In this document: positions 1 through 64,000 of the stretch, piece after piece
How positions within the stretch are numbered: the stretch's first letter is position 1
Layout of the letters: each line of letters opens with the position of its first letter
NCBI GenBank assembly: GCA_964583685.1
Contig: CAZOVJ010000002.1
Span: 213,862-277,861 of the forward strand
Length of the DNA stretch: 64,000 nucleotides
Origin: an uncultured Gammaproteobacteria bacterium
GTDB taxonomy: Bacteria; Patescibacteriota; Microgenomatia; UBA8517
Direction: 5' to 3'
The notes under the pieces: model-generated
What the model was told of the DNA's origin: nothing
The model's database searches: none
What the model saw: the letters and a program-made list of their open reading frames with translations, nothing else
Made by a program: the position numbers and the translations under genes

Positions 1-463
1 CCTGGTCAACCTCGGAAAGCTTGGTCACATCCACAATAAACTTTTCCGGTAGGTTCTTGGCCAATGCTTCTACTTCCACCTCGTTAAGTTGGACAACCAT
101 AATTCCCTTGCCAGACTTCTCGGCCGGAGGCTCTCCTACTATTTCGATCGGCACAGCGGTGGAAACCTTTTCCCTGAGATTAACTTGTAAAAAATCCAAG
201 TGTAATGGCTCTTCGTTAATCGGGTCTGTCTGAACGTTGTGGATCAAGGCCGGTTTTTTAAGCGAACCAAGCAGAAGCTCAATAAGACCAGTTTCCCCCA
301 CCTTTTTATAAAGAGCTTGGAACTCGCTCTTTTTGACTTGGATTGCCAAGGATTTTATCTTTTTGCCATAAATATTCGCCGGTAAAATGCCCTGTTTCCG
401 GAGTTTTTTTACCTTTCTTCCTAAAATTTTTCTTTTTTCTACTTTAAGCGTGTGTTTCTTCAT
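1..463 (-). CDS. rplY: 50S ribosomal protein L25/Ctc (bL25), 3' partial (runs off window start)
   Basis: Minus-strand translation from ATG (rc of 461-463) reads MKKHTLKVEKRKILGRKVKKLRKQGILPANIYGK...LHLDFLQVN..., the L25/Ctc N-terminal pattern; no stop before position 1. Not in ORF track because truncated. Confidence 0.65.
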   Translation of the reverse strand, partial: MKKHTLKVEKRKILGRKVKKLRKQGILPANIYGKKIKSLAIQVKKSEFQALYKKVGETGLIELLLGSLKKPALIHNVQTDPINEEPLHLDFLQVNLREKVSTAVPIEIVGEPPAEKSGKGIMVVQLNEVEVEALAKNLPEKFIVDVTKLSEVDQ

Positions 464-465
464 CT

Positions 466-3132
466 TTACCAATCAATCTGGGCGCTGAAATCTTTCAACA
501 GGTTTGTATTATATCCAAAAGTCTCCCCGTCGGTCAAGGAAAAACCAGGAACTACTCTGACCGGTTTTCTAGGTATTGCCAGTTTAATTATAATAGGATC
601 TTTGTCTGTCCCTGATTGCTTTTGCCACCCCAGAAGATATTTGCCGGGCCGGGAAAAATCTAAATGGGCCGGCGTATGCCAAGAAAAGATGATGCTTTTC
701 TTTTGACCTGGAGCTAAAGTTAGCAAGACTCCTGCCTCCAATCTACCAGGAAGCTTCTTTATCTCCGGAGTTAAATATCTTTTAGCCTGGGCACTAATTA
801 TCTTAACTGAATCAAAAAAGCTGTCCTCAGTAGTTATTGTTCTGATGTAAACCTTGTAACGGCCGGTAATATCTAGCGCGGCTGGAGCATTGTTTTGTAA
901 ATCAATGGTCAGACGATTATCAATCTTGTTTTGGCTGAGAACGGAAAATAACTCTGCTCTTCGTTCTATAAAATAATTGACCTTGTTTACTCCCACATTG
1001 GCCTCGATTATAACCAACCAAGAAACAGCACAATTTCCTTTACAGCCAAGAGGCTTCACTGCTCCGTCCCAATTCAGTAAAGAAACCGCCTGGTTCACCT
1101 TAGTATTATCAACAAATATCTGGATGTGTTGTGTCTCGAGGTTTTCAAAAAGAATACGTCCTACCCGAAGATAATCAGTTGAGTCCAAGTTGGTTAGTTT
1201 GGTCAAAATTACTTGAACCAAGGCAGTGAGAAAGTTAGCTTTCTTGTGCGAACCCGGGAAAAACTCAGATTCAACTTCGTACTGAATCTTTTCATAAACA
1301 TTTTTATAATCAATCTCTTGGCCAAAGTCAGGCAGTCTAACCGGGCCCAACTCTTTAAGAAAAGACTTAACAAGTTCTAAATCGATGGCCACAACCCCAT
1401 CCACCTTTCTGTCTATCTCTTTTTCCAAAAACCACTCCGCTCTCCTGGCAGAGGTGGGAAAATCCGGGTCCCAATTAGAATCTCTTAGAAACCAATTTGC
1501 CTCTCCTAAATAATCTCGGATGGCAACAGGAGGCTCAACATGGCCCTTCAGCTGTCCATCCGCCGAGTAGACATCAAGAACACTCATGTCAATTAATCTT
1601 CCCTTGTCAAAAGTTACCAAAGCAAAAGAACCGATAAAGCCCCCGGTGGGTCTCAATTCCATGTTATTTTGAAAAAGTACCAAATAAGTTTTCGGTCTGT
1701 CCGACCCCAAAAGAAGAGGTAAACAACCGGCTATTTCTCTAAGGGGGCCCATATATTTCCTAAATTCTCTTAAAACCTGCCCTTGAGAAAGAAGGTTTTT
1801 GCCAAAAAGCGATGATTGGTCAATCTCGCTCTCTAGAAATGAAATCTCTTGATATAAAAACTCAAGTTCTAGAACCATCTCTTTTGAAAGCTGCCCAATA
1901 TCGTATTCTTGGTCGCTGAAAATTCCATTAACCAAAGTAAAAAGGTTATCCAGAAAGACAATTCCTCTTTTACCTGTTAAACTGGCTCTTTGCAAAACAG
2001 AGGCTGTTTCAGCCATAAAATTAAGCCTTTCAATTAACATCCCCTGCTTGGCCAGGACCGCCAGTTTTTCTGAAATATTGAGAAGAACTTGAGCAGAATC
2101 CCAGCGTCCCTTTAAAGCAGTTCTGTAAGCTAAAGTTAGGGCCGCCCCTGAAGCGAACATTGAAACAAAAGGTAAAATTAAAAGCCAGAGAAAAAGCAAA
2201 AATAGAAATGCTACCTGCCGCCACCTAAAAGAAAATCGCCATCTCAATCTTGGGGTTATTCTTTTTTGTTCTGGTTCTGGTTTCAGTTTTTCTGGTTCGA
2301 TCCCTTGCCGAGCAAACCATGCAAAAGTTTGTTTTAAAAAATCTTTGTCTGGCTTTTTAACAACAACAAAACCAGAAACATTAGCCAGGGGAAATTCTTT
2401 CATTGAGGCTACTTTAATAAATGAAAGTCCTGTTTTTATTTGTTGAAGTCTTTTCAGAAATTTATAGACCGTAGTTTTTCTCACTAAAGCGGTCTTCTTT
2501 TTTGCAAACCCATAAGAAAAAATTGCCCCAATCAATTCCTTTACCGCCTGACCGACAAAAAGAGGAAAAATCGGGAAATCTTCTTCTGGTATTCGAATCG
2601 CTCCTCCAGAAATAGCTTCTTTAATCATTTGGCCAACAATCTCCTGACTTGAAAGGTACATCTTCGGACCATATAGCTGGCCGAGAAAAACAATTCCCGG
2701 CTCGGGCGTAAGTTTTTGTAAATATTGGTCAACCAAGGCTTCTGTTAATTTCTGCGATGCGCTCGTCTGAACATAGGGAAGGAAAACATAAGTTTTTGTC
2801 TTAACTCTTTGGACAAAGGAAAAGACTCTAGACAATCTCTTGCTTATCTTTCTGGAATATTCTTTTTCGTTTTTGGCTGTTTCAATTCCTTCAATAATAA
2901 AAACATAATCCGCCCTTTCGGGTAATTTATTCTTCAGTTTAAAAATCTTCAAATTATTGTTGTCTTTTAAATAGGCTGTCTCCCTTACCCATTGTTTTGC
3001 CTTTTCTGTAAAGACATTAACAATACAGTGATTAGCCAAAAGTGAATCAACTAAATGGATAGATAAAATATTCACTTCTGAAAAAATCACCACCGAAGGC
3101 TTTGTTTCAAGACTGACAATCTGCGAGGCCAT
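466..3132 (-). CDS. Large membrane-associated protein, DUF4012-like (motif LVLFQNNMELRPTGGFIGSF) with Rossmann-like N-terminus and one TM
   Basis: 888-aa ORF; central hydrophobic segment FLFLLFLWLLILPFV; conserved-looking NxxExRxTGGFIG motif I associate with DUF4012 proteins of cell-envelope loci. Family assignment from memory only. Confidence 0.4.
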   Translation of the reverse strand: MASQIVSLETKPSVVIFSEVNILSIHLVDSLLANHCIVNVFTEKAKQWVRETAYLKDNNNLKIFKLKNKLPERADYVFIIEGIETAKNEKEYSRKISKRLSRVFSFVQRVKTKTYVFLPYVQTSASQKLTEALVDQYLQKLTPEPGIVFLGQLYGPKMYLSSQEIVGQMIKEAISGGAIRIPEEDFPIFPLFVGQAVKELIGAIFSYGFAKKKTALVRKTTVYKFLKRLQQIKTGLSFIKVASMKEFPLANVSGFVVVKKPDKDFLKQTFAWFARQGIEPEKLKPEPEQKRITPRLRWRFSFRWRQVAFLFLLFLWLLILPFVSMFASGAALTLAYRTALKGRWDSAQVLLNISEKLAVLAKQGMLIERLNFMAETASVLQRASLTGKRGIVFLDNLFTLVNGIFSDQEYDIGQLSKEMVLELEFLYQEISFLESEIDQSSLFGKNLLSQGQVLREFRKYMGPLREIAGCLPLLLGSDRPKTYLVLFQNNMELRPTGGFIGSFALVTFDKGRLIDMSVLDVYSADGQLKGHVEPPVAIRDYLGEANWFLRDSNWDPDFPTSARRAEWFLEKEIDRKVDGVVAIDLELVKSFLKELGPVRLPDFGQEIDYKNVYEKIQYEVESEFFPGSHKKANFLTALVQVILTKLTNLDSTDYLRVGRILFENLETQHIQIFVDNTKVNQAVSLLNWDGAVKPLGCKGNCAVSWLVIIEANVGVNKVNYFIERRAELFSVLSQNKIDNRLTIDLQNNAPAALDITGRYKVYIRTITTEDSFFDSVKIISAQAKRYLTPEIKKLPGRLEAGVLLTLAPGQKKSIIFSWHTPAHLDFSRPGKYLLGWQKQSGTDKDPIIIKLAIPRKPVRVVPGFSLTDGETFGYNTNLLKDFSAQIDW

Positions 3133-3214
3133 GGTAATTCATCCTACTTTTCCGCAAAAGACTAATTTCCCTTATCAAAGACTTGTCGGTCATCAACAAG
3201 AAAAGCTGGGCTTT

Positions 3215-3628
3215 TCAAGTGACGGAGAAATCTAAAGTCGTGTTAACCAAAAGGTCTGCTTTCTTGTTTTCCTCCCTGGGAATGTGTTTATAATTTACTA
3301 CTAAATCGAGGCCTCTCTCTAGTTCCTTAATCTTTAAAACCAAAAGTTGAAGCTTTCTGTTTTTAATTCTAAACTCGCCTTTTAATTGCTTTACAACCAA
3401 CTTTGAATCCAGATAGAAATATATTCTTTGAAAACTAATTTTATCTTTGTTTTTTAACAACCAGCCAAGGGCCATTATCACTGCTTGATATTCGGCAACA
3501 TTGTTGGTGGCCTGACCTAAAAACTTCGCTTCTTGGCAAACTACCTTTTTGTTCTCGTCAAAGACCACAAAGGCGGAAGCGGCCGGCCCAGGGTTACCTC
3601 TCGCCCCGCCATCACAGTAAATTTTCAT
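3215..3628 (-). CDS. rnhA: Ribonuclease HI
   Basis: MKIYCDGGARGNPGPAASAFV...ATNNVAEYQAVIMAL: canonical RNase H DGG/GNPGP and NN-AEY motifs. Confidence 0.8.
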   Translation of the reverse strand: MKIYCDGGARGNPGPAASAFVVFDENKKVVCQEAKFLGQATNNVAEYQAVIMALGWLLKNKDKISFQRIYFYLDSKLVVKQLKGEFRIKNRKLQLLVLKIKELERGLDLVVNYKHIPREENKKADLLVNTTLDFSVT

Positions 3629-4902
3629 TCTCTGATTGTATCACCTTTTAAGGAAAAGAGGGCACCCAAGACAAGAGCAAAAAGGAGCTGTGTTTGTTGA
3701 AGTGTAAACCAATAATGATCAACTACTCCGCTTAATAAAATTACCAGAAAAGCAAAAATTAAATGCTGATGATTCCTCGCTTCTGCTTTCTTTAAAGCCC
3801 TAAATATTATGTAAAAGAAAAGCAAAAAACCGATTATCCCCATCTCACTAAGAATTAAAAGGTAGATGTTGTGGACCGGCTGCAGCTGCCAAATAACTCG
3901 AGGTTGAAAAAAGGCCCAATTGGCCTTTTGAATCTGGGGAAGTAGAGCAATAAAGTTACCCGCACCGACTCCTATCAGTGGAGATTTTACAAAGGCTATG
4001 CCCGCGGCCACCACCAACTCTAGCCTATCTTGGACATTTTCTGGAAAAGAATAATTAGCAAGTATCACTCCTTTACTAACAATCGGCAAAATCAAGGAAC
4101 CGACGATTAACAAAACTACCAACGGTGAACAAGAAAACGAAATATTCAACCTGTTTTTGAACTTCACTAAAAGAAAAACCAACAAAGCGACCAGCCAGAC
4201 ATTTTGAGAAAAGGAAAGGACGATTATAACAAAAGCCATGAGCACCGAGAAAAAATATAAAAGGCTTTTCCCCTTCTCTTTAAAAAGAAGGGCTACAACA
4301 ACCAAAGAATAACCGGCTAAGGCATTTGGGTGAGGAAAGGTAGCATACGGTCTTAAATAACTTCTCTCAAACAGGTTAAAGAGGGCGATACCAGGAGTAG
4401 AAGAGCTAAAGGTTCTCTCGCCCAAAAAATAGAAAGGGCCGCCAATCGTTCTCTGTAAAAGAAATTGACCAAGGCTAATCAGTCCGGTATAGATAATCGA
4501 GACTGCCAAGGGAAGGACAACCAGCTTATTCTTCTGTTTGTAATTAACAGAAAAATAAAACACCAACAAACCAATCTCCAAAAATTTAAACCATTTAAGA
4601 AGTGCCACTTGCCAAACAAAGGCAAAATAAACATTCAGAAAAGCAAAAAATATTAGGCAAAAAATAGCAAGCATCCCCGCCCCTCCCGGGCTTGATAACC
4701 GATGACTACTCCCCTTCAAATCAATCAGCCAAAAAACTATTAATAAAAAAACAAGAATATCCGTTAAGTAAATGGCTGGAGAAAGATAATCAACCCTTAT
4801 TCCAAAAATTAAGGCCCATTTTGGCCAAAAATGATAGCCCAGCTGGATAGGTAGAAGGGCAAGTAAGATCTGAAATAGGCGATGATGAAGCTTCATCGCC
4901 AA
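3625..4902 (-). CDS. O-antigen ligase-like (Wzy_C domain) polytopic membrane protein
   Basis: About 10 TM segments; motif QPVHNIYLLILSEMGIIGF matches the H-N-x-(Y/F)-L-x4-E-x-G signature of the O-antigen ligase/Wzy_C family. Confidence 0.55.
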   Translation of the reverse strand: MAMKLHHRLFQILLALLPIQLGYHFWPKWALIFGIRVDYLSPAIYLTDILVFLLIVFWLIDLKGSSHRLSSPGGAGMLAIFCLIFFAFLNVYFAFVWQVALLKWFKFLEIGLLVFYFSVNYKQKNKLVVLPLAVSIIYTGLISLGQFLLQRTIGGPFYFLGERTFSSSTPGIALFNLFERSYLRPYATFPHPNALAGYSLVVVALLFKEKGKSLLYFFSVLMAFVIIVLSFSQNVWLVALLVFLLVKFKNRLNISFSCSPLVVLLIVGSLILPIVSKGVILANYSFPENVQDRLELVVAAGIAFVKSPLIGVGAGNFIALLPQIQKANWAFFQPRVIWQLQPVHNIYLLILSEMGIIGFLLFFYIIFRALKKAEARNHQHLIFAFLVILLSGVVDHYWFTLQQTQLLFALVLGALFSLKGDTIRE

Positions 4903-4915
4903 TATTATAGCCTTT

Positions 4916-5386
4916 CTAAGATTTTATTTTAATAACTAGAAATCTTTCTTCTCCTTCTCCCTCGGATTCAGTTTCAATATCTTTGTTGTCTGATAGAGCA
5001 AGGTGAATTATTCTCCTCTGCCCCGGAGAAAGATTGTAGAGATACTGTGGCTCTCCAGTTAATTTTGCCCGTTCTGCTGCTTGCTTGGCTAAAAATTCCA
5101 AGTGCTCTTCTTGCTTCACTCGCCAATCACCAATATTAACAACAGTCCTCGGCCAACTCCCTGTTTTTTGGGCAATGGCCACTCTTAAAAAAAACTGGAT
5201 GGCATTCAAAGTTTCTCCGTGCCTACCAATTAAAAGCCCAACCTCCTTGTCCGGCTCGATATCAATCTTTAATGTCTCGTTTAGCTGGACATCAATTTTT
5301 GCCCCTATTCCCAAAAGGGCAAAAAGCTCACCAGATAATATCTCTGCCTCTTTTTTTAAATCTTTACTTTTTTCTTTCTTTGCCAT
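4916..5386 (-). CDS. khpB: Jag/KhpB RNA-binding protein (KH + R3H)
   Basis: R3H-like LSPGQRRIIHLAL motif, KH-like GRHGETLNAIQF; located immediately downstream of yidC as in the conserved yidC-jag operon. Confidence 0.7.
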   Translation of the reverse strand: MAKKEKSKDLKKEAEILSGELFALLGIGAKIDVQLNETLKIDIEPDKEVGLLIGRHGETLNAIQFFLRVAIAQKTGSWPRTVVNIGDWRVKQEEHLEFLAKQAAERAKLTGEPQYLYNLSPGQRRIIHLALSDNKDIETESEGEGEERFLVIKIKS

Positions 5387-6245
5387 TTGAACCAGGTAAT
5401 TTTAACAGACCAAGTTTCTTAATCCAAGGAGTCATTCCTCCCCAACCAGCCATCCTATATTGTTGAACGGTTTGGTATAAAGAAAAAACCACCCAGTAGA
5501 TTGCCAGCCCAGAAGGAAAACGCATACCAATAATCAGAGTAAAAAAGGGCATGGTGTAAATCATCGATTTTTGCATCGCTACCTGAAAATCATCTGCTTC
5601 GCCTTTGGTTTTTTTGGCAATTTTCTTTTCTGTTTCAATATAGGGAGTCATTATTTTTGCTGAAATGAACTGACTAATGGCGGCCGTAATAAGTACTGGC
5701 CCAGGAATGGCAAAAGCCAGAAAAGGCAATTTAAGAAGGTCGGGTTTAGCAATGTCTAGATAAAGAAATTTTGTATTGATAACCGCGCCCTGAGAAAATC
5801 TCAACGGCTGATACAAAAGCTCATTAAATTTGGAAACAGTATCACCATCACTAGAAAGTGCTCTTAAAAAAACCTGAAACAGGGCAATAAGAACAACTAG
5901 TTGTAAAAGTTGAGGAAGACACCCTGCTCCTGGATTAATACCCTTTTGTTTATAAAATTCGGCTTGAGCTTGCATTAATTTTTTCCTATCACCCTTGTGT
6001 CTTTTTTTCAGTTTTGCCAATTGGGGCTCGAACTCCTTCATCTTCTTCATGGATTTCATTGAGGACTTTGTTAAAGGACTAAAAACAACCCTTAAAAAAA
6101 GGGAGAAACCAATAATGGCCAAGCCCAAATTCTGGCCAAGCAGCTTATAAAAAAGCACTAGTCCATTGGCTAAAGGTTGAATGAGAAAAACGGTAAAGAT
6201 GTTCATAAAACAGGATCGTAGCTTGGTTGGCCCAAGGGATGACAA
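5364..6245 (-). CDS. yidC: Membrane protein insertase YidC/Oxa1 (short form)
   Basis: Motifs KQKGINPGAGCLPQLLQLVVLIALFQVF and 5 TM; synteny with yidD-rnpA-rpmH. Confidence 0.85.
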   Translation of the reverse strand: MSSLGPTKLRSCFMNIFTVFLIQPLANGLVLFYKLLGQNLGLAIIGFSLFLRVVFSPLTKSSMKSMKKMKEFEPQLAKLKKRHKGDRKKLMQAQAEFYKQKGINPGAGCLPQLLQLVVLIALFQVFLRALSSDGDTVSKFNELLYQPLRFSQGAVINTKFLYLDIAKPDLLKLPFLAFAIPGPVLITAAISQFISAKIMTPYIETEKKIAKKTKGEADDFQVAMQKSMIYTMPFFTLIIGMRFPSGLAIYWVVFSLYQTVQQYRMAGWGGMTPWIKKLGLLKLPGSNGKERKK

Positions 6246-6424
6246 CGGATAATCCTTTTAAGGCCTAAAAATACTCCCCTCACAACTCCATATCTGGTAA
6301 TAGCCTCCTGACAATAACAAGAACAAGTTGGCCTAAATCGACAGCCACCACTAAAAAGCAAGCTAAAAAAGCCAGAAAAAAATCTCTGATAAAAAACAAT
6401 CAATAAAATCAGTACCTTTCTCAT
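6203..6424 (-). CDS. yidD: Membrane protein insertion efficiency factor YidD
   Basis: CRFRPTCSCYCQEAI...RGVFLGLKRIIRCHPLG: the YidD CRFxPTCSxY signature. Confidence 0.8.
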   Translation of the reverse strand: MRKVLILLIVFYQRFFSGFFSLLFSGGCRFRPTCSCYCQEAITRYGVVRGVFLGLKRIIRCHPLGQPSYDPVL

Positions 6425-6765
6425 TTTAATAACCCGGCGTCCCTCAGGCTCTCCTGGACTTCCCCCACAAGTTCATCTGCATATTTTCTAAGAACTATTT
6501 GTTTGGCCAAAAAGAGACAATCAAATCCATCCTTGATATAGGCAACTAAGTGTCTGGTTGCTTCACTCAGAACCCTTTTAACCCTATTCCTCTTGGAAGC
6601 ATCCTTAGATATTTTTGTTGAAATAACAAAGCCAAAACGAGAGGGTTCGTCATCTCCCCGGCGCAGAGTTACTAGGGCAAAGGACTCGCTTTGCCAAAGC
6701 TTACCCTCTTTTTTTATCCTCTCAAAGGCAAATTTATCTTTTAAGCGATTTTGGCGAGCCAACAT
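6421..6765 (-). CDS. rnpA: RNase P protein component
   Basis: 114 aa, ...KDASKRNRVKRVLSEATR... RnpA RNR-motif; start ATG overlaps rpmH stop (TAATG). Confidence 0.85.
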   Translation of the reverse strand: MLARQNRLKDKFAFERIKKEGKLWQSESFALVTLRRGDDEPSRFGFVISTKISKDASKRNRVKRVLSEATRHLVAYIKDGFDCLFLAKQIVLRKYADELVGEVQESLRDAGLLK

Positions 6766-6902
6766 TAGCTAGACAGTTTCTCCCTTCCTTTTAATCTTCT
6801 CCTACGAAGAATTTTCCGGCCAGAAGCGCTTCTCATTCTTACCCTAAAGCCATGGCTTCTTTTTCTTTTTCTTCCACTCGGTTGGTACGTTCTCTTGGGC
6901 AC
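6765..6902 (-). CDS. rpmH: 50S ribosomal protein L34
   Basis: GTG-initiated 45 codons: (M)[44 protein letters not shown]. Classic L34 sequence; not in ORF track (<60 aa). Confidence 0.85.
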
Positions 6903-6981
6903 AATAGGATGATTATATCACTGCAGTTACCAATTTCCAACCAACTAATTAATTATTTTCAGCCTTCGCCTTTTTTCGGGG

Positions 6982-7011
6982 TTGACGGCCTGTGGATATC
7001 TTAATTAATAT
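6982..7011 (+). promoter_or_regulatory. Candidate dnaA promoter (TTGACG-N17-TTAATA) with DnaA box TGTGGATAT in the spacer
   Basis: TTGACG at 6982-6987, 17-nt spacer containing rc of ATATCCACA (6991-6999), -10-like TTAATA at 7005-7010, dnaA ATG at 7078: autoregulatory layout. Confidence 0.4.
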
Positions 7012-7077
7012 GCAATTGCTTCTTTTGGCAAACTTTCTGCTCGTGCTTTTTGACTTAATTTATTAATCTGGAAAAAA

Positions 7078-8448
7078 ATGACAAAGTACAACAAGAACAA
7101 AATCTGGCACGAAGTACTAGAAAGCGTCAAGGTTTCTATTTCACCAGCTATTTTCTCAACCTGGCTTTCTCAGACCCATTTGTCAGAGCTAAAACAAATT
7201 AATAATAAAAGATGTCTGGTAGAAGTTGGTTGCTCTTCTTCGTTCGTTAAAACAACAGTTGAACAAAGATATTTTGGACTTCTTCAAAACTCTCTGGCTA
7301 AAGCCCTTAAACTTAATTGCGACTTGGTCTTTATAGTGAAACAAAACCCGCTAATGGAGACAGACCAAGAAGACTTCTCCAGTCCGCTTTTTGAACAGAG
7401 AAACGAGTATCAAGAATTTCTGGATAGGTTAATAAGCACAAGAATTAATTCCCACTATACTTTTGAGAATTTTGCTGTTTCTACCTCAAACCAGATGGCC
7501 TGGGCTGCAGCCGAGGCAGTGGCCAAAAAACCGGCTCATGCTTATAATCCCCTCTTTGTTTGGGGAGGAGTAGGAGTCGGCAAAACTCATTTAATGAACG
7601 CTGTTGCCTACCGCCTACTTAAAAAAAATATCGATGCCAAGGTATTCTTTTGCACTGGCGAGGAGTTCACCAATGACATTGTTGAGGGAATAAGAAATAA
7701 AACCACTCAATCTTTTCGAAGTAAATACAGAAAGCTTGAAGTACTTTTGATAGACGATATCCAATTCATTGCTGGAAAAGATGCTGTCCAGGATGAATTT
7801 TTCCACACCTTTAACGCTGTCACTGCCGCCGGAGGACAAATTATCTTAACTTCTGACAAGCATCCTTCTGAAATTGCCAGATTGGCTGGTCGTCTAAGAA
7901 GCCGTTTTCAGGCTGGTTTGATTGTTGACATTTCTCCTCCAGACTTCGAGCTTCGTTGTGCTATTGTTCAGATAAAATCAAGGCAAAGAAAAGTATCACT
8001 TCCTATGGATTTTGTTCAGTTAATAGCCGGAAATATCAACACTGCCCGGGAATTGGAGGGATTTATTATTCGCCTCATCTCTGAAACAAAAATTAAAAAG
8101 ACGGAAATCAATGAGGAACTCATCAAAAACCTACTTGGTCAGGGAATGGATACCAAAGAAAAGAGAAAAACTACAAGCCCGGAGGAGCTGGTAAGCGCTG
8201 TCTGTCAACATTTCTCAATCAGTAAAAGAGCAATGATGGGCCAGGCCCGTGCAAGAATTATTGCCCGGCCAAGACAAATTTTGATGTACCTCCTAAGAAC
8301 AGAGCTGGGTTTACCTTTTGAAGAAGCGGGAAGAATTGTTGGCCGGGACCATTCAACTGTTATTCATGCTGTGAATAGAATAACTCAAATGGCCTCCACC
8401 AATGTGCAAATCCGTGAGGATATCCTGGGGATTAAAGATTCCCTTTAG
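7078..8448 (+). CDS. dnaA: Chromosomal replication initiator DnaA
   Basis: Walker A GGVGVGKTHL, AAA+ box, C-terminal DNA-binding HTH (...VIHAVNRI...). Confidence 0.95.
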   Translation: MTKYNKNKIWHEVLESVKVSISPAIFSTWLSQTHLSELKQINNKRCLVEVGCSSSFVKTTVEQRYFGLLQNSLAKALKLNCDLVFIVKQNPLMETDQEDFSSPLFEQRNEYQEFLDRLISTRINSHYTFENFAVSTSNQMAWAAAEAVAKKPAHAYNPLFVWGGVGVGKTHLMNAVAYRLLKKNIDAKVFFCTGEEFTNDIVEGIRNKTTQSFRSKYRKLEVLLIDDIQFIAGKDAVQDEFFHTFNAVTAAGGQIILTSDKHPSEIARLAGRLRSRFQAGLIVDISPPDFELRCAIVQIKSRQRKVSLPMDFVQLIAGNINTARELEGFIIRLISETKIKKTEINEELIKNLLGQGMDTKEKRKTTSPEELVSAVCQHFSISKRAMMGQARARIIARPRQILMYLLRTELGLPFEEAGRIVGRDHSTVIHAVNRITQMASTNVQIREDILGIKDSL

Positions 8449-8643
8449 GGAAAACTTTTGAGATTTATTCACTTATCAACAAAATGTTTTACTTTATCCA
8501 CAATTTTATAAACATATGAATATGTTCAATATCAACAAAGCAGTTTCCAGTCAACTAGGCATGACTATCCACATATCCACACTCTCTACTACTACTACTA
8601 CTAATATTAATATAGAAAAATACTATCTGGTTCTTGTATACTA
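8449..8643. promoter_or_regulatory. Candidate oriC: DnaA-box cluster plus AT-rich unwinding element
   Basis: TTATCAACA 8473-8481, perfect TTATCCACA 8494-8502, ATATCAACA 8529-8537, CTATCCACA 8565-8573, ATATCCACA 8573-8581, then (TAC)5 8588-8602 followed by TAATATTAATATAGAAAAATA. Confidence 0.6.
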
Positions 8644-9756
8644 ATGGAGATGAAATTACAAGTTTTACAAGAAGAATTGGCAAAAGCCTTGCTCTTTTCC
8701 ATCCGCTTTGTCAATCCTCGGGCACAACTTCCGATTTTAGCAAATGTTCTTTTAGCAGCAAAAGGAAATAAACTTTCAGTTTTGGCCACAAACTTAGAAG
8801 TTTCACTAGCACTTTCAATAGGAGCGAAAATAGAAAAAGAGGGAAAAATAACTGTTCCGGCCAAGACAACGGCTGATTTAATCTCTAACCTTCCTCCCGA
8901 TTCAATTCGATTATTGGCTGAAAAAGAACAGCTGAAGGTCGCTTCAAGAGGATTTTCTGGTTTTATTTCTGGGACAAACGCTTCTGATTTTCCTTCAATT
9001 CCCCAAACTCTCGGGAAAAAGAGTTTTCAACTTCCCAAGGATGAATTTACAAAAGCCCTCAATCAGGTAATATTTGCTGCTTCGATTGAAGAGACACGAC
9101 CTGTACTAACAGGAGTCCTGTTTTTATTTGATAAGAAAAATCTGGTATTGGTTGCTTCAGACGGATTCAGATTATCGCAAAAGAAAATTTCGTTTAAGCA
9201 AACTTTAAAGCCTCAAAAGATGATTTTACCCAGAGGGGCCCTTTCTGAATTAGCAAAGATTTTGGCCACTTCTGAGGATTCTCTTTTCCTCCAAGTTAGA
9301 GAGACCGATAACCAGGCAATGTTTGGAATAGGAAGTGTAGTTCTTACAGCAAGAATGCTCGAAGGTGAATTTCCCAGTTTTGAAAAAATAATTCCTAAAT
9401 CATCTAAAGTAAAAATAAGAGTTGACAAGGAAGACTTAACCAGAGCAATAAGAACAGCCTCAGTTTTTGCAAGAGAATCAGCAAACATCGTTAATTTTGA
9501 TATTAAAAAAGGCCAGCTTTTGGTCTCTGCTGAAAGTTCAAAAAGTGGAAGTCAGAAGACGAAAATAGAGGCGAAAGTTGAAGGGGAAAGACTGAAAATT
9601 GCCTACAATTTCCGTTTTGTAGAGGATTTCCTAAGCACGGTTGAGAGTGATGAGGTGCAAGTTGAATTTACAGACACGCGCTCTCCTGGAGTTTTTAAAG
9701 ACCCAAAAGACCCGGATTTTCTCCATCTCATCATGCCCGTAAGAGTTCAGGGCTGA
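8644..9756 (+). CDS. dnaN: DNA polymerase III beta sliding clamp
   Basis: 370 aa; three-domain clamp pattern, N-term MKLQVLQEELAKALLFSIRFV...LANVLLAAKGNKLSVLATNLE. Confidence 0.9.
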   Translation: MEMKLQVLQEELAKALLFSIRFVNPRAQLPILANVLLAAKGNKLSVLATNLEVSLALSIGAKIEKEGKITVPAKTTADLISNLPPDSIRLLAEKEQLKVASRGFSGFISGTNASDFPSIPQTLGKKSFQLPKDEFTKALNQVIFAASIEETRPVLTGVLFLFDKKNLVLVASDGFRLSQKKISFKQTLKPQKMILPRGALSELAKILATSEDSLFLQVRETDNQAMFGIGSVVLTARMLEGEFPSFEKIIPKSSKVKIRVDKEDLTRAIRTASVFARESANIVNFDIKKGQLLVSAESSKSGSQKTKIEAKVEGERLKIAYNFRFVEDFLSTVESDEVQVEFTDTRSPGVFKDPKDPDFLHLIMPVRVQG

Positions 9757-9760
9757 GTTT

Positions 9761-10210
9761 TTAGATACTCATTTCTTCAAGGTCGGAACTGGTAACGCGG
9801 AGGGGCTCAAAAGAGTAATTGATAGGAGGTAATCCTCGACCGTCTTTGGATTTGACAGAAAGTTTAATATTGTAAACACTGTTGAACTTCCAAGAAGGGA
9901 CAGGTTTAAGATAGATAGTTTTATCTGTTTTGTCCGTTGATATTTCGTAGTCTGTTAAGGGATTAATGTTCACCACGATGCTTGATTTATCAACAGCCGA
10001 GCTGAAAAGAAAGGATATTGCCAAGTCGGGAATTACTATTTCTTGTTTTCCCTCAGTGGGGGAGATTTGTTCTAAGACAAAAGGGACGGGAGTTGGTGCT
10101 GGTTGAGGAGCAGGGCTTGGCTCGGGCCTGAAGATAAAAAAGAGAGTGATACCTAAAACTAAAAGAAGAACAATGGCAATTATCTTATGTCTTTTTAGAA
10201 AACTTCGCAT
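9761..10210 (-). CDS. Secreted/anchored small protein with Pro-rich linker and Ig-like beta domain
   Basis: N-terminal TM/signal (IIAIVLLLVLGITLFFIF), PAPQPAPTPVP linker. Confidence 0.4.
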   Translation of the reverse strand: MRSFLKRHKIIAIVLLLVLGITLFFIFRPEPSPAPQPAPTPVPFVLEQISPTEGKQEIVIPDLAISFLFSSAVDKSSIVVNINPLTDYEISTDKTDKTIYLKPVPSWKFNSVYNIKLSVKSKDGRGLPPINYSFEPLRVTSSDLEEMSI

Positions 10211-10224
10211 ATTTTCATTCTACA

Positions 10225-11991
10225 TTAAAAACAGAAATATTCCTCGGGTCTAACGTAGACACCGTTTATGGCAAACTCCAAGTGCAAATGAGTGTTTCCT
10301 CCTAGATTAAATAACTCTCCTATTTTTGCCCCACTGGGGATACTCGTCCCGTAATTCGCTTCCCTTTTAAGGTGGGTGAAAACGATTGTGTATCCCCTAT
10401 TGGAGTCAAGATAAACATGGCTCCAGCCGGCTCTACCATTAGAAAAGCTGTTGTCATATACCCAGATGGTTTCTTCACCCAAGACCCGGGGAGCGAGGAC
10501 ATCAGTCGAGCCTGAAGGGAAAACATCGATGGCATAACCATAATAGGAGCACCTATTTGCCTGGCCTGAGCAGATGTTTCCTGGGCTGTTCAAAGGGCCC
10601 CGGCAGCCAGTTCCCTGAGGGAGAGCATAGCGACAACTACCTCCAACCCTTATCCAATACTCATTACTGCCGTGGCCAATTTCCCGTCCAGAATCATAAG
10701 AACCGTCAAGAGCCCCACGCATTCTTCCTCCGGGAACAGGACAATCAATAGGCGGATTGCCGATGACCACAGAGGCATTTGTGCTGGCAGTTGCCCCTTT
10801 CTGTTCTGATGTGTTGGCCGTGACAGTCAGGGAGTCAATAATGATTGAGTTATCATATTCTGTCCCCAAATTTAGTGAGTAGGTAAAGGTAAAACCTTGA
10901 CCCGGAGAGATTGTTTGAGGAAGATCGTTAAGTGCTTCTATCTCTGGATTTGGTTCGGCTGCATTACTTTCTCCGATGACTTTATATTGGTTTCTGATTT
11001 GAATATTGCTTAAACTTCCTTTTTTAGCGTAAATTTTTACTGTATATTCTACTGGGCCAAAACTGGGACAGCCAGCCCTGTTCATACAATTAGGGTCTGC
11101 GGTTTTCTCAATACCGATATAAGGAGAAGTGATTGCTCCTGGGACAAATGAGGGTGCTGGGGGGACAATGTAGGCGCCGGAATTGATGATAAAGAGAATG
11201 ACGGCGACGATGAGGGGGATAGCTACTATTACAACAACTGCAGGAGCAATCATCGCTCCGAGTGCCGCGCCCAATAAACCGGGAAAGGCGACTAAAATTA
11301 CACCAAGGCCAATAGCCGCTCCTGGAACCCCGCCGACCACAGCCAGGCCAGCGGCAGTTAGGCCAGCCATTACCTTTTTCCAGTTACGCTTGAGCAAGGG
11401 AATAACCTTGGTGGCAACCTGACTAGCTAGGGCACCAACAATTGGCGAGGCGACAATTGAAGCGGCAATCCCGGCAATCTTTGAAGCCAGAAACTGAACT
11501 CCTTTTTTAAGAAGTTTAGCCAGTCCTGTTTTAGCTAGTTTTCCAATACCTTTTTTAACAAGACCGCCAACGACTTGTTCTCCGGCCATCCTTCCTACTT
11601 CACCAAACACTCCTTTTAGGGGTATTGGGTTCTGCTTGAGGTTGGTTTCTAGTCTAGTATTAAAGTTTTCTTTCCAGACATTGTGAACATCTGTATTAAG
11701 CTCAACCTTGCTGGCTTCAATATCGGCGCTATGTTGCTGGTATTCATCTAAAAGGTTCAAGACTTCTGGTTCTGGCCTGGCCGGCTGGCCCGGGACTGGT
11801 CGGGAGACCTCTTTTTGGAGCAAGCCTTGAATTTGTTGAAGTTTCTGATCAGCGGGGATGTTCTCAGGGATTGTTCCTCGGAAAAGGGAAAGGAATGTTT
11901 CTTTTGAAACTCCCCGGTATTCATCTGACTGGGGACGAAGACGGAAAAAGCTGGCGACATCGATTAAAAATTGGGCTAATGACCTTTTCAT
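10225..11991 (-). CDS. Membrane protein with C-terminal M23 (LytM-type) peptidase domain; putative T4SS-associated cell-wall hydrolase
   Basis: N-terminal coiled coil, Gly/Ala-rich multi-TM core, C-terminal YAIDVF...GNTHLHLEF (HxxxD and HxH M23 motifs); adjacent to VirB4. Confidence 0.6.
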   Translation of the reverse strand: MKRSLAQFLIDVASFFRLRPQSDEYRGVSKETFLSLFRGTIPENIPADQKLQQIQGLLQKEVSRPVPGQPARPEPEVLNLLDEYQQHSADIEASKVELNTDVHNVWKENFNTRLETNLKQNPIPLKGVFGEVGRMAGEQVVGGLVKKGIGKLAKTGLAKLLKKGVQFLASKIAGIAASIVASPIVGALASQVATKVIPLLKRNWKKVMAGLTAAGLAVVGGVPGAAIGLGVILVAFPGLLGAALGAMIAPAVVVIVAIPLIVAVILFIINSGAYIVPPAPSFVPGAITSPYIGIEKTADPNCMNRAGCPSFGPVEYTVKIYAKKGSLSNIQIRNQYKVIGESNAAEPNPEIEALNDLPQTISPGQGFTFTYSLNLGTEYDNSIIIDSLTVTANTSEQKGATASTNASVVIGNPPIDCPVPGGRMRGALDGSYDSGREIGHGSNEYWIRVGGSCRYALPQGTGCRGPLNSPGNICSGQANRCSYYGYAIDVFPSGSTDVLAPRVLGEETIWVYDNSFSNGRAGWSHVYLDSNRGYTIVFTHLKREANYGTSIPSGAKIGELFNLGGNTHLHLEFAINGVYVRPEEYFCF

Positions 11992-13766
11992 TTTGTGATA
12001 AGTCGATATTCCTCTTGGGAGGAGACAATTTTAATGGGTGCATGATGGGGTCCGGCAAAAAGAATCCCCTCGCCAATATTGGCGGCCATGAGTAATTGTT
12101 TTTCTCCTTGAGATAAATAGAAAACCTCACCCACTTTGTCAATGGCAGCAGGAGATTGCTTTAAGAGGAGTTGCATGGCTGAGTTGGTAAGAATTGCCTT
12201 GCCAATATCTTGAGCCAGGAAATCTTCAACATCTTGGGTAATGGTTGTTAATCCTAGAGAATATTTTCTGGCCCGTTTGACCACAGACCAAAGAAATTGG
12301 GCCGAGTCTGGAAACCTCATCATATGCCAGGCCTCATCAACAACCAGCAGTCTTCTTTTTCGCTCTTTTTTGATTTTTGTCCAGATAAAATCAAGAATGA
12401 TGAACATGGCGATTGGTCTTAAGACATCCTCGAGCTCTCTAACAGAAAAGACGGTAAAAGGATTTCGAATATCAATGTTCGTGTGCTGGTCAAAAATTCC
12501 CACAAAAGAACCTTTGACAAATTTTTCAATTCTAGCGGCCAGGTCAAGGGCTTCTTTTGTTTCCATGCCGATTAAAACTTTGTAAAGATCTTCCATCAGG
12601 GGTGGCTCTTTGCTTTGGCTGTTCGGGTCCTGGGTGATCCCCTTTGCCTTATAGGAGGCAACCAGAGCTCCATCAAGTAACGCTTCTTGAGAGGCGGTTA
12701 GCTGGCCCATGATTATCTTAAGAAGAGAATGGAGAGAAAGGATTTTCAATCCCAGTTGATTTTCCCCCGCTTCATAGATCTGGGAGAGACCAAAAGGATT
12801 AATTTTAGAAGGAGAGGAAAAAGAGAAGGAGATAAATTCGCCTCCAACAGCATCAGCAAGGTTTTTATATTCACTTTCCGGGTCGATGACGATTATCTCT
12901 GTTCCCAACATCAAAGACCTTAAAGACTCAAGTTTGACAAAAAAGCTCTTCCCCGCCCCGCTGGTGGCAAAGATGCTCATATTTGAATTCTCCAAAGAGA
13001 ATCTGTCAAAAATAATAAAGGACTCATTTTGAGAATTGATTCCGTACAAAACACCGCTGTCACTTGAAAGTTCAGCCGAAGTAAAGGGAAAGGTTGTTGC
13101 CAGAGAAGTGGTGTCCATGTTGCGGGTGATTACCAGTTTATCTAAGCCGAAGGGGGCGGTTGAAAGGAAACCCTGTTCCATGTCCAGCGTTGCCTGTCTG
13201 GCCACAACCATTAAAGACCCCAGGGTTGATTCAACTTGACGAGTAAGTTGATTGAGTTCCTCTAAAGATGAAGCAGGGATGGTTATATAAAAGGAAAACT
13301 CAAAAAATCTCTCTACCCCCTTAACCAACTGTTCTTGTAAAACTTTGGCATCTTCCAGTTTTGCCTGGGTTGATGGGTTGGCAATTTTACCTCTTTGTAT
13401 ATCAGTAGAGATTTCCGCCTCCATTTCAGCGATTTTACGTCTGAGATCATCGAGGACGCCTTTTCCCTCAACTGGATGAATATAAAAGGAGATATCCAGG
13501 GAGGCGTTAAAGTTGATTATCGGTTCCAACCAACCAGGGGAGACAAATCTAGGATAGCCGGCCATGAACAGGGTTCGCAGATAAACATCACCAATCTTTA
13601 TGTAGCCAAAATCAACCTCCATCTTTTCCGGGGCGATTAAATCTAAAGAATGGAGAAATTTTTGTTCAAAGGCAATCAAAGGGTCAGCGATTTTTGGCTT
13701 TTCCACTATGGGGGCAGGAACCGGAGTTGTTCTTTTCTCAACAGGCTTTTTTTTAGGCAGTTTCAT
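11988..13766 (-). CDS. virB4: VirB4/TrbE/CagE-family conjugative ATPase (C-terminal ATPase part)
   Basis: Walker A SGAGKSFF, Walker B LLVVDEAWHMM, 592 aa. Confidence 0.8.
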   Translation of the reverse strand: MKLPKKKPVEKRTTPVPAPIVEKPKIADPLIAFEQKFLHSLDLIAPEKMEVDFGYIKIGDVYLRTLFMAGYPRFVSPGWLEPIINFNASLDISFYIHPVEGKGVLDDLRRKIAEMEAEISTDIQRGKIANPSTQAKLEDAKVLQEQLVKGVERFFEFSFYITIPASSLEELNQLTRQVESTLGSLMVVARQATLDMEQGFLSTAPFGLDKLVITRNMDTTSLATTFPFTSAELSSDSGVLYGINSQNESFIIFDRFSLENSNMSIFATSGAGKSFFVKLESLRSLMLGTEIIVIDPESEYKNLADAVGGEFISFSFSSPSKINPFGLSQIYEAGENQLGLKILSLHSLLKIIMGQLTASQEALLDGALVASYKAKGITQDPNSQSKEPPLMEDLYKVLIGMETKEALDLAARIEKFVKGSFVGIFDQHTNIDIRNPFTVFSVRELEDVLRPIAMFIILDFIWTKIKKERKRRLLVVDEAWHMMRFPDSAQFLWSVVKRARKYSLGLTTITQDVEDFLAQDIGKAILTNSAMQLLLKQSPAAIDKVGEVFYLSQGEKQLLMAANIGEGILFAGPHHAPIKIVSSQEEYRLITK

Positions 13767-14445
13767 TCTGGGAATTTTCTCCTTTCTTTATGACTTTTAT
13801 GGGTTGGGGATTATATGTTTCGTAAAAAAGGTTTATTAATTGTTCTGTTGTTAGCTGTTTTAATTTAAGCCCCAAGCGACCGGCTTGTCTGATGATATGG
13901 TCACGTTTTGGGTAAAGGGCGATTTTTGCCTTTTTAATAACATAGTTTTTGGGAAAGGGAAGCGGACCAGATTTTTTGGTTGTTGCCAGGAATGATTTTG
14001 TTATTCCCAATTCAAGGTTGGAGAAGGGGATAATGATGAAAAACCTTTTGCCCAAAACATTTTTCTTTTTGATTGTTTCAGAAATGAAATTTTTATAACC
14101 AGCCATGATGACTTGAAGCTTGGGATTGCTGATTTTCTGGCCTGCTTGGTCAAGGAAGGATAAATAATTTGAGATATCCTTTCTTTGTGAGCGAATGAGA
14201 ATTTGAACAGAAAAGGAAAGGCTGTTTAGAAATGCAGCATAGGAAACAATTACCGCCTGCTGTTCCTTTTCCGACAAGAGACCGAAGTTAAGGGAAGTTG
14301 ATTCAAGAACCAGAGCAGCCCCACCGTTCTTAAAAAGAACAATGTTTTCCAGAACATCGGCTATGGGTAGCCCCTTTTGGCTGGTGGAAGAGATGGGTCT
14401 ATCAGGGATGTTCAGTAAAGGTATTTTTAGGTTTTTAATTGACAA
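13753..14445 (-). CDS. VirB4 N-terminal-domain-like protein (separate ORF overlapping virB4 by 14 nt)
   Basis: 230 aa, ...FKNGGAALVLESTSLNFGLLSEKEQQAVIVSYAAFLNSLSFSVQILIRSQRKDISNYL... resembles the N-terminal region of Gram-positive-type VirB4 proteins; 230+592 aa gives a full-length VirB4. Confidence 0.4.
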   Translation of the reverse strand: MSIKNLKIPLLNIPDRPISSTSQKGLPIADVLENIVLFKNGGAALVLESTSLNFGLLSEKEQQAVIVSYAAFLNSLSFSVQILIRSQRKDISNYLSFLDQAGQKISNPKLQVIMAGYKNFISETIKKKNVLGKRFFIIIPFSNLELGITKSFLATTKKSGPLPFPKNYVIKKAKIALYPKRDHIIRQAGRLGLKLKQLTTEQLINLFYETYNPQPIKVIKKGENSQNETA

Positions 14446-15430
14446 CTTCTACGCTCCTTTCTCTGGCCTTGGCCTTGACGGCAATGGGCGGGATTATTGA
14501 GCCCTTGGCCTCAAATTTTAGAGGGCTAAAGATTAATCCTTCTTTCTCCGTTATCAATTCATAGGTGCCGTTAATCAAGGGAGTTAGGGCTAAGAAATGA
14601 CCAGCCTTGTTGGTTTTAAATGCCCTAACCGGCCGGCCTTGGGCATCTTTTATTTCCAATATCGCGCCTTCAACTATCTTGGCCTCAGGGGTCATTACCT
14701 GACCAACTACAGTATTTGGTCTGGTTGGTGGATTGGGAGGGGCTGCTTCAAGGGAAAACTGGGGCAACTGAGCGCCGATTGCTCTTTGCCCCTTTAGAGT
14801 TTGTTCAACCATGGTTGTTTGCGGCTGGATGACGCCCACCTGGGCTGGGGCTGATGTTTCTTCAACAACAAAACCGGCCTTAGGTGGTTTAGGTGATTTA
14901 GGAATGGGTATTGTTTTTTGGGGAACCTGGACCGTTTTTTGTGGGGCAGAAGGGAGAATAGAGGTTAAGAGGGCGGTAATCTTAGAAAGAAAAGATTGTT
15001 CAGATGTTTCCAGCTTGGTTAGAAAAGGACTTTTCAATTGGGGCAGGGTTGCCAAATAAGTTTCGGCCGCTTTTTCTCCATGGGGGATGATTATTTCTTC
15101 TTTGGGAGCTGGTCTTTCTTCTCTAAAGAAAATTGGTGGCTTTTTACTTCCTCGCCAAAAATAGAGGGTTGGTGAATAAACAGACCTAAAAAAGGCGATA
15201 ATCCATTTTTCTAAAGACCTTTCTTGAAAGGGTAAAAAGGCCAGGGCTGCTCCCAGAAGGGCAAAAAACAAAATAGCCGGCCATTTAATTATCGGATGGA
15301 GAGGGGAGGCATAGAACAAAAGGGAGACCAAACAGCCCCCGGCAAGCTGAAGAAATTGCTTTAAGGTCATGTCTCCTACCAAGCGAAATTGGTAAGAAGA
15401 GATTTGTTGCGGGACAGGATGCTGCTCCAT
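14435..15430 (-). CDS. PrgI/VirB3-like two-TM protein fused to Pro-rich linker and carboxypeptidase-regulatory-like beta domain
   Basis: N-term LKQFLQLAGGCLVSLLFYA...WPAILFFALLGAALAFLPF (2 TM, PrgI-like); C-term GAILEIKDAQGRPVRAFKTNKAGHFLALTPLINGTYEL (CarbopepD_reg-like); directly upstream of VirB4. Confidence 0.4.
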   Translation of the reverse strand: MEQHPVPQQISSYQFRLVGDMTLKQFLQLAGGCLVSLLFYASPLHPIIKWPAILFFALLGAALAFLPFQERSLEKWIIAFFRSVYSPTLYFWRGSKKPPIFFREERPAPKEEIIIPHGEKAAETYLATLPQLKSPFLTKLETSEQSFLSKITALLTSILPSAPQKTVQVPQKTIPIPKSPKPPKAGFVVEETSAPAQVGVIQPQTTMVEQTLKGQRAIGAQLPQFSLEAAPPNPPTRPNTVVGQVMTPEAKIVEGAILEIKDAQGRPVRAFKTNKAGHFLALTPLINGTYELITEKEGLIFSPLKFEAKGSIIPPIAVKAKARERSVEVVN

Positions 15431-15497
15431 TGTTCTAATTTTTAGCTTATCCCATGAAGGATTGATTTCAAGTAGTGCCTGTTTTCACAGAAGGACG

Positions 15498-16148
15498 TTA
15501 GAGTTGTTTCCCTTTGTATTCTCTTGTGGTTTTTATAAAGTATTTGACAATTTCTTCTACTTTATATTCTTCTCGCAGATAATTTACGCCAAAGTCGACG
15601 ATATCCTTAGTATAAACGAGCTGTTCTAGGAAAAGCCTTGGGTTAAATTCACCCCTGAAACGCTTTATTGCTTCTTTTATGACAGAATCTATTGTTGTGT
15701 AACCTTCTTTCAGAAAAAAGAACATATCTACATAATCCCTCCAGGTACCTCGCCGTCCTATGGCATAGGCTTTATTACTTGCTAAATCGTGTAGACTGAA
15801 AAGGTTAATTGAGGTTGTCATAACGAGGGGATGTAGAGGGGGATATGGATATTTTACAAAACTGATTTTAACTTCACCTGGAGTAATGATGTCGATTTGG
15901 TTTGTAATATCTTTTATTATCTGAGAACTATGGCCAAATACTTTTCTAATTTTTTGACGTAAATAATCTGTTGTTTTGCTTTTTATAAAGATGTCGAAGT
16001 CAAAAGATTTTCGGTGTTTTATTTGAAGTGCTATAGCTGTTCCACCTCCAAGTACCCCGGTTTTCTTAAAAGACCCGAGTTTCTTAAAAACCCTAAGCCT
16101 TTCTCTGTCAAATATTTCTAGGTAAATTTTCGACATACTTACTCTCAT
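15498..16148 (-). CDS. Nucleotidyltransferase AbiEii/DUF1814-like toxin
   Basis: GGGTAIALQIKHRKSFDFDIF matches the GGTAL / R-S-D-D-F motifs of AbiEii-family NTases. Confidence 0.55.
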   Translation of the reverse strand: MRVSMSKIYLEIFDRERLRVFKKLGSFKKTGVLGGGTAIALQIKHRKSFDFDIFIKSKTTDYLRQKIRKVFGHSSQIIKDITNQIDIITPGEVKISFVKYPYPPLHPLVMTTSINLFSLHDLASNKAYAIGRRGTWRDYVDMFFFLKEGYTTIDSVIKEAIKRFRGEFNPRLFLEQLVYTKDIVDFGVNYLREEYKVEEIVKYFIKTTREYKGKQL

Positions 16149-16410
16149 CTAGGGTTTGTTTTAGGTTCTCTAAGAGAATTGTTTTAACCCAATTGAAAGA
16201 GAACGAAGAGTAAATCTTCATTGGTTTTTTTAGAAATACTTTTTTTATTTCTTCTTCTGAATAAGCCTTAAAAAGCCACTTTAAATGTTTAAAGGTGCCA
16301 TAAGCCAAGGTTTGGTTGATAATGTAGGCGCGGTCTTTTTCGAGGTCTAGACTTTTGATATCCCGTGACCAAAGAATTGGTTGTAGTCTTTGAGGAATTT
16401 TAGCTTTCAT
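16108..16410 (-). CDS. Putative cognate antitoxin (short AbiEi-like) for the AbiEii-like NTase
   Basis: 100-aa ORF overlapping the NTase gene by 41 nt, upstream position. Confidence 0.3.
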   Translation of the reverse strand: MKAKIPQRLQPILWSRDIKSLDLEKDRAYIINQTLAYGTFKHLKWLFKAYSEEEIKKVFLKKPMKIYSSFSFNWVKTILLENLKQTLDESKYVENLPRNI

Positions 16411-16640
16411 TGTAGTTTAATTATATCTTTTACTTCTTCTCCTTTCCACTTTCCCCTTGCACTCCTTGCTCCCCCGTTTTAATATAGTTCTACGAGGTTG
16501 TGTTTAAGGAAACCCGTGACCTCCTTCGCCGAAGCTTTGGCGGGGAGTTATTCGGGTGCTGTGCCGCAACTGTAATCCCGCAAAGCGGGAGAGCCAGAAA
16601 ACTAACAACCTTCGGCCAAAGGCCGACCCGCCTCTGACGG

Positions 16641-17690
16641 GTGTCCCGAGCAGGAGAAAAAATGTCAAAAGAACTTGCACTTAATACCCAACTTTGGCAG
16701 CCTAAGTTGGGTGAGTCTCCAGGACAGGCAAGAGAGAGAACGCAAAGAGATTTCGCCTCAGCCCTAATTGAGCAACATGGAGGAAAATTAGAGGAAGGGA
16801 TTAATCCCTATTTTTTGATTTTGGATTCAGATGGGGATTTAGTAGACCCGGACTCAGGCGAAAAGCTGGAGAATTTCTTGAGACGGGAAACCAGAATTGA
16901 TTTTTGGGAGAACAAGGCTTTTAAGCGGATTTCAGAGTGGGCAAGAAGGAACAGAGAGGGTTATTTGATTTGGGCGAGTCCTCCCTCCTCAGAAGTAGGC
17001 TACACAGAGTCCCGCTTTATAGTGATGGAGTTGATATCAGAACCAGAAAAGCAAAAGTCTTATCTTGAGGAACTTAAGAGTATTGGTATCGATATTGAAA
17101 TCATGGGCGGCTGGCAAAAGGTCCTTTTCTGTCGAGCCATTCGTGGCCGACAAACAGAGAAAGATTGTTTACAAATTGCTAGGCAAATTGCCCCTTTTTC
17201 TCCTGAGGAGATAGATACCTTCGAAAATACAGATGATTTGCGGGCCACTCCTATTCCTTTTGAGCCGGGTTTTGCTATGGACTGGATAGACTTTTTAGCC
17301 CAGTTTATTGAGCCCCCAGAAATTTGGCAAGCGATAAGAAGGGGCGATGATTGGCGAGCCAAAAGGAAAACGACCGAGATTGCCGATCAGATTGTTGAGA
17401 GGAACTATCCAGGTATTTTAAAAGCAACAACAGAGCTTGATTTTTTACTGGCCGGTGCCCAGATGGAGTTTGAAGCAGCTCGGATGGGAAGACCTCTTCA
17501 GGCAGTAGGTAGTTGTGGCGTGTCCAATATCGAGGCCTTGAAAAGACAAGGTATTTTTAATTTTCTTTATTCTTATTTTTCTTTAGAGAAAACCTTTCCT
17601 TGCCCAAATTGCGGCATGCCCATCCAGCGGGGTACTAGTCGGTGTCCTTATTGCGGGGCAAGAAACAAAGGCTGTCAGCTTCATAAATAG
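16641..17690 (+). CDS. Hypothetical protein with C-terminal zinc ribbon (CPNCG...CPYCG)
   Basis: 349-aa ORF with RBS GAGCAGGAG; no recognisable family. Confidence 0.5.
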   Translation: MSRAGEKMSKELALNTQLWQPKLGESPGQARERTQRDFASALIEQHGGKLEEGINPYFLILDSDGDLVDPDSGEKLENFLRRETRIDFWENKAFKRISEWARRNREGYLIWASPPSSEVGYTESRFIVMELISEPEKQKSYLEELKSIGIDIEIMGGWQKVLFCRAIRGRQTEKDCLQIARQIAPFSPEEIDTFENTDDLRATPIPFEPGFAMDWIDFLAQFIEPPEIWQAIRRGDDWRAKRKTTEIADQIVERNYPGILKATTELDFLLAGAQMEFEAARMGRPLQAVGSCGVSNIEALKRQGIFNFLYSYFSLEKTFPCPNCGMPIQRGTSRCPYCGARNKGCQLHK

Positions 17691-17722
17691 CTAAAAAATT
17701 TTCCAAATGCTAAAATATATTC

Positions 17723-19468
17723 ATGTCTGAACAAGGAGAAGGACCGGAGATAATACCTGCTGGTGGGTCGTGGAGCCCGGAGACAATAAAGAGGACAGCC
17801 GAGGCAACAAAGGTTAAAGGCTACGGCCCCATTCGCCCGGGAGGGGAGAAGGAGCAAATCCCGCGTATAGAAATTGATACAGGCCCCCTGGCAGACCAGG
17901 TAAAGGAGTTAATAAAAGGCCAGGAGGGTTTATTGGCTACTTTTGAAGCTCAACGTTTATCAACTGAGCAGCTTCTTGGGCTCTCACAAAAACAGAGTGA
18001 TGAATTAGTCAGAAGTTTGCAAAAGTTGCCGACCAGTCAAGAACGAGCACGGTGGGTGGACGTAGAATATAACCGTCTATTTTATACAAGATTTACTCCC
18101 AACATCGAGCCAAGATTTTACACAGAGATTTCCGATCCAGAAGAGAGAGCATTGTGGGACGCCAGATGGCAACTTGCCCGGGCCGCTTACTTTAAGCTGG
18201 CAACAACCGCCTTTCCCGATAAGTATGTAGAAAATGCAGACATTCAGCTTTTAAGCAATGAGCAGCTGGGGAGGCTTTATAAAATGCCCGGGGTTAAGCC
18301 AATGCTAAAGGCGTATGCAGAGGCAATAGTTGGAAAAAGAAAAGTGGTTGTTGAGAAGGATGGTGAAGACGAGACAATAACAATCTGGGATTGTAAAAGC
18401 ATGGCGGATTTTGAAAAATTCCGGACAAAATTGAGAGGGGAAAGTTTATCTATTGATGAACAGATGAAGGATGCAGTAGAAAGGGAAATAGAGAAACGAG
18501 AGCGTTCGGAATCAAGAAAGCTTAATGAAAGAGAAAGAAGAGAAACCAGAAAGCTTTTGGAAAAGGAGGCGGATGCGGTTGCCTTTAACCTATTTTGGGT
18601 TTCTAATCAAATAGAATCCTCTAATAGTCGTTATTCTGATGCCGGTAAGTTTCATAGATTACCTGGCGGAATGGCCTCACTGGAATTTTGGAGTGTGATG
18701 CATCCACAGGAGAGATTTGAGATTAAGGTCGAGCATTCTCAGAATTGGGGAGCGTTTAGTACTTGGGGAATTGAACAAATAGAAAGATTTAAAAATGAGG
18801 TGGGTTTTGACGATGATGATAAGGATAATAAGATAGAATTTCAAGCCGCTCCACGAGATAAATATTGGGAAAGGGGTCCAACAACAGAGCTTCCCGAAAA
18901 AAAGGGTAAGGTTTATACAATTTATGCCCCAGAATGTTATCCGATACTCACTTGTAGAAGTCTTTTTGAACATACCCGAGAGGAGGGGGGGAGTAAAAAA
19001 ACACTTTTGGAGCGCTTCTCAAAGGGCGGAGATGTAATCTGGGGAGATATTGGGGCAGACGCAGCAGTAAGGTGGCTTACCAGTAAATTTAACAAAGCGG
19101 TACCGCTTCTTGAGTATTATAATCCCGGAAAACCGTTCGAAAGGCGAGATTTCGGTTGGGGAAAGACATGGGCAGACCCTTTGAAAGAATTACTCGAAGC
19201 CCGTTTGAAATTGAACAAGGCCCTGGAAGGCCCCAAAGGGAAAGAAAGAAAGGAAGGATCCATACTGGGGATAACCCACCAGACCTATCACAACCTAAAA
19301 GTTTGGGCCATTTATGCTGCTCATGGGGGTGTGGCCTTTCCAGACAAAAGAGAACCGACACTAAATCTACCGGGTCTTCCGGGGAATGAGCAATTAATAT
19401 TAGGGAGGGCGCTGCGCCACGAAAAAGTTGAATATTTGGATATGCATGAAGGCTTCAGAATAGAATAA
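17723..19468 (+). CDS. Hypothetical protein (581 aa, charged coiled-coil middle, W/G-rich C-terminal region)
   Basis: Long ORF immediately downstream of the zinc-ribbon protein; no recognisable motifs. Confidence 0.5.
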   Translation: MSEQGEGPEIIPAGGSWSPETIKRTAEATKVKGYGPIRPGGEKEQIPRIEIDTGPLADQVKELIKGQEGLLATFEAQRLSTEQLLGLSQKQSDELVRSLQKLPTSQERARWVDVEYNRLFYTRFTPNIEPRFYTEISDPEERALWDARWQLARAAYFKLATTAFPDKYVENADIQLLSNEQLGRLYKMPGVKPMLKAYAEAIVGKRKVVVEKDGEDETITIWDCKSMADFEKFRTKLRGESLSIDEQMKDAVEREIEKRERSESRKLNERERRETRKLLEKEADAVAFNLFWVSNQIESSNSRYSDAGKFHRLPGGMASLEFWSVMHPQERFEIKVEHSQNWGAFSTWGIEQIERFKNEVGFDDDDKDNKIEFQAAPRDKYWERGPTTELPEKKGKVYTIYAPECYPILTCRSLFEHTREEGGSKKTLLERFSKGGDVIWGDIGADAAVRWLTSKFNKAVPLLEYYNPGKPFERRDFGWGKTWADPLKELLEARLKLNKALEGPKGKERKEGSILGITHQTYHNLKVWAIYAAHGGVAFPDKREPTLNLPGLPGNEQLILGRALRHEKVEYLDMHEGFRIE

Positions 19469-19469
19469 T

Positions 19470-19649
19470 TTATTTCTTAACAACCCTCTTTATTATTCTG
19501 GCTATTGTTAGGTCTGTTCCGCTTCGTCTGCCAGCAGCCCAGGCAGATTCTTCAATTATTCGAATAGCTTTCTCATAACCGTATTTTTTAAACATTTTTA
19601 CCAATTCCCTTTCCACGCCCTTGGCAGCGGTATTTCTTTGTATACTCAT
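19470..19649 (-). CDS. Small protein (59 aa) translationally coupled to VirB6-like gene (TAAATG)
   Basis: MSIQRNTAAKGVERELVKMFKKYGYEKAIRIIEESAWAAGRRSGTDLTIARIIKRVVKK; ATG directly abuts upstream stop; below ORF-track size cut-off. Confidence 0.25.
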   Translation of the reverse strand: MSIQRNTAAKGVERELVKMFKKYGYEKAIRIIEESAWAAGRRSGTDLTIARIIKRVVKK

Positions 19650-21311
19650 TTATTGTTTTTTAAGCCCCAGCAGCCTCCTGGCTGTGCGGGCGATAGCAAT
19701 CTTCCGGCCCACATCTTGTCCAGCGCCTCTCTCGCCTTCTTCTAAGGCCTGAATTCCCATTTCTGCACCGTATAAACCTCCCCATTTACCCACCTGGCGG
19801 GATGGGCCAAAAGTTTCTCCTATTGCCGCACCGAAGGGGAAGGGTTTGCCTTCAATAAGCGAGCGAATCAAATTTCCGGCAGAAGGAACAAGGAAAAGAA
19901 TGACCAGAGAGACAAGAAAACCCACAAGAGCGGGGCTTCCCCAAAATCCCGGAAGTGAAATAAGGTCCGAAGAAATTGTGTTGTTGCTAAGATCAAAGAG
20001 ATCAAGGCCGCTGCTGCTAAATGGCCCAAGCTTAAGAGGAACTGTTGCCCAAAAGAAGTAGTGAGATAGAAAGAGCATAATAATAATCGTTGGATAGACA
20101 GCAGCATTGGCAAGCAGGTTTTTTAGCCAAGAACCAATTCCTCCAAAGCCAGGAAAGGCACCAAGAAGTAGGATTAAAGGGCCGGCAATTATTAAGAGGA
20201 GAAGGTTGATAAAGGTTTTAACTTGGAGCCAGACGATACGAATTACAGCGACAAGCAGAGCAATGAAGATTAATAGGAGCATTACTAAACCCATGATAGC
20301 CCCGACGACCGCGCCAGCCCCCATCGCATACCCCGCTCCTATGATTGCAGCCCCCCCGACAAGAGGCACAGTAGCGGCAATCAACAATGAGAGGCAAATC
20401 GCAAGGAGAGAGGGGCCTCCTATCATTTCTTGAATTAGCCTTCCCAAATCGAGATAGCTGATATCTGTGCCAACAGATTTCACACATACTCCTACTGCCG
20501 CGACGACAACATAAGAGAGGTCTATTACAAGACCGGCAATAGCATAGGAGAAAGCAATTAAAATCAAGACAAGTATTAATCGGGGGAGGGCAGATTGAAT
20601 GGTGATTACTGTTTGGGGCGAGATTTTGACCCGGAACATAATCATAAAGGCAATAGCCACAAAAACAAGAACCATTAAGAAGTAGGCTATATTACTGGTT
20701 GCCTTCCAAAGGGACTGAATGGGTTGGAGGTTTCTAAAACCGTAGCCTTGGGCACGGGCCTCAGGGATGATGTGGAGACGCGAGGCTGCGTCAGCCAGAT
20801 ACTGGACACCCGAGGCAGGATGATTTGTTGAAAAGGAATCACCGACAGCGGCCAAGGTGAGTATTGGCCCTAATGAAGGGAGAGATGATTGATCAGGAGA
20901 CTCTGTGTTTTCTTGCTGATTTCCTATTAAACTTGGAACGATTACATTTAAACAGTCTCTTACCATCTCAAGATTACCGCTTTTACCTTCGGCCAAACAC
21001 CTGCTTACTTCCTCGTCGTTGGCAATTATTGTTAATGAATGTCCTATCCAGGCAACCTGGGCATAGGTATAGCGCTCGCCGAAGATTTCAGTTGGGTTAT
21101 CCGGATCAAAGACCCTGAGAACAAAATCGGCAAAATCTGGATTATACCAGGGCCTTGGCTCCTCCTGAGCCCTGGCAACGGACACGGTAAAAGAAATCAA
21201 GAGAAAGCAGGCAAGGAGAATCGAGACAAGCAGTTTTTTGGGCATAGCAAAATTATAATAACATATCTTATCGCCCAGGGGGGAGATGACCTTCGTCAAT
21301 CCACATTGCAA
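19650..21311 (-). CDS. VirB6/TrbL-like polytopic membrane protein
   Basis: Signal/anchor, periplasmic N-domain, at least 6 TM in Gly/Ala-rich core; location next to pilin array and SLT protein. Confidence 0.45.
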   Translation of the reverse strand: MQCGLTKVISPLGDKICYYNFAMPKKLLVSILLACFLLISFTVSVARAQEEPRPWYNPDFADFVLRVFDPDNPTEIFGERYTYAQVAWIGHSLTIIANDEEVSRCLAEGKSGNLEMVRDCLNVIVPSLIGNQQENTESPDQSSLPSLGPILTLAAVGDSFSTNHPASGVQYLADAASRLHIIPEARAQGYGFRNLQPIQSLWKATSNIAYFLMVLVFVAIAFMIMFRVKISPQTVITIQSALPRLILVLILIAFSYAIAGLVIDLSYVVVAAVGVCVKSVGTDISYLDLGRLIQEMIGGPSLLAICLSLLIAATVPLVGGAAIIGAGYAMGAGAVVGAIMGLVMLLLIFIALLVAVIRIVWLQVKTFINLLLLIIAGPLILLLGAFPGFGGIGSWLKNLLANAAVYPTIIIMLFLSHYFFWATVPLKLGPFSSSGLDLFDLSNNTISSDLISLPGFWGSPALVGFLVSLVILFLVPSAGNLIRSLIEGKPFPFGAAIGETFGPSRQVGKWGGLYGAEMGIQALEEGERGAGQDVGRKIAIARTARRLLGLKKQ

Positions 21312-23889
21312 CTCCGTGACAATAGGTTATCCCGGCCCCCCAGCGGATCACTCCGATATCGACGTAGCCCCCACGTTCCCTGGTTTCCTCATCGCTGCAG
21401 CCAATAGTTCCACCATAGTTGCCAACATAAACCATGTCTCCCCCAAGAGTCACCTTTCCATTACTGTCATACTCGAGCTGGATGCCCCGGCCGCCATATG
21501 TAGGGTCAGAGGGATTAAATCTACCGTATTTTTTCCAAAGTAAGATGCGCGCAGCCAGTTCCAGAGCATCAGAGGCTTCGCAAGGGTTTAAGAAATTGGG
21601 ACTGTTGGGGTTCTGTTCGTCTGTTGTCGTCACGCCATAGTAGGCACCGCGACCGATTTGTACAGGACCGCAGTAAGAAGAGCGTAGTTCGTAGGTATCC
21701 CATTCCCCACAGAGCTCACCCTTTTTCGAGGGTTTACATGGGCCTGATTGGCTACCATTGCTTTCGATTTGCCAGATAGCCTCAAGGACTTCTGCTGGCA
21801 CATCGTATCTGACGGCAATACCGGCCAGGTCCTGAGAAATCGGATGAGGAAAGCCAGAGATTGTTTCGCCAAAGTCTTGAGGCCGTAAAGCCTTTTGGAT
21901 TCCCTTTAAAAAATATTCATAGATTCCACCAAGATGGGGGATAAAAATATTAGCCCTTTCACCAGACCTGTTATTGGATGGATTTCCGGCCAGAACTTCG
22001 ACACCATCAGTAGTTGATGAATAACGGGCAGTAGTTACTCCAGGCAAATCCATAAGCTCAACTTGCTCCAGAAGACCTTTGGGATAAAGTCGTTTATAAA
22101 TAGATTGTTCCCCGGCCACCAGCTTGTCCCAGACCTCGTCAGCCTTGGGCGTTCTGGTATAAACAGAAAGAGCAACATAAACATCTTTTTCGCAAATGTC
22201 TACAGTGGACTGACGCCGGCATTGATCAATTTCCTCTTGGGAAGGAGGGGTACCCCCGGGAAGTCGTCCTTGAAGTTGGTGAATACAATTTCGATACCTA
22301 CTTTCATCAAGTTCTGCCTCATCAGCCCCACCGAAATCACAAGTAAATTTGGCGGTATAACGGATAGTTCCGGACATTTGTTCATCTGTGTCTTCGTTTG
22401 CAGAGATCGCTTGTTCATGGTATTCACCAAAAAGGTCGTCGCCTGAATTCCAGCGGGCATTTTCTAAATCGCAATAATCGGTGTCATAAAACTTGACCTT
22501 TTCCGTCAGTACTCCCAGGGTTTCTCCTCCAATAGCGGCACTATCTTGGTCACTTCTGACCTTGGGTATCTTGGGTTTTTTGCCTGGAACATAGGTTTTT
22601 TGCAGCAGATTGGCTAAATCGGAAACCTCTTCCATGTGGCTAAAGTAAAGATTGTGGAAATCGCTATCTGGATAATCCTCGTAGTCTGGGGAATCAGGTT
22701 CAAAAGTTACATCCGTAACCTCGACATCGTTCTCAAGATTAATTTCCGGCTGGCTGGTGGCTGAAAGGTCAGCAATAACCTGTCCCTTTCTATTCTCGGT
22801 GGAGGAATAGGGGATATAGGGAAAGAGGTAGGAGAAAAGGCGTCGGTCACTAAGAGGATCGTCGATGCAGAAGTAGATTGGTAACCCAAAGACTCCAAGA
22901 TGGGGAGTACAAACTTTTCCTCTCCATCTTAGATAATCCCGCCAGTAATCGATAAAATTTGAATAATCTTCTTCACGAGGAGGGAGATAGTTAATCCATT
23001 CGCTAAGGCGATATTTGTTTTCAGAGAAAAAGAGGTTTGCAAATAGAGTCTGTAATGCTGGAGCTAGATTTTCACCAACCAAATTTTTGGTTGCCGGTTC
23101 ATAGCAAGGAACCTGGACTTCAGGATTAAGCGGAAAAAGAGCGCCGGGCTCTGCGGTGCAGACGACTATTTGATTATGTCTAAAAGAAGTAACCTCGAAT
23201 TCCTGGGTTAGACGGGCATTGGCTATCTGCTGAAATCGTGCATCGGCTTGAACGCGCCAGGGAAGGAGTTTGTTTAAGGGGCCTGAATAATCGATGAGAA
23301 GATAGCTTATTTGCTCAGGGGTATAGGGACTATAAGAGCTGACAGGCCAATTGCCAAGGGACAATTCTTCTGGCCGGTAAAGGGACCCGTTCAAATACCA
23401 ACTGACATATTCGTTCATCCTGGTGGATGGACCAAGCATATTTCCACCTAGATCACCCATCCCTTCTTGACTGTTTGGCACGAGCTGGGTGTTGCCCATG
23501 ATGGGCAGTTCGGCGTCGGATAAGCCTATGGAGACATAGGCTGTTTCCTGGGATTCGTAATAGCAGGTTCGCGAGCCATCAGGACCTATTTTGCAGCTCC
23601 CGGTAGCTGGGGTAACGGTGAAGGTTTTTTTGATAATCAGGTCATTGCCGCAATAAAGCTTGGTTTCTTTAACTTCCCTATCACAGGGGCTGGCTTGGTA
23701 GGGCCGGAGAGAATGAAACTCGTCATCATCAGTTATTTCGTTTGTTTCATTACAGGGAACATAAGGCTCAGGAACCTGGGCAAAGGTAGAAGCAGGGAAT
23801 ACCAAATGCGAAGTACCAAATGCGAAGTACCAAATGAAGATAGTTATCGTATCTCGTATCTCGTATCTCGTGGTTTTGGGCAGACTCAT
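21268..23889 (-). CDS. Large secreted Cys-rich surface protein with C-terminal lytic-transglycosylase (SLT/VirB1-like) domain
   Basis: 873 aa; signal peptide; ...VPAEVLEAIWQIESNGSQSG... SLT-type catalytic ES motif; many Cys. Confidence 0.55.
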   Translation of the reverse strand: MSLPKTTRYEIRDTITIFIWYFAFGTSHLVFPASTFAQVPEPYVPCNETNEITDDDEFHSLRPYQASPCDREVKETKLYCGNDLIIKKTFTVTPATGSCKIGPDGSRTCYYESQETAYVSIGLSDAELPIMGNTQLVPNSQEGMGDLGGNMLGPSTRMNEYVSWYLNGSLYRPEELSLGNWPVSSYSPYTPEQISYLLIDYSGPLNKLLPWRVQADARFQQIANARLTQEFEVTSFRHNQIVVCTAEPGALFPLNPEVQVPCYEPATKNLVGENLAPALQTLFANLFFSENKYRLSEWINYLPPREEDYSNFIDYWRDYLRWRGKVCTPHLGVFGLPIYFCIDDPLSDRRLFSYLFPYIPYSSTENRKGQVIADLSATSQPEINLENDVEVTDVTFEPDSPDYEDYPDSDFHNLYFSHMEEVSDLANLLQKTYVPGKKPKIPKVRSDQDSAAIGGETLGVLTEKVKFYDTDYCDLENARWNSGDDLFGEYHEQAISANEDTDEQMSGTIRYTAKFTCDFGGADEAELDESRYRNCIHQLQGRLPGGTPPSQEEIDQCRRQSTVDICEKDVYVALSVYTRTPKADEVWDKLVAGEQSIYKRLYPKGLLEQVELMDLPGVTTARYSSTTDGVEVLAGNPSNNRSGERANIFIPHLGGIYEYFLKGIQKALRPQDFGETISGFPHPISQDLAGIAVRYDVPAEVLEAIWQIESNGSQSGPCKPSKKGELCGEWDTYELRSSYCGPVQIGRGAYYGVTTTDEQNPNSPNFLNPCEASDALELAARILLWKKYGRFNPSDPTYGGRGIQLEYDSNGKVTLGGDMVYVGNYGGTIGCSDEETRERGGYVDIGVIRWGAGITYCHGVAMWIDEGHLPPGR

Positions 23890-23896
23890 TTTGGCC

Positions 23897-24220
23897 CTAT
23901 TGGTAAATTTTGAATCTAAGAATTCCTGTCACTCCGGTGAAGTCAGCAATGAAGCGGAGGACGAGATAAGAAAGGGCAATAAAGACCAGGCCGGCGATGG
24001 CATAGGTCAGGGTCTTTTTTGCTCCTTCTAAGGCTTTTGGTTCTCCAGCGGCAGTGATGAACTTGAATCCTCCGAGAACAAGCATGATAAAAAAAACAAT
24101 CCCTACTATTCCCAAGATGGCTGAGATGACATTAGCAAACGAACCTTCAAGGCCCTCTAATGTAGCAATGCCACCTTGGGTTTTAATCACTGCTGCCTGA
24201 ATTGTCTTTGCCCTTAACAT
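23897..24220 (-). CDS. VirB2/TrbC-like pilin paralog 1
   Basis: Signal-like N-term, two hydrophobic helices, shared motif LVLGGFKFITAAGEPKALEGAKKTLTYAIAGLVFI. Confidence 0.5.
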   Translation of the reverse strand: MLRAKTIQAAVIKTQGGIATLEGLEGSFANVISAILGIVGIVFFIMLVLGGFKFITAAGEPKALEGAKKTLTYAIAGLVFIALSYLVLRFIADFTGVTGILRFKIYQ

Positions 24221-24318
24221 AATTGCACCCCAGCTATGTGTTGTGTTCTAAGTTTAGCCCAAGAAGAGAACTTCAAGCAAGTTGCTGGTTCTCAAAATTT
24301 TTATAATTCGAGTAGTTG

Positions 24319-24702
24319 TTATTGTATAGAAGGAATTGTAAGTCCCCCAAGAATATCAATGCCAAAGAAGGTTTCTATTAATTTAATAATTGCCCAGGCG
24401 GCAAAGACGATGACCAAGCCAACCAGGGCAGCGGTAATCTGGTTTCTGGCCGTTTCTGTTTGAGCCTTATCTCCACCAGAGACTATCCAGCGGATTCCTC
24501 CGACGACTAGGATGAAGAAGAAGACAACTGCGGCAACAACCATGGCAAACTTGATAGCACCTGATATGATTCCGGGGACGGTGATTTTTGACAAATCTAC
24601 AGCCAAACCCTCACCACTAGGCGAAAGGTCTATTGTTGTATTTGTATCGGATGTACCACTACCAGCTGCTGCGTGGATTATATTAGACAGAAAACTAAAC
24701 AT
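24319..24702 (-). CDS. VirB2/TrbC-like pilin paralog 2
   Basis: Motif LVVGGIRWIVSGGDKAQTETARNQITAALVGLVIVFAAWAIIKLIE. Confidence 0.5.
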   Translation of the reverse strand: MFSFLSNIIHAAAGSGTSDTNTTIDLSPSGEGLAVDLSKITVPGIISGAIKFAMVVAAVVFFFILVVGGIRWIVSGGDKAQTETARNQITAALVGLVIVFAAWAIIKLIETFFGIDILGGLTIPSIQ

Positions 24703-24716
24703 TTCCTTAGCTAATA

Positions 24717-25058
24717 TTATTGAATCTTCAATGGACCGATGTCAAGGGTTAAAATGTTGGTGCCAAAGAAGGATTCAACAAGCTTGATAATGGCAAAGCT
24801 GGAGAAGAGAATGACAATACCTACCAGGGCATTAACTACTTTCCCGCGGGCTTGTTCAACCGCTGCTTTATCACCGCCAGAGGTTATCCACTGAATGGCG
24901 CCGATAACCAGGATAAAAAAGAAAATGATAACGCCAATGACAAAGATTAAACCAACTAGATTAGGAAGTAACCTTTGAAGAAATCCGATTCCTCCCTCTG
25001 TCTGTAAAATTTCTTGGAGATTGTCAGAGAGAGCGGGGTTTGTAATCGGGTTTTCCAT
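24717..25058 (-). CDS. VirB2/TrbC-like pilin paralog 3
   Basis: Motif LVIGAIQWITSGGDKAAVEQARGKVVNALVGIVILFSSFAIIKLVE. Confidence 0.5.
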   Translation of the reverse strand: MENPITNPALSDNLQEILQTEGGIGFLQRLLPNLVGLIFVIGVIIFFFILVIGAIQWITSGGDKAAVEQARGKVVNALVGIVILFSSFAIIKLVESFFGTNILTLDIGPLKIQ

Positions 25059-25059
25059 T

Positions 25060-25455
25060 TTAGCCTCCCATCCTACCGATTGTGTTAATGATTTCTGCTG
25101 GGTTAAGAATCAAATCAAAGCCAAGGATTTTACCAATCAGCTCGATGAGGAAAATGGCGGCAATAACAATGACCAGCCCGACCAACCCGTTGGTAATACT
25201 TTTTTTGGCTGATTCCATGGCTGCCTTGTCTCCACCAGCAGCCATGATACCGATAGCACCGATGAAGAGGATAATGATAAACCAGATGGCGGCAATCATG
25301 GTCATGATGCCGATAGTGCCGGATAGGACTTTGTTTAAAAGCCCAGGAGCTGCACTTGCCTCCTTTCCTTCAAGGCCAAGGGGGCCTATTCCCCTAAGCA
25401 TGTCGTCTGGATAAAGCTTAATCTCTGCTAACAATTGTCCTGATAAACTATTCAT
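25060..25455 (-). CDS. VirB2/TrbC-like pilin paralog 4
   Basis: Motif LFIGAIGIMAAGGDKAAMESAKKSITNGLVGLVIVIAAIFLIELI. Confidence 0.5.
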   Translation of the reverse strand: MNSLSGQLLAEIKLYPDDMLRGIGPLGLEGKEASAAPGLLNKVLSGTIGIMTMIAAIWFIIILFIGAIGIMAAGGDKAAMESAKKSITNGLVGLVIVIAAIFLIELIGKILGFDLILNPAEIINTIGRMGG

Positions 25456-25805
25456 GGTGTAGGTATCGCTGGTTTAAGAAAAGCGGTTGGGTCTCCAAGT
25501 AAAAGCTGGCCAAAGATGGCGGCCAAACTAAAAGAACCGAGAACAACAGCCAGGCCCAAAAGAGTTTGCCAAATCTTGGCCCAGGCACCAGCTATTTTTT
25601 GGGTATCATCACCAGCATTTAAAAAAGCATAGCCGGCCAGAATTAGGTTGATAATCCCGTAAATTCCGGCAACGACAATCAGAAAGTTGAAGATTAGATT
25701 GATAAATTTACCAATCGCTCCACTCTCAACATCGCCGTATTTTGAGGTCATAGTGTCAGGCAGTTTTATTGTGCCAAAGGGACTCTGGCTTAATAGTTTT
25801 CTCAT
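25452..25805 (-). CDS. VirB2/TrbC-like pilin paralog 5 (more divergent)
   Basis: Two hydrophobic helices; LILAGYAFLNAGDDTQKIAGAWAKIWQTLLGLAVVLG. Confidence 0.45.
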   Translation of the reverse strand: MRKLLSQSPFGTIKLPDTMTSKYGDVESGAIGKFINLIFNFLIVVAGIYGIINLILAGYAFLNAGDDTQKIAGAWAKIWQTLLGLAVVLGSFSLAAIFGQLLLGDPTAFLKPAIPTP

Positions 25806-26116
25806 CCGAGTATAGTTGCTCCGGTGAGCAATTCAATTAATCTTACTATCCAATAGGCAGCAAAAACAACAATGAATCCGATAACCGCCCCGGTTATTGC
25901 CTGTTTGCCCTTAGCTGCTTGTTCAGGATTGTTTGTTCCCGCACTCATCATCAAGGAGAAGCCGCCAAAAATTAAAAGAAGAATGAGCAGGATTCCGGCA
26001 ATGGCAATGGCCGCTTTCAGCACCACTGAGACTAAACTGCCAACCCCGGTCAGTTGACTAAGAAAATGACCGCTCGTTCCAAAAAACTGTTGGCCAATGT
26101 CAAAACCCTGCTTCAT
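25802..26116 (-). CDS. VirB2/TrbC-like pilin paralog 6
   Basis: LLIFGGFSLMMSAGTNNPEQAAKGKQAITGAVIGFIVVFAAYWIVRLIE. Confidence 0.5.
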   Translation of the reverse strand: MKQGFDIGQQFFGTSGHFLSQLTGVGSLVSVVLKAAIAIAGILLILLLIFGGFSLMMSAGTNNPEQAAKGKQAITGAVIGFIVVFAAYWIVRLIELLTGATILG

Positions 26117-26120
26117 TTTT

Positions 26121-26435
26121 TTACTGAAAAATACTTTTTATTCCTTCTAATCCAAGAATCAAGCTAGCGGCCTGGGTTATCCAGTAAGCAAGAAAGATGA
26201 TAACAAAGCCAAGAATAGCATAGGTTATCTTGTTTTTTGCCTCCTGCATCCCCTTGGGATCGCCAAGTGAAGTTATCAGTTGAAATCCTCCAAATAAGAG
26301 ATAAAGGAGAACCAAAATTCCGGCTCCGGCAAAAATATATGTAAGCAGGCTACTGATGATGTCGCCGATAGTTCCTCCACCGAACTTAAAACCAGGGATA
26401 TATTGCTGTAGCTTGCCAAAATTGATTCCTTCCAT
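26121..26435 (-). CDS. VirB2/TrbC-like pilin paralog 7
   Basis: YLLFGGFQLITSLGDPKGMQEAKNKITYAILGFVIIFLAYWITQ. Confidence 0.5.
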   Translation of the reverse strand: MEGINFGKLQQYIPGFKFGGGTIGDIISSLLTYIFAGAGILVLLYLLFGGFQLITSLGDPKGMQEAKNKITYAILGFVIIFLAYWITQAASLILGLEGIKSIFQ

Positions 26436-26443
26436 AAGATGAT

Positions 26444-27388
26444 TTAACCTCCTCCGAATCCTGGTAGCCTTAATATATTAACCCCAATTAGTTTTAGAAT
26501 AAAGACTGAGAAAATTAAGAGAATTAGGCCGGCAATGGCCGAGGTCAGAAGCTCTTGGCCGGCCTTTAATCTTTCCGGATTGCCGCTGCAGGTCATGATT
26601 TGGAAGCCGGCAAAAAGTATTAGAAGAAAGGCAATACCGCCGCCAATGCCAATTGCCCAGCGGAGAAAAAAGCCAATAAATTCATTAGTGTCTCCAATGG
26701 GAATGCAACCAATGGCAGTGTTGATACCCGTATCACCATCACAAAATATGTCAGCCTCTTCAGCTACACAAGAGCACGAACCCTCACTGCTACACTCTGC
26801 TGTAGAACCAGAAAGACAATTGTCAGAGTCAACTCCCCAATACCCTCTTCCTGCTCCAGAAAGAGGTTGCAGGGGATCTGCTGGCAAGACATAATATTTA
26901 CAGGTGCAGCTATTATCTGGTTCTACGATGCTGGTCTCTGGCGGTGATCCGCTACAACTGCACATGGTGCAATTGGAATAGCAGGTTACTAGGCCTGGGA
27001 TATCACAGTTGTTCACAGTAATACTACATACCCCAGAAGATCCAATAGAACACTCACAAGTGTTGGGAGAAGCAGGGGTTTCGGCCAGGCAAATAAAAGA
27101 CCCGGCAGTATCGCATTCCTCTTGAGATAGCCCGTGACACTGGGAGCCAGTTCTAAAGCCTTCATTGCAATTGGAAATTAGTGGTACACACCTTCCTCCG
27201 TCCTCAAGAGGTAGCCAGTAACATTGGTAGGTACCGGGGCCTTCTTGAGCAAAGATTTCTTTTGGAGCAAAAACTTGTATCAATAAAAAAAGGGCAGAAG
27301 CTAAAAACAACCTTTTCATAATTTTCAGTTTAGCACAAGGGAAAGAAGTGAGTATAGAGAACTTGCTATAATAAAAGACTGTGGGCAT
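26444..27388 (-). CDS. Cys-rich extracellular domain fused to C-terminal pilin-like module (candidate tip adhesin/minor pilin)
   Basis: Signal peptide, about 30 Cys in N-terminal 220 aa, C-terminus LILFAGFQIMTCSGNPERLKAGQELLTSAIAGLILLIF matches the pilin-paralog motif. Confidence 0.5.
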   Translation of the reverse strand: MPTVFYYSKFSILTSFPCAKLKIMKRLFLASALFLLIQVFAPKEIFAQEGPGTYQCYWLPLEDGGRCVPLISNCNEGFRTGSQCHGLSQEECDTAGSFICLAETPASPNTCECSIGSSGVCSITVNNCDIPGLVTCYSNCTMCSCSGSPPETSIVEPDNSCTCKYYVLPADPLQPLSGAGRGYWGVDSDNCLSGSTAECSSEGSCSCVAEEADIFCDGDTGINTAIGCIPIGDTNEFIGFFLRWAIGIGGGIAFLLILFAGFQIMTCSGNPERLKAGQELLTSAIAGLILLIFSVFILKLIGVNILRLPGFGGG

Positions 27389-29180
27389 TCAAAATTCTCC
27401 CTCAGAGAGGGATCCCGCTTTGCGGGAAAAATTCAAAACTCTCCCGCGGAACGGGATAATATTTATTTTGGGGGTGGTTGTTTTGGCTTCCTTGCTATTC
27501 ACTATTCACTGTTCACCGTCCATCGTTCACTGTCCACTGTTTAGTCTTGCCCGAGCCACCAATTGTCCTGAAACAGACTATGATTGTCAAATCACCGAGA
27601 TTCAAAGGGAAAAAGATGCCTTGACTCCGGCCCATGAATACAACAAAAAAGAACTGGCCGATTTAAATAAACAGCTGGCAGGTTTGAAAAAAAGAATTCT
27701 TCTAATTTCCGATCAATTGGTAAAGGTAGGAGCAGATATTTTTCAGAGAGAAGAAGACCTGGCTTATGCCCAAGAGATTTTTGAAGAAAAAACCAACAAT
27801 CATTATAAATTTATCAGGACTTATGACCCGATTTTTCCCTTTCTTTCTTCAACCAATGCCTCGCAAGCCTTCCGGGAGATAATCTTCCGTCAAAAGGCGG
27901 CCGGTGAAGACCGCAAAACAATGGAGAAATATGCCCAGGACATTCTTCAATTAAGAGAGGACAAAAAAGGCTTAGAAAAAAATCAGGCCAGTTTAGCATC
28001 AGTCCAAGGTAAAGTAGATGAAAGGGCGACTTTTCTCTCGGGCGAAGTAGAAAAAGTTGAGGTATATTTAGCCAGCCTGACTGCAAAACAGCAACAATTC
28101 ATTGCCCGGAAATTGGGAAGCCTTAATTTGCCAACGACTTTGGGTGCCGGGCCCTTATATTGTGTTGACGACAGGAACTTAGAGCCGGGATTTAGGCCGG
28201 CCTTTGCCTTTTTCACCTATGGTATTCCCCACCGGGTGGGTATGAATCAATATGGAGCCTATGGCCGAGCAAAATCAGGCCAGTCTTATCAAGACATTCT
28301 TCGTACATACTTTGAAAGCATCTCTTTTGAAAAACGGCCCAACATAAATATAAAAGTTGCAGGACATGGGACAATGCCTTTAGAAACCTATCTTTTGGGA
28401 ATCTATGAAATGCCTGATAGCTGGCCCATCGAGGCCCTCAAGGCCCAAGCAGTGGCGGCTCGCTCTTATGCTTTGGCTTATACCAACAATGGAGCCAACG
28501 AGATTTGCACTACCCAGAAGTGCCAGGTTTACAAAGGAGGCAATAAAGGAGGTAATTGGGAGGCGGCCGTTCACCAAACAGAGGGAGAGGTGGCTCTTCA
28601 CGCTGGCCAGATAATTACCGCCTGGTATGCCTCGACCTCGGGTGGCTATACCTTTAGTTCCTCTGATGTGGGTTGGAGTTATCGACCCTGGACTAAAAGA
28701 TTGAGAGATACGAATGGCGATGTGGCTAGTTTTTCCGACCTTCAACAGAAAGCCTATGATAAGGAATCTCCCTGTTTTTATGCGGCCCAGGGTTGGCGCA
28801 AGGAGTACGGGAAATCGGCTTGGTTGAAGTCAGAGGAAGTCGCCGATATTGTCAATGTCCTATTGTTGACCCAAACAGACCCCTCGACCCGCGAGCATTT
28901 ATACCAAACAGATAAACCAAATCCAGCCGGGACCGATACCTGGAGCGCTGAACGGGTCAAACAGGAGTTGAACAATCGGGACATTGCTTCTTATAACAGT
29001 GTTTCAAATGTTTCCAGTTCCGGTGTTGATTGGGGGACTGGCAGAACAACAGGCATAACCGTTAGTGGCGATGCCGGTACAAAAACACTCGACGGTTCTC
29101 AATTCAAGGACTTTCTCAATCTCAGGGCTCCGGCCAATATCCAGATAGTTGGTCCGCTTTACGGAGTCGAAAAAAAGTAA
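27381..29180 (+). CDS. SpoIID/LytB-domain protein with N-terminal anchor and coiled coil
   Basis: ...ALKAQAVAARSYALAYTNNGANEICTTQKCQVYKGG...: SpoIID/LytB signature. Confidence 0.7.
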   Translation: MGIQNSPSERDPALREKFKTLPRNGIIFILGVVVLASLLFTIHCSPSIVHCPLFSLARATNCPETDYDCQITEIQREKDALTPAHEYNKKELADLNKQLAGLKKRILLISDQLVKVGADIFQREEDLAYAQEIFEEKTNNHYKFIRTYDPIFPFLSSTNASQAFREIIFRQKAAGEDRKTMEKYAQDILQLREDKKGLEKNQASLASVQGKVDERATFLSGEVEKVEVYLASLTAKQQQFIARKLGSLNLPTTLGAGPLYCVDDRNLEPGFRPAFAFFTYGIPHRVGMNQYGAYGRAKSGQSYQDILRTYFESISFEKRPNINIKVAGHGTMPLETYLLGIYEMPDSWPIEALKAQAVAARSYALAYTNNGANEICTTQKCQVYKGGNKGGNWEAAVHQTEGEVALHAGQIITAWYASTSGGYTFSSSDVGWSYRPWTKRLRDTNGDVASFSDLQQKAYDKESPCFYAAQGWRKEYGKSAWLKSEEVADIVNVLLLTQTDPSTREHLYQTDKPNPAGTDTWSAERVKQELNNRDIASYNSVSNVSSSGVDWGTGRTTGITVSGDAGTKTLDGSQFKDFLNLRAPANIQIVGPLYGVEKK

Positions 29181-29227
29181 GCGCTTATAAGTAGAGAACT
29201 GGTCTCTAGGTTAATTTCGTGCTTGGG

Positions 29228-29236
29228 TGTTATAAT
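29228..29236 (+). promoter_or_regulatory. Extended -10 element TGTTATAAT 9 nt upstream of ATG 29246 (leaderless-type promoter)
   Basis: TGnTATAAT consensus match; predicted TSS at or adjacent to the start codon. Confidence 0.4.
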
Positions 29237-29245
29237 AAGAGCACT

Positions 29246-29905
29246 ATGCCGGATATTTTTGTAGCCAAAAAAGAGAAAAAAATTAAGAAAAAATCCGCAC
29301 CCAAGAAAAAGAAAACAAAAGCGGCCAAAAAAATTCCCAAGGCAGGGCAGCATCCCCTGGCGGCCTATGTCGAATTTCCTACTAAGGTAAGTTTCGAAAC
29401 CCAGAAAAAAGAAGAAAAAGTAGTTCTGCTTTTACGCCGCCATCCGATTACTAATTTGCCCTGGATAATAATTGCTCTCTTTATGCTTTTTGCACCCGGA
29501 TTGTTAAGTCTCTTTCCGGTTTTCAGTTTTTTGCCGGCAAGATTTCAGCTCATTGCTGTAATCGGTTGGTATCTGGGATGCACGGCCTTCATATTAGAGA
29601 ATTTTTTAATCTGGTTTTTTAATGTCAATATTATTACCGACGAAAGGATTATTGATATAGATTTTTACAACCTTATTTATAAAGAAGTTTCTGATGCCAA
29701 GATAGATAAGATTCAAGATGTTACCTACAAGATGGGCGGGGTTGTCAGAACTATTTTTAATTACGGAGATGTTTTAGTCCAGACCGCGGCAGAAGTGCCA
29801 AATTTTGATTTTTTGGCAGTTCCAAGACCCAACCGTGTGGCCAAAAGATTACAAGAATTGATAATTGAAGAAGAAAAGGAAAAATTGGAGGGAAGAGTTA
29901 GATGA
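29246..29905 (+). CDS. Bacterial PH-domain (bPH_2/YdbT-like) membrane protein
   Basis: Lys-rich N-term, two TM, then PH-like C-domain; ORF-track start 29219 is GTG inside the promoter, so ATG 29246 preferred. Confidence 0.45.
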   Translation: MPDIFVAKKEKKIKKKSAPKKKKTKAAKKIPKAGQHPLAAYVEFPTKVSFETQKKEEKVVLLLRRHPITNLPWIIIALFMLFAPGLLSLFPVFSFLPARFQLIAVIGWYLGCTAFILENFLIWFFNVNIITDERIIDIDFYNLIYKEVSDAKIDKIQDVTYKMGGVVRTIFNYGDVLVQTAAEVPNFDFLAVPRPNRVAKRLQELIIEEEKEKLEGRVR

Positions 29906-30129
29906 TTGATACCTTGCCTATATTAAATATTTCAATTTGGCAGATTGCCAAGATTTTTGTTCTTTTTTGTCTCGGACTTTATTTGGTTTTTGCCTATGTT
30001 ATTATTCGGCAGGTTCAACTGATGATTAACACTTTGGAAATGGGCTCTGAAGATTTAATTAAAACACTTGCCCTTACTCATTTCTTTTTTGCCCTGGGAG
30101 TATTTATTCTTGCTCTGATAATACTGTGA
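29902..30129 (+). CDS. Small two-TM membrane protein
   Basis: 75 aa, overlapping stop/start with flanking genes (operon). Confidence 0.3.
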   Translation: MIDTLPILNISIWQIAKIFVLFCLGLYLVFAYVIIRQVQLMINTLEMGSEDLIKTLALTHFFFALGVFILALIIL

Positions 30130-32024
30130 AGTTTATTCTTGCTTCAGCAAAATTAACCGGTAGTCCTGACTCTTCCGGATGGGCCCAGGTCCACGAATAT
30201 GAGCCGGAGGATAAGGAGAAATTGGCCCTCCGAGGAAAACTTTTTGCTGTTATTAGCATGAAGACAGATGTTGAAAAAGACCCAACATCTCAAGAGGGAG
30301 GGATGGATACTGTCATAGCTGGTCGGGAAATTCTGGCCCGGCTCCACGAGGAATATTTCGGTAATACAGAAGCCGGTCCTTTTAATGCTCTTAAGGAGGC
30401 AGTGAACAAGGTAGTCAGTCAATTTTCCGCTCCCAAAAGCAAAATAGGAATTGGAGCAGTTGTTTATTTGGAAGATGCACTTTATGTGGTTGTTGTCGGA
30501 GGGGTTCAGGCATGGCTTTTAAGGGGTGGAATGTTGGCCAAGATACTTGAAAGTAAGGGGGAAAAGGCTGTTTGCGCCTCTGGCTATCCTCAAGCTAAAG
30601 ATGTTTTCCTTTTAGGAACAAAGGTCTTTTTTGAGATACTCACAGAGGGAATTATTAAGGCTGCCCTAGAAGCCCCGACTCCGGCAGCAAGCATGGAAAT
30701 TCTCAGTCCAATTGTTCATTCTGAGGATAATTTGGGAGCCTTGGGTGCTGGGGTGATTAAGTTTGAGAAGTCAGATACAGGCCAAGTTTTAAGGTTGGCC
30801 CAAGAGAAACGGATGTCTTTCAAAAAGAGATATCCTTATTTTGTTAAAAACCTGAAGCGATTTATCAGGGTTTTACCGGAAAGAAAAATTTTTATCAAGC
30901 CTGATGCTCGGACTCTTGAGATGGAGCAAAAAAGAAAAACAGCGGTTTCTGTCGGGCTGATTTTACTTTTCCTTTTGGCAATAAGCATATTTTTGGGAGT
31001 AAGACAGAGAAGGATTAAGCAGGAGAAAGCTAGATACGAATCAAAACTGAGCCAGGCACAACATGAATTTACCGAGGCTCAGTCCTTGGTTTCTTTAAAT
31101 CCAGGCCGGGCGCGAGAGTTGTTAATTAGTGCCAGAGAAATTACCTTGGCTTTAAAAGAGGAAGGTATAAAAGATGCCAACTTGGATCTTCTCTTGAGGG
31201 ATATTGGCGCCAACATGGCCCAAATCACCGGAATTTACCAGGTCGAGCCGGATCTTTTTCTTGACCTTTCTATTTTAAGTAAAGGTTTGAAGGGAGACGA
31301 TTTGGTTTTGTCAAAAGAGAAGATGTTAATTTTAGACCAGGAAGGAGAAAGGCTAGTTGGTGTTCAGATAAACAACAAACGGACAGAGGTTCTTGCCGGG
31401 CCCGATCTTTTATCAAAACCCTTGTTTGCCTTGGTCTATTCGGATCGTAATTTCGTGGTTTCCGAGAAAGGGGTTTGGGAAGTGAACGAAGAAGCAAGGC
31501 TTTTACTCGAAGCCGATTGGCAAGGAGAGATTCTCCCCTATATTTATGGCGGAAATGTTTATGTCTTGGACAAGCAAAAATCTCTTATCTGGCGCTATCC
31601 CGGTCTTACTCAAGCAGCTGGTGGAGGCTTTGCCGCTAAACAAAATTGGCTTGGCCCGGGTGTCAAGCCTGATTTGAGTGACGTTCTCTCTTGGACAATA
31701 GATGGCTCTATTTGGATTTTAAACAGAGGTGGTAGGATTATGAAGTTTTCCCACGGCAAACAGGACTCCTTTTCTGTTTCTGGTTTGGGAACCTCTTTAA
31801 TTAGTGTTCTCGATATCTATACCAACGAGGAATTATCTGCTATCTATCTATTAGATCCGGAAAATTCTCGAATAGTTGTTTTTAGTAAGGATGGTCAATT
31901 TAGAGCCGAATATGTTAACGACAAGATTCATGAGGCAAAACAGCTGGTGGTTTCTGAGAAAGATAAAAAAATAATCATCTTAGAAGATTCAAAACTTTAC
32001 TCTATTAAAGTGGAACATTTGTAA
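30126..32024 (+). CDS. Hypothetical protein: degenerate PP2C-like N-domain, one TM, C-terminal beta-rich domain
   Basis: ALYVVVVGGVQAWLLRGG resembles PP2C core strand; central TM AVSVGLILLFLLAISIFLGV. Confidence 0.35.
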   Translation: MKFILASAKLTGSPDSSGWAQVHEYEPEDKEKLALRGKLFAVISMKTDVEKDPTSQEGGMDTVIAGREILARLHEEYFGNTEAGPFNALKEAVNKVVSQFSAPKSKIGIGAVVYLEDALYVVVVGGVQAWLLRGGMLAKILESKGEKAVCASGYPQAKDVFLLGTKVFFEILTEGIIKAALEAPTPAASMEILSPIVHSEDNLGALGAGVIKFEKSDTGQVLRLAQEKRMSFKKRYPYFVKNLKRFIRVLPERKIFIKPDARTLEMEQKRKTAVSVGLILLFLLAISIFLGVRQRRIKQEKARYESKLSQAQHEFTEAQSLVSLNPGRARELLISAREITLALKEEGIKDANLDLLLRDIGANMAQITGIYQVEPDLFLDLSILSKGLKGDDLVLSKEKMLILDQEGERLVGVQINNKRTEVLAGPDLLSKPLFALVYSDRNFVVSEKGVWEVNEEARLLLEADWQGEILPYIYGGNVYVLDKQKSLIWRYPGLTQAAGGGFAAKQNWLGPGVKPDLSDVLSWTIDGSIWILNRGGRIMKFSHGKQDSFSVSGLGTSLISVLDIYTNEELSAIYLLDPENSRIVVFSKDGQFRAEYVNDKIHEAKQLVVSEKDKKIIILEDSKLYSIKVEHL

Positions 32025-32038
32025 TAGAATAGTCGATT

Positions 32039-32470
32039 ATGCGAGTGATTAACAAAAGAGCAAGATTTAATTACCGGCTAATAGATGAACTTGAAACAGG
32101 AATAAGTCTTACAGGTAAAGAAGTGAAGGCAGTGAGAGCTGGCCTTGTTGACTTAACCAGTGCTCATGGAAAAATTTTGCGAGGAGAAGTTTATCTAGTG
32201 GGAGCGGTTATCAATGCTTCTCGGGCCCAAAACTACGACCCTTCGCGTAGTAGAAAACTACTTTTGCATAAAAAGGAGATTGTTTCCCTTCAGAACAAAA
32301 TGAAACAAAAAAAGTTGACTCTTGTGCCTACTGCAATGTATACTAGGGGACGTTTAATTAAGTTGAAGCTAGCTTTAGCTAAAATTAAGCGCAAATTCGA
32401 GAAAAAAGAGACAATTAAGAAACGAGATATAGAGAGAGAAATCGAAAAAGAATTAAGGGGACGTCAATAG
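32039..32470 (+). CDS. smpB: SsrA-binding protein SmpB
   Basis: MRVINKRARFNYRLIDELETGISLTGKEVKAVRAG...: canonical SmpB N-terminus. Confidence 0.9.
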   Translation: MRVINKRARFNYRLIDELETGISLTGKEVKAVRAGLVDLTSAHGKILRGEVYLVGAVINASRAQNYDPSRSRKLLLHKKEIVSLQNKMKQKKLTLVPTAMYTRGRLIKLKLALAKIKRKFEKKETIKKRDIEREIEKELRGRQ

Positions 32471-32816
32471 GTTTCGACGAAAAGCACCTTTAAAAGATTG
32501 CAAGCAGACTTTGGTCTAGAGTCTTAAAAAAAGGCCGAACAAAACAAGCGTCAACGAAAAAAGTTACGCTCCCCAATACGCAGTAGCTTAATTGGGGTGT
32601 TCACCGACTTGTTTCTCGACCGAGCCGGATGGGCATAAACCAGTCGAGATGTAAGATATAGCATGACTTAAGGCCATATCTTAAGATTTTTAAGTCTTAC
32701 TCTGAATTATCCGGCCAACTGGTAAAATTTAGAGGAAATACTAAAGTTGGCAAAGCTTGTAGAGATTTTTTAAAGAACTTATTCGGACGAGGGTTCGATT
32801 CCCTCCGTCTCCACCA
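32457..32816 (+). ncRNA. ssrA: tmRNA (SsrA)
   Basis: 5' GGGGACGUCAAUAGGUUUCGACG pairs with 3' ...GGUUCGAUUCCCUCCGUCUCCACCA (tRNA-like T-arm + acceptor, CCA encoded); internal tag frame ...VNEKSYAPQYAVA-stop; follows smpB. Confidence 0.8.
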
Positions 32817-32831
32817 AGAAAAATTATGCCA

Positions 32832-32855
32832 TCCCGCACATTAGTGCGGGTTTTT
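32832..32855 (+). terminator. Rho-independent terminator after ssrA
   Basis: CCCGCAC-atta-GTGCGGG followed by TTTTT. Confidence 0.6.
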
Positions 32856-32857
32856 GT

Positions 32858-33547
32858 GTGCACAATGAGTTTATGGGGTTCTTGGATTTTATTTTTCCAC
32901 GAACTTGTTTAGGCTGTGGTGCTTCTGGCAAATATCTTTGTAGTCAGTGTATCCAAAAAATCAAGAAAGCTCCGGAAATCTGTTCCTACTGTGGTAGTTA
33001 TTCATTTCGGGGTGCGACCCATCAATCTTGTAAAAGACCTTTGGGTTTGGATGGAGCTTTTTCTGCTTGGAATTATGAAGGAGTGATGAGAAAGGCAATT
33101 TTGGCTCTCAAATATAAATTTGCTTCGGAAATTGCCAAGGAGCTGGCAGCAATACTTGCAAATGAGCTCAGGAAAAGGCCGCTTCAATTGACTAAAGCGG
33201 TGCTTGTTCCTATTCCTCTACATAGACAAAGAAAACTTTGGCGAGGCTTTAATCAAACAGAGGAAATCGGAAAACTGGTTGCCGAGAAAATGGGCTGGAA
33301 GTTTGAGAAAAATCTTATCTTAAGACAGGTTGATACCCTACCTCAGGTTCAATTAAAGAAAGAGAAGCGCAAATCGAATGTCCGCGGCGCCTTTTCTCTA
33401 AACCCCACTCACCAATCACCGGTTCTTTTTGATGATGTTTGGACAACTGGTCCAACCCTTAAAGAAGCGGCCAAAGTTTTAAAAACCTGTTTTCGCAGGC
33501 TGGAAAAAGGAACTGGAAAGGTTTGGAGCCTGACTCTGACTCGTTAA
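32858..33547 (+). CDS. comFC: ComF-family protein (double zinc ribbon + phosphoribosyltransferase domain)
   Basis: CLGCG...CSQC / CSYCG...C zinc ribbons, PRTase motif VLFDDVWTTGPTL. Confidence 0.65.
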   Translation: MHNEFMGFLDFIFPRTCLGCGASGKYLCSQCIQKIKKAPEICSYCGSYSFRGATHQSCKRPLGLDGAFSAWNYEGVMRKAILALKYKFASEIAKELAAILANELRKRPLQLTKAVLVPIPLHRQRKLWRGFNQTEEIGKLVAEKMGWKFEKNLILRQVDTLPQVQLKKEKRKSNVRGAFSLNPTHQSPVLFDDVWTTGPTLKEAAKVLKTCFRRLEKGTGKVWSLTLTR

Positions 33548-33548
33548 A

Positions 33549-33640
33549 GGCGGTGAGGGTGGGATTCGAACCCACGGTCCCGATATAATCGGAACACTCG
33601 CTTTCCAGGCGAGCCCGTTCGACCACTCCGGCACCTCACC
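33549..33640 (-). tRNA. tRNA-Ser (anticodon GGA)
   Basis: rc = GGTGAGGTGCCGGAGTGGTCGAACGGGCTCGCCTGGAAAGCGAG + long variable arm + GGTTCGAATCC T-loop; loop CUGGAAA. Confidence 0.8.
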
Positions 33641-33656
33641 ACATTTCGACAAATTC

Positions 33657-34094
33657 TTAAAACGGTCGAGGCTTTTGTCTTTCTAATTTTTTTAAAACCT
33701 CTTTAGCCTGCCTGAGCATTAATTTGTCTCGCTTATTGGCCAATTTTCTTACAGCTTTGCCATATTCTAGCCAGGCACAGTCAGTATATCCAATAACTTC
33801 ACTACCACTTATTTGGACTACTAGATAATAAAGACATCTTTGTGGTACGACTTTGTTGTTAATTTTTACAACCCCACCCGACCGTCCCGCTTCTTCTAAA
33901 ACTTTTACTTCCATTGCTCCCTGTTCGCCCATTGTCCGTATTGCGGTCCGCGCCGTTGACTCTGTTTTTCTTGCTGCTGCTTTGGGAATTTCCCATTTGC
34001 TGTCTTGGTTTTGTTTTACGATGAACCAAACAGTTTTACCCCTGAGTTTTTTGAAAACTATTGGGGCTGATAGTAAGAGTTGTTGGTTTCTCAT
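33657..34094 (-). CDS. Hypothetical protein (start trimmed to MRNQQ... to avoid tRNA overlap)
   Basis: ORF-track version (to 34145) overlaps tRNA-Ser(UGA); internal Met at 34094 abuts the tRNA. Confidence 0.35.
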   Translation of the reverse strand: MRNQQLLLSAPIVFKKLRGKTVWFIVKQNQDSKWEIPKAAARKTESTARTAIRTMGEQGAMEVKVLEEAGRSGGVVKINNKVVPQRCLYYLVVQISGSEVIGYTDCAWLEYGKAVRKLANKRDKLMLRQAKEVLKKLERQKPRPF

Positions 34095-34104
34095 AAGATT
34101 AAAG

Positions 34105-34188
34105 CGGAGGGTACAGGATTCGAACCTGTGCGGGTTTTCACCCACTGGTTTTCAAGACCAGCGCCTTAGACCACTCGGCCAACCCTCC
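34105..34188 (-). tRNA. tRNA-Ser (anticodon UGA)
   Basis: rc = GGAGGGTTGGCCGAGTGGTCTAAGGCGCTGGTCTTGAAAACCAG + long variable arm + GGTTCGAATCC. Confidence 0.8.
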
Positions 34189-34220
34189 AAGGTTCTGGTT
34201 TTTCCACAATAATTATTTTG

Positions 34221-34308
34221 CGGTGGGGACAGGATTCGAACCTGCGCGAGGGGATTAACCCTCAATGGTTTAGCAAACCATCGCCTTAGACCACTCGGCC
34301 ACCCCACC
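34221..34308 (-). tRNA. tRNA-Ser (anticodon GCU)
   Basis: rc = GGTGGGGTGGCCGAGTGGTCTAAGGCGATGGTTTGCTAAACCAT + long variable arm + GGTTCGAATCC. Confidence 0.8.
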
Positions 34309-34377
34309 AAACAGACTCAATTATAACAGATTTTAGGTTTGGAATGAAGCTTAAAATAAAGTATAATAAAATCCAAG

Positions 34378-34893
34378 ATGGCTGCCAAAGAAGAGACATT
34401 ACCTGTTGCCATCAGAAAAGAGACGGAAAGAGTCTTAATTAGTTGGATGGCACCAGCGAGGCCCTTTAAAAGAAGAAGCCGGGATTTCTATATCACCATA
34501 GTGGCTATTGCCATAGTTTTCGGACTAGTCCTTTTTTTTGTTGAAGGCTGGCTTCCTGTTATTCTTGTTATTTCTCTGGTTTTCCTGGTTTATGTTATGT
34601 CAAGCGTTGAGCCAGAGAGCATAGAGTATAAGATAAGCAATCAGGGAATAAAGGTTGCCGGTAAAAGGACTGATTGGCGAGCGATGACCAGGTTTTGGTT
34701 TAGTAAACGGTTGGGAGTAGACCTTTTGGTGATTGAAACTTGGAAACTGCCGGGAAGGTTAGAGGTTGTTATCAATCCGGAGTTAAAAAAGGAAATTACC
34801 AAGGAGATTTCCAGGTTTTTGCCCCATGAAGAGGTGCCGCCTTCTTTCCTAGATAAAGCCAGTAATTGGTTGAGCAAGAAATTGCCTTCTTAA
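34378..34893 (+). CDS. Small membrane protein (two TM), unknown function
   Basis: 171 aa; TM pair FYITIVAIAIVFGLVLFFVEGWLPVILVISLVFLVYV. Confidence 0.45.
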   Translation: MAAKEETLPVAIRKETERVLISWMAPARPFKRRSRDFYITIVAIAIVFGLVLFFVEGWLPVILVISLVFLVYVMSSVEPESIEYKISNQGIKVAGKRTDWRAMTRFWFSKRLGVDLLVIETWKLPGRLEVVINPELKKEITKEISRFLPHEEVPPSFLDKASNWLSKKLPS

Positions 34894-34965
34894 GCCCTTG
34901 TAGCTTAACGGATAGAGCATTGGTTTGCGGAACCGAAGATACCAGTTCGATTCTGGTCAAGGGCA
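34894..34965 (+). tRNA. tRNA with anticodon GCG (Arg by anticodon; unusual isoacceptor)
   Basis: GCCCTTGTAGCTTAACGGATAGAGCATTGGTTTGCGGAACCGAAGATACCAGTTCGATTCTGGTCAAGGGCA; cloverleaf folds, anticodon loop UUGCGGA. Confidence 0.55.
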
Positions 34966-34969
34966 CATT

Positions 34970-35057
34970 GGTGGGGTGCCGGAGTGGCCAAACGGGATGG
35001 TTTCGAAAACCATAGGGAGTAATCCCTTCGCGAGTTCGAATCTCGCCCCCACCGCCA
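34970..35057 (+). tRNA. tRNA-Ser (anticodon CGA), CCA encoded
   Basis: GGTGGGGTGCCGGAGTGGCCAAACGGGATGGTTTCGAAAACCAT + long variable arm + GAGTTCGAATCTC...ACCGCCA. Confidence 0.8.
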
Positions 35058-35121
35058 CAAACAAGTCAATTTCTTCAGTTTTTCTTCGGGTATATCTGAT
35101 ATAATGGATTAGGCAGAAAAG

Positions 35122-36924
35122 ATGGCTGACCAAATAGAAGAAATTAAAGGCAAAATAGATATCGTTTCTTTGATTGGCGAATATATTGACCTGAAAAAAG
35201 CAGGCAGAAATTATAAAGCTCTCTGTCCTTTTCATTCTGAAAAAACACCTTCCTTTATGGTTTCTCCCGAGCTTCAGATTTTCAAATGTTTCGGTTGTGA
35301 TGCTTCAGGAGACGCGATTGCCTTTTTGCAAAAGTATGAAGGGATGGATTTTCCAGAAGCCTTAAAATTTTTAGCCGATAGAGTGGGTGTTGAACTCAAG
35401 TCTACCTGGCAGAGGGGCAAGTCAGACAAAGAGAAACTTTATCGAATAAATGATCTGGCCTCGAAATTTTATCACTATCTTCTTCTCCAGCATTCAACAG
35501 GTAAGGCAGCCCTAAATTATCTTCTTTCTACCAGGGGATTGAAGATGAAAAGCATTAAAACTTTTGGGCTGGGTTTTGCTCCGGACAGTCCGCGAGCCTT
35601 GATTAAGTTTTTGAAAGAGAAAAAAGGATTTGATTTAAGAGATTTGGAGCAAGCAGGCGTGCTTAGTAGGGGACGAAGAGGTCTTTTAGATAGATTCAGG
35701 GACCGGGTAATTTTCCCTATTTCTGATCATCGAGGCAATGCTATTGCCCTGGCCGGCCGAGTCTTGCCCGAAAGAGAGAAATCCACCAGATGGCCGATAT
35801 CGAAATACATAAATTCACCAGATACCCCTGTTTATCATAAGGGGAAAATGCTCTATGGTCTAAACATTACCCGGAGAGAGATTAAGAAAAAAGAAACTGT
35901 TGTTCTTGTTGAGGGAGAGTTTGATTTAATTTCCTCTTGGCAAGTGGGAGTTAAAAATGTTGTTGCCACCAAAGGCTCAGCTCTAAGTGAAGATCAATCA
36001 AGGTTGTTGTCTCGATTTGCGAGCGAAGCTATATTCGCTTTTGATTCCGATATTGCCGGCAATCTTGCTGCCAGGCGAGCCATTTCCGCTGCTGAAGCGA
36101 TGGGTTTTGACATTAAGGTGGCCAAACTTGGTAAATACAAGGACCCGGATGATGCTGCCAGAGCAGACCCCAGTGGTTACAAAAAATCTCTCAAGTCTAG
36201 CGTTGGTGTTTGGGATTTTCTTATTGATTCGGTCATGGCAAAACATGATTCAAGAACAGGTACAGGCAAGGCAAAGATTAGTCGTGAACTGGTTCCGATC
36301 CTTGCTTCAATTTCAGACAAGATTGTCCAGGCCCACTACTTGAAAGTCTTTGCAGAAAAAATGCAAGTTTCCCCAGCGGTGGTTGCTGACCAGCTAGATA
36401 GAATTTCAAGAAAACAAAAGCAAGAGGAACCAGCATTATATGTTGGTCCAAAAAAGGAAGAAAAGGGTAGGCGTGAGCTTCTTGAAGAAAGGCTGCTAGC
36501 CTTAATTTTCCAGCTGGAGCCCGAATTTCTCTCTAAAAGAGTTTACTCTCAACTGATTTCAACCAATTTGGCTAAAAGGATATTAGAGGAATTTCGAGTC
36601 TATTCAAAAAAATATTCGAAATTTACTCTTTCTTCCTTTTCTCAGAAATTACCCAAAGAATTAGTTGAAGGATTTACAGAAATGATGCTCTTAAACACAG
36701 AGGAGCTAAAAAAGGAAAACAAAGAAGAGTTGCTCAAGGAAATCTCTTTGCTTAAACATGAACTGATGATATTGAATATTAAAGAACAATTGGCCTTAGA
36801 AGGAAAATTGATATCAAAATATGAAGTAGGAGGAGAAAAGAAAAAATTGAAACAGGCAGAGAAGAGGATTTCTAAGCTATCAGAGAAGCTCGCCAATTTG
36901 AAGAAAGGGAAAGCAAAGGTATAA
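35122..36924 (+). CDS. dnaG: DNA primase
   Basis: CHC2 zinc finger CPFHSEKTPSF...CFGC, TOPRIM VVLVEGEFDLIS. Confidence 0.9.
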   Translation: MADQIEEIKGKIDIVSLIGEYIDLKKAGRNYKALCPFHSEKTPSFMVSPELQIFKCFGCDASGDAIAFLQKYEGMDFPEALKFLADRVGVELKSTWQRGKSDKEKLYRINDLASKFYHYLLLQHSTGKAALNYLLSTRGLKMKSIKTFGLGFAPDSPRALIKFLKEKKGFDLRDLEQAGVLSRGRRGLLDRFRDRVIFPISDHRGNAIALAGRVLPEREKSTRWPISKYINSPDTPVYHKGKMLYGLNITRREIKKKETVVLVEGEFDLISSWQVGVKNVVATKGSALSEDQSRLLSRFASEAIFAFDSDIAGNLAARRAISAAEAMGFDIKVAKLGKYKDPDDAARADPSGYKKSLKSSVGVWDFLIDSVMAKHDSRTGTGKAKISRELVPILASISDKIVQAHYLKVFAEKMQVSPAVVADQLDRISRKQKQEEPALYVGPKKEEKGRRELLEERLLALIFQLEPEFLSKRVYSQLISTNLAKRILEEFRVYSKKYSKFTLSSFSQKLPKELVEGFTEMMLLNTEELKKENKEELLKEISLLKHELMILNIKEQLALEGKLISKYEVGGEKKKLKQAEKRISKLSEKLANLKKGKAKV

Positions 36925-36948
36925 TGCAAATAGCAACGAGGAGTTATT

Positions 36949-38028
36949 ATGTTTAGGAAAGCTACCCGAGAACTGATTAAAAAAGGACAGGGACAGGGTT
37001 TTCTGACCCAGGAGGAAATATTGGAGATCTTTTTTGATGCCGAGAAAAGAATTGATGAACTTGACCTTTTATACGAAAAGCTTTTAGGTGAGGGAATAGA
37101 TGTTTTCGAATCGGTTACCCCGGAAGAGGTGGAGGAGAGCGAACAAGTACAAAAGACTTTTGAGAAGGAAATTGTCATACTTTCTCGGTTTGAGAAATCG
37201 GAATCTATTGACCCAGTGCGCCAATATTTGAAAGAAATAGGTCAATATCCTCTTTTGACTGCTGAAGAGGAAATAGAGCTTGCCAAGCGAGTTGAAAAAA
37301 GAGACAAACGGGCTAAGAGTAAATTAACAGAATCGAATTTAAGACTGGTTGTTTCAATTGCCAAAAAATACATTGGTAGGGGTCTTTCTTTTCTTGATCT
37401 TATTCAAGAGGGAAACCAGGGATTAATTCGAGCTGTAGAAAAATATGACTGGAGAAGAGGCTATAAATTTTCAACCTACGCTACCTGGTGGATACGCCAG
37501 GCGATTACTCGAGCAATAGCTGACCAGGCAAGGACAATAAGAATTCCGGTCCATATGGTAGAGACAATCAACAAGCTTTATAAGACCAGTCAGCGACTTA
37601 TGCAGGACTTAGGCCGCGAGCCCACACCAGAGGAAATAGGTAAAGTATTGGAGATAACCGGTGACCGGGTGCGGGAGATTTTCAGGTTTTCTCAAGAGAT
37701 AACCTCTCTTGAGGCCCCGGTGGGTGAGGATAGAGAAAGTCTTTTGGGAGATTTTATTCCAGATGACAGTCGGCCCACTCCGGTTGAGAGAGCATCAGAG
37801 CAGCTTTTAGAAGATAATCTCAAAGAGGTCTTGGAAACTCTTTCTGACCGTGAAGCAAGAGTTTTAAAACTGAGATTTGGTCTAGAAGGAGGCGATTCCA
37901 TGACCTTAGAGCAGGTGGGTAAGGTTTTTGGAGTTACTCGCGAACGCATTCGTCAGATTGAGGCCAAGGCTTTACGCAGATTAAAACACCCAAGTAGAAG
38001 GAAAAAACTCCAAGACTATCTAGATTGA
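36949..38028 (+). CDS. rpoD: RNA polymerase sigma-70 factor RpoD/SigA
   Basis: Region 2.4 [27 protein letters not shown], region 4 [31 protein letters not shown]; dnaG-rpoD operon. Confidence 0.9.
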
Positions 38029-38114
38029 CTAGGGTTTGAGGCAAGAGTTTGATATAATATGGAGGCTAGAGAACATTTTACATTTTGCACTTTGAATTTT
38101 GAATTGGTTATCAT

Positions 38115-38186
38115 TCCCCGGTAGCTCAATGGTAGAGCGCTCGCCTGTTAAGCGAAGGGTTGCTGGTTCGAGTCCAGCCCGGGGAG
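38115..38186 (+). tRNA. tRNA-Asn (anticodon GUU)
   Basis: TCCCCGGTAGCTCAATGGTAGAGCGCTCGCCTGTTAAGCGAAGGGTTGCTGGTTCGAGTCCAGCCCGGGGAG; anticodon loop CUGUUAA. Confidence 0.8.
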
Positions 38187-39785
38187 CATAAGTGTACGAT
38201 TCTGACATTTAACGAGGATATCAAAGGGTTTTTTGTAGGTAAAATCAATCTTTTTGTCCTTCAAGGTTAGGTTCTGAAATACAAAATTTAATAGCTCACT
38301 CTTTCGTTTATCACTTGCCTTGTTAAATAATTCTTTTGCTTTTTGAGACAGTTCTAAGTAGAGAATGGCTCTCTTAAACCATTTTTTGTCTAGGTTTTTG
38401 TATTTCTCGATTTCCTGTTCAAGTTCTTGCTTTTCCTGCTCATATTGGTCGTTTTTCTTGTCAAATTGGGCTTTTTTTATCTTTTGGTCTATATAGAGTT
38501 CTAGTAATCTATCTTGTTTAGGTTGTAGTTTTCCAAGGTGTCTGTTTAGGTTCTGTAATGATACATCCCTAATTTTTTGCTCCTCTTTAAGACCCTCTTT
38601 TAGCTCCTCTCGAAAAATTGGGCTAAGTTCTTCAGGCAAGCTGACCTTTTCTATTGCTTCTTCAAACACTCTCTGGAGATATTCGTGCTTAACCGAGCCC
38701 TGAGAACAACCGAAGCGATTTCTGGTGCAGTGATAGTAGATGTAGTGTAGATACAAAGGCTTTTTCATCTTTTTGATGGGTGTTTTACACTTAGGGCAAC
38801 ACCTTTTGTTCTTGTAGTGGAATTTGTTTTTACACTTGGGACAAATTAACTGAAACTTTTGCTCGGCAGTAATTCCTGCTCCACACTCACCGCATCGCAT
38901 TTCCTCAAGCTTGAAAGGGAAATCATAGATTCGTTGAAAACGGTGACCTTTGGCTTTTAGCCTTTCTTGGACTCTTTGCCAAAGCTCGTAATCAATAATT
39001 GGTTTGTGGCTGCCTTTATGTAATTTTCCTTTCCACCTAAACCAACAGTAATAGAAGGGATTTGTTAGTATATTATGCCAAGCTCCTTTACCGACCTTGC
39101 CCCCTGGCTTTCTTTTAGTAGCCCTACTCCTAAAACCATTTTTGTAAGCCCATTCCACAATCCCGTCAATAGAAAGTCTACCCACGTCATAGAGCTCAAA
39201 TGCCTTTTGGATTATCGGGGCCTTCGAGAAATCAACCTCTCTTTTATCTGATTCTTTGCCTGTTAGGGCAAAATACTCTTTCCTGGTTAAGTAACCAAGT
39301 GGGGGGACACTTGGAAAAAAACCTTGCTTAACCCTTTCCGCTTGCCCTTTTTTAGTTTCCTCACTGAGGTTGTCTATTTGCCATTTGGCCATAAGAGCTT
39401 GTAGGCCAAACATAGCGTGGCCTTGAGAATTGTTTTCAAACCTACCGGTGACACAGACTAAATCCAATTCTTTAACTCTCCATACATCGCATATTTGTCC
39501 TAAATCGTGCCAGTTTCTTGTTAGCCTGTCTGGCTTATGAGACAAAAGGCCGTACTGGCCAGTTGGGACTTGTCCTAGTATGCCCATCACTTCATTAAAC
39601 AATGGCCTACCTGAGTCTTTAGCTGATTTCTTTTCAGAAAACCACTTGATAATTTTCAATCCTTCTTTTTTAGCAAAATCTTCAATTTGATGTTTTTGGG
39701 CAGCAAGACTTAATTCTTGCTTGTCCTCGGTATCGGTTGACTTTCTGATATAAGCAAGATATTTTTTGTTGTTCATATTTGTCAT
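38148..39785 (-). CDS. Large serine recombinase (integrase)
   Basis: N-term YIRKSTDTEDKQELSLAAQ (resolvase catalytic Ser), recombinase domain, Cys-rich zinc-ribbon region CGECG...CPKC...CPKC; last 13 codons and stop lie inside tRNA-Asn. Confidence 0.8.
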   Translation of the reverse strand: MTNMNNKKYLAYIRKSTDTEDKQELSLAAQKHQIEDFAKKEGLKIIKWFSEKKSAKDSGRPLFNEVMGILGQVPTGQYGLLSHKPDRLTRNWHDLGQICDVWRVKELDLVCVTGRFENNSQGHAMFGLQALMAKWQIDNLSEETKKGQAERVKQGFFPSVPPLGYLTRKEYFALTGKESDKREVDFSKAPIIQKAFELYDVGRLSIDGIVEWAYKNGFRSRATKRKPGGKVGKGAWHNILTNPFYYCWFRWKGKLHKGSHKPIIDYELWQRVQERLKAKGHRFQRIYDFPFKLEEMRCGECGAGITAEQKFQLICPKCKNKFHYKNKRCCPKCKTPIKKMKKPLYLHYIYYHCTRNRFGCSQGSVKHEYLQRVFEEAIEKVSLPEELSPIFREELKEGLKEEQKIRDVSLQNLNRHLGKLQPKQDRLLELYIDQKIKKAQFDKKNDQYEQEKQELEQEIEKYKNLDKKWFKRAILYLELSQKAKELFNKASDKRKSELLNFVFQNLTLKDKKIDFTYKKPFDILVKCQNRTLMLPGLDSNQQPFA

Positions 39786-39917
39786 TATTTTTCTTTACTG
39801 AGTTGGTGTAAGTTGGTGTATATTTTGTGCCTGTTTCTGACTAATTCTTTCGCCTGCTTAGGCACAAAAATCTTATGTAACAGTTTTTTGGCCTCTCCCA
39901 CCATCCCTGACATCCGC

Positions 39918-40568
39918 CTAACATTTCTTACTTAACCTTCTCTTATTCAGCTTTCTTAGTTTCCAAACTTTCTTTTTATATTTGTCGTTTTTTATAGAAA
40001 TAGGTTTGTTCAGAAGTATCCCCTCATAATAGAATTTCTCATCCGCATTTTTCTGATAATCGCCTGAAAGCTGTTTTAGTAACCCTCGCCCTCTTTCCGT
40101 ATGCTCGTCAAGAGCTTCTGATTGAATTTTTAGTTTCCAGCCCGCCTTTCTTTTCAAATCAATATAATCGCAGGCGTAGTCAATTTCTCTGGATTTTTTA
40201 GCCCTACAAAGATAGAGGACAGCCATAGCAGGATGAAATGTTTCTATGTAATACTTTTTATTCACCCTTTCATTTAATTGGGCTAAGGCGTTAATTAGGA
40301 TTGGAGCTTGCGAGTCGGCAAGGCCAGCATCTTCAACAACAATGACGCTTAGCCTTCTCCAAAGGTAAGCAATATAGCGACCTTTAATTAGCTCCATCAT
40401 CCAAAACAAAGCCTTTTCCTCTTGGCCTCTACGAATAGCTTTTTGGAGTGAACTGACTACCTCATCCAATTTATACCCACCCGGAGTTTTGAGTTCAAAA
40501 GCAGGCTTTCTATCCTTCTTTTTTCCGTTTTTCTTTGTTTGGCTTTCTGCCTTAGTTTGGTTTTTCAT
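39918..40568 (-). CDS. Stand-alone MgsA/RarA C-terminal-domain-like protein
   Basis: LDEVVSSLQKAIRRGQEEKALFWMMEL...WRRLSVIVVEDAGLADSQAPIL... matches the MgsA_C pattern; no AAA+ domain. Confidence 0.4.
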   Translation of the reverse strand: MKNQTKAESQTKKNGKKKDRKPAFELKTPGGYKLDEVVSSLQKAIRRGQEEKALFWMMELIKGRYIAYLWRRLSVIVVEDAGLADSQAPILINALAQLNERVNKKYYIETFHPAMAVLYLCRAKKSREIDYACDYIDLKRKAGWKLKIQSEALDEHTERGRGLLKQLSGDYQKNADEKFYYEGILLNKPISIKNDKYKKKVWKLRKLNKRRLSKKC

Positions 40569-40780
40569 TTTAATCTCCTTTTTGGCCTTCTGAGATGCTC
40601 CTGAACGCTCTTTAGCAGCTTCAAGGTAGATGTTTATTGTTTTATCTCAAATGGCTCTTTTATCAGCTTATAATTTTTCTATCAGACTTTATTAGATTTT
40701 GGGACTGACAGTCTCAGCTAGGTTTATGAATGTGCAAAATAGCCTGATTTATGATATATTTTGAGCGTAACAGCCTGGCC

Positions 40781-41185
40781 TCATACGTCAAGTAAGGGTT
40801 CATTTGCCCCCGAAAGTTCCTTCTTAACTTTTTTAATCACTGTGTGCAGTTTTTCAATTATTTTGCTTGTTGGTAAATTCCCTATTTCATCCCAAATCCG
40901 GATGACTAATTCTTGGCTTTCGTTATTAAGTAATCTCAAGAGGTTGTCTGTATTTTTCATAAGTTGAATCTTCCGCCTCCATTTTCTGGCTTCTGATTTG
41001 GGAATATACATTTTCTTCAACTTTCTCTCTAATCTTTCGTCATAATCTCGGTAATACAGATAATAGGCTTTATGCCCTTTACCTCTGGTACAACGGCAAT
41101 TTGATTTTCCGCATTTAACTTTTTCAAGCCTGATTATTCCTAGCTCTTTCGGTTTATACTCTCTAAATGCTAAATCGTAGGCCAT
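40781..41185 (-). CDS. Small Cys-containing basic protein (CGKSNCRC), unknown
   Basis: 134-aa ORF in island. Confidence 0.35.
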   Translation of the reverse strand: MAYDLAFREYKPKELGIIRLEKVKCGKSNCRCTRGKGHKAYYLYYRDYDERLERKLKKMYIPKSEARKWRRKIQLMKNTDNLLRLLNNESQELVIRIWDEIGNLPTSKIIEKLHTVIKKVKKELSGANEPLLDV

Positions 41186-41189
41186 ACTA

Positions 41190-41444
41190 CTAACTTTCAG
41201 AAAATACCCTCGCTTTTAAGTTTTTGATGCTATTGACAAAAGATTTGACCTCAACCTTTGCTTCTCCCAACCAGTAGCAATTAACCTTTTCCTCGCATCG
41301 CCCTTTGTTGTTAAACACAAACCAGAAAAAGTCTTTTTCGGGCTCAAGTCTCACCAGTTTTTCCGACAGAGACAAGAAACTGGCAAGATATAAATCTTTA
41401 GTTCTGTATTCGTTCTGTTTTGGCATTTTTGGTTTCCTTTTCAA
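41190..41444 (-). CDS. Hypothetical small protein
   Basis: 84-aa ORF, tight spacing with neighbours. Confidence 0.3.
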   Translation of the reverse strand: MKRKPKMPKQNEYRTKDLYLASFLSLSEKLVRLEPEKDFFWFVFNNKGRCEEKVNCYWLGEAKVEVKSFVNSIKNLKARVFSES

Positions 41445-41668
41445 TCTTGTATAAAGTCACTAAAAAACCTCTGATATTCGCCGAAATCCCCCTGACTTCG
41501 TTGTCAGTAAGATTTCTCTGATACAGAGGTTCAAAGTATTGCTTGATTCGCTGCTGGTTTTTGGTAAGTTTGATGTCCATTTTCTCTGGGTTTTAATCTT
41601 TAATCCCAGATTAAGGCATTAAACTTCTTAATGTAATGGAGGTTTAATAGAAAGCTAAGTTTCCGCTT

Positions 41669-42349
41669 TTAAGAGGCTTGGAGTCTTTTTTCGTACTGCT
41701 TTACTGCCTTCCTGACCGTTTCTTTATACTTTTCAGGGTCAATGCCGCCTCTTTCTTTGTCTTCTGTGGCGATTTGCAGGTGAGTTTTCTCTTGTTTCTT
41801 TTTCCAATACCATTTCCTGTCCCTTTTTATATTGCTGATTGTATCGGGCGGTGCGTCTCCGTATGAGAGATAAACCCTATCAAAAGGTCTGATTTTCCTG
41901 ATAGTCTTAACCTGGGTTTTGAACTCCCTAAAAGCAGCTTCTAACTCTTTCTTGGTGGTGTCTGCTGTTATATAAATAGCAAATCTTGTAGGTGTACCCA
42001 CATCCATATCATTATCAACAGGACGCCAGTAGGCGGTTTCGTAGATTTTGTCATCAATATATCCGCTAATGATAGCCATATAGATAGCCCTGTCAAAGTT
42101 GGCTGTGAGCCTAAAGTGATTTCTTATTGGAGCAACATCTTTCCAGAAGCTATCGTATTGACCTTTTTTAACCATCCTGCTTGCCCATTCAAACTCCTGC
42201 TTTGGCTTAATAAGTCTAGTAATCTGCCACTTTTGCCTTAATCTGGTTACCTCTTTCAGAAAATCTTTTCTATCCACCAAGAAAGCAATATCGCAGTATT
42301 TCTTTTTATTCTTAATCTTTATCCTTACAGGTTCATATTTCATCTTCAT
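41669..42349 (-). CDS. Hypothetical protein (226 aa)
   Basis: ORF with upstream AG-rich RBS; no motifs recognised. Confidence 0.4.
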   Translation of the reverse strand: MKMKYEPVRIKIKNKKKYCDIAFLVDRKDFLKEVTRLRQKWQITRLIKPKQEFEWASRMVKKGQYDSFWKDVAPIRNHFRLTANFDRAIYMAIISGYIDDKIYETAYWRPVDNDMDVGTPTRFAIYITADTTKKELEAAFREFKTQVKTIRKIRPFDRVYLSYGDAPPDTISNIKRDRKWYWKKKQEKTHLQIATEDKERGGIDPEKYKETVRKAVKQYEKRLQAS

Positions 42350-42471
42350 CTAACTGGTATTTTATTGGATTAGAAGGATTTATTCAAAAATGGAGGTGTT
42401 CAAGGGAAAGTATCCGACAAAACAAAGCTAAGGAGCAGTCTTACTTTTTGAGCCAAAAATAGACAAGTTGC

Positions 42472-42903
42472 CTATTTGTAGTCTTCCACAATCATCTCGT
42501 AATTACCCAAAGAGTTAGAGTCGATATAGTATTCTCCCGAGCCATAAAAAATCGATTCATCCTTTACTGAGCCAGTTGTGTTCATAATCAGGTCTGACAT
42601 AATCTCACTATCTGGTTTTTGCAAAAAAGCTTGGCATAAATCGCCAGTACAGTTGTATTTGATTTTGAATCTATCCCCAGTAATTGTGAATGGTTCAGAT
42701 TTTTTAGCCCCATTGCCCTTGAAGGTAAAAACTGGTTGGTATTCTTTGGTGGCTTCTTTACTTTTTTGTGAGACTTCGGTTTCAGTCGTTGGACTGGTAT
42801 TTGATTGTTTTTCTCCACCACTGCCTGCCAATAAGCCAATGACTATAAAAACAGCCAATATGATACCTGCTATTTTTAGAACTTTTTTCACTTTTCTTCT
42901 CAC
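42472..42903 (-). CDS. Membrane-anchored secreted small protein
   Basis: N-terminal TM IAGIILAVFIVIGLLAG then Thr/Ser-rich linker. Confidence 0.4.
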   Translation of the reverse strand: MRRKVKKVLKIAGIILAVFIVIGLLAGSGGEKQSNTSPTTETEVSQKSKEATKEYQPVFTFKGNGAKKSEPFTITGDRFKIKYNCTGDLCQAFLQKPDSEIMSDLIMNTTGSVKDESIFYGSGEYYIDSNSLGNYEMIVEDYK

Positions 42904-42988
42904 CTCCTTTCGTTTTGGTTTGTTTGGTGAAAATATAACAGATTTACCGTCAAAAGTCTATGTTTACTGCGTTGTCGTTTTCTGAGGA

Positions 42989-43225
42989 TTGGTAAACAAT
43001 AGATTCACAATGCTATCCAAAAAAGCCTTCGCGGAGAAAGTTGGAAAAAATATAAAACGATTGAGAGAAAAAAGGGGGCTATCACAGGAGGAATTAGCTC
43101 ACAAAGCTGGACTTTACCGAACTTACATGGGTCACTTAGAAAACGCCAGATATTCCCCCAGTGCTTATATTTTGTATAAACTAGCTAAGATTTTGAAAAT
43201 AAAGATTTCGGAGTTTTTTTCTTAA
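42989..43225 (+). CDS. XRE-family HTH transcriptional regulator
   Basis: NIKRLREKRGLSQEELAHKAGLYRTYMGHLENARYSPSAYILYKLAKIL: classic HTH_XRE. Confidence 0.6.
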   Translation: MVNNRFTMLSKKAFAEKVGKNIKRLREKRGLSQEELAHKAGLYRTYMGHLENARYSPSAYILYKLAKILKIKISEFFS

Positions 43226-43236
43226 CGAAGTCAATT

Positions 43237-43701
43237 TTAGGATGCTTGAGTTGTTTTTTGAATCATTTCTAAATTCTTTAGTAATTGTTTGAGGATGGAT
43301 TTTTCAAAGAACTCAAAAGCTGGTTTATCTTTTGTCGTAAGCAAGTATCTTGCGGCTTTACTAGAAACTCTTAGGTGATGATATTTTGCCCTTATAGATG
43401 GAAATCTTTTAGCAATCAGGGTTTCCCTAAAGGCGTGCATGCTTTTATCTATGTCTAATGAGGCCATAGTTGACCGGTGGCGATTATAACAGTCATCAGT
43501 ATGCAATATTTCTGGGATACGGGTGAATGCAGCTTCAACGAAATGAAGAGCAGCATAAAAAGCACAAGTAATAGACCAATCTATAAAATCTGTCTTGGAA
43601 AGTTGTTTTGAGAGTTTCTTATTGTGCTCCGCTTGAGCATTATGCGTAGATAAACTTGACATTTTGGTAATCAAATGATTTTGCTGGGTGCAGATAGTCA
43701 T
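43237..43701 (-). CDS. Hypothetical protein (possible HEPN-like helical domain)
   Basis: 154 aa; ...WSITCAFYAALHFVEA...RAKYHH...; assignment weak. Confidence 0.35.
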   Translation of the reverse strand: MTICTQQNHLITKMSSLSTHNAQAEHNKKLSKQLSKTDFIDWSITCAFYAALHFVEAAFTRIPEILHTDDCYNRHRSTMASLDIDKSMHAFRETLIAKRFPSIRAKYHHLRVSSKAARYLLTTKDKPAFEFFEKSILKQLLKNLEMIQKTTQAS

Positions 43702-44323
43702 TAAATTCAGTTGACTCCTCTCTTTTTTTAACTGATAAATTTTCTTGTATTGCTCTGGTGAATATCAGTCTGTCTTCCTGGGGATTTATTAGGTTATTAC
43801 TTTCAGGATAATATGGAATATATTCAAAACTGATTAGTTTTTCTGAGAATGAGTCTTTAACAGGAAATTCTGCTTCATTAAAAATTTTGTCCATCAAATT
43901 GTAGTTATAGTGCTCAACATCTAATATGACCTTGACGGTTGTTAATTCTTCATTATGACTAATATAAATTTCTCTTATTTGTTCAAAATTTTTCAACCTG
44001 CGTGCTATTTTTAATTCTAATTGCTCTTCCGGTGTTGTTGGGTAATCTGACATAAGAGTAAAATCTTGTAAAGGCTGGTTAAAAGCTAAATAGCTTTGTG
44101 GTGGTGAGGCTGTGAAGTAAATAACTTGATTCATTTGTTGTTCACTTTGTGTCCCTAAGGAGATAAGGGCGGATTCTTCACAGGAGGCATTTATTGACTT
44201 TACTTCTATCGATGCCCCAGGAGATGCGTTTTCTTCATCAATAAACTTCCTTTGTAGTGAGGCAAGTAAGTAAGTATCATTTAATTTAGAGGTAGCTTCA
44301 AAACTGCTATTTATTGTGTTCAT
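43640..44323 (-). CDS. Hypothetical protein (227 aa)
   Basis: Overlaps downstream gene by 62 nt; AT-rich. Confidence 0.4.
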   Translation of the reverse strand: MNTINSSFEATSKLNDTYLLASLQRKFIDEENASPGASIEVKSINASCEESALISLGTQSEQQMNQVIYFTASPPQSYLAFNQPLQDFTLMSDYPTTPEEQLELKIARRLKNFEQIREIYISHNEELTTVKVILDVEHYNYNLMDKIFNEAEFPVKDSFSEKLISFEYIPYYPESNNLINPQEDRLIFTRAIQENLSVKKREESTEFNDYLHPAKSFDYQNVKFIYA

Positions 44324-44328
44324 TTTAA

Positions 44329-45030
44329 CTATAGTCCGAGACTGGCGAGAGTACTTTTTACCGATAATTCAAAGGCGTTACTAAAAAATGCCATCGCTTT
44401 TGGAAAATCAATTTTGTATTTAATTGTTTTTAATGTATTGATGTCTGATATTACTAAAAACAATCCTTTTTCTTTATTTCCTTCTTTTGAAATTAGCCTT
44501 ATCCAGTTATTTGTTTTGAAATCTCCAATTTTTTCAATAAATAATCTATGTATCTGTAGTTCGGTTGAGGCGTCTTTCGGATTACTAAGATAATTTTTCT
44601 TTAGGAGTTCTATTCCGTTGATAGATTGGCTGACTTTGTATTTTGTAACTAATCCTAGTCTATTGCTGGTCATTGAAAATCTAGTAAAGGTAATTTTGGC
44701 TAGTCTTTGGACAACCTTAAAGAAATCTTCTTTTGTTTTCTCAAGCGGCTTTTTCTCATCTGTTTCTTTATAGCTTAAATCAAGCCTATTGGCAGCGATA
44801 TTACAAGTTAGGTTTTTGTCTTTGCTAATTAAAATTATTCTTGGTATTTCTAAAGGTGCATCATCTGGTATTGGAAGGGTAGTTGGTGTTCCATTGAGTT
44901 TTGGAGATAGTCCTTTTTGTATTAAACTAGCTACACTTAACCTGTTTGATAAATCTATATTCCCGAGGAAAAAAGCAGCCTGAATGGATTGTGTAGAGAA
45001 TGGTATTTTCATAAAATCTAAATTAGACAA
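44329..45030 (-). CDS. Hypothetical protein (233 aa)
   Basis: First gene of three-gene minus-strand operon. Confidence 0.4.
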   Translation of the reverse strand: MSNLDFMKIPFSTQSIQAAFFLGNIDLSNRLSVASLIQKGLSPKLNGTPTTLPIPDDAPLEIPRIILISKDKNLTCNIAANRLDLSYKETDEKKPLEKTKEDFFKVVQRLAKITFTRFSMTSNRLGLVTKYKVSQSINGIELLKKNYLSNPKDASTELQIHRLFIEKIGDFKTNNWIRLISKEGNKEKGLFLVISDINTLKTIKYKIDFPKAMAFFSNAFELSVKSTLASLGL

Positions 45031-45189
45031 ATATATTATAACAGAAGGTAAAATTAATTTCTTTTTACACCATTAAACTAGTCCGAACTTCGTCTACGAT
45101 GGGGAGCCGAACTTTTTTGGCCTCAGATTTTACTACCCTCAGCAGGACGTTAAAACCCATGCTAGACTTGTTCAGACCTTTATAATGTT

Positions 45190-45762
45190 GTGAACAAACC
45201 AAGACCCAACAAGGCAGAGAAAAAGTTTTTGAATTTAGCATACAACAAGTTTTACGACATTTTTGATGAGATTGCCAATGACTCCTTTTGGAAGAAAAGT
45301 GATTATTACAGATTATGTAAAATTAAAGAAGCCTTTTCTTTGTATTCCGAACTTCTTAATTATCCACCAATAGGTTGGTTTATAGAGCAATTAAAGGAGA
45401 ACCGTCCCCCAATGGAGGCAGAGATAGGTGGTGAACTATTTCGTTTTGTCAGAAATGTTATGGTTCACTTTCCCTTATTTGAAGGCTGGAATGAAATTTG
45501 GATAGATAAAGATATTGTAAATTGGCACAAAAAAGGATTGTCCATTGATAGGTTTCTTAAAAAATACGATGGACATAAAGTGGTTAAATATAGAATTTGG
45601 GAAGCAGCAAAAAAGAAAATGACTTATATAAGTATAAAATTTCCTAAAAGCTACAAAAAGGGCAAGAAGGTTTACCTAAGGGATGTTATTGAAGAAAAAG
45701 ATGGAATTTGGTTTTCGGTAGTTTTTATGAAAAAAATCCTGGACCCTCAAATTGAACAATGA
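45190..45762 (+). CDS. Hypothetical protein (190 aa)
   Basis: GTG start 3 nt after a TATAAT hexamer; start uncertain. Confidence 0.4.
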   Translation: MNKPRPNKAEKKFLNLAYNKFYDIFDEIANDSFWKKSDYYRLCKIKEAFSLYSELLNYPPIGWFIEQLKENRPPMEAEIGGELFRFVRNVMVHFPLFEGWNEIWIDKDIVNWHKKGLSIDRFLKKYDGHKVVKYRIWEAAKKKMTYISIKFPKSYKKGKKVYLRDVIEEKDGIWFSVVFMKKILDPQIEQ

Positions 45763-45776
45763 TGGAAACTGGCTTC

Positions 45777-46436
45777 TTATAACAATTCAGAAGGGCGATA
45801 TTTATTCATTCCTGGGTTTGGCCATATTTCCCCAATGAATACCCGTTCACTTGAAACACTATAAAACATTACTGCCGAAAATGGATAGTTTTTAGAATTG
45901 AAACGCTTGGAAATTATTTCCCAATCCACAAAACTGACATCCTCAGGAATTATTAGCAACTTTGTGTTTGTTTTTGTGTACCGCCGAGGTATTTCCTTGT
46001 TAAGGTATTCTAAAAGAGTTTCTGTTATGTCTCCCTTTTTATGTTTTCTAAAGCGTTTTAATTGAAACGCAATACCTTTGGAAGTTTTCCTGTCCATATA
46101 TTTTATTTTTCCTGGGCTTATTACAACATCTATTGGAGTATTAGAGTCGGTATATCTTCTCAAAATCTCTCTAATTAACAACAGATTCGCCTTTCCTTTA
46201 TCTGGTATGTCTCTCGCATATTTATCTTTTAGCTTAAATCCTATTAGGGTATCGGTTTTCCACAATTTACGGTAGAAACCACTTAATAGTAAACTTATTA
46301 TTAATTCGTAGTTTTGGGAATCAGACTTTATGTTAACTTTTTTTAATAATGCCTTTAAAGTTCGTCTCTTAATAAAAAATGTCTCCACAAGACCTATTAT
46401 ATTAGATGTTGTGAAGATAAAAGGTTCTGACTTCAT
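45777..46436 (-). CDS. Hypothetical protein (219 aa)
   Basis: Convergent with previous gene; start abuts conserved 132-nt intergenic block. Confidence 0.4.
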   Translation of the reverse strand: MKSEPFIFTTSNIIGLVETFFIKRRTLKALLKKVNIKSDSQNYELIISLLLSGFYRKLWKTDTLIGFKLKDKYARDIPDKGKANLLLIREILRRYTDSNTPIDVVISPGKIKYMDRKTSKGIAFQLKRFRKHKKGDITETLLEYLNKEIPRRYTKTNTKLLIIPEDVSFVDWEIISKRFNSKNYPFSAVMFYSVSSERVFIGEIWPNPGMNKYRPSELL

Positions 46437-46616
46437 CCACGATAAGATTTCGTGCTTTATGTAGAAAGAAAATTACGCTGATAATCTGGATGAAGAATTA
46501 GAAACGGGCTTGGTACTTCTGTGTAATGCCTGATGAAATAGTTTCTGTATTTATATATATTAGGGAGCTAGCTTCAGAAAACCTATTTAGCGGGCTTTAT
46601 TTGGTAGAATAGAAGT

Positions 46617-47330
46617 ATGAGAGTTGGGTTGGTGATTGCTAAAGATGAGAAAGATTTATCTGAACTGAGAAAGTTCGTTCTTGAAACAAAAGAGGTAGAT
46701 TTGTTTCTTTTCCCCGAGGGATATTTAGATGCAGCCCAGCTTGATGAAGCATCGGAAATCGTGGCAAGGTCAAGTAAGTGGCTTGTAACTAGCTATTCTG
46801 ATGAAAGAAAAAAGAGAAAAATTGAGGTGGGAGTTGTATTTAATAGGAGAGGTAAAATAGTTGGCAAGCACGCTAAGACGACTTTAACCCGAGATGAGAT
46901 AAAAAAGGGTTACGTCTCGGGCAAAAGTATTGAAATTATCAAAACAGAATTTGGGAAAATAGGAATCTGTGTTTGTTACGAGATGCATTTTCCTGAAATA
47001 GCTCGGGAATACAAACTCCAAGGTGCAAGAGCGATTTTCAACCCCGTCGGGACAGGAATGTATAACGAGGAACAATATAGGCTTTGGGCTTCGTTGGGTA
47101 AAACCAGAGCTTATGAAAATGGAGTTTACACCTTTGGCTGCAGCCACCTTAGCGATGCGATTCCAATAGCCTACGCTTATGATAAAGATGGAATTGAGCT
47201 ACTAAAAGCAAGGGCTGTAAATAAGCTCTTTATACTTAATGTTCCTGTTGAGGAGATGACGAGGAAAGATGATAGGTGTAGTTTGATAACCAAAAGAACT
47301 CCCAAGCTTTATAAAAACCTTTCTAGGTAA
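46617..47330 (+). CDS. Carbon-nitrogen hydrolase (nitrilase superfamily) protein
   Basis: Catalytic triad context LFLFPEGYL (Glu), K, GICVCYEMHFPE (Cys). Confidence 0.6.
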   Translation: MRVGLVIAKDEKDLSELRKFVLETKEVDLFLFPEGYLDAAQLDEASEIVARSSKWLVTSYSDERKKRKIEVGVVFNRRGKIVGKHAKTTLTRDEIKKGYVSGKSIEIIKTEFGKIGICVCYEMHFPEIAREYKLQGARAIFNPVGTGMYNEEQYRLWASLGKTRAYENGVYTFGCSHLSDAIPIAYAYDKDGIELLKARAVNKLFILNVPVEEMTRKDDRCSLITKRTPKLYKNLSR

Positions 47331-47437
47331 CTAAACTAGTTCGAACTTCGTCCACGATAGAGTAACTTCAAGCTCAATTTGATGGGCTTTCTGATTTTTA
47401 ATTTTCGCTAGCGATGATGTTTTGGTAGAATTAACAT

Positions 47438-48109
47438 ATGAGTACTACAATAGATTGTCTTAGAACCAGGAGGAGTATCAGGGTTTATAAACCAGACCCA
47501 ATCCCCAAAGAGATTTTAAAGAAAATCTTCGAGGCGGCAGAACATGCACCTTCTTCTAAAAATACCAGACCTTGGGAATACTATGTTTTAACCGGGAAAG
47601 AAAAAGACCATATTTGCGATATAGTTGTTGAAGAATATCCCAAGAGAAAAGGCCCTTTCAGGAAGCGAGAAGAGTATGCACCCGCTAAATCCGTTAGCGA
47701 TGATAGAAATATTGATGATTTTCGGACTGCCAGAATAATGACGAATATCGGCAGTACAGTCTTTATTCGTCAGGCTCCAGCTCTGGTTTTAGTATTCAAT
47801 AAGGCTCCATACACTGCCGGAGAGCAAGATGTCATCGATGAAGCAGGAAAAGAGGCGCTTTTGGCCTATTGCGTTGAAATTCAAGGCGTGGCGGCTTTTA
47901 TTTATAGCCTTTTATTGGCCGCTCACGAACTTGGCTTGGGTGGTTGCTGGATTGCCGATATCAATTTCTGTCGGGACAAAATCAAAAAATACATTGGCAC
48001 AGACAACGATTTGGTTGCAGGCGTGGTTTTGGGCTATCCTGAAACTAAGGTTCCCCCTAAGAAAATTTCTTTGGATGAGCGAAAATTAGCTTCCTGGAAG
48101 AAGAAATAG
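47438..48109 (+). CDS. Nitroreductase-family protein
   Basis: RRSIRVYKPDPIPKEILKKIFEAAEHAPSSKNTRPWEY: nitroreductase signature. Confidence 0.7.
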   Translation: MSTTIDCLRTRRSIRVYKPDPIPKEILKKIFEAAEHAPSSKNTRPWEYYVLTGKEKDHICDIVVEEYPKRKGPFRKREEYAPAKSVSDDRNIDDFRTARIMTNIGSTVFIRQAPALVLVFNKAPYTAGEQDVIDEAGKEALLAYCVEIQGVAAFIYSLLLAAHELGLGGCWIADINFCRDKIKKYIGTDNDLVAGVVLGYPETKVPPKKISLDERKLASWKKK

Positions 48110-48193
48110 TTTCTGACCTTGCCCATCAGGTGGAGCTAGCTTCAGAAGCCCAGTTTCCTGGGCTTTTTTGGTTTGTGGTAGAATATTGCCAGC

Positions 48194-49291
48194 ATGCTTT
48201 CAGATATTTCTCCTCTTATTAGCAAGGTAAGCGAGGGGCAGAACCTAACAGCAGCGGAGACAGAAAGGGCTCTTGATACTGTTATTGAAGAAGACAAAGA
48301 GGGATGGTTTGCTTGGTCACTTCTTCTTGCACTCCATACCAAAGGGGAAACAGGAGATGAGTTCCTAGGATTTTGCAAGAGCTATGTAAAACGCCTTCCT
48401 AAACTTAACCCAAAAATTGACATTGATAACACCACTGACACTTCTGGGACCGGAGGAGATAAGTTAAAGACCTTCAATATTAGCACGACGGCCTCTGTGG
48501 TGCTTGCTGGAGCAGGTGTCACAGTAGCCAAACAAGCGTTTTTTGCTGTCACGGGATTCTCTGGGAGTGCTGAGATATTCGGGGCATTTGGAGTGGATGT
48601 CTTAAAAATAAGACTTCAACAAGTGGAAAAGACTCTGGAGACGATTGGGATTTGTCCATATCTTAAAGAAGTTTTAGTTGAGAAAACTGGTCTTGAGAAT
48701 CTGATGGTCACAAAAAAAGTCTCGGATATGGGGCTAAAGCTAGTTTCTCCTCTCCATATTGTTGCCAATGTAGTCGCACCAATTAAAATGAAAAGGAGAG
48801 TTTACGGTTGCACTTGGAGAAAATATTTGCCTGTTTTAGCTGAGCTTTTTCAAAAGCTGGGATACACAAAGGGAATGGTCGTTCATGGCGTGGACGGAAT
48901 CGATGAGATGTCAAATATTGGCAAGACAGAGATTGTAGAGTATACAGCAAAAAGGACAAAGGCCTACAAACTTAGCCCAGCTGACTTAGGAATTAGAAAA
49001 GCAAAATTTGAGGATATTAAAGCCATTAGCAAAGAGCGAAATGTGATTGACTTCTTACGAATCCTTTACGGGAAAGAGAAAAGTCCCAGAAGAGATATTG
49101 TTCTTGCCAACACCGCTGCTTCTTTATATGTTATGGGTAAGGTTAAAAACTTGAGTGAGGGGGTGGCGATGGCAGGAGAAGTTATAGACGAGGGGTTAGC
49201 CTTTAAGAAATTAGAACAACTAGTAAAAGCTTTAGGAGATGAAAAGCAGCTTGAGAATTGGAAGAAGAAAGCTGGTTTAGCTTCAAACTAG
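48194..49291 (+). CDS. Glycosyl transferase family 3 / anthranilate phosphoribosyltransferase-like (TrpD homolog)
   Basis: DTSGTGGDKLKTFNISTTASVVLAGAG: TrpD GTGGD...FNIST motif. Confidence 0.65.
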   Translation: MLSDISPLISKVSEGQNLTAAETERALDTVIEEDKEGWFAWSLLLALHTKGETGDEFLGFCKSYVKRLPKLNPKIDIDNTTDTSGTGGDKLKTFNISTTASVVLAGAGVTVAKQAFFAVTGFSGSAEIFGAFGVDVLKIRLQQVEKTLETIGICPYLKEVLVEKTGLENLMVTKKVSDMGLKLVSPLHIVANVVAPIKMKRRVYGCTWRKYLPVLAELFQKLGYTKGMVVHGVDGIDEMSNIGKTEIVEYTAKRTKAYKLSPADLGIRKAKFEDIKAISKERNVIDFLRILYGKEKSPRRDIVLANTAASLYVMGKVKNLSEGVAMAGEVIDEGLAFKKLEQLVKALGDEKQLENWKKKAGLASN

Positions 49292-49610
49292 TCCGAACTT
49301 CCTCAGCACCATTCACTTCGTTCAGGTACGGGGCAGGCGTCCACGATAAGACCTCGTGCTTTATGCAGGAAGAAAACTGTGTTGATATTCTGGGTGAAGA
49401 ATTAAATATGGGCATGGTACTTCTGTATAGTGCTTAATGAAATAGTTTCTGTATTTATATATATTAGGGAGCCCTGAATAAAAAGAGCCTATGTATGACT
49501 CTTTTTTATTTACTTTGCCTGTTTCCCTCCCTGTATCCAAAAATCTCAACCGATCCAAAGTCATCCGGGTTTCAAGAGGAAGATATTCTTACAAGAAATA
49601 ATCTCCAGGC

Positions 49611-49638
49611 TTGACGTCTTTAATATTTTTGTTATAAT
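49611..49638 (+). promoter_or_regulatory. Consensus sigma-70 promoter TTGACG-N16-TATAAT
   Basis: TTGACG 49611-49616, TATAAT 49633-49638; about 350 nt upstream of the next ATG (49991). Confidence 0.5.
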
Positions 49639-49990
49639 ACCTCTAATTTAATAATCAGGGAGGGATGGACAATTGCTGCCCATCCTTTTTGATTATTAAA
49701 GACCAATTTTTTCAAGTAAAGTGGAAGGCTTTTAACGGCAAAGCGCCAAATAAGGCCTGACACAATGCTTTTAAAATATTCAGTTTTAGTCCCGAATCGT
49801 CGGGAGCACCTTAACAAGTAAATAATGGATAAGAAATAGCGCCGTTGTCCCTCTGTGATAAAAACCCTGAGTTCTATTAGTGAAGGAGTTATCAGCCAGT
49901 CACCTGTGTCCTGAGAGAAATCAAAGGACTCCTGAGGTGACCCAGTTGTGTGTCAATTTGACACCGACAAAAAAGATAAGGAGAGAGAAA

Positions 49991-50335
49991 ATGAACTGGG
50001 TTATTAACATCATCTTTTGCCTGATCACAGCGGTAAACTTCACTTTATATGCCTTGGCATTCCGTAAGGTTGGTCCAGCCGAAATATCATTTAACTATGT
50101 TTTTTCGGTTTTGACTAATCCTTTCTTTGTCTTGGCCCTGGTGATGGCACTGCTCGGCTCAATCCTCCGGATGGCAGTATTTACTGCCTTTGGGGTAATG
50201 CGCTCAGCTGTCGTTTCTGAGATGACAGTGGTCTTTACGCTGGTGTTAGCTTTCTTGGTTTTTCAGGAAAAGCTTGACCTACGCTTCTTCGTAGGAACAG
50301 GCTTCATCCTGATCGGTGTCTACCTCCTCAGCTAA
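49991..50335 (+). CDS. Small 4-TM DMT/EamA-like (ArnE/F-like) membrane protein
   Basis: ATG 49991 with RBS AAGGAGAGAG; ORF-track start 49880 is a likely over-extension; four hydrophobic helices. Confidence 0.5.
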   Translation: MNWVINIIFCLITAVNFTLYALAFRKVGPAEISFNYVFSVLTNPFFVLALVMALLGSILRMAVFTAFGVMRSAVVSEMTVVFTLVLAFLVFQEKLDLRFFVGTGFILIGVYLLS

Positions 50336-50385
50336 ACCAGGTTTTCTCCGCAGAGTCAAACGCAAATCTACTGAAAGGAGAGAGT

Positions 50386-51549
50386 GTGATGAAAATCCTG
50401 TTGGTATCCAACTTCATTCCTGGTGGGAGGCCTGTCAGCGAATATTGTTACTACTTGGTTGAGGCACTCAGAAAAATTGACGAGATAGCAGAAATCACGG
50501 TGTTAGCGGATATTGTTCAAGGAAAGCCTCCAATTACGAGAGATGGAAAAGTTACTATCCGGAGGTGCTGGGAGTTTAATTCGCACCTCACGCCGTGGAG
50601 GGTGGCAAAAACCATCAGGTCGCTTAACCCTGAAATCTGCTGGTTCAACATCACTCTTGGTAGCTTTGGTATGACGACAGCCAACTTTGCAGGTCTCTTG
50701 TCGCCACTAATTGTAGAACGGCTGCTCGGCATACCGTGTTTGATCACCCTCCATAACATTGTTGATCTAACTGATACTCGGGAAACGAAGTTTCGTGGAG
50801 GAAAACTAACAATTCTTGGAGCAAGGATTGCAACTAGGATCTTGTGTAAGGCAAGCCTGGTTTCCGTTCTTCTTCCAGAATACGAACCAATCTTAAGGAG
50901 AAGATATGGTGCCATGGATGTCAAGATCGTTCCTCTCGGGACCCTGGGTCAACCCATAAACTGGCCGTATAATTCTGAGACAAAGCGCATCCTCAGTCTC
51001 GGTATATTTGGGACCCACAAGAGGCTCGAAACCACACTTGAAGCGATGGAAAGTCTGTACGCAGGAGATCCTACTATAAAACTGACCATAGTGGGAGGAT
51101 CCAATGTCCATAACCCAGACTATCTCGCAAAACTCCAGCAAAAATTCAGGTCACTTCCGAATGTCGATTTTGTAGGATACGTTCCAGAGGATTGTGTCGC
51201 TGATGTTTTTAGGGAATGCAGGGCTGTGATTTTACCCTACCAAACAATTGGAGGCGAATCGGCTACCCTCATCCAGGCAGGGATGTACGCAAGACCAATC
51301 CTTGTATCCGACCTACCTTTGTTTCGTCGCAAGGCAGAGGATGGGTATATTCTCAACTTCTTCGACGTCAATGATCCTGAAAGTATCAAGGAGGCAATCC
51401 TGGCCCTACTTCGGCAAGACCAAGAAACACTAGCCAGGCAAGGTAAACAAAACTTTCGGGCTGCGACATCCTATCCGATGAGTGAAGTTGCTCAAATCTA
51501 CGTAGACTTGATTGAGGAAATCCTTAACAAGAAAGAAGGAGGTGTGTGA
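50386..51549 (+). CDS. Glycosyltransferase family 4 (GT-B) protein
   Basis: C-terminal GT4 pattern ...AVILPYQTIGGESATLIQAGMYARPILVSDLPLF... Confidence 0.65.
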   Translation: MMKILLVSNFIPGGRPVSEYCYYLVEALRKIDEIAEITVLADIVQGKPPITRDGKVTIRRCWEFNSHLTPWRVAKTIRSLNPEICWFNITLGSFGMTTANFAGLLSPLIVERLLGIPCLITLHNIVDLTDTRETKFRGGKLTILGARIATRILCKASLVSVLLPEYEPILRRRYGAMDVKIVPLGTLGQPINWPYNSETKRILSLGIFGTHKRLETTLEAMESLYAGDPTIKLTIVGGSNVHNPDYLAKLQQKFRSLPNVDFVGYVPEDCVADVFRECRAVILPYQTIGGESATLIQAGMYARPILVSDLPLFRRKAEDGYILNFFDVNDPESIKEAILALLRQDQETLARQGKQNFRAATSYPMSEVAQIYVDLIEEILNKKEGGV

Positions 51550-53318
51550 TGGACAGGCGGCTTATAATAGCCATTTCCGTAATTACCCTCTTGAACCTCC
51601 CCCTAATGGCTAGCCTCTTTTTCGACAACAACTGGGACAGTGAAACCCACCTCTTCTTTGCGGATCATTACCGTAGAGATTGGTTTGATCCCTGGGAGGA
51701 AAAGTGGTATGGCGGCTTTTGGGTTTATAGCTATCCGCCGTTAACCCATCAGCTAATCGCTATCTTTTCCCTTCCCTTCGGGTTAGAGGTGGGATACAAA
51801 TTGGTTCAAGGCCTTTCTCTCTCAGCTTTCCCTTTAGCTGTGTGGTTACTTGCCAAGGAGGTGGTAGGTAAGAAGTATGCAGGATGGGCTGCCTTACTCA
51901 GTACGGGGGTGGCGGGCGTCTATGTCATTCTTTACACGTTCGGACAGCTTCCCGCCTTCTTGGCCCTGGTGTTTGTCTTGATAGCAGGAACTTTTCTCGC
52001 CCGTTATCTAAAATCGGGTGGGTTAATTCCGCTATTCGGGTGGTTCTTCTTTACAGGAACGACTGCTGCAACACACCATCACACTGCTTTTGTAATGCTG
52101 CCAATGCTGGCAAGTGTTTTAGCTCTTCAAAACTGGATTACCAAGCCATTCAGCTTTTCAAGATTCCTGTTTCGGCCAGCAATAGCTGCACTGCTGTTCG
52201 TCTTCGTGGTAGCAGTAGCCATCGCCCCATTCTGGTGGTGGTTCTCCACCCAAAGCCTACCCCAAGCCGAGATACCCCATCCCACTCGGGAAAATATCTT
52301 CAGAGTCTGCCGTGAGTCACGGATGTTCTTCTGGGATATGTATGGAGGCATCCTGGTTTTACTGCCTGTTGGATTCTGGGTTACAGTTCGTCGGCGAGAC
52401 CTATGGCCACTAGGAATCTTCATTGTTTTCTTGGGAATACTAGGGCTAGGGGGACTCACCATCGTACCAGAGGTGGTTTTCCAGAGATGGTGGAGGGTGT
52501 TCACCTATGAACGGTTTCCCTTGTGGGCTGCTGTTCTCAGCCTGATACCAATCAGTGTTTGGGTAGGAAACTTGGAAAGGCGCGGCATTTGGCGATACAC
52601 CACAATCTCTCTCTCATTACTTCTAGCAATAGGGACAATGAGGGCAATCTCATTCCCATTAGATAATGATGACCTCTTACCAAAACCGCTAAAGAGGTGG
52701 GAGGAGACAGAGATAGTCAAATTCCTAGAGGTTGATGGTCATTCCCAATGGAACTACGTCACTTTTGGACTAGGAGAATCGCAACTTGCTCGACTTTCCA
52801 GACTTACTTCTGCTCGAACCATAGATGGTTTCTTCCACCAGGCCCGCTGGAGAGTAGAACAGAGAGAATCTGGTGTTGGAACGATCGACAGCTCTCCTTG
52901 GGCGGGGGAGGAAAGCTATAGCCTTCTTTTCCCAATTCTCCAACGTCCCTGGGAGTGGAGTCTCAGGTGGGCTATAGTCGCTAATTCATGGGCAGAGGAG
53001 CACTTACGAAATTCCGGCTGGTCACTCCTTCGCCCTGCTGATTGGTCACTCCTTCACCCTATTGGCTCCGACGATTCATATAAACTAGGAGACCCGGCTT
53101 ACAGTCTAGTCACGGTCTGGGAAGCACCAAATGAAGTACCTATCCCGGAGGTTGAACCAGGCCAACAAGTAGGTCCGCCCTACTACCCACAAAGTAGTCC
53201 TGTCAAGCAATTCGTCAAACAATTCCTGCCTTACTTGTGGGGTTTGGTACCTCTGTTTCTTCTAGTCGGAGGACTTTGGGTAATGTACTGGGAAGTGTGG
53301 AATCAAAAAACTGAATAG
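51546..53318 (+). CDS. Polytopic membrane protein, putative GT-C-type glycosyltransferase
   Basis: 590 aa, more than 10 TM, aromatic-rich loops; start overlaps GT4 stop. Confidence 0.45.
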   Translation: MMDRRLIIAISVITLLNLPLMASLFFDNNWDSETHLFFADHYRRDWFDPWEEKWYGGFWVYSYPPLTHQLIAIFSLPFGLEVGYKLVQGLSLSAFPLAVWLLAKEVVGKKYAGWAALLSTGVAGVYVILYTFGQLPAFLALVFVLIAGTFLARYLKSGGLIPLFGWFFFTGTTAATHHHTAFVMLPMLASVLALQNWITKPFSFSRFLFRPAIAALLFVFVVAVAIAPFWWWFSTQSLPQAEIPHPTRENIFRVCRESRMFFWDMYGGILVLLPVGFWVTVRRRDLWPLGIFIVFLGILGLGGLTIVPEVVFQRWWRVFTYERFPLWAAVLSLIPISVWVGNLERRGIWRYTTISLSLLLAIGTMRAISFPLDNDDLLPKPLKRWEETEIVKFLEVDGHSQWNYVTFGLGESQLARLSRLTSARTIDGFFHQARWRVEQRESGVGTIDSSPWAGEESYSLLFPILQRPWEWSLRWAIVANSWAEEHLRNSGWSLLRPADWSLLHPIGSDDSYKLGDPAYSLVTVWEAPNEVPIPEVEPGQQVGPPYYPQSSPVKQFVKQFLPYLWGLVPLFLLVGGLWVMYWEVWNQKTE

Positions 53319-53404
53319 TGAGAAATAAAGATCACGATTCGCCGTAGGCGAAATTTGCTGTTCTCACCAGCAAGTACCGAAAGGTTAAAGTGATCTTGTT
53401 CCGT

Positions 53405-53436
53405 CAAAAAACCCACCCTAAAGGTGGGTTTTTTGT
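53405..53436. terminator. Bidirectional rho-independent terminator
   Basis: AAAAA-CCCACC-ctaaa-GGTGGG-TTTTTTG. Confidence 0.6.
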
Positions 53437-53786
53437 TTCAGACTATTGATATTTTTTAGTGTCCTCAACAACCAGGATGTGGTAGGAGATAGTACGTTTA
53501 TTTTACAAGCCCGCCGCAAATGCAAGTCCTTGCACGCTTCAGAAAGCCCAACTGCTCCAATCCCACATCGGAATTGGTTGACATTTTGTATAAGCGAGAA
53601 ATCAGAGGTGACAAACCAAAACCAGGACACGAGCAGGATATTGCCAATCTAAGATTGATTACTCATGCTAGAGAAGTTGAAGCTAGGCTTGCAGAATAAG
53701 TCCTTTAGGGGGAGCCATCTTTCGCCAGGGCTTCAGAGTGGCAAGCCACGCATTTTTTGGCCTCAAATTTTATTACTCCAAATAAG

Positions 53787-54227
53787 ATGATAGAACCTGA
53801 TATAATTTTCTCAATGAAAATAGGTGTTGTTGGTAGCATGCAGTACACAGAAGAAATGATGGGATTCCGTGATGAGTTGGCTAAATTGGGCCATGATGCC
53901 TTTTTAACAAACTTGGCCACGCCTTTTGTTGGGAAAGGCAATGAGGAAAAAGAAAAAATAAAAATACACCAAAAGCAAAACATGGATGCCATACGAGAAT
54001 TTTGGAATTTAATGCAAGGTGCGGATGCGATTTTAGTTGTGAACCTGGATAAGCATGGAATCAAGAATTACATTGGTGGAAACACTCTCATGGAAATAGG
54101 ATTTGCTCATGTTCTTGATCAGAAGATATTCTTACTCAATCCCATACCAGACATTCCTTATTACAAAACTGAAATCGAAGCCGTAAAGCCTATTATTATC
54201 GACGGAGATTTAAGCAAAATTAAATAG
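53787..54227 (+). CDS. Nucleoside 2-deoxyribosyltransferase-like protein
   Basis: KIGVVGS...DAILVVN...GGNTLMEIGFAHV pattern; ORF-track start 53757 is TTG, so first ATG used. Confidence 0.45.
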   Translation: MIEPDIIFSMKIGVVGSMQYTEEMMGFRDELAKLGHDAFLTNLATPFVGKGNEEKEKIKIHQKQNMDAIREFWNLMQGADAILVVNLDKHGIKNYIGGNTLMEIGFAHVLDQKIFLLNPIPDIPYYKTEIEAVKPIIIDGDLSKIK

Positions 54228-54284
54228 AAAACTAGTCCGAACTTCCCACCAAATTAGGTTTTTTTGGTTTGGTAGAATAAAGAT

Positions 54285-54803
54285 GTGAAACTAGCAGAGT
54301 ATAGAAAGACCTTAACTGGGCCCTTGAAGCAAGCAACTTTATGCTTTTTGATTAGAGAAGGTGGAGTGTTGTTGGCAATGAAAAAGCGGGGCTTTGGGAA
54401 AGGAAGATGGAATGGGCTTGGTGGAAAACCTGAGCAAAATGAAACAATAAAGAAAGCTGCAATCAGGGAAACACAGGAAGAGATTGGTGTTACTCCCGTT
54501 TCCCTCCGTAAAGTGGCAAAATTAGATTTTTATACCCCCAACAATCCTGAGTGGAATCAACAAGTCATCGTGTTTTTGGTCGATAAATGGAAAGGAGAGC
54601 CAAAAGAATCCGAAGAAATGGCCCCTCAATGGTTTAAAATGGAAGATATCCCCTTTGATTCTATGTGGGCTTGCGATTCCCACTGGCTACCTAAAGTCTT
54701 AGAGGGGAAGACTCTTACGGCCGAGTTTATGTTTGACGAAAACGACGAGATTTTGGAAATGGCAATCCACGAGGGAGAGCAAAATCTTATTAACCAGACG
54801 TAG
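54285..54803 (+). CDS. NUDIX hydrolase
   Basis: Nudix box GGKPEQNETIKKAAIRETQEEIGV. Confidence 0.75.
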   Translation: MKLAEYRKTLTGPLKQATLCFLIREGGVLLAMKKRGFGKGRWNGLGGKPEQNETIKKAAIRETQEEIGVTPVSLRKVAKLDFYTPNNPEWNQQVIVFLVDKWKGEPKESEEMAPQWFKMEDIPFDSMWACDSHWLPKVLEGKTLTAEFMFDENDEILEMAIHEGEQNLINQT

Positions 54804-55186
54804 GGGAGCCAAGCTTGGCGAGGGCGTAAAAAGCAATTTTGTCAAGAAAATGCCCTGGGTGCTATAGTTAAAAGCATGAGAAAAGCAAGGAAACTTCATC
54901 CTAAATAACTCCGTCTGAATTGTATTCTCAAACGCCTTAGTAATCTTGGAAATACTAGTTCTAACAATCCCGCTGAGCGGGGCAGGTCTCAGGGCTGGGG
55001 AGCCAGTTTGTTTTAATAAAAACCCAAATTATAGGGTTCATATGAAAAAATGAAAAAGAAAAATTTATGTTGCTGGTATAATAAAAACTCGGCTATGAAA
55101 AGAGCCTGATGGAACTGTCGATGAGAATTTAAAATGAAAGAAAGACAGGAAGAGTCATCGGAAGGAATAGCGCAGCCTGGTGAAAA

Positions 55187-56095
55187 ATGCCACAAACTGA
55201 ATTGATAAAAGAAATAGAGGAAAGGAAGAGAGAGAGGAATGCGGTTATTCTAGCACACGTCTATCAAATAGATGACATTCAACGGATAGCTGATTTTACT
55301 GGAGATTCTCTAGACTTAAGTAGAAAAGCTATCGATACAGATGCTGAGGTGATTGTTTTTTGTGGAGCACGTTTTATGGCTGAAACAGCTGCGATACTCA
55401 ATCCTTACAAAACAGTTCTTTTACCAGATGAAGATGCGGGTTGTCCTTTAGCAGATATGATTACAGTAGAAGAACTACGAGCTAAAAGAAAAGAATATCC
55501 CAATGCGGCAGTTGTCAGTTATGTGAATTCTTCGGCTGCTGTTAAAGCAGAGAGCGATATTTGCTGCACATCATCTAACGCTGTCAAAGTCGTTGATTCA
55601 TTAGAAGAGGAGCAAGTTATATTTGTTCCGGATAGGAACTTGGGAAGGTATGTTGCTAGTCAAACAGATAAGGATATTGTTTTATGGGATGGATTTTGTT
55701 ATGTGCACAATAACAATATTAGGGTTGAAGATATCGAACGAATGAAACTACATCATCCTGAAGCAAAAGTTATGGTTCATCCTGAATGCCAACCTGAAGT
55801 CATTGACCTGGCAGATTATGTTGGTAGTACTGCACAGATGTTAAAATATGCTTCTGAAACTCCTGCTGAAGAATATATCGTTGGAACAGAAAGGGGTTTG
55901 CTTTATAGATTGCGACAAGAGAACCCCGATAAAAAATCCTATTCACCCTCAGGGGGTATCATTTGTGAAGATATGAAAAAGATAACTTTAGAAAAAGTAG
56001 CAAAATCTTTAGAAAACATGTTATACAAGGTTGAAGTTCCGATGGAGATAAGCAAGAAAGCAAAAAGAGCTCTAGATAGAATGTTGGAGATTTAA
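55187..56095 (+). CDS. nadA: Quinolinate synthase A
   Basis: 302 aa, NadA three-repeat architecture, ...VILAHVYQ...FCGARFMAETA... Confidence 0.8.
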   Translation: MPQTELIKEIEERKRERNAVILAHVYQIDDIQRIADFTGDSLDLSRKAIDTDAEVIVFCGARFMAETAAILNPYKTVLLPDEDAGCPLADMITVEELRAKRKEYPNAAVVSYVNSSAAVKAESDICCTSSNAVKVVDSLEEEQVIFVPDRNLGRYVASQTDKDIVLWDGFCYVHNNNIRVEDIERMKLHHPEAKVMVHPECQPEVIDLADYVGSTAQMLKYASETPAEEYIVGTERGLLYRLRQENPDKKSYSPSGGIICEDMKKITLEKVAKSLENMLYKVEVPMEISKKAKRALDRMLEI

Positions 56096-56096
56096 A

Positions 56097-56807
56097 ATGG
56101 AAGAAAGACGAAGCCAGTCACCAAAGAAAGTAGTCAATTCTGGGATAAAAGAAAATGTGGTGAGTTTATTGAAAGAATTGCCAGAGGGAGTTGAGTTAGT
56201 CGCAGCAGCAAAAGAAAGAAAACCGGAAGAAATTTTGGAAGCAGTTAAAGCGGGAGTGAGAATTATCGGCGAAAATTATATTGGGGAGGCAAAAAGAGTA
56301 TATGCAGTAGTAGGCAAGGAAGCAAAATGGCATTTTATTGGGCTTCCTGAAAGACAGAAACATGGTTTTCTAAGGCCAAGTGTTCTGAAAATGTTTGACA
56401 TGATAGAGACCATTGGCTCTTTTGAGATAGCAAAGGCAGTTAATGAAAAATGTGCCTCAATTGGTAAAGTGATGCCAATATTGGTCGAAATAAATAGCGG
56501 CAAAGAACCTCAGAAATATGGTGTATTACCAGAGAGTACAGTAGAGCTGGTAGAAAAGATATCTCAACTCCGTAACATAAAGGTGGTGGGGTTGATGACA
56601 ATGGGGCCTCGTGTTGGTAATCCAGAGGAGGCAAGGCCTTATTTTGTGGCAACAAGGGAGATATTTGATGGGCTGGAGAAGCTTGATTGGCCCAATGTAA
56701 GGATGAAATATCTTTCAATGGGAATGTCGAACTCGTGGAGAATTGCCGTTCAGGAGGGAGCCAATATGGTGAGAATAGGGACGGGGATATTTGGTAAAAG
56801 AGATTAG
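56097..56807 (+). CDS. yggS: YggS-family pyridoxal-phosphate homeostasis protein
   Basis: 236 aa, alanine-racemase-N fold pattern, ...VGLMTMGP... Confidence 0.75.
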   Translation: MEERRSQSPKKVVNSGIKENVVSLLKELPEGVELVAAAKERKPEEILEAVKAGVRIIGENYIGEAKRVYAVVGKEAKWHFIGLPERQKHGFLRPSVLKMFDMIETIGSFEIAKAVNEKCASIGKVMPILVEINSGKEPQKYGVLPESTVELVEKISQLRNIKVVGLMTMGPRVGNPEEARPYFVATREIFDGLEKLDWPNVRMKYLSMGMSNSWRIAVQEGANMVRIGTGIFGKRD

Positions 56808-56869
56808 AGAAAATAGTTCTCCTTCTTATTGGAACTTCTTTATCTTTGTAAATAGAGTTAAAGGGATAG

Positions 56870-57169
56870 TTAAATCTTGAAGTTTGTGTCCACAATTAGC
56901 TCTCTCTCCTCTCCAGTTAAGGAAGGTTGAGGCTTTCCGCCTGTTGTTAAGCATGTATCTGCTGTGGCTTGGTGATGGAAAGCCTCTTTTTGTTCTTGGG
57001 TCAGCCTTGGTTGGTCTATATCAAGAAGTACTTTTAGCTCTAGTAATCTTTCTCTATCTTCTTCTGTCCAACTGCGAGAGTTTGTTTGTTTTCTGGTAAG
57101 CTCAAGGTATTCTTGGTATTCTTCACTGAGAGCCTCTTCTATTGTTAGTGCTTGTAATGATTCAGACAT
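56870..57169 (-). CDS. Hypothetical acidic protein
   Basis: 99-aa ORF. Confidence 0.3.
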   Translation of the reverse strand: MSESLQALTIEEALSEEYQEYLELTRKQTNSRSWTEEDRERLLELKVLLDIDQPRLTQEQKEAFHHQATADTCLTTGGKPQPSLTGEERELIVDTNFKI

Positions 57170-57375
57170 ATCTTTTGGAATTATAGCATAGCAGAATATT
57201 TTCTGGTATCGTCCACGACAGGATAGTTAAATTGAAAATTTTCGCCAAAAGTATTCTTTTCTTGTCACGAGCTCAAAATTCAGCTATAATATGAGCCAGA
57301 AGAGCTTGCCTTCTTTGTGTATCCTATATTGTCCACTTGCGATGGATTTTAGAAAGGGGTAGCTTGGTGGCCTCA

Positions 57376-57906
57376 ATGAAAAACAATACACCATTAAAGG
57401 TTGGTGATAAGATAGTTGACTTTGGTCAAGTTTATAGAATTTTTAAAATTGAAAAGAGAAAGAACACCGAGGGTAAAAGAGAAAAGGTTATCTCTTTCAA
57501 GCCATTTTTTAGAAATCGACAGAATAAAGGTTTAGTTTGTTCCATTCCTATAAAAAATATCAGCCTGACCAATATTAGAAGGCCAATTTCTAAGAGGAAA
57601 TTGAAAGAATTATTAAAGAGGCTCTCAAAAAAACCAGAGACTAAAAAACCAATTAACACCAAAAAGGCAAGAAATACGCTGAACCTAAATGGGGTTCAAA
57701 AAGCAGCCCAAGTTTTAAAAAGAATCTGGTTGGATAAAAATGATGGATCAACAAACCTTACTAAAGCCAAAAGAGACATTCTTGATTTATCAATGAAAAG
57801 GTTAGTGGAAGAAGTTGCTTTTGTTTTTGGCATTTCTGTTGCCCAGGCGAGGAAAAAAATTAAAAGAAGATTAAAAAGGTTAGGAAATGAACAAAACAAA
57901 GCTTAA
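57376..57906 (+). CDS. CarD/CdnL-like (CarD_TRCF RNAP-interacting domain) protein with Lys-rich C-terminus
   Basis: LKVGDKIVDFGQVYRIFKIE...FKPFF...IPIKN resembles the CarD N-terminal domain; start taken at Met-14 of track ORF. Confidence 0.35.
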   Translation: MKNNTPLKVGDKIVDFGQVYRIFKIEKRKNTEGKREKVISFKPFFRNRQNKGLVCSIPIKNISLTNIRRPISKRKLKELLKRLSKKPETKKPINTKKARNTLNLNGVQKAAQVLKRIWLDKNDGSTNLTKAKRDILDLSMKRLVEEVAFVFGISVAQARKKIKRRLKRLGNEQNKA

Positions 57907-58016
57907 CACTAACAGTGCCCAGCTTTTCTGCCTAAAGGATTTAATAAAACTTACTGTGAAATGACTCCTAAGGAGAAATATTCAATGTTGGATGCTAGAA
58001 CCTGATATAATTCAGA

Positions 58017-58277
58017 TTGATGAGCGAAATTACTTTGTCTCAAAAAGCTAAAAACATAAAACCAGGGATATATGAGCATTACAAAAAGCACAGATACCAA
58101 GTTCTTGGTGTTGTGATTCACAGCGAAACTTTAGAGGAACTGGTCTTGTATAAAGCTCTGTATGGCAAAAAACTAACTTGGATAAGACCTTTGAACATGT
58201 TTTTTGAAGAGGTTGAAGTAGGGGGCGTAAAACAGCCAAGGTTTAAATTGATTAAAGAGACAAAAAAGCCTTTATAG
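58017..58277 (+). CDS. DUF1653-like protein
   Basis: YEHYKKHRYQVLGVVIHSETLEELVLYKALYG...WIRPLNMFFEEVEV. Confidence 0.45.
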   Translation: MMSEITLSQKAKNIKPGIYEHYKKHRYQVLGVVIHSETLEELVLYKALYGKKLTWIRPLNMFFEEVEVGGVKQPRFKLIKETKKPL

Positions 58278-58295
58278 GAATTCTCGCTATTTTAG

Positions 58296-58586
58296 ATGAG
58301 ATTGTGTAGACTGATTCTAATGGAAGGCCTTGATCAGCAGCTAACCCAGTTTTTCTCTAATCCTCAACTTTTCTTACCATTATTAATCTGGAATATCTTT
58401 TGGAAGGGTTTTGCTTTGTGGAAAGCGAGCCAGAAAAGGCAACTTGTCTGGTTTGTTATTTTATTGTTGGTCAATAGCTTGGGGTTACTGGAGATTGCCT
58501 ATATATTCTTCCTCAATCGCTGGGACATTGATGGAGGAAAGTTATTAAGCTTTTTAGAGAAAAAGTTTAGTAAATCGAAAAGTTAA
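58296..58586 (+). CDS. Small membrane protein
   Basis: 96 aa, 2-3 TM. Confidence 0.3.
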   Translation: MRLCRLILMEGLDQQLTQFFSNPQLFLPLLIWNIFWKGFALWKASQKRQLVWFVILLLVNSLGLLEIAYIFFLNRWDIDGGKLLSFLEKKFSKSKS

Positions 58587-58587
58587 G

Positions 58588-59124
58588 ATGAAGAAAATAG
58601 TACCCATTTCAATAATTGTTCTGTCTTTGTTTGTTCTACCGTCTATTGTTTTAGCCCAAGGTCAAGCCAAAGGACAACCTAAATCAGTCAGTTCTAGAAG
58701 CGAAATTGCTAGACAGCATATGAGTGTGGTGGCTGAAACAGTTGAAGAGCTACTGACTACTCAAGGAGCCAAAGGTGGCATTGGCCAGCAAATAAGCGAA
58801 GTGGCCAGACAACAACAGCAAGCCCAGGAAGATATTGAGGAGCAGGTAGATAAACTGGAGGCAAGGCGGGGCTTGATGAAAAAGCTGTTCGGTCCTGATT
58901 ACAAAGCAATTAAGAATCTTAACCGGCAAATGGGGCGGAATCAGCTAAGAATTCAGCAATTGGAACAGCTACAAACTCAAGTTACTAATCAAGCCGACCA
59001 AACTCAGATTCAAGGAACAGTTCAAGCCATGGTTGAGCAAAATACTGTCTTACAAGAGCAAGTTCGAGCTGAAGAACAAGTAGGCAGTCTTTTTGGCTGG
59101 CTATTTAAACTGCTTGCAGGGTAA
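58588..59124 (+). CDS. Secreted Gln-rich coiled-coil protein
   Basis: Signal peptide + QQQ-rich heptad segments; terminator hairpin follows. Confidence 0.4.
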   Translation: MKKIVPISIIVLSLFVLPSIVLAQGQAKGQPKSVSSRSEIARQHMSVVAETVEELLTTQGAKGGIGQQISEVARQQQQAQEDIEEQVDKLEARRGLMKKLFGPDYKAIKNLNRQMGRNQLRIQQLEQLQTQVTNQADQTQIQGTVQAMVEQNTVLQEQVRAEEQVGSLFGWLFKLLAG

Positions 59125-59259
59125 AGCAAATCAGTTAGCCCGGGGAGCTAATTTGTTTTTTTTGAGATTTAGTGTTACAATCTTTTTGTAAAAGATTTAC
59201 TTTTGGCAGTTATGCTTCAAAGAAATCTTCAAAATAAAGATAAAGGTGGTGAGAATTAA

Positions 59260-59514
59260 TTGAATAAAAAACTTTACGTAGGCAACTTAGATTATTCTGT
59301 TACCCAAGATCAGTTAAAAGAACATTTTGCTCAAGCAGGTAGTGTGGTTGATGTAGCAGTGATTACGGATAGATATTCAGGAAGAGGTAAGGGTTTTGGT
59401 TTTGTTGAAATGGCTACTGAGGAAGAGGCAAAAAAGGCAATAGAAATGTTTAATGAAAAAGATTTTGGTGGAAGAAATATTGTTGTCAACGAAGCTCGTC
59501 CAAAAAGAGAGTAA
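59260..59514 (+). CDS. RRM-type RNA-binding protein
   Basis: RNP2 LYVGNL, RNP1 KGFGFVEM; TTG start with RBS AAGGTGGTGA. Confidence 0.75.
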   Translation: MNKKLYVGNLDYSVTQDQLKEHFAQAGSVVDVAVITDRYSGRGKGFGFVEMATEEEAKKAIEMFNEKDFGGRNIVVNEARPKRE

Positions 59515-59567
59515 AAAGCAGCGGGGTGAATAGAAACTTAAAAATTCGATTTAGACTCGTGAGAGGT

Positions 59568-60332
59568 TTATTTTCCCTTTGCGCCTTTCGCTCCTGAACG
59601 GTAAAGGCGGTGCAGGTTATGTTTTGACGCTGCCTTACGGACTAGGGCTCTATAATCTTTATAAGAATAATAAAAAGGAACCAATAAACCACCTCTTTTA
59701 ATAAACTCTCGCTGTTTTTTTAACTGGGGGTTGATGATTCCAGGAGGGAGGACAAGGATATATGCTAACAGACCTTGGTAGAGGCATCTTTCCCAGAAAA
59801 ATTCTTCGATAGGAGCAAGAGATTTTCCAATTTGGCCAGGATTGAGCACGGATTGTATACCACTGCTGCGCTTAACGACCCCTTTTCTTGATCGGTCACT
59901 GGGGTACCTATGGATCATTTTAACTTCCCAAACCGTCGGTATGCCTCCAATAATGGTTATCAAATCGTATTCTGTCTGAGGACGACTTGTTTCTTTAGAA
60001 TAGGCTATTAGATACCCGTTTTGTTCTTTAAATATAAATCCTTGGGTTCTAGCTTCGTCGAGAATAGGGTCAACAACTACTTTTATGTCTCCAGTATATT
60101 CTTTCAATATTCTTTCAAGATGAACTTCTGCCAGGATTCCTGGCAGATCTTTAGATTGCCAGAGTCTCTGCCTTCTATAATCTTCTTGGAGAAGAGCTAT
60201 TGTCGCGTCCATTTTAAAAGGAGCCGTTCGGACAAACTCGGCTATTTGTCGCAACTGAGGAGTTTGGGCCAATTGAAGTGCATCTTTTTTAGGTTGTAAG
60301 ACTGGTTCTTGAGATAGTATTTCTATGTTCAC
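59568..60332 (-). CDS. Hypothetical protein
   Basis: 254-aa ORF; possible PD-(D/E)xK-like D...EVK but unverified. Confidence 0.35.
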   Translation of the reverse strand: MNIEILSQEPVLQPKKDALQLAQTPQLRQIAEFVRTAPFKMDATIALLQEDYRRQRLWQSKDLPGILAEVHLERILKEYTGDIKVVVDPILDEARTQGFIFKEQNGYLIAYSKETSRPQTEYDLITIIGGIPTVWEVKMIHRYPSDRSRKGVVKRSSGIQSVLNPGQIGKSLAPIEEFFWERCLYQGLLAYILVLPPGIINPQLKKQREFIKRGGLLVPFYYSYKDYRALVRKAASKHNLHRLYRSGAKGAKGK

Positions 60333-60461
60333 TCTTTAATTATAGGCTATTTTTCTAGCTTTCTCAATGTAAAATCGTTTCACAGGTCGAACGAATATCC
60401 TATAAGATTGAATTTGGGATATTTTGTGGTATTATTTAGCCGCGAGAAACTGTTTTGATTT

Positions 60462-61706
60462 GTGATGGTTGAAATATTGAGAGCAGCACCAATTGAGGGT
60501 AAGTATAAAAGAGGTGAACGTAGGGCTAAGCAGGAGCAAACACTGGGTTTGTTACTCCAGGTAAATCCTCTTACCATGGATGAGATCTTGACAAAGGTTC
60601 ATACTCAACTTGTGAGGCTGTTAGTCGTTACACCAGGGAGGACAGATAAAAGCCCAAGGGAAAAGATAGAGATGGTACTGAGGGCCTTTGGCAATACTGA
60701 TTCTGCGGTGGCTAAGGAATATGAGGCAACTCGTAATTCGCTACGAAGGTATAGGAGAGATGTGGTGGTTGCTTTGGCTTTTGTTTTGTCTCAAGGTTCC
60801 TACTCTATTGACGGCTTGATTCACTTGAGTCCAGAGGAAGAGCATAGATTTGATCGATTAGTTGAGATTCAACGAAGATCTGAATTAATTGAGCGTAAAC
60901 TGAACAATGAGCAAGTTTCAGAGACCCTGGCTGATTTTCCCCATGTTAGGGAGCTGTTGAGGGCTTACCAAGAATATGGAGATGTAAACCCCCTTCTTAG
61001 AGAGGCAGGAATAGATATGAAGAAAAGGGAGAAACGTTATGCTAATGACGCGGTGAAAGCTTATTTATTTGGACAGACAAGACGGGGAAGCAAAAGAGAA
61101 AATGAGGGGGTTGAAGGGGTTCGTTTATGGGCAAGGAGGCTTGTCTTAGGCAGATGGTACAAGAATGGAACAGATTATCGGGGACGCGAAATTGGCTCAA
61201 AAAAAATTTCTTTGGCGGCGGCCGCTATCATCTCTCGTCCTTTAGAAAACCCAGACCGTAAACTATGGATGGCTTACCATGGTGCTAGCAGGTTCTTTGA
61301 AAAGATTTTGGAAAAAGAGTTTCTTAGCCTGAGAGATGACCCAGGTCCGATATTTAAGGAATTTTTCCCATTGAAAGATAGCACTGGGGAATTAAAGAGC
61401 TTTGAGGATGTTGATGTAGCCAGCTCGTATCGTGTTTATGCTGATTATCACTTAGTACCCGGGAGTCTAAGGGACTTAATAAAATCAGTTGTCGATGGAG
61501 GTAGTCGTACAAACTTAGGAAGATCACTTCCAAATGGGGAGTTTTATTCTGAAAGTGAAATTAATAGATGGATGAGGTCAGGGCTCATGTTAGTTGAACG
61601 CTGTTTATTGTTGTGGGAAGTGCCAAGTAATCGAGTAAAGTTTTTTCCTAAGGGCCAGGGGGAGAACCTAAGGGAGGCCAAAAGGGAAATTTTACAGGTT
61701 AATTAA
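60462..61706 (+). CDS. Hypothetical protein (414 aa)
   Basis: Long ORF; no motifs recognised. Confidence 0.4.
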   Translation: MMVEILRAAPIEGKYKRGERRAKQEQTLGLLLQVNPLTMDEILTKVHTQLVRLLVVTPGRTDKSPREKIEMVLRAFGNTDSAVAKEYEATRNSLRRYRRDVVVALAFVLSQGSYSIDGLIHLSPEEEHRFDRLVEIQRRSELIERKLNNEQVSETLADFPHVRELLRAYQEYGDVNPLLREAGIDMKKREKRYANDAVKAYLFGQTRRGSKRENEGVEGVRLWARRLVLGRWYKNGTDYRGREIGSKKISLAAAAIISRPLENPDRKLWMAYHGASRFFEKILEKEFLSLRDDPGPIFKEFFPLKDSTGELKSFEDVDVASSYRVYADYHLVPGSLRDLIKSVVDGGSRTNLGRSLPNGEFYSESEINRWMRSGLMLVERCLLLWEVPSNRVKFFPKGQGENLREAKREILQVN

Positions 61707-61739
61707 GACATGAGGCGGAAATCTGCTAAGATATAGAAA

Positions 61740-62072
61740 GTGAAAATCTTTTCTAAAAACATAAACCCTTCTTTGGCCTTCATTGCTTTTTTGCAGGCAC
61801 TGAGTTTGGCTGTTTATTGCTGCCTGGTGGGGATGCTGATTTGGCGGGGCAATAGATGGTTTGGCCCGATAACAACTTTTTGGGGACCAGTTCTTTTTTT
61901 GGTTCTTTTTGTTGCCTCGGCCTTGGTTTGTAGCCTCTTAGTGCTGGGCTATCCGATTATTCTGTTCTGGGAAAAGAAGCAAACGATCCGTGCTTTGAGG
62001 TTGGTTGTCTGCACCACTTGTTGGCTAATATTTTTCACCTTTCTTATTATTCTGACCCTTATTTCTTGCTAA
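61740..62072 (+). CDS. Small membrane protein
   Basis: 3 TM. Confidence 0.35.
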   Translation: MKIFSKNINPSLAFIAFLQALSLAVYCCLVGMLIWRGNRWFGPITTFWGPVLFLVLFVASALVCSLLVLGYPIILFWEKKQTIRALRLVVCTTCWLIFFTFLIILTLISC

Positions 62073-62076
62073 AGGG

Positions 62077-62505
62077 ATGAAAAAAATAACAACAACATTT
62101 TGCTTATTAATGGTTATTTTCGTAGCAATCACAAGTGCCATTTTCATTCCAGCTCCTGTTTCTATAAAGCAGAACCTTTTTCCTTTAATGGCCTTTCTCT
62201 CGATTGCTTATTTTTTATTGGGTATCAGCTTGGTTTTTTTAACCTTAAAGGAAAAGGTGAAGGGGAGGCTCAAAAAATTTTTGCTATTGACCGGAGCTTG
62301 CGCAACAGGATTTTTACCCAGTGTCTTGTTCCACAATTTCCTTTATGGCCTAAGTGTGCTGAGTGCTGAAGTTATTTTACTCCACAATTTACTGGAAGTT
62401 CTTCATGCCGCATTTTTTATCATAGCCATCCTTGCCTGCCCCCTGGGTTTTTTGATTGGCGCCGTGGCGAGCGTGGTCTTGTTTTTCAGGAAAAGAAAAA
62501 AATAA
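62077..62505 (+). CDS. Small membrane protein
   Basis: 4 TM. Confidence 0.35.
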   Translation: MKKITTTFCLLMVIFVAITSAIFIPAPVSIKQNLFPLMAFLSIAYFLLGISLVFLTLKEKVKGRLKKFLLLTGACATGFLPSVLFHNFLYGLSVLSAEVILLHNLLEVLHAAFFIIAILACPLGFLIGAVASVVLFFRKRKK

Positions 62506-62558
62506 TTCTTTAGCTAACCAGATGTGGTATAAATTAAAGAGAGAAAAGAGGTGAGAGA

Positions 62559-63098
62559 ATGAAAAAGATTTTTCCAATTGTGGCTATTGTCGTTGTTGGC
62601 CTATTGGCTGTTGGAGCTTGGTTGATTTTTGGTCAAGGGAAGTCTGTTTCTGGACCGGCCGAGCTGTTGGTAGGAAAAAAAGAGGAAACCCTTACAGGCA
62701 GCCTTAAAGATTTAATTACTCGTGGTATATCAATGAAGTGTAGTTTCAAGAATGAGAGTCTTTCTGGCACCGCTTATCTTAAGGGCCAGAAATATTACGC
62801 TGAGATTAGCCAAGAGGGAAAGCAGGGTTTTATTATCATGAAGGATAATTGCATGTGGACATGGGATAAGGACAGTGCCCAGGGAGTGAAAATGTGCTTT
62901 CAGCCAAGCGAAGTAGAAGGAGAGGATGTTTGGGAACAAGCAGACCAGACAGGGCAGGGTTCGCCAGAGGGCGAATATACTTGTCAGGCCGCTGTCGTTT
63001 CTGATTTGAAATTCAATCCTCCGACCAATGTAGAGTTCATGGATATGAGCCAAGGTTTGCCTAGCTTGCCGAGTCAGGGCCTCCCTGCCGGCTTCTAG
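62559..63098 (+). CDS. Secreted/anchored protein
   Basis: N-terminal TM/signal, Cys pairs. Confidence 0.4.
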   Translation: MKKIFPIVAIVVVGLLAVGAWLIFGQGKSVSGPAELLVGKKEETLTGSLKDLITRGISMKCSFKNESLSGTAYLKGQKYYAEISQEGKQGFIIMKDNCMWTWDKDSAQGVKMCFQPSEVEGEDVWEQADQTGQGSPEGEYTCQAAVVSDLKFNPPTNVEFMDMSQGLPSLPSQGLPAGF

Positions 63099-63967
63099 CC
63101 GAACATCAAAATTTCAGGCTTGAAGATAAGTAAAATGCCGATAATGGCCATGAGGACGCCACCAATTAGGTGAGAAGCGCGGCTGTACTTGGTGCTGATT
63201 CCTGTTATTTCTAGGGTGATCATGGCAACAAAAAAGACAAATAAGTCATCAAGCATGAAGACGAAAATATAAAGCAACATATAGAGATAATAGTGCCATT
63301 TAGAAAGATGGCTTAAACTTAAAATCTGGGTAAAGACAACCGGCAAGCCGGCAGAACATATCAGCTCTATCAGATTGACAGCAAAAGCCAAAACAATTAT
63401 TCCCCCAAGGGCGAGTAAAAACTGCCTGCGGAGGGTATTTTTTTTCAGTTCTTCAAAGACCCTCTGCCTTTTTCCTTGACCTGTTATCTTGCAACTGCTT
63501 GCCTTGTTGACAAAGTATTCCCTTAAATTGTAAACGCCTCCACCTAGAGCTACCAGGCCAACAACAATTCTCACCCAGATAATAAAACCTAGAAATAAAA
63601 GCAGATTGAGCCAAGAGGCCATAAAGAGGAAGTAGACAAAGGCAGAAGTAACAATAAAAGCAGTTCCTAGAACCCACCTTCTCTTTTTATCTTTCATGGC
63701 CAAAAGAAGAGTGATTAAAAACAAAAGGGTCCACATGGCACAGGGATTAAACCCATCCAGTCCTCCCAGAATTACTGTCAATATTGGCAAAGATAGATTT
63801 TTAGTTTCTATTTCGCCAAAAATCGGCAGTCGAATTTTTTCTAAAGGGATGGGGTTTTCGGCCATCTGGGCCTTCACTGCCGGGTTAAGATTCTTTGGTC
63901 CAAGCAAGCCTTTGACAACATCATTACAGCCATTTTGGGCAGCGCACTGAATTGCCCGCTCTATCAA
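63095..63967 (-). CDS. CcdA/DsbD-family transmembrane thiol-disulfide transporter (N-terminus may extend beyond window end)
   Basis: ILTVILGGLDGFNPCAMWTLLFLITLL: DsbD/CcdA Cys motif; 6+ TM. Confidence 0.5.
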   Translation of the reverse strand: MIERAIQCAAQNGCNDVVKGLLGPKNLNPAVKAQMAENPIPLEKIRLPIFGEIETKNLSLPILTVILGGLDGFNPCAMWTLLFLITLLLAMKDKKRRWVLGTAFIVTSAFVYFLFMASWLNLLLFLGFIIWVRIVVGLVALGGGVYNLREYFVNKASSCKITGQGKRQRVFEELKKNTLRRQFLLALGGIIVLAFAVNLIELICSAGLPVVFTQILSLSHLSKWHYYLYMLLYIFVFMLDDLFVFFVAMITLEITGISTKYSRASHLIGGVLMAIIGILLIFKPEILMFG

Positions 63968-64000
63968 GCTACCAGTAATTTCTTCGTCATACCAGCCAAC

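Follow-up and report, generated by a model that had tools for sequence, protein, structure and literature searches.

The segment at 38.1-55.0 kb of the analysed window, by which we mean the whole stretch of 64,000 nt, is probably (we would put it at about 0.6) a composite genomic island that started from the 3' end of a tRNA-Asn gene and grew by tandem integrations, its host being a Woesebacteria (candidate phyla radiation) genome. Most of its repeated intergenic modules look like recombination-site sequences, in the form of tRNA-Asn 3'-end copies joined to mobile-element ends, and the island therefore appears to have been made by integrations; it is partly cassette-like, but it is not an integron. 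A sequence-only reading of the same DNA had described a cassette-like array of single genes bracketed by shared intergenic modules. The sharing is real, as match counts and alignments bear out, and the picture of a recombination-built collection of unrelated accessory genes with shared same-strand junctions can be kept, but the array is anchored on a tRNA-Asn gene and a large serine recombinase 5-7 kb upstream of the bounds it had been given. The GC content is 0.34 over 43-47 kb and 0.46-0.49 over 50-53 kb, with flanks of approximately 0.37-0.43.

An integrative element at the tRNA-Asn gene

The anchor of the island is a tRNA-Asn(GTT) gene on the + strand (38115-38187), identified by ARAGORN, Rfam, its sequence and junction comparison, which has no encoded CCA (GGGGAGC is followed by ATAAG) and whose 3' end, ...GTCCAGCCCGGGGAGC, contains the att core GGGAGC (38182-38187). 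The final ~13 codons of a 545-residue large serine recombinase with Pfam Resolvase, Recombinase and zinc ribbon domains (38148-39785, - strand) overlap the 3' half of this tRNA gene. Homologues of 65-75% identity are found in Woesebacteria, and the recombinase of one Woesebacteria contig (L071), 75% identical, has the same position directly against tRNA-Asn. Next to the recombinase lies an element backbone (39918-42349, - strand), recognised by Pfam, gene order and tblastn, that encodes MgsA_C-like, DUF6788 and DUF5659 proteins and a 226-aa protein. The order DUF5659-DUF6788-MgsA_C-recombinase is kept in seven contigs (L071-L077) at tblastn identities of 35-82%, and an eighth (L078), which holds tandem recombinase elements, has the DUF5659 and DUF6788 genes and lacks MgsA_C. 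The backbone is followed by variable cargo of GC ~0.34 (42472-45030) with an HTH_3 regulator assigned by Pfam (42989-43225, + strand) and unknown genes on the - strand, in which PADLOC found nothing significant, and by two unknown genes in the distal cargo (45190-46436), called as open reading frames at 45190-45762 (+) and 45777-46436 (-), neither of which has a Pfam match. In relatives the cargo is made up of restriction-modification and CBASS defence genes.

At its distal end (46412-46568, + strand) the element has a degenerate arm (46412-46445), the first copy of a 133-nt direct repeat (46436-46568) and a core GGGAGC (46563-46568). The repeat recurs with 86% identity at 49340-49472, and its start is what had been taken as a second, free-standing module; this is real at 46435 and 49339, but a supposed third copy at 47350 has only GTCCACGATAGA in common with it, and rather than standing free it is the terminal arm of the integrative element of the recombinase. 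Indeed the last ~100 nt of the repeat are the far end of the element in three independent genomes, positions 46469-46568 matching the far ends of the L071 (86%) and L072 (82%) elements, and the similarity stops exactly after ...ATATATATTAGGGAGC (GGGAGC) at 46568 and 49472 of the window and in both of these contigs. The junction on the recombinase side is likewise the same in all three genomes, the tRNA ending in GGGGAGC and being followed directly by ATAAGTGTACGATT. Since the similarity ends after GGGAGC, the 3' end of the tRNA, in every copy, 38188-46568 is one 8.4-kb integrative element, encoding the large serine recombinase that abuts the tRNA and flanked by a 6-bp core GGGAGC that is the tRNA's own 3' end on one side and the far end on the other. 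The recombinase would be predicted to recombine ...ATATTAGGGAGCATAAGTG... with the tRNA-Asn 3' end.

A recombinase-less relic and the outer units

Immediately downstream, 46569-49472 is a 2.9-kb relic (CN-hydrolase, nitroreductase, TrpD-like) that has no recombinase and the same end as the 8.4-kb element, namely the ~133-nt terminal arm and core. It opens with right module B (46569-46610, + strand), made up of TAGCTTCAGAA, the remnant of a terminator-like hairpin and an extended -10 motif TGGTAGAAT (46602-46610), ahead of the CN-hydrolase gene (46617-47330, +). An arm with the start of a partial tRNA (AAACTAGTTCGAACTTCGTCCACGAT; 47333-47358, +) lies 2 nt past the stop codon and is followed by the nitroreductase unit (47359-48130, +; TGGTAGAAT at 47423-47431, gene at 47438-48109), and then by a T with the core remnant GGAGCT (48132-48137), module B with its hairpin (48144-48167) and TGGTAGAAT (48176-48184), together 48131-48184 (+). 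The nitroreductase unit is thus placed between the arm and the core of a single site, and removing it, or the 133-nt arm, in silico yields a canonical arm-core-terminator-promoter unit as found in other genomes. The Glycos_transf_3 (TrpD-like) gene (48194-49291, +) has its TAG stop inside the next arm, and the distal end of the relic (49285-49472, +) comprises this arm (49285-49301), a 37-nt insert, the second repeat copy (49340-49472) and the core GGGAGC (49467-49472). A Logan unitig is furthermore bounded by the 133-nt repeat.

The following block (49473-53699, + strand) stands out by its GC content of 0.46-0.49, and Pfam, the GC profile and gene calls delimit a three-gene block at 49.5-53.7 kb with an EamA-like gene (49991-50335), a GT1 glycosyltransferase (50386-51549), a 590-aa membrane protein (51546-53318) and small open reading frames. 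Directly past a TAA, a partial tRNA-Asn 3' end with CCA (GTCC-TTTAG-GGGGAGC-CA, 53700-53717) begins a site at 53700-53777 (+), the remainder of which consists of a 35-nt insert and right module A (53753-53777). A 146-aa gene without assigned function (53787-54227, +) and an arm copy 1 nt past its TAG stop (54229-54245, +) lead to the Nudix (MutT-like) unit (54270-54811, +; TGGTAGAAT at 54270-54278, gene at 54285-54803, core with CCA GGGAGCCA at 54804-54811). The final site (54951-55005, +; z = -2.6), ahead of the next gene of conserved function, NadA (55187), holds a degenerate arm ACTAGTTCTAAC, GGGGCAGG and a core with CCA GGGAGCCA (54998-55005).

Pfam agrees with four of the gene identities proposed earlier, CN_hydrolase, nitroreductase, Glycos_transf_3 (TrpD-like) and NUDIX, but not with a deoxyribosyltransferase-like one, since that protein has no Pfam match in the window and its homologue matches Nuc_deoxyrib_tr below threshold only (E=0.057). 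The idea that each unit carries one gene holds for a few units, but the island also contains the 8.4-kb element, the 2.9-kb relic and the 4.2-kb higher-GC block.

Arms, cores and regulatory motifs

Module 1 (AAACTAGTYCGAACTTC, or AAACTAGTCCGAACTTC at up to 3 mismatches) has four matches, all on the + strand (45075, 47333, 49285 and 54229), against a chance expectation of 0.15, and four were reached in 0/100 shuffles. These copies are confined to 45-54 kb, and none of the modules occurs in the remaining 54 kb of the window; degenerate module 1 copies are found near 46412 and 54951. Module 1 had been said to follow stop codons directly, and three of the four copies are indeed on, or at most 3 nt from, the stop of a co-oriented open reading frame (at 49285 the TAG within the module is itself the stop codon of the gene), but the copy at 45075 has no open reading frame upstream. 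The latter belongs to a complete short site (45075-45137, +) situated within the cargo of the element, with an arm AAACTAGTCCGAACTTC, a partial-tRNA-like GTCTACGATGGGGAGCC and right module A (TTTTTTGGCCTCAGATTTTACTAC), and the same arrangement is found in another genome (L006/L019).

A search of other genomes found module 1 again at the ends of accessory genes and often locally clustered. Besides the window, the arm occurs in ~13 distinct Patescibacteria-like contigs of GC 0.37-0.43, of which two are labelled as Patescibacteria MAGs and two as Gammaproteobacteria/Nevskiaceae MAGs, the others being unlabelled metagenome contigs. It becomes conserved abruptly at AAACTAG, at a distance of 26 nt from the core, and 16 of 25 copies lie at most 35 nt past a co-oriented stop codon, compared with 7.5% of random positions. 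Clusters, often with ~1 kb spacing, comprise four copies in 3 kb (L025), three (L035) and two each in L021, L031 and L044, and the L071 element likewise has a degenerate arm ~190 nt upstream of its distal-end core. Against a build-up by integrations, no recombinase for the module 1 family was found in the 13 contigs, and in most of them there is no tRNA within the few kb of sequence around the arm. A cupin-like gene and an arm occur as the same pair in two unrelated contexts, with homology ending inside the site at GTCCAC.

We infer from these data that in module 1 a conserved arm is joined to a partial tRNA, and that GGGGAGC represents part of a tRNA-Asn 3' end and with it the att core. The motif GGGAGCC/GGAGCT is found at 45102, 46563, 48132, 49467, 53710, 54804 and 54998, and at up to one mismatch GTCC-N5-GGGGAGC occurs only in the tRNA (38172) and at 45092 and 53700, always on the + strand; with two mismatches allowed its frequency is that of chance (14 matches, 10.4 expected). 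The 53700 copy has no mismatches, as in the tRNA, and the same 19-mer is present in L006, while TTTTTTGGCCTCARATTTTAYTAC is found at both 45113 and 53753. Canonical copies have a 5+7+1 layout of T-stem strand, acceptor strand and discriminator G without indels, several cores are followed by CCA (53710, 54804 and 54998, as well as in L042, L044, L014 and L072), and tRNA-Asn matches 12 of 20 positions, whereas the six other tRNAs match at 4-7 of 20. It should also be mentioned that the core is short, 6-7 nt, which counts against a partial tRNA, and that an arm-based profile did not match the genuine tRNA.

Module 3 (TAGCTTCAGAA) has exact copies at 46569 and 48137, much as had been noted, but the 11-mer alone does not exceed chance (3 matches, against 2.2 expected); the similarity does however run over 38 nt at 79% and includes the intrinsic-terminator-like hairpin at 48144-48167, which is also found in L025, L044 and L037. 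Module 4 (TGGTAGAAT) is exact only at 46602, 47423, 48176 and 54270, each copy lying before a start codon, as first described, at a distance of 6-9 nt, and matches the consensus TGnTAnAAT of an extended -10 promoter-like motif; TTTTGGTAGAAT also precedes unrelated genes in L068 and L025.

How the island may have formed

Under tandem integration, incoming DNA would insert at the core and displace older units outward, and deletions together with homologous recombination between repeated arms would give rise to the mosaic. The other GGGGAGC(CA) motifs (45102, 48132, 53710, 54804 and 54998) would be displaced partial tRNA-Asn 3' ends, and as such attachment-site cores remaining from earlier integrations. 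Module 1 with GTCCACGAT (26 nt in total) would be the arm that the recombinase of a second, widespread family of small elements binds on the element side, in which case the succession of stop codon, arm and partial tRNA would constitute an attR-type junction that marks where an integrated unit ends distally. Modules 3 and 4 look like a terminator and an extended -10 promoter that normally come after the tRNA-like core and travel with it. Sites bearing GGGGAGCCA would not be expected at conserved orthologous positions across all relatives. The region is indeed variable, the gene content downstream of rpoD being completely different in relatives, and a comparison of strains, as had been suggested, shows that a co-occurring variant (L024) is 99.8% identical right of 54069 and unrelated left of it; this breakpoint is inside the 146-aa gene at 53787-54227 and points to homologous recombination. 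Several facts count against integration: attL and attR of large serine recombinases are not normally reused, no excised or circular form or empty site was observed, units of ~1 kb without an integrase are below the typical size of integrative elements, and neither the nitroreductase unit nor the Nudix unit has a clear core copy at its left junction.

Module 1 and its partner might instead be a free-standing small interspersed repeat (REP/BIME, BOX or MITE-like) that spread by itself into gene 3' flanks, maybe as a hairpin or terminator, and is enriched here because accessory regions tolerate copies, the likeness to tRNA being coincidental. We regard this as unlikely, although placement just past stop codons is typical of REP-like repeats, a mosaic of sub-motifs is known from BIME and BOX elements, and three contigs (L046, L040 and L006) have single copies between ordinary-looking genes. 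Furthermore, the L006 copy has an exact 8-bp inverted repeat (AAAACTAG...CTAGTTTT), some copies are imperfect palindromes, those of L021-2, L037 and L035-2 fold into hairpins in which changes partly compensate one another, and at 45075 folding is stronger than in shuffled sequence (z = -2.7). Most copies however fold insignificantly (z between -1.5 and +1.2) and mostly lack the outer stem, there are neither terminal inverted repeats nor target-site duplications, no RAYT or transposase is near any copy, and the remaining 54 kb of the window, with their ~50 intergenic regions, have no copies; in addition, gene and arm move as a single unit between contexts, and the breakpoints are at one place within the site. 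Another reading is a true cassette-capture platform, analogous in function to an integron, in which a serine recombinase excises and inserts single genes, each with its own promoter and a ~26-nt arm, at tRNA-derived GGGAGC sites. The nitroreductase (47359-48130) and Nudix (54246-54803) units are single genes with arm and core at their bounds, L025, L035 and L021 have arrays spaced at ~1 kb, the same gene and arm recur in different contexts, the cargo is typical of cassettes (ANT(6)-type adenylyltransferase, YafQ toxin, HEPN and cupin proteins, small unknowns) and a serine recombinase with crossover core GGGAGC heads the array. We nevertheless find this rather improbable, since no circular cassette or empty/occupied polymorphism at one site was seen, left junctions have no core copy, the sole strain breakpoint is of the homologous type, Nudix homologues elsewhere lack flanking modules, the recombinase's own arm (GTTTCTGTATTTATATATATTA) is unlike module 1 and the available sequence of other arrays contains no recombinase.

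That the modules are nothing but regulatory signals, a terminator and a promoter duplicated with neighbouring genes or homogenised by homologous recombination, in the manner of the promoter/stem-loop regulatory cassettes of T4-type phages and with no site-specific recombination involved, is very improbable. The extended -10 and hairpin motifs, their recurrence in other contigs and the type of the L024 breakpoint agree with such an explanation, but it does not account for module 1 and the core, which are neither promoter nor terminator, for the fact that similarity in four element ends ceases exactly after GGGAGC, or for the tRNA/recombinase anchor and the partial tRNA ends with CCA. A classical integron or a CALIN (an attC cluster without integrase) is hardly credible at all, even though same-strand repeats at the 3' ends of unrelated genes and an R''-L''...L'-R'-like imperfect palindrome in the copy at 45075-45178 (GTCCGAAC...GTTCAGAC) are reminiscent of one. 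As the sequence-only reading had already held, no integron integrase of the tyrosine (IntI) type adjoins the array and there is no attC consensus. A RYYYAAC/GTTRRRY pair is absent, the genes have promoter-like motifs of their own, and other copies have no downstream inverted partner and do not fold above shuffles.

Comparison with known systems

REP/BIME, BOX and ERIC elements are short, partly palindromic, modular repeats that lie just past stop codons in mosaic combinations, and the present repeats share all of this, but they are confined to a tRNA-linked variable region instead of being genome-wide, travel with the gene that precedes them and include a partial tRNA end. In integrating phages and elements with large serine recombinases, such as phiC31, Bxb1 and A118, attL and attR share few bases while ~22-28 nt beside the core on the element side are strongly conserved; the few shared att bases, the conserved element-side stretch, the Resolvase, Recombinase and zinc ribbon architecture and the position of the recombinase gene at the element end are common features, whereas integration here is at the extreme tRNA 3' end, phage structural genes are absent and the relatives carry restriction-modification and CBASS defence. 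Chromosomal integrons with lineage-specific attC repeats, such as the Vibrio cholerae repeats, consist of unrelated and mostly single accessory genes in one orientation, with a conserved repeat at the 3' end, a site-specific recombinase at the head of the array and toxin-antitoxin and resistance-type genes among the cargo. The island has the gene-plus-repeat layout, the types of cargo and the head recombinase in common with them, but the latter belongs to the serine and not to the IntI tyrosine type, the repeats do not form folded palindromes of the attC type, each gene comes with a promoter-like motif and what is conserved is a 26-nt arm with a tRNA-like core. SCC and SCCmec elements are integrated by large serine recombinases at one chromosomal site, the 3' end of a conserved gene, and form tandem or composite arrays in which units are bounded by short direct repeats containing integration-site sequence and some (pseudo-SCC) lack recombinase genes. 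Integration site, tandem arrays, recombinase-less units and bounding repeats all have counterparts here, but the target is the tRNA-Asn 3' end instead of rlmH, the recombinase family and backbone genes differ, and the units are much smaller.

The tycheposon-type islands of Prochlorococcus differ from the present one in host, which here is a member of the Woesebacteria (candidate phyla radiation), in that their hallmark genes, a tyrosine recombinase and a primase/helicase replication module, were not found among the scanned proteins, and in that the core is 6-7 nt and several units are single genes with a conserved 26-nt arm. Tandem integrations and scattered partial tRNAs in tRNA-seeded islands are however documented for them, and a minority of their elements likewise use large serine recombinases (10.1101/2020.12.28.424599). 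Like the island described here, they start at a tRNA gene with an integrase-bearing element adjoining it, have older, degraded units further out between partial tRNA copies, and carry accessory genes as cargo (10.1101/2020.12.28.424599).

A probable composite island at tRNA-Asn

Most of the region can be explained as a composite tRNA-Asn island arising from site-specific integration, which is a known kind of structure in a little studied lineage, with the single-gene, arm-tagged component being its unusual part. The sequence-only reading had placed a cassette-like array of genes and shared modules at 45061-54284, a finding that is real and that extends further, from 38115 to 55005. Judged by the source organisms named for RpoD homologues, the genome is that of a Candidatus Woesebacteria. 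A tRNA-Asn(GTT) gene (38115-38187), directly 3' of dnaG-rpoD, marks the boundary and is adjoined by the gene of a 545-aa large serine recombinase (38148-39785), the end of which overlaps the 3' half of the tRNA gene on the opposite strand. A direct repeat of the tRNA 3' end is found at the distal boundary of the recombinase element, and the GC content of the island is atypical, with values of 0.34 and 0.46-0.49 as compared to about 0.40. Gene content likewise differs between relatives, since genomes with an 80% identical RpoD have kept synteny upstream of rpoD and carry entirely different genes downstream. Synteny breaks directly after rpoD, and no orthologous empty site can therefore be defined from these relatives; such a site would read tRNA-Asn...CCCGGGGAGC joined to TAGCTTCAGAA.

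The recombinase contains Resolvase (PF00239, E=8e-23) and Recombinase (PF07508, E=2.9e-13) domains together with weak zinc-ribbon matches. Integrative large serine recombinases combine a Resolvase catalytic domain with Recombinase and zinc-ribbon domains in about 450-700 aa, and as judged from its sequence the 545-aa protein has this architecture and is predicted to catalyze attP x attB recombination. Beyond it follows a block with a GC content of 0.34-0.39 that encodes MgsA_C-like, DUF6788, DUF5659, HTH_3 and unknown genes and extends to approximately 46.6 kb. Homologues of the recombinase with 65-75% identity are found in other Woesebacteria, and in the matched loci L071-L077 the same backbone of DUF5659, DUF6788, MgsA_C and recombinase recurs while the cargo varies, including for example restriction-modification genes of the MmeI type or of type III. 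A further locus, L078, has the DUF5659 and DUF6788 genes without MgsA_C and a Type ISP restriction gene in its cargo.

The position of the recombinase gene directly against tRNA-Asn is exactly reproduced in L071, and the sequence at 46469-46568, comprising the last approximately 100 nt of a 133-nt repeat, matches the far element ends of L071 (86%) and L072 (82%). When the two window copies ending at 46568 and 49472 are aligned with those of L071 and L072, similarity stops right after ...GTTTCTGTATTTATATATATTAGGGAGC in all four, and on the recombinase side the junction is tRNA-Asn...GGGGAGC followed by ATAAGTGTACGATTCTGAC in all three genomes. The corresponding direct repeat, GGGAGC at 38182 and 46563, is short (6-7 nt). 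Because the alignments end at the core GGGAGC in the window, L071 and L072 alike, they show 38188-46568 to be a single integrated element with 6-bp GGGAGC flanks, one of which is the tRNA's own 3' end, and we conclude that the second module of the sequence-only reading is its terminal arm. A circular form of this element would have a junction reading ...TATATATATTAGGGAGC joined to ATAAGTGTACGATT. Three IMG/VR scans for a viral origin returned chance matches or nothing, and the element end was unmatched in viral contigs.

The other copy of the repeat, at 49340-49472, is as diverged from that at 46436-46568 as the copies in other genomes are, from which we conclude that it would be the end of another unit, 46569-49472, encoding the CN-hydrolase, the nitroreductase and the TrpD-like protein; this unit is without a recombinase module and therefore presumably a relic. 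A unitig from Logan (L002, SRR3095939) corresponds to window positions 46539-49472 and has the same 30-mer of the 133-nt repeat at both ends, which could be an effect that the repeat has on the assembly graph or could mean that the three-gene relic exists as a circle. In L078 two recombinase genes are separated by about 9 kb in which CBASS and restriction-modification cargo is encoded, and tandem recombinase elements therefore do occur in relatives. The defence genes between and around these recombinases (L078:1-21725) comprise a CBASS-like CD-NTase with Cap15, a PvuII-type restriction-modification system, a Type ISP restriction enzyme and LexA, and the first of the two recombinase genes abuts AATCCTAGGACTAGGGAGC, which is a tRNA-Asn-like fragment and not a full tRNA.

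Shared intergenic sequences

The recurring intergenic modules from which the array was originally proposed hold up to different degrees. Module 1, in the following called the arm, is real, since AAACTAGTCCGAACTTC is found four times in the 64-kb window when up to 3 mismatches are allowed (45075, 47333, 49285 and 54229, all on the + strand), where 0.15 occurrences are expected by chance. Module 2 is confirmed at 46435 and 49339 as the start of the 133-nt direct repeat (46436-46568 and 49340-49472, 86% identical), although the proposed third copy at 47350 has only 10/12 bases in common. Module 3, TAGCTTCAGAA, is present as exact copies at 46569 and 48137, which by itself is not above chance, but it forms the head of a 38-nt similarity that runs into a terminator-like hairpin (48144-48167). 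Module 4 is likewise confirmed, with exact TGGTAGAAT occurring only at 46602, 47423, 48176 and 54270, each time 6-9 nt 5' of a start codon. To these may be added a GGGAGCC/GGAGCT motif (45102, 46563, 48132, 49467, 53710, 54804 and 54998), the common piece TTTTTTGGCCTCARATTTTAYTAC (45113 and 53753) and degenerate arm copies near 46412 and 54951. The modules correspond to no Rfam family, neither at gathering thresholds over the whole window nor at E-values up to 5 over 44.9-55.3 kb, and when the intergenic units are folded as single sequences most of them do no better than shuffled sequences.

As to the genes themselves, Pfam supports the CN_hydrolase, nitroreductase, Glycos_transf_3 and NUDIX labels and also places an EamA/GT1/membrane-protein block in the array, while the label 'deoxyribosyltransferase-like' finds its sole support in a sub-threshold match of a homologue. 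Sequence searches against PADLOC and PDB with the unknown cargo proteins gave nothing significant. In the four TGGTAGAAT copies (46602-46617, 47423-47438, 48176-48194 and 54270-54285) no Shine-Dalgarno sequence is visible between the end of the motif and the start codon, which suggests that the four genes may be expressed from leaderless or near-leaderless transcripts. Within 49611-49990 there is furthermore a sigma-70 promoter close to the consensus, with TTGACG and TATAAT 16 nt apart and a TG ahead of the latter (11/12 matches), followed on its 3' side by a GC-rich hairpin with a T-run (approximately 49662-49690) and then by an approximately 300-nt untranslated stretch before the EamA/glycosyltransferase block; this stretch, which has no Rfam match, could be a leader or a small RNA.

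Putative partial tRNA-Asn sequences and the proposed insertion point

Taking out either the nitroreductase unit (47359-48130) or the 133-nt arm leaves a sequence that is colinear with the canonical unit seen in the contigs L025, L037 and L019, in which the order is arm, GTCCACGAT, GGGGAGC, a short spacer, the hairpin AGAAAGCCCAGTTTNCTGGGCTTTTTT and then TGGTAGAAT. It follows from this colinearity that there is a recurring break point between CGAT and GGGAGC, the same place as the distal junction of the recombinase element. Modules 3 and 4 would then be a terminator-like hairpin and an extended -10 motif situated behind a tRNA-like core. The sequence TTTTGGTAGAAT is also found 5' of unrelated genes in contigs L068 and L025 and for this reason looks like a general promoter consensus of these organisms. 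The nitroreductase and Nudix units have no core at their left junctions.

The pattern GTCC-N5-GGGGAGC occurs with at most 1 mismatch only in the tRNA gene (38172) and at 45092 and 53700, always on the + strand, the fragments outside the tRNA gene being 16-20 nt long, and allowing 2 mismatches brings the search to chance level. In the canonical site, GT-CCACG-ATGGGGA-G-CC, the segment lengths are those of the 3' strand of the T-stem (5), the 3' strand of the acceptor stem (7) and the discriminator G, and copies of the site in different contigs differ by substitution and not by indels. Behind the core a CCA is found at 53710, 54804 and 54998 in the window and also in contigs L042, L044 and L014 and in the flank of L072. 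The genuine tRNA-Asn furthermore matches the element at 12/20 positions, as compared to 4-7/20 for the six other tRNAs of the window. With this support we infer that the GGGGAGC motif probably is a partial tRNA. The resident tRNA-Asn itself does not encode CCA, reading GGGGAGC-ATA at 38181-38190, in contrast to the putatively displaced copies with GGGAGCCA at 53710, 54804 and 54998; the encoded CCA end seems to have been replaced by integration. Within the 3' end of the Nudix ORF (54765-54780) the sequence ATCCACGAGGGAGAGC is similar to the site's right half, which in contig L046 reads GTCCACGAGGGCGAGC, and lies 24 nt 5' of GGGGAGCCA at the Nudix stop codon; it may be an older site that was taken into the coding sequence. 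A quasi-palindrome centred on the core (AAACTAGTCC...GGCCTCAGATTT) was also considered and was dropped, as a repeat finder gave no support for it.

The arm in other genomes

An exact 17-mer scanned over one representative genome per species and over JGI metagenomes gave 43 loci, and about 13 distinct contigs with a GC content of 0.37-0.43 were left once chance matches in high-GC organisms had been removed. All of these have AAACTAGTCCGAACTTC followed by a GTCCACGAT-GGGGAGC-like sequence, and as regards their labels only two are Patescibacteria MAGs (L006 and L014), with metagenome contigs lacking a taxon label. Two contigs from MAGs labelled Gammaproteobacteria and Nevskiaceae (L005 and L007) have a GC content of 0.37-0.39 and Patescibacteria-like genes, and on this composition and gene content they are probably mis-binned. 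An arm profile derived from these contigs reveals further, more diverged copies nearby, so that L025 has 4 in 3 kb, L035 has 3 and L021, L031 and L044 have 2 each, all copies of a contig being on one strand; in the window it finds no copy outside 45-55 kb.

Conservation of the arm starts sharply at AAACTAG, 26 nt from the core, a length comparable to the approximately 22 invariant nt bordering the core at the end of the recombinase element itself, and at three ends of recombinase elements (46412, 49285 and L071) a degenerate arm is found about 150-190 nt upstream of the core. Sixteen of 25 arm copies lie at most 35 nt behind the stop codon of a co-oriented ORF, often overlapping it, as compared to 7.5% of random positions. 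The neighbours are accessory genes, including an ANT(6)-type adenylyltransferase, a YafQ toxin, HEPN, cupin, PCMT and endonuclease III-like genes and many unknowns. A streptomycin/aminoglycoside adenylyltransferase (L035:3360-4175, - strand; Pfam Adenyl_transf, E=2e-60) forms an arm-flanked unit on a Patescibacteria-like metagenome contig. A cupin-like gene together with its arm is present in two unrelated contexts (L021 and L035), with homology that starts about 22 nt 5' of the start codon and ends within the site at GTCCAC. No recurrent recombinase or transposase near the arm elsewhere was detected by all-against-all BLASTP and Pfam, tblastn with the island proteins of the window gave matches at recombinase loci only, and apart from an unrelated tRNA-Glu no tRNA gene was seen near the arm within the sequence examined of the other contigs. 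The arm would seem to represent an element-side arm.

Recent exchange within the island

Contig L016 is identical to the window, and another contig of its sample series, L024, has 99.8% identity to the window from 54069 to the right and is unrelated to it on the left. The matching stretch comprises the 3' third of a 146-aa gene and then the arm, the promoter motif and Nudix, and left of 54069 the contig encodes a 54%-identical paralogue fused at the break. This shows a recent exchange, the breakpoint being of the homologous type and inside a gene. The resulting hybrid gene (L024:846-1316, corresponding to window 53787-54227) has its last approximately 53 codons DNA-identical to the window and its first approximately 100 codons from a diverged paralogue, and the genes upstream of it differ as well, being a 98-aa ORF and one on the minus strand. 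Nudix homologues in other Microgenomates (64-68% identity) occur in other contexts and show no flanking modules. Strain variation in the contigs L017, L022, L023, L027 and L034 was considered as a breakpoint at the element and was rejected, the break being about 375 nt downstream. The JGI contig Ga0111034_1010876 has 69 mismatching nt at its end (L001:1-69, abutting 46123), and their reading as a variant junction was likewise rejected, since they are Illumina Nextera adapter/index sequence and not genomic DNA.

Interpretation and alternative explanations

The comparisons show a serine-recombinase element integrated at the 3' end of tRNA-Asn with GGGAGC as its core and a second element end 2.9 kb further on, and they show that the arms belong to a widespread and clustered family associated with gene ends. 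The other GGGGAGC(CA) sites would be displaced tRNA ends from earlier integrations and the arm the element-side half of an attachment site, in which case an arrangement of gene, arm and partial tRNA would be an attR-type junction. Growth by accretion would later have been reshaped by deletion and by homologous recombination between repeats. It should be mentioned that hybrid sites are normally not reused by serine recombinases, which sits awkwardly with tandem insertion.

Some arm copies are palindromic, and less probably the arm may be a REP/BIME-like repeat, a class characterized by a high genome-wide intergenic copy number, by a stable palindrome that is conserved and by association with a RAYT gene. 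Against this, the arm has no copy in the 54 kb of the window outside the island and hence no high copy number within these 64 kb, and it moves together with the upstream gene. The palindrome is found in some copies only, and no RAYT gene was seen in the sequence examined. MITEs have terminal inverted repeats and target-site duplications, and this explanation was rejected since there is no consistent inverted partner and no duplication at the boundaries. A more far-reaching proposal is that TAAACTAGTYCKAACTTCGTCCACGAT-GGGGAGC, the 26-nt arm plus tRNA-derived core, is the site of an undescribed gene-cassette system of Woesebacteria and related Patescibacteria, in which single genes with their own promoters are moved one by one at GGGAGC by a large serine recombinase. 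We consider this improbable; if true, the system would correspond functionally to an integron, seeded by a tRNA and based on a serine recombinase.

Candidate-phyla-radiation bacteria have tiny genomes, and to our knowledge their gain and loss of accessory genes is little described. The locus suggests a concrete mechanism, namely serine-recombinase elements that target the tRNA-Asn 3' end in Woesebacteria, carry defence and metabolic cargo and form a composite island by accretion. The arm profile and the GGGAGC core furthermore provide a sequence tag for finding such islands, and possibly single-gene mobile units, in metagenomes, and should these units be individually mobile they would constitute an integron-like cassette system based on another recombinase class.

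Comparison with known systems

The array is partly similar in its working to a chromosomal integron and yet lacks the defining features of one. A complete integron has an IntI-type tyrosine integrase adjoining the array, and attC sites are imperfect palindromes of 57-141 nt with R'' (RYYYAAC) and R' (GTTRRRY) boxes. The sequence-only reading had noted neither integrase nor attC, and this is borne out: no Phage_integrase domain was detected by Pfam in any ORF of at least 60 aa in 38-57 kb, where the only recombinase is the serine recombinase, and inverted-partner and fold checks found no attC-type palindromes, only the arm copy at 45075 having a downstream inverted partner. Integron cassettes are mostly promoterless and expressed from Pc, whereas four genes of the array have their own TGGTAGAAT 6-9 nt 5' of the start codon. 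Nothing relevant on integrons or repeat elements in Patescibacteria came up in searches of the literature.

The hallmark of tycheposons, a tyrosine or large serine recombinase together with primase, helicase or polymerase genes, is different from what is seen in the window element, in the backbone of which (MgsA_C-like, DUF6788, DUF5659) Pfam finds no primase or helicase. The SCC composite islands of staphylococci are alike in having serine recombinases, a single target site, pseudo-elements without recombinase and short direct repeats. In tRNA-seeded islands newer elements push older ones outward so that partial tRNAs are scattered through the island, and it is this architecture that the window island matches (10.1101/2020.12.28.424599).

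Follow-up and report, generated by a model that had tools for sequence, protein, structure and literature searches.

Which signals start transcription and translation of the four cassette genes encoding a CN-hydrolase, a nitroreductase, a TrpD-like protein and a NUDIX hydrolase in a Microgenomates-type CPR genome? The analysis covered one stretch of DNA of 64,000 nt (the 64-kb window). According to the original prediction, an extended -10 promoter, TGGTAGAAT, ends 6-9 nt before the start codon of each gene and the mRNAs are leaderless. The sites and their spacing were reproduced exactly: TGGTAGAAT was found in four copies, all on the plus strand, and no other copy was present on either strand of the window (Table 1). 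The gaps between the four copies (P1 to P4) and the start codons read agaagt, taacat, attgccagc and aaagat. An ATG at 54283 immediately meets TGA, and the gene behind P4 starts at the GTG and not at an ATG. The second example given earlier, TGTTATAAT at 29228-29236, was also found in place, followed by 9 nt and an ATG at 29246 that opens a 219-aa ORF. A case in the same region that had been missed is TGATATAAT, located in front of a 137-aa gene.

TG at -15/-14 together with a hexamer carrying T-12, A-11 and T-7, as in extended -10 promoters, was present in the four copies of TGGTAGAAT and in TGATATAAT. By direct reading no -35 element was detected at P1 to P4: at a spacing of 16-18 bp, no more than 2 of the 6 positions agree with TTGACA. 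Because this element is absent, the sites are invisible to a two-hexamer promoter scan, which did not list them. No Shine-Dalgarno (SD) sequence was found before the four starts and none fits in the gap of 6-9 nt.

Table 1. Positions of putative promoters, genes, junction elements and terminator in the 64-kb window.
Feature	Position	Strand	Remarks
RpoD, primary sigma factor, proposed reader of these promoters	36949..38028	+	Pfam sigma-70 regions r1-r4
35-nt junction element, full copy (TTAAACTAGTCCGAACTTCGTCTACGATGGGGAGC)	45073..45107	+	nhmmer E = 6e-13
Extended -10 TGGTAGAAT (P1)	46602..46610	+	ends 6 nt before ATG 46617; no -35 match 16-18 bp upstream
CN-hydrolase (nitrilase superfamily), 237 aa, predicted leaderless	46617..47330	+	Pfam PF00795
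Junction element, left part	47331..47358	+	directly after CN-hydrolase stop; E = 9e-10
Extended -10 TGGTAGAAT (P2)	47423..47431	+	ends 6 nt before ATG 47438
Nitroreductase, 223 aa, predicted leaderless	47438..48109	+	Pfam PF00881 from residue 8
Diverged (type 2) junction element ATAGTTTCTGACCTTGCCCATCAGGTGGAGC	48107..48137	+	after nitroreductase stop codon; direct reading
Intrinsic terminator hairpin AGAAGCCCAG-TTTC-CTGGGCTTTT and T-run	48144..48173	+	directly upstream of P3
Extended -10 TGGTAGAAT (P3)	48176..48184	+	ends 9 nt before ATG 48194
TrpD-like glycosyl transferase family 3, 365 aa, predicted leaderless	48194..49291	+	Pfam PF00591/PF02885
Junction element, left part	49284..49301	+	overlaps TrpD-like stop codon
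Extended -10 TGATATAAT, fifth case	53798..53806	+	7 nt before ATG 53814
137-aa gene behind fifth extended -10	53814-54227	+
Truncated junction element	54229..54245	+	after 137-aa gene, followed by T-run and P4
Extended -10 TGGTAGAAT (P4)	54270..54278	+	ends 6 nt before GTG 54285
NUDIX hydrolase, 172 aa, GTG start, predicted leaderless	54285..54803	+	Pfam PF00293

We propose that the four genes are probably separate transcription units, each read from the -35-independent extended -10 promoter TGGTAGAAT into a leaderless mRNA. The housekeeping sigma factor encoded in the same window retains the motif VHMVETINK, including the H and the E of region 3.0, which we take to be the equivalents of H455 and E458 of E. 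coli sigma-70, the residues in contact with the TG of the extended -10 element. This sigma factor would bind TGn and TAGAAT and open the DNA, and RNA polymerase would start about 7 nt past the hexamer; after a gap of 6 nt this is the first base (A or G) of the start codon. A start at this distance would give an mRNA without 5' UTR and without SD site, and the ribosome with initiator tRNA would bind the 5'-terminal AUG or GUG directly. We infer both the transcription start at these sites and the leaderless translation. In E. coli, GUG, with which the NUDIX gene starts, initiates leaderless mRNAs poorly. The gap of 9 nt at P3 exceeds the 7-bp norm, and the transcript of the TrpD-like gene would be leaderless or carry a leader no longer than 3 nt. 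In 49 species, transcription starts were found to centre 7 bp past the -10 (PMC12641261), and GUG leaderless starts are used in Deinococcus (PMC4007540).

Leaderless initiation had also been suggested to be common in this genome, and the positional signal supported this. TAnnAT ended 6-10 nt before the start in 16 of the 68 window genes, forming a -10-like peak, and in 54 of 205 genes in 13 related CPR loci, whereas in Firmicutes controls it did so in 15 of 262 genes with a flat distribution. A permissive classifier called 28/68 window, 94/205 CPR and 28/262 Firmicutes genes leaderless-like, of which 13, 31 and 1, respectively, carried TG before the hexamer. In the logo of 135 such promoters, for which TG at -15/-14 was not a selection criterion, T reached 0.53 and G 0.44 at these positions (background 0.33 and 0.18); the -35 region held no information (at most 0.07 bit) and the modal gap between -10 and start was 6 nt. 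The -10 motif was commoner at operon-first genes (69/198) than at internal ones (22/101, p = 0.02), and SD sites were commoner at operon-internal genes (p = 0.006). SD use across the lineage is very low (6-19% of genes by crude calls). The lineage-wide fractions are approximate because the gene calls were crude longest-ORF calls. The leaderless-type arrangement thus appears to be lineage-wide and not confined to the four genes; it would be the normal mode for roughly one third or more of the genes that come first in their operons in this lineage of Microgenomates-type CPR, with GGAGG-type SD sites serving the operon-internal genes.

The copies of TGGTAGAAT are part of a junction module, which consists of a 35-nt element, a putative terminator and the putative promoter (TTTGGTAGAAT). 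The four promoters are identical because they belong to this shared module, and three of them have common flanks (GGGCTTT..TTTGGTAGAATA). The copies are therefore not independent events, and their shared ancestry leaves fewer than four independent observations. The 35-nt element also occurs in over 20 further contigs of low GC content. The module with the terminator ahead of P3 (-18.3 kcal/mol, z = -1.8) recurs in L096, L117/L121 and L123. The hairpin before P2 was moderate, and the sequences before P1 and P4 folded no better than shuffled sequence. With a convincing upstream terminator only at P3, read-through transcripts may also cover the genes.

These properties of the module would also suit a reading in which the 9-mer is a conserved piece of repeated junction or mobile-element sequence without promoter function. 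The genes would then be translated from longer RNAs initiated upstream, with ribosomes entering internally and independently of an SD at a start region that is rich in A/U and unstructured. The location of the copies in a repeated module common to other genomes and the weak hairpins ahead of P1 and P4 favour this, and many genes of the lineage carry neither an SD nor a -10 signal, so that SD-independent internal initiation must exist here. We nevertheless consider this explanation unlikely. The 9-mer is 100% conserved though the module flanks have diverged, other cassettes and core genes carry different TGnTAnAAT variants at the same gap of 6-10 nt, and the signal is position-specific with TG enrichment and not merely A/T-rich. 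Intergenic gaps of 84-107 nt and the strong P3 terminator disfavour translational coupling. Moreover, TGGTAGAAT lies upstream of tRNA-Asn and rpoD in L006 and upstream of tRNA-Ile in L007; before the tRNA genes a translational role is impossible and only that of a promoter is left. Similarly, TGTTATAAT sits 11 nt upstream of tRNA-Ser in the window.

Promoter function in leaderless starts is further suggested by the orthologues, which retain the putative -10/start arrangement while the sequence drifts. The TrpD-like orthologue in L084 reads TGGTAAAAT-N6-ATG, and its DNA similarity to the window starts only 25 nt before the ATG. The orthologue in L083 reads TACAAT-N7-ATG, and the NUDIX orthologues read TGTTAAAAT-N8-ATG (L124) and TGTCAAAAT-N8-ATG (L125). 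Junction elements in other genomes precede TGnTAnAAT-N6-10-ATG.

As judged from stop codons, homologue lengths, N-termini and Pfam boundaries, the assignment of the four start codons is secure. In-frame stops lie 2-5 codons upstream of all four starts, in three genes as the TAG of TAGAAT: in the CN-hydrolase gene this TAG of the -10 hexamer is 4 codons upstream of the ATG, in the TrpD-like gene a TAG is 5 codons and in the nitroreductase gene a TAA 2 codons upstream. The homologues of the TrpD-like protein have 362-366 aa (365 aa here). If the promoters were real but translation began at a downstream codon, the mRNAs would have short conventional leaders. Suitable codons exist in the CN-hydrolase gene (in-frame TTG and GTG at codons 4-5) and in the NUDIX gene (TTG at codon 13), but they have no SD upstream, and the nitroreductase and TrpD-like genes have no alternative in-frame start within 60 codons. 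The Pfam domains begin at residues 7-15 and the NUDIX N-terminus, MKLAEY, aligns with those of homologues from residue 1. We regard downstream initiation as highly improbable.

The frequency of the motif was compared with expectation. Exact copies of TGGTAGAAT numbered 4 against 0.57 +/- 0.74 expected, and 0 of 100 dinucleotide shuffles reached 4. The stricter pattern TGnTAnAAT-N6-RTG occurred 5 times in the window (0.14 expected). The window has 29 TGnTAnAAT motifs; eight of them lie 5-10 nt ahead of the first codon of an ORF with 100 aa or more, five with a gap of exactly 6 nt, and the subsequent 6-nt bins hold 2, 2, 0, 0 and 0. Chance co-occurrence of an A/T-rich 9-mer near starts is refuted by these counts, by the position of all copies on the coding strand 6-9 nt from starts and by the lineage-wide positional peak missing in Firmicutes, even though the 9-mer with one mismatch allowed was not enriched (16 observed, 16 expected). 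All predictions of the leaderless reading that could be tested at the sequence level were borne out, and for the four genes it remains a strong prediction.

Leaderless genes are marked by a TA-like signal roughly 10 bp upstream of their start (PMC3160421), and this signature matches group C of GeneMarkS-2 (PMC6028130). The pattern described here corresponds to that signature, apparently now in a Microgenomates-type genome; the leaderless start-up mode itself is already well known in other phyla. As in the TA-led genes of Actinobacteria and Deinococcus-Thermus (PMC3160421, PMC6028130, PMC4007540), a Pribnow-type box lies 6-10 nt before operon-first starts, operon-first genes are without SD and internal genes with SD, both AUG and GUG starts are found, and about 25-50% of the operons are affected. 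The present case differs in its host, a Microgenomates-type CPR bacterium of low GC content (about 40%) from a group that those surveys do not name, in its extended -10 promoters, at which no -35 was detected, and in its SD use, which is limited to 6-19% of genes by the crude calls. The TG one base upstream of the hexamer, the dispensable -35 and the conserved H/E pair of sigma region 3.0 are shared with the sigma-70 promoters of extended -10 (TGn) type known from E. coli and Gram-positives. Unlike in those systems, the architecture appears here as the leaderless default and not as a minority class. Minimal mycobacterial promoters are also similar, consisting of a -10 element and a G at -14/-13 (references 66 and 67 in PMC12641261).

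To our knowledge translation initiation in CPR/Patescibacteria has been little studied. A search of the literature on leaderless or Shine-Dalgarno initiation together with CPR, Patescibacteria, Saccharibacteria or Microgenomates found no paper describing leaderless genes in the group. These bacteria have reduced ribosomes, some without an anti-SD sequence (PMC9297842). A lineage in which one third or more of the operon-first genes look leaderless would provide a testable rule for annotating gene starts, and -10-only promoters would make promoter strength predictable from a very short sequence. It would also bring a low-GC, deep-branching group into the debate on an ancestral origin of leaderless initiation. 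Where a promoter doubles as translation-start signal, no host-specific match of SD and anti-SD is needed, and such a host-independent start would suit mobile cassettes, the context found here.

The junction module separates units of one gene each, and these are shuffled among related genomes. L092 has separate units in common with L109 and with L123, and the similarity breaks at the junction element, and L096 holds four copies of the element about 1 kb apart. The cassette region lies downstream of tRNA-Asn and a serine-recombinase element, which accounts only for 38188 to about 45107, and the last 7-9 nt of the 35-nt element copy the tRNA-Asn 3' end. We tentatively raise the possibility, itself rather doubtful, that Microgenomates-type CPR bacteria have a cassette system not described before, with site-specific exchange downstream of tRNA-Asn, and that the four promoters are the part of it seen here. 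Its units would be single accessory genes (NUDIX, nitroreductase, aminoglycoside adenylyltransferase, nucleases, methyltransferases), each with its own -35-less leaderless promoter at the 5' end, sometimes with a terminator ahead, and the conserved 35-nt element (CTAAACTAGTYCGAACTTCGTCCACGATGGGGAGC) at the 3' end. They would accumulate downstream of tRNA-Asn and be swapped between genomes by recombination at the element. This is a more novel lead than the leaderless promoters. If true, it would be an integron analogue without IntI and attC, possibly using a serine recombinase, and its self-promoted leaderless cassettes would be expressed at any landing site.

Like integron cassettes (IntI, attC, Pc), the units are mostly single accessory genes, the repeat travels with the 3' end of the gene, and the same cassette occurs in different orders in different genomes. 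Unlike integron cassettes, each has its own promoter, independent of a common Pc, and the array adjoins tRNA-Asn and a large serine recombinase element. A classical integron was rejected: no Phage_integrase match (IntI tyrosine recombinase) was obtained among 29 proteins of 35-58 kb or in the scanned part of 0-35 kb, the only recombinase in the scanned proteins being the large serine recombinase, and the 35-nt repeat, which ends GGGGAGC, has no inverted-repeat partner downstream and no R''/R' cores (RYYYAAC, GTTRRRY). There is also a resemblance to integrative elements that target tRNA genes and encode large serine recombinases. In the window, L128, L130 and L131 the recombinase gene runs with its 3' end into the 3' half of tRNA-Asn; these loci have a conserved core module in common and bring defence genes as cargo. 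The 35-nt element, on the other hand, was not found near homologous recombinases elsewhere. Its identification as attR of the serine-recombinase element was not supported: at four homologous recombinase loci, of which three abut tRNA-Asn or the 3' half of a tRNA, no copy lay within 10 kb. The idea that it acts as an RNA hairpin or a terminator was rejected as well, the sole self-complementarity being a stem of 3-5 bp, which is too weak a basis.

Viral contigs contained no copy of the junction element, and synteny downstream of rpoD was not conserved among 13 CPR relatives and so gave no boundary for the island. A gathering-threshold Rfam scan of the whole window returned only tmRNA and tRNAs, and an E-value scan of 44.9-55.3 kb nothing credible; the 133-nt repeat, the junction element and the leader of about 350 nt at 49640-49990 thus match no known RNA family. 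On the TrpD side the rest of the junction element (49339-49351, GGGAGC at 49467-49472) is displaced by inserts. The type 2 variant of the element was also found in L096, at 5253-5285.

The extended -10 promoter TGGTAGAAT was found in exactly four copies in the 64-kb window, all on the + strand and each shortly before the first codon of a cassette gene (P1–P4, see table). Dinucleotide-preserving shuffling gave an expectation of 0.57 ± 0.74 copies, and four copies were not reached in any of 100 shuffles. When one mismatch was allowed, 16 sites were found in the window against 16 expected; as there is no enrichment at this level, the signal consists of the exact copies and their placement. The original prediction had placed the four promoters 6–9 nt before the cassette starts, and this observation was confirmed by exact matches; its example from outside the region, at 29228-29246, was also correct on checking. 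A fifth case occurs in the same region, where TGATATAAT at 53798 is followed by 7 nt and ATG 53814.

Genes preceded by the extended -10 promoter and copies of the 35-nt junction element in the window
Feature	Position	Strand	Remark
CN-hydrolase gene	46617-47330	+	P1; promoter copy 46602, gap 6 nt
Nitroreductase gene	47438-48109	+	P2; promoter copy 47423, gap 6 nt
TrpD-like glycosyl transferase family 3 gene	48194-49291	+	P3; promoter copy 48176, gap 9 nt
NUDIX hydrolase gene, GTG start	54285-54803	+	P4; promoter copy 54270, gap 6 nt
35-nt element, copies or parts	45073-45107, 47331-47358, 48107-48137, 54229-54245		
35-nt element, split copy	49284-49301 (+49339-49351, 49467-49472)		

An in-frame stop codon was located 2–5 codons upstream of each of the four starts. 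In three genes this stop is supplied by the hexamer, whose first three bases (TAG of TAGAAT) are in the frame of the gene at 46605, 48179 and 54273; before the nitroreductase gene an in-frame TAA was found at 47432. Since a gap of 6 or 9 nt puts the hexamer in frame, TAGAAT (or TAAAAT) doubles as an in-frame stop and would terminate any translation that entered from upstream. Within their first 60 codons, the nitroreductase and TrpD-like genes contain no further in-frame ATG, GTG or TTG. The TrpD-like protein has 365 aa and its homologues 362–366 aa, the NUDIX N-terminus MKLAEYRKTL aligns with homologue N-termini, and Pfam domains start at residues 7–15 of the encoded proteins. The sequences between hexamer and start (agaagt, taacat, attgccagc and aaagat) are too short for a Shine-Dalgarno (SD) site.

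In a Levyibacteriota MAG the same 9-mer precedes tRNA-Asn and rpoD, and in another relative it precedes tRNA-Ile; in the window tRNA-Ser is preceded, at a distance of 11 nt, by TGTTATAAT. These sites point to a promoter and not to a signal for translation. The RpoD encoded in the window retains the region 3.0 motif VHMVETINK as well as region 4.2. E. coli sigma-70 touches the extended -10 TG through the H and E of this motif. Across 49 species transcription starts centre 7 bp past the -10 element (PMC12641261); with a gap of 6 nt the expected start is therefore the first base of the start codon. Leaderless mRNAs, as originally predicted for the four genes, are thus supported as far as sequence allows. 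The predicted NUDIX mRNA would begin with 5'-GUG, and at P3, where the gap is 9 nt, transcription would either start at an unusual site or leave a predicted leader of up to 3 nt.

The arrangement was also seen in orthologues. The closest TrpD-like orthologue (contig L084, 80% amino acid identity) has TGGTAAAAT-N6-ATG, with DNA similarity to the window starting only 25 nt before the ATG, and an orthologue at 77% has TACAAT-N7-ATG. NUDIX orthologues have TGTTAAAAT-N8-ATG and TGTCAAAAT-N8-ATG. Across the four copies in the window the 9-mer is perfectly kept and the flanks have diverged. The four copies share ancestry, and a kept 9-mer with diverged flanks is the pattern that selection on a promoter would produce.

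The nearest relatives of RpoD (36949-38028) were found in Gottesmanbacteria, Levyibacteriota, Shapirobacteria and 'Patescibacteria group' MAGs (57–66% identity), together with a short contig mislabelled Gammaproteobacteria (77%). The same genome was found in JGI sample 3300008517 and in SRR3095939. We concluded from these matches that the window, with a GC content of about 40%, comes from a Microgenomates-type CPR bacterium. Three MAG contigs whose RpoD is among the closest to that of the window (L001, L004 and L009; 77%, 62% and 59%) have record titles reading 'uncultured Gammaproteobacteria', and these labels are probably taxonomic mislabels.

We compared the window (68 genes) with 13 related CPR loci (L002-L034, 205 genes) and 13 Firmicutes loci retrieved with the same query (262 genes), measuring how far before the start codon any TAnnAT ends. 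With the crude longest-ORF gene calls used here, this distance peaked at 6–10 nt in the window (16/68) and the CPR loci (54/205); the distribution was flat in the Firmicutes controls, with 15 of 262 genes at 6–10 nt. A permissive classifier, accepting a -10 at 5–10 nt, assigned 28/68, 94/205 and 28/262 genes respectively, and 13, 31 and 1 of these carried TG at -15/-14. SD-like sites preceded 13/68 genes in the window (19%), 13/205 in the CPR relatives (about 6%) and 126/262 in Firmicutes (48%). The -10 motif was commoner at operon-first genes and SD sites at internal genes. In a logo of 135 CPR promoters, for which TG was not selected, T and G reached 0.53 and 0.44 against a background of 0.33 and 0.18, the modal gap was 6 nt, and no information was present anywhere in the -35 region. 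Among the 29 TGnTAnAAT sites of the window, 8 stand 5–10 nt before an ORF of at least 100 aa, and later bins held 0–2. About half of the genes in the 13 CPR loci had neither an SD site nor a -10 signal, and a third initiation mode may therefore be common in these relatives.

The accepted way to recognise bacterial leaderless genes by computation is a TA-like signal some 10 bp before the start (Zheng et al. 2011, PMC3160421); this signal defines group C of GeneMarkS-2, which is frequent in Actinobacteria and Deinococcus-Thermus (PMC6028130). The window shows the same signal as group C genomes, but in a different host group. The finding thus belongs to a known phenomenon, and its new aspects are the lineage of the host and the class of promoter, which lacks a -35. 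No description of leaderless genes in CPR, Patescibacteria, Saccharibacteria or Microgenomates was found in the literature searched, which was incomplete in coverage, and annotation pipelines based on GeneMarkS-2 may already model the signal silently.

A strong terminator (-18.3 kcal/mol) was found only upstream of P3. P2 follows a moderate hairpin, and no hairpin better than in shuffled sequence was detected upstream of P1 and P4. Read-through transcripts may therefore coexist with the predicted leaderless ones.

The cassette-junction system is a more interesting lead than the promoters embedded in it. Intergenic regions at 45-55 kb are repeat mosaics. Central among the repeats is CTAAACTAGTYCGAACTTCGTCCACGATGGGGAGC, an element of 35 nt beginning at or just past the stop codon of the upstream gene. 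We searched JGI metagenome contigs with exact words and then with nhmmer, and found it in more than 20 low-GC contigs, some of which carry several same-strand copies at intervals of about 1 kb (L096: 1385, 2474, 3431, 4410). It also stands at the 3' ends of accessory genes in L092, L101, L109, L123 and others, and in other contigs it usually precedes the TGnTAnAAT-N6-10-ATG of the next gene by 10–230 nt. An assignment as attC was rejected, and no Rfam family matched the element. The 55 nt at 48132-48186 consist of GGAGC, the terminator hairpin and TGGTAGAAT; copies of this module with 89–93% identity stand in front of unrelated genes, in L117/L121 and at two places in L123. Two adjacent units of L092 were matched separately in L109 (77%) and L123 (89%), with similarity stopping at the element; units are shuffled between contigs of differing neighbourhoods. 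The promoter thus travels with the cassette junction. In a related array, one L109 unit (3360-4175, minus strand) codes for a streptomycin (aminoglycoside) adenylyltransferase (PF04439, E = 2e-60), so resistance-type genes occur among these CPR cassettes.

The end of the 35-nt element (GTCCA..GGGGAGC) is similar to the 3' terminus of tRNA-Asn (38115-38187, ending in GTCCAGCCCGGGGAGCA). Of eight + strand GGGGAGC copies in the window, six fall at unit junctions across 38-59 kb (45102, 53710, 54804, 54998 and 59143, with the tRNA copy at 38182). A 12-nt match, agcccggggagc, lies at 59141-59152 just before the RRM-protein gene, and 54803-54845, after the NUDIX gene, shares 86% identity with the tRNA-Asn/recombinase junction of contig L113 and is a putative relic of such a junction. 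Taken together, these features resemble the scars that repeated site-specific insertion would leave. A gene for a large serine recombinase (38148-39785, minus strand) comes immediately after tRNA-Asn, its 3' end overlapping the 3' half of the tRNA. Homologues with 52–75% identity abut tRNA-Asn in other Microgenomates contigs, with the same gene module and defence cargo; the 35-nt element was not found near them. The recombinase gene is part of an integrative element at tRNA-Asn (window 38115-45107), whose conserved module comprises an MgsA_C protein, DUF6788, DUF5659 and proteins of 60 and 226 aa. Homologous elements (L128, L129, L130, L131; also L113 3245-3541) carry RM, CBASS and TIR cargo.

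Further oddities were observed in the region. A 133-nt direct repeat (46436-46568 and 49340-49472, 86% identity) opens with the mid-junction-element sequence TCCACGATAAGA (CACGA/TCGTG hairpin), closes with GGGAGC and has no Rfam match; Logan contig L082 breaks exactly at both copies, and a similar continuation, CGATAAAATTTCGTGCTTT, is present in L109. Only one full consensus promoter occurs in the region, TTGACG-16-TGTTATAAT at 49611-49638. Behind it, 49640-53318 hold a leader of some 350 nt without Rfam match and then an operon encoding EamA, glycosyltransferase 1 and a membrane protein of 590 aa. Unlike its neighbours this operon has a higher GC content (0.47) and GGAGG SD sites, and it may be foreign DNA or hold a regulatory leader. 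Contig L094 from another metagenome is 99.8% identical to window 54069-54483; upstream of this match (L094 1-1157, against window 52912-54068) its allele of the 137-aa gene is diverged. This switch in identity indicates a recombination breakpoint inside the gene and strain-level mosaicism of the region.
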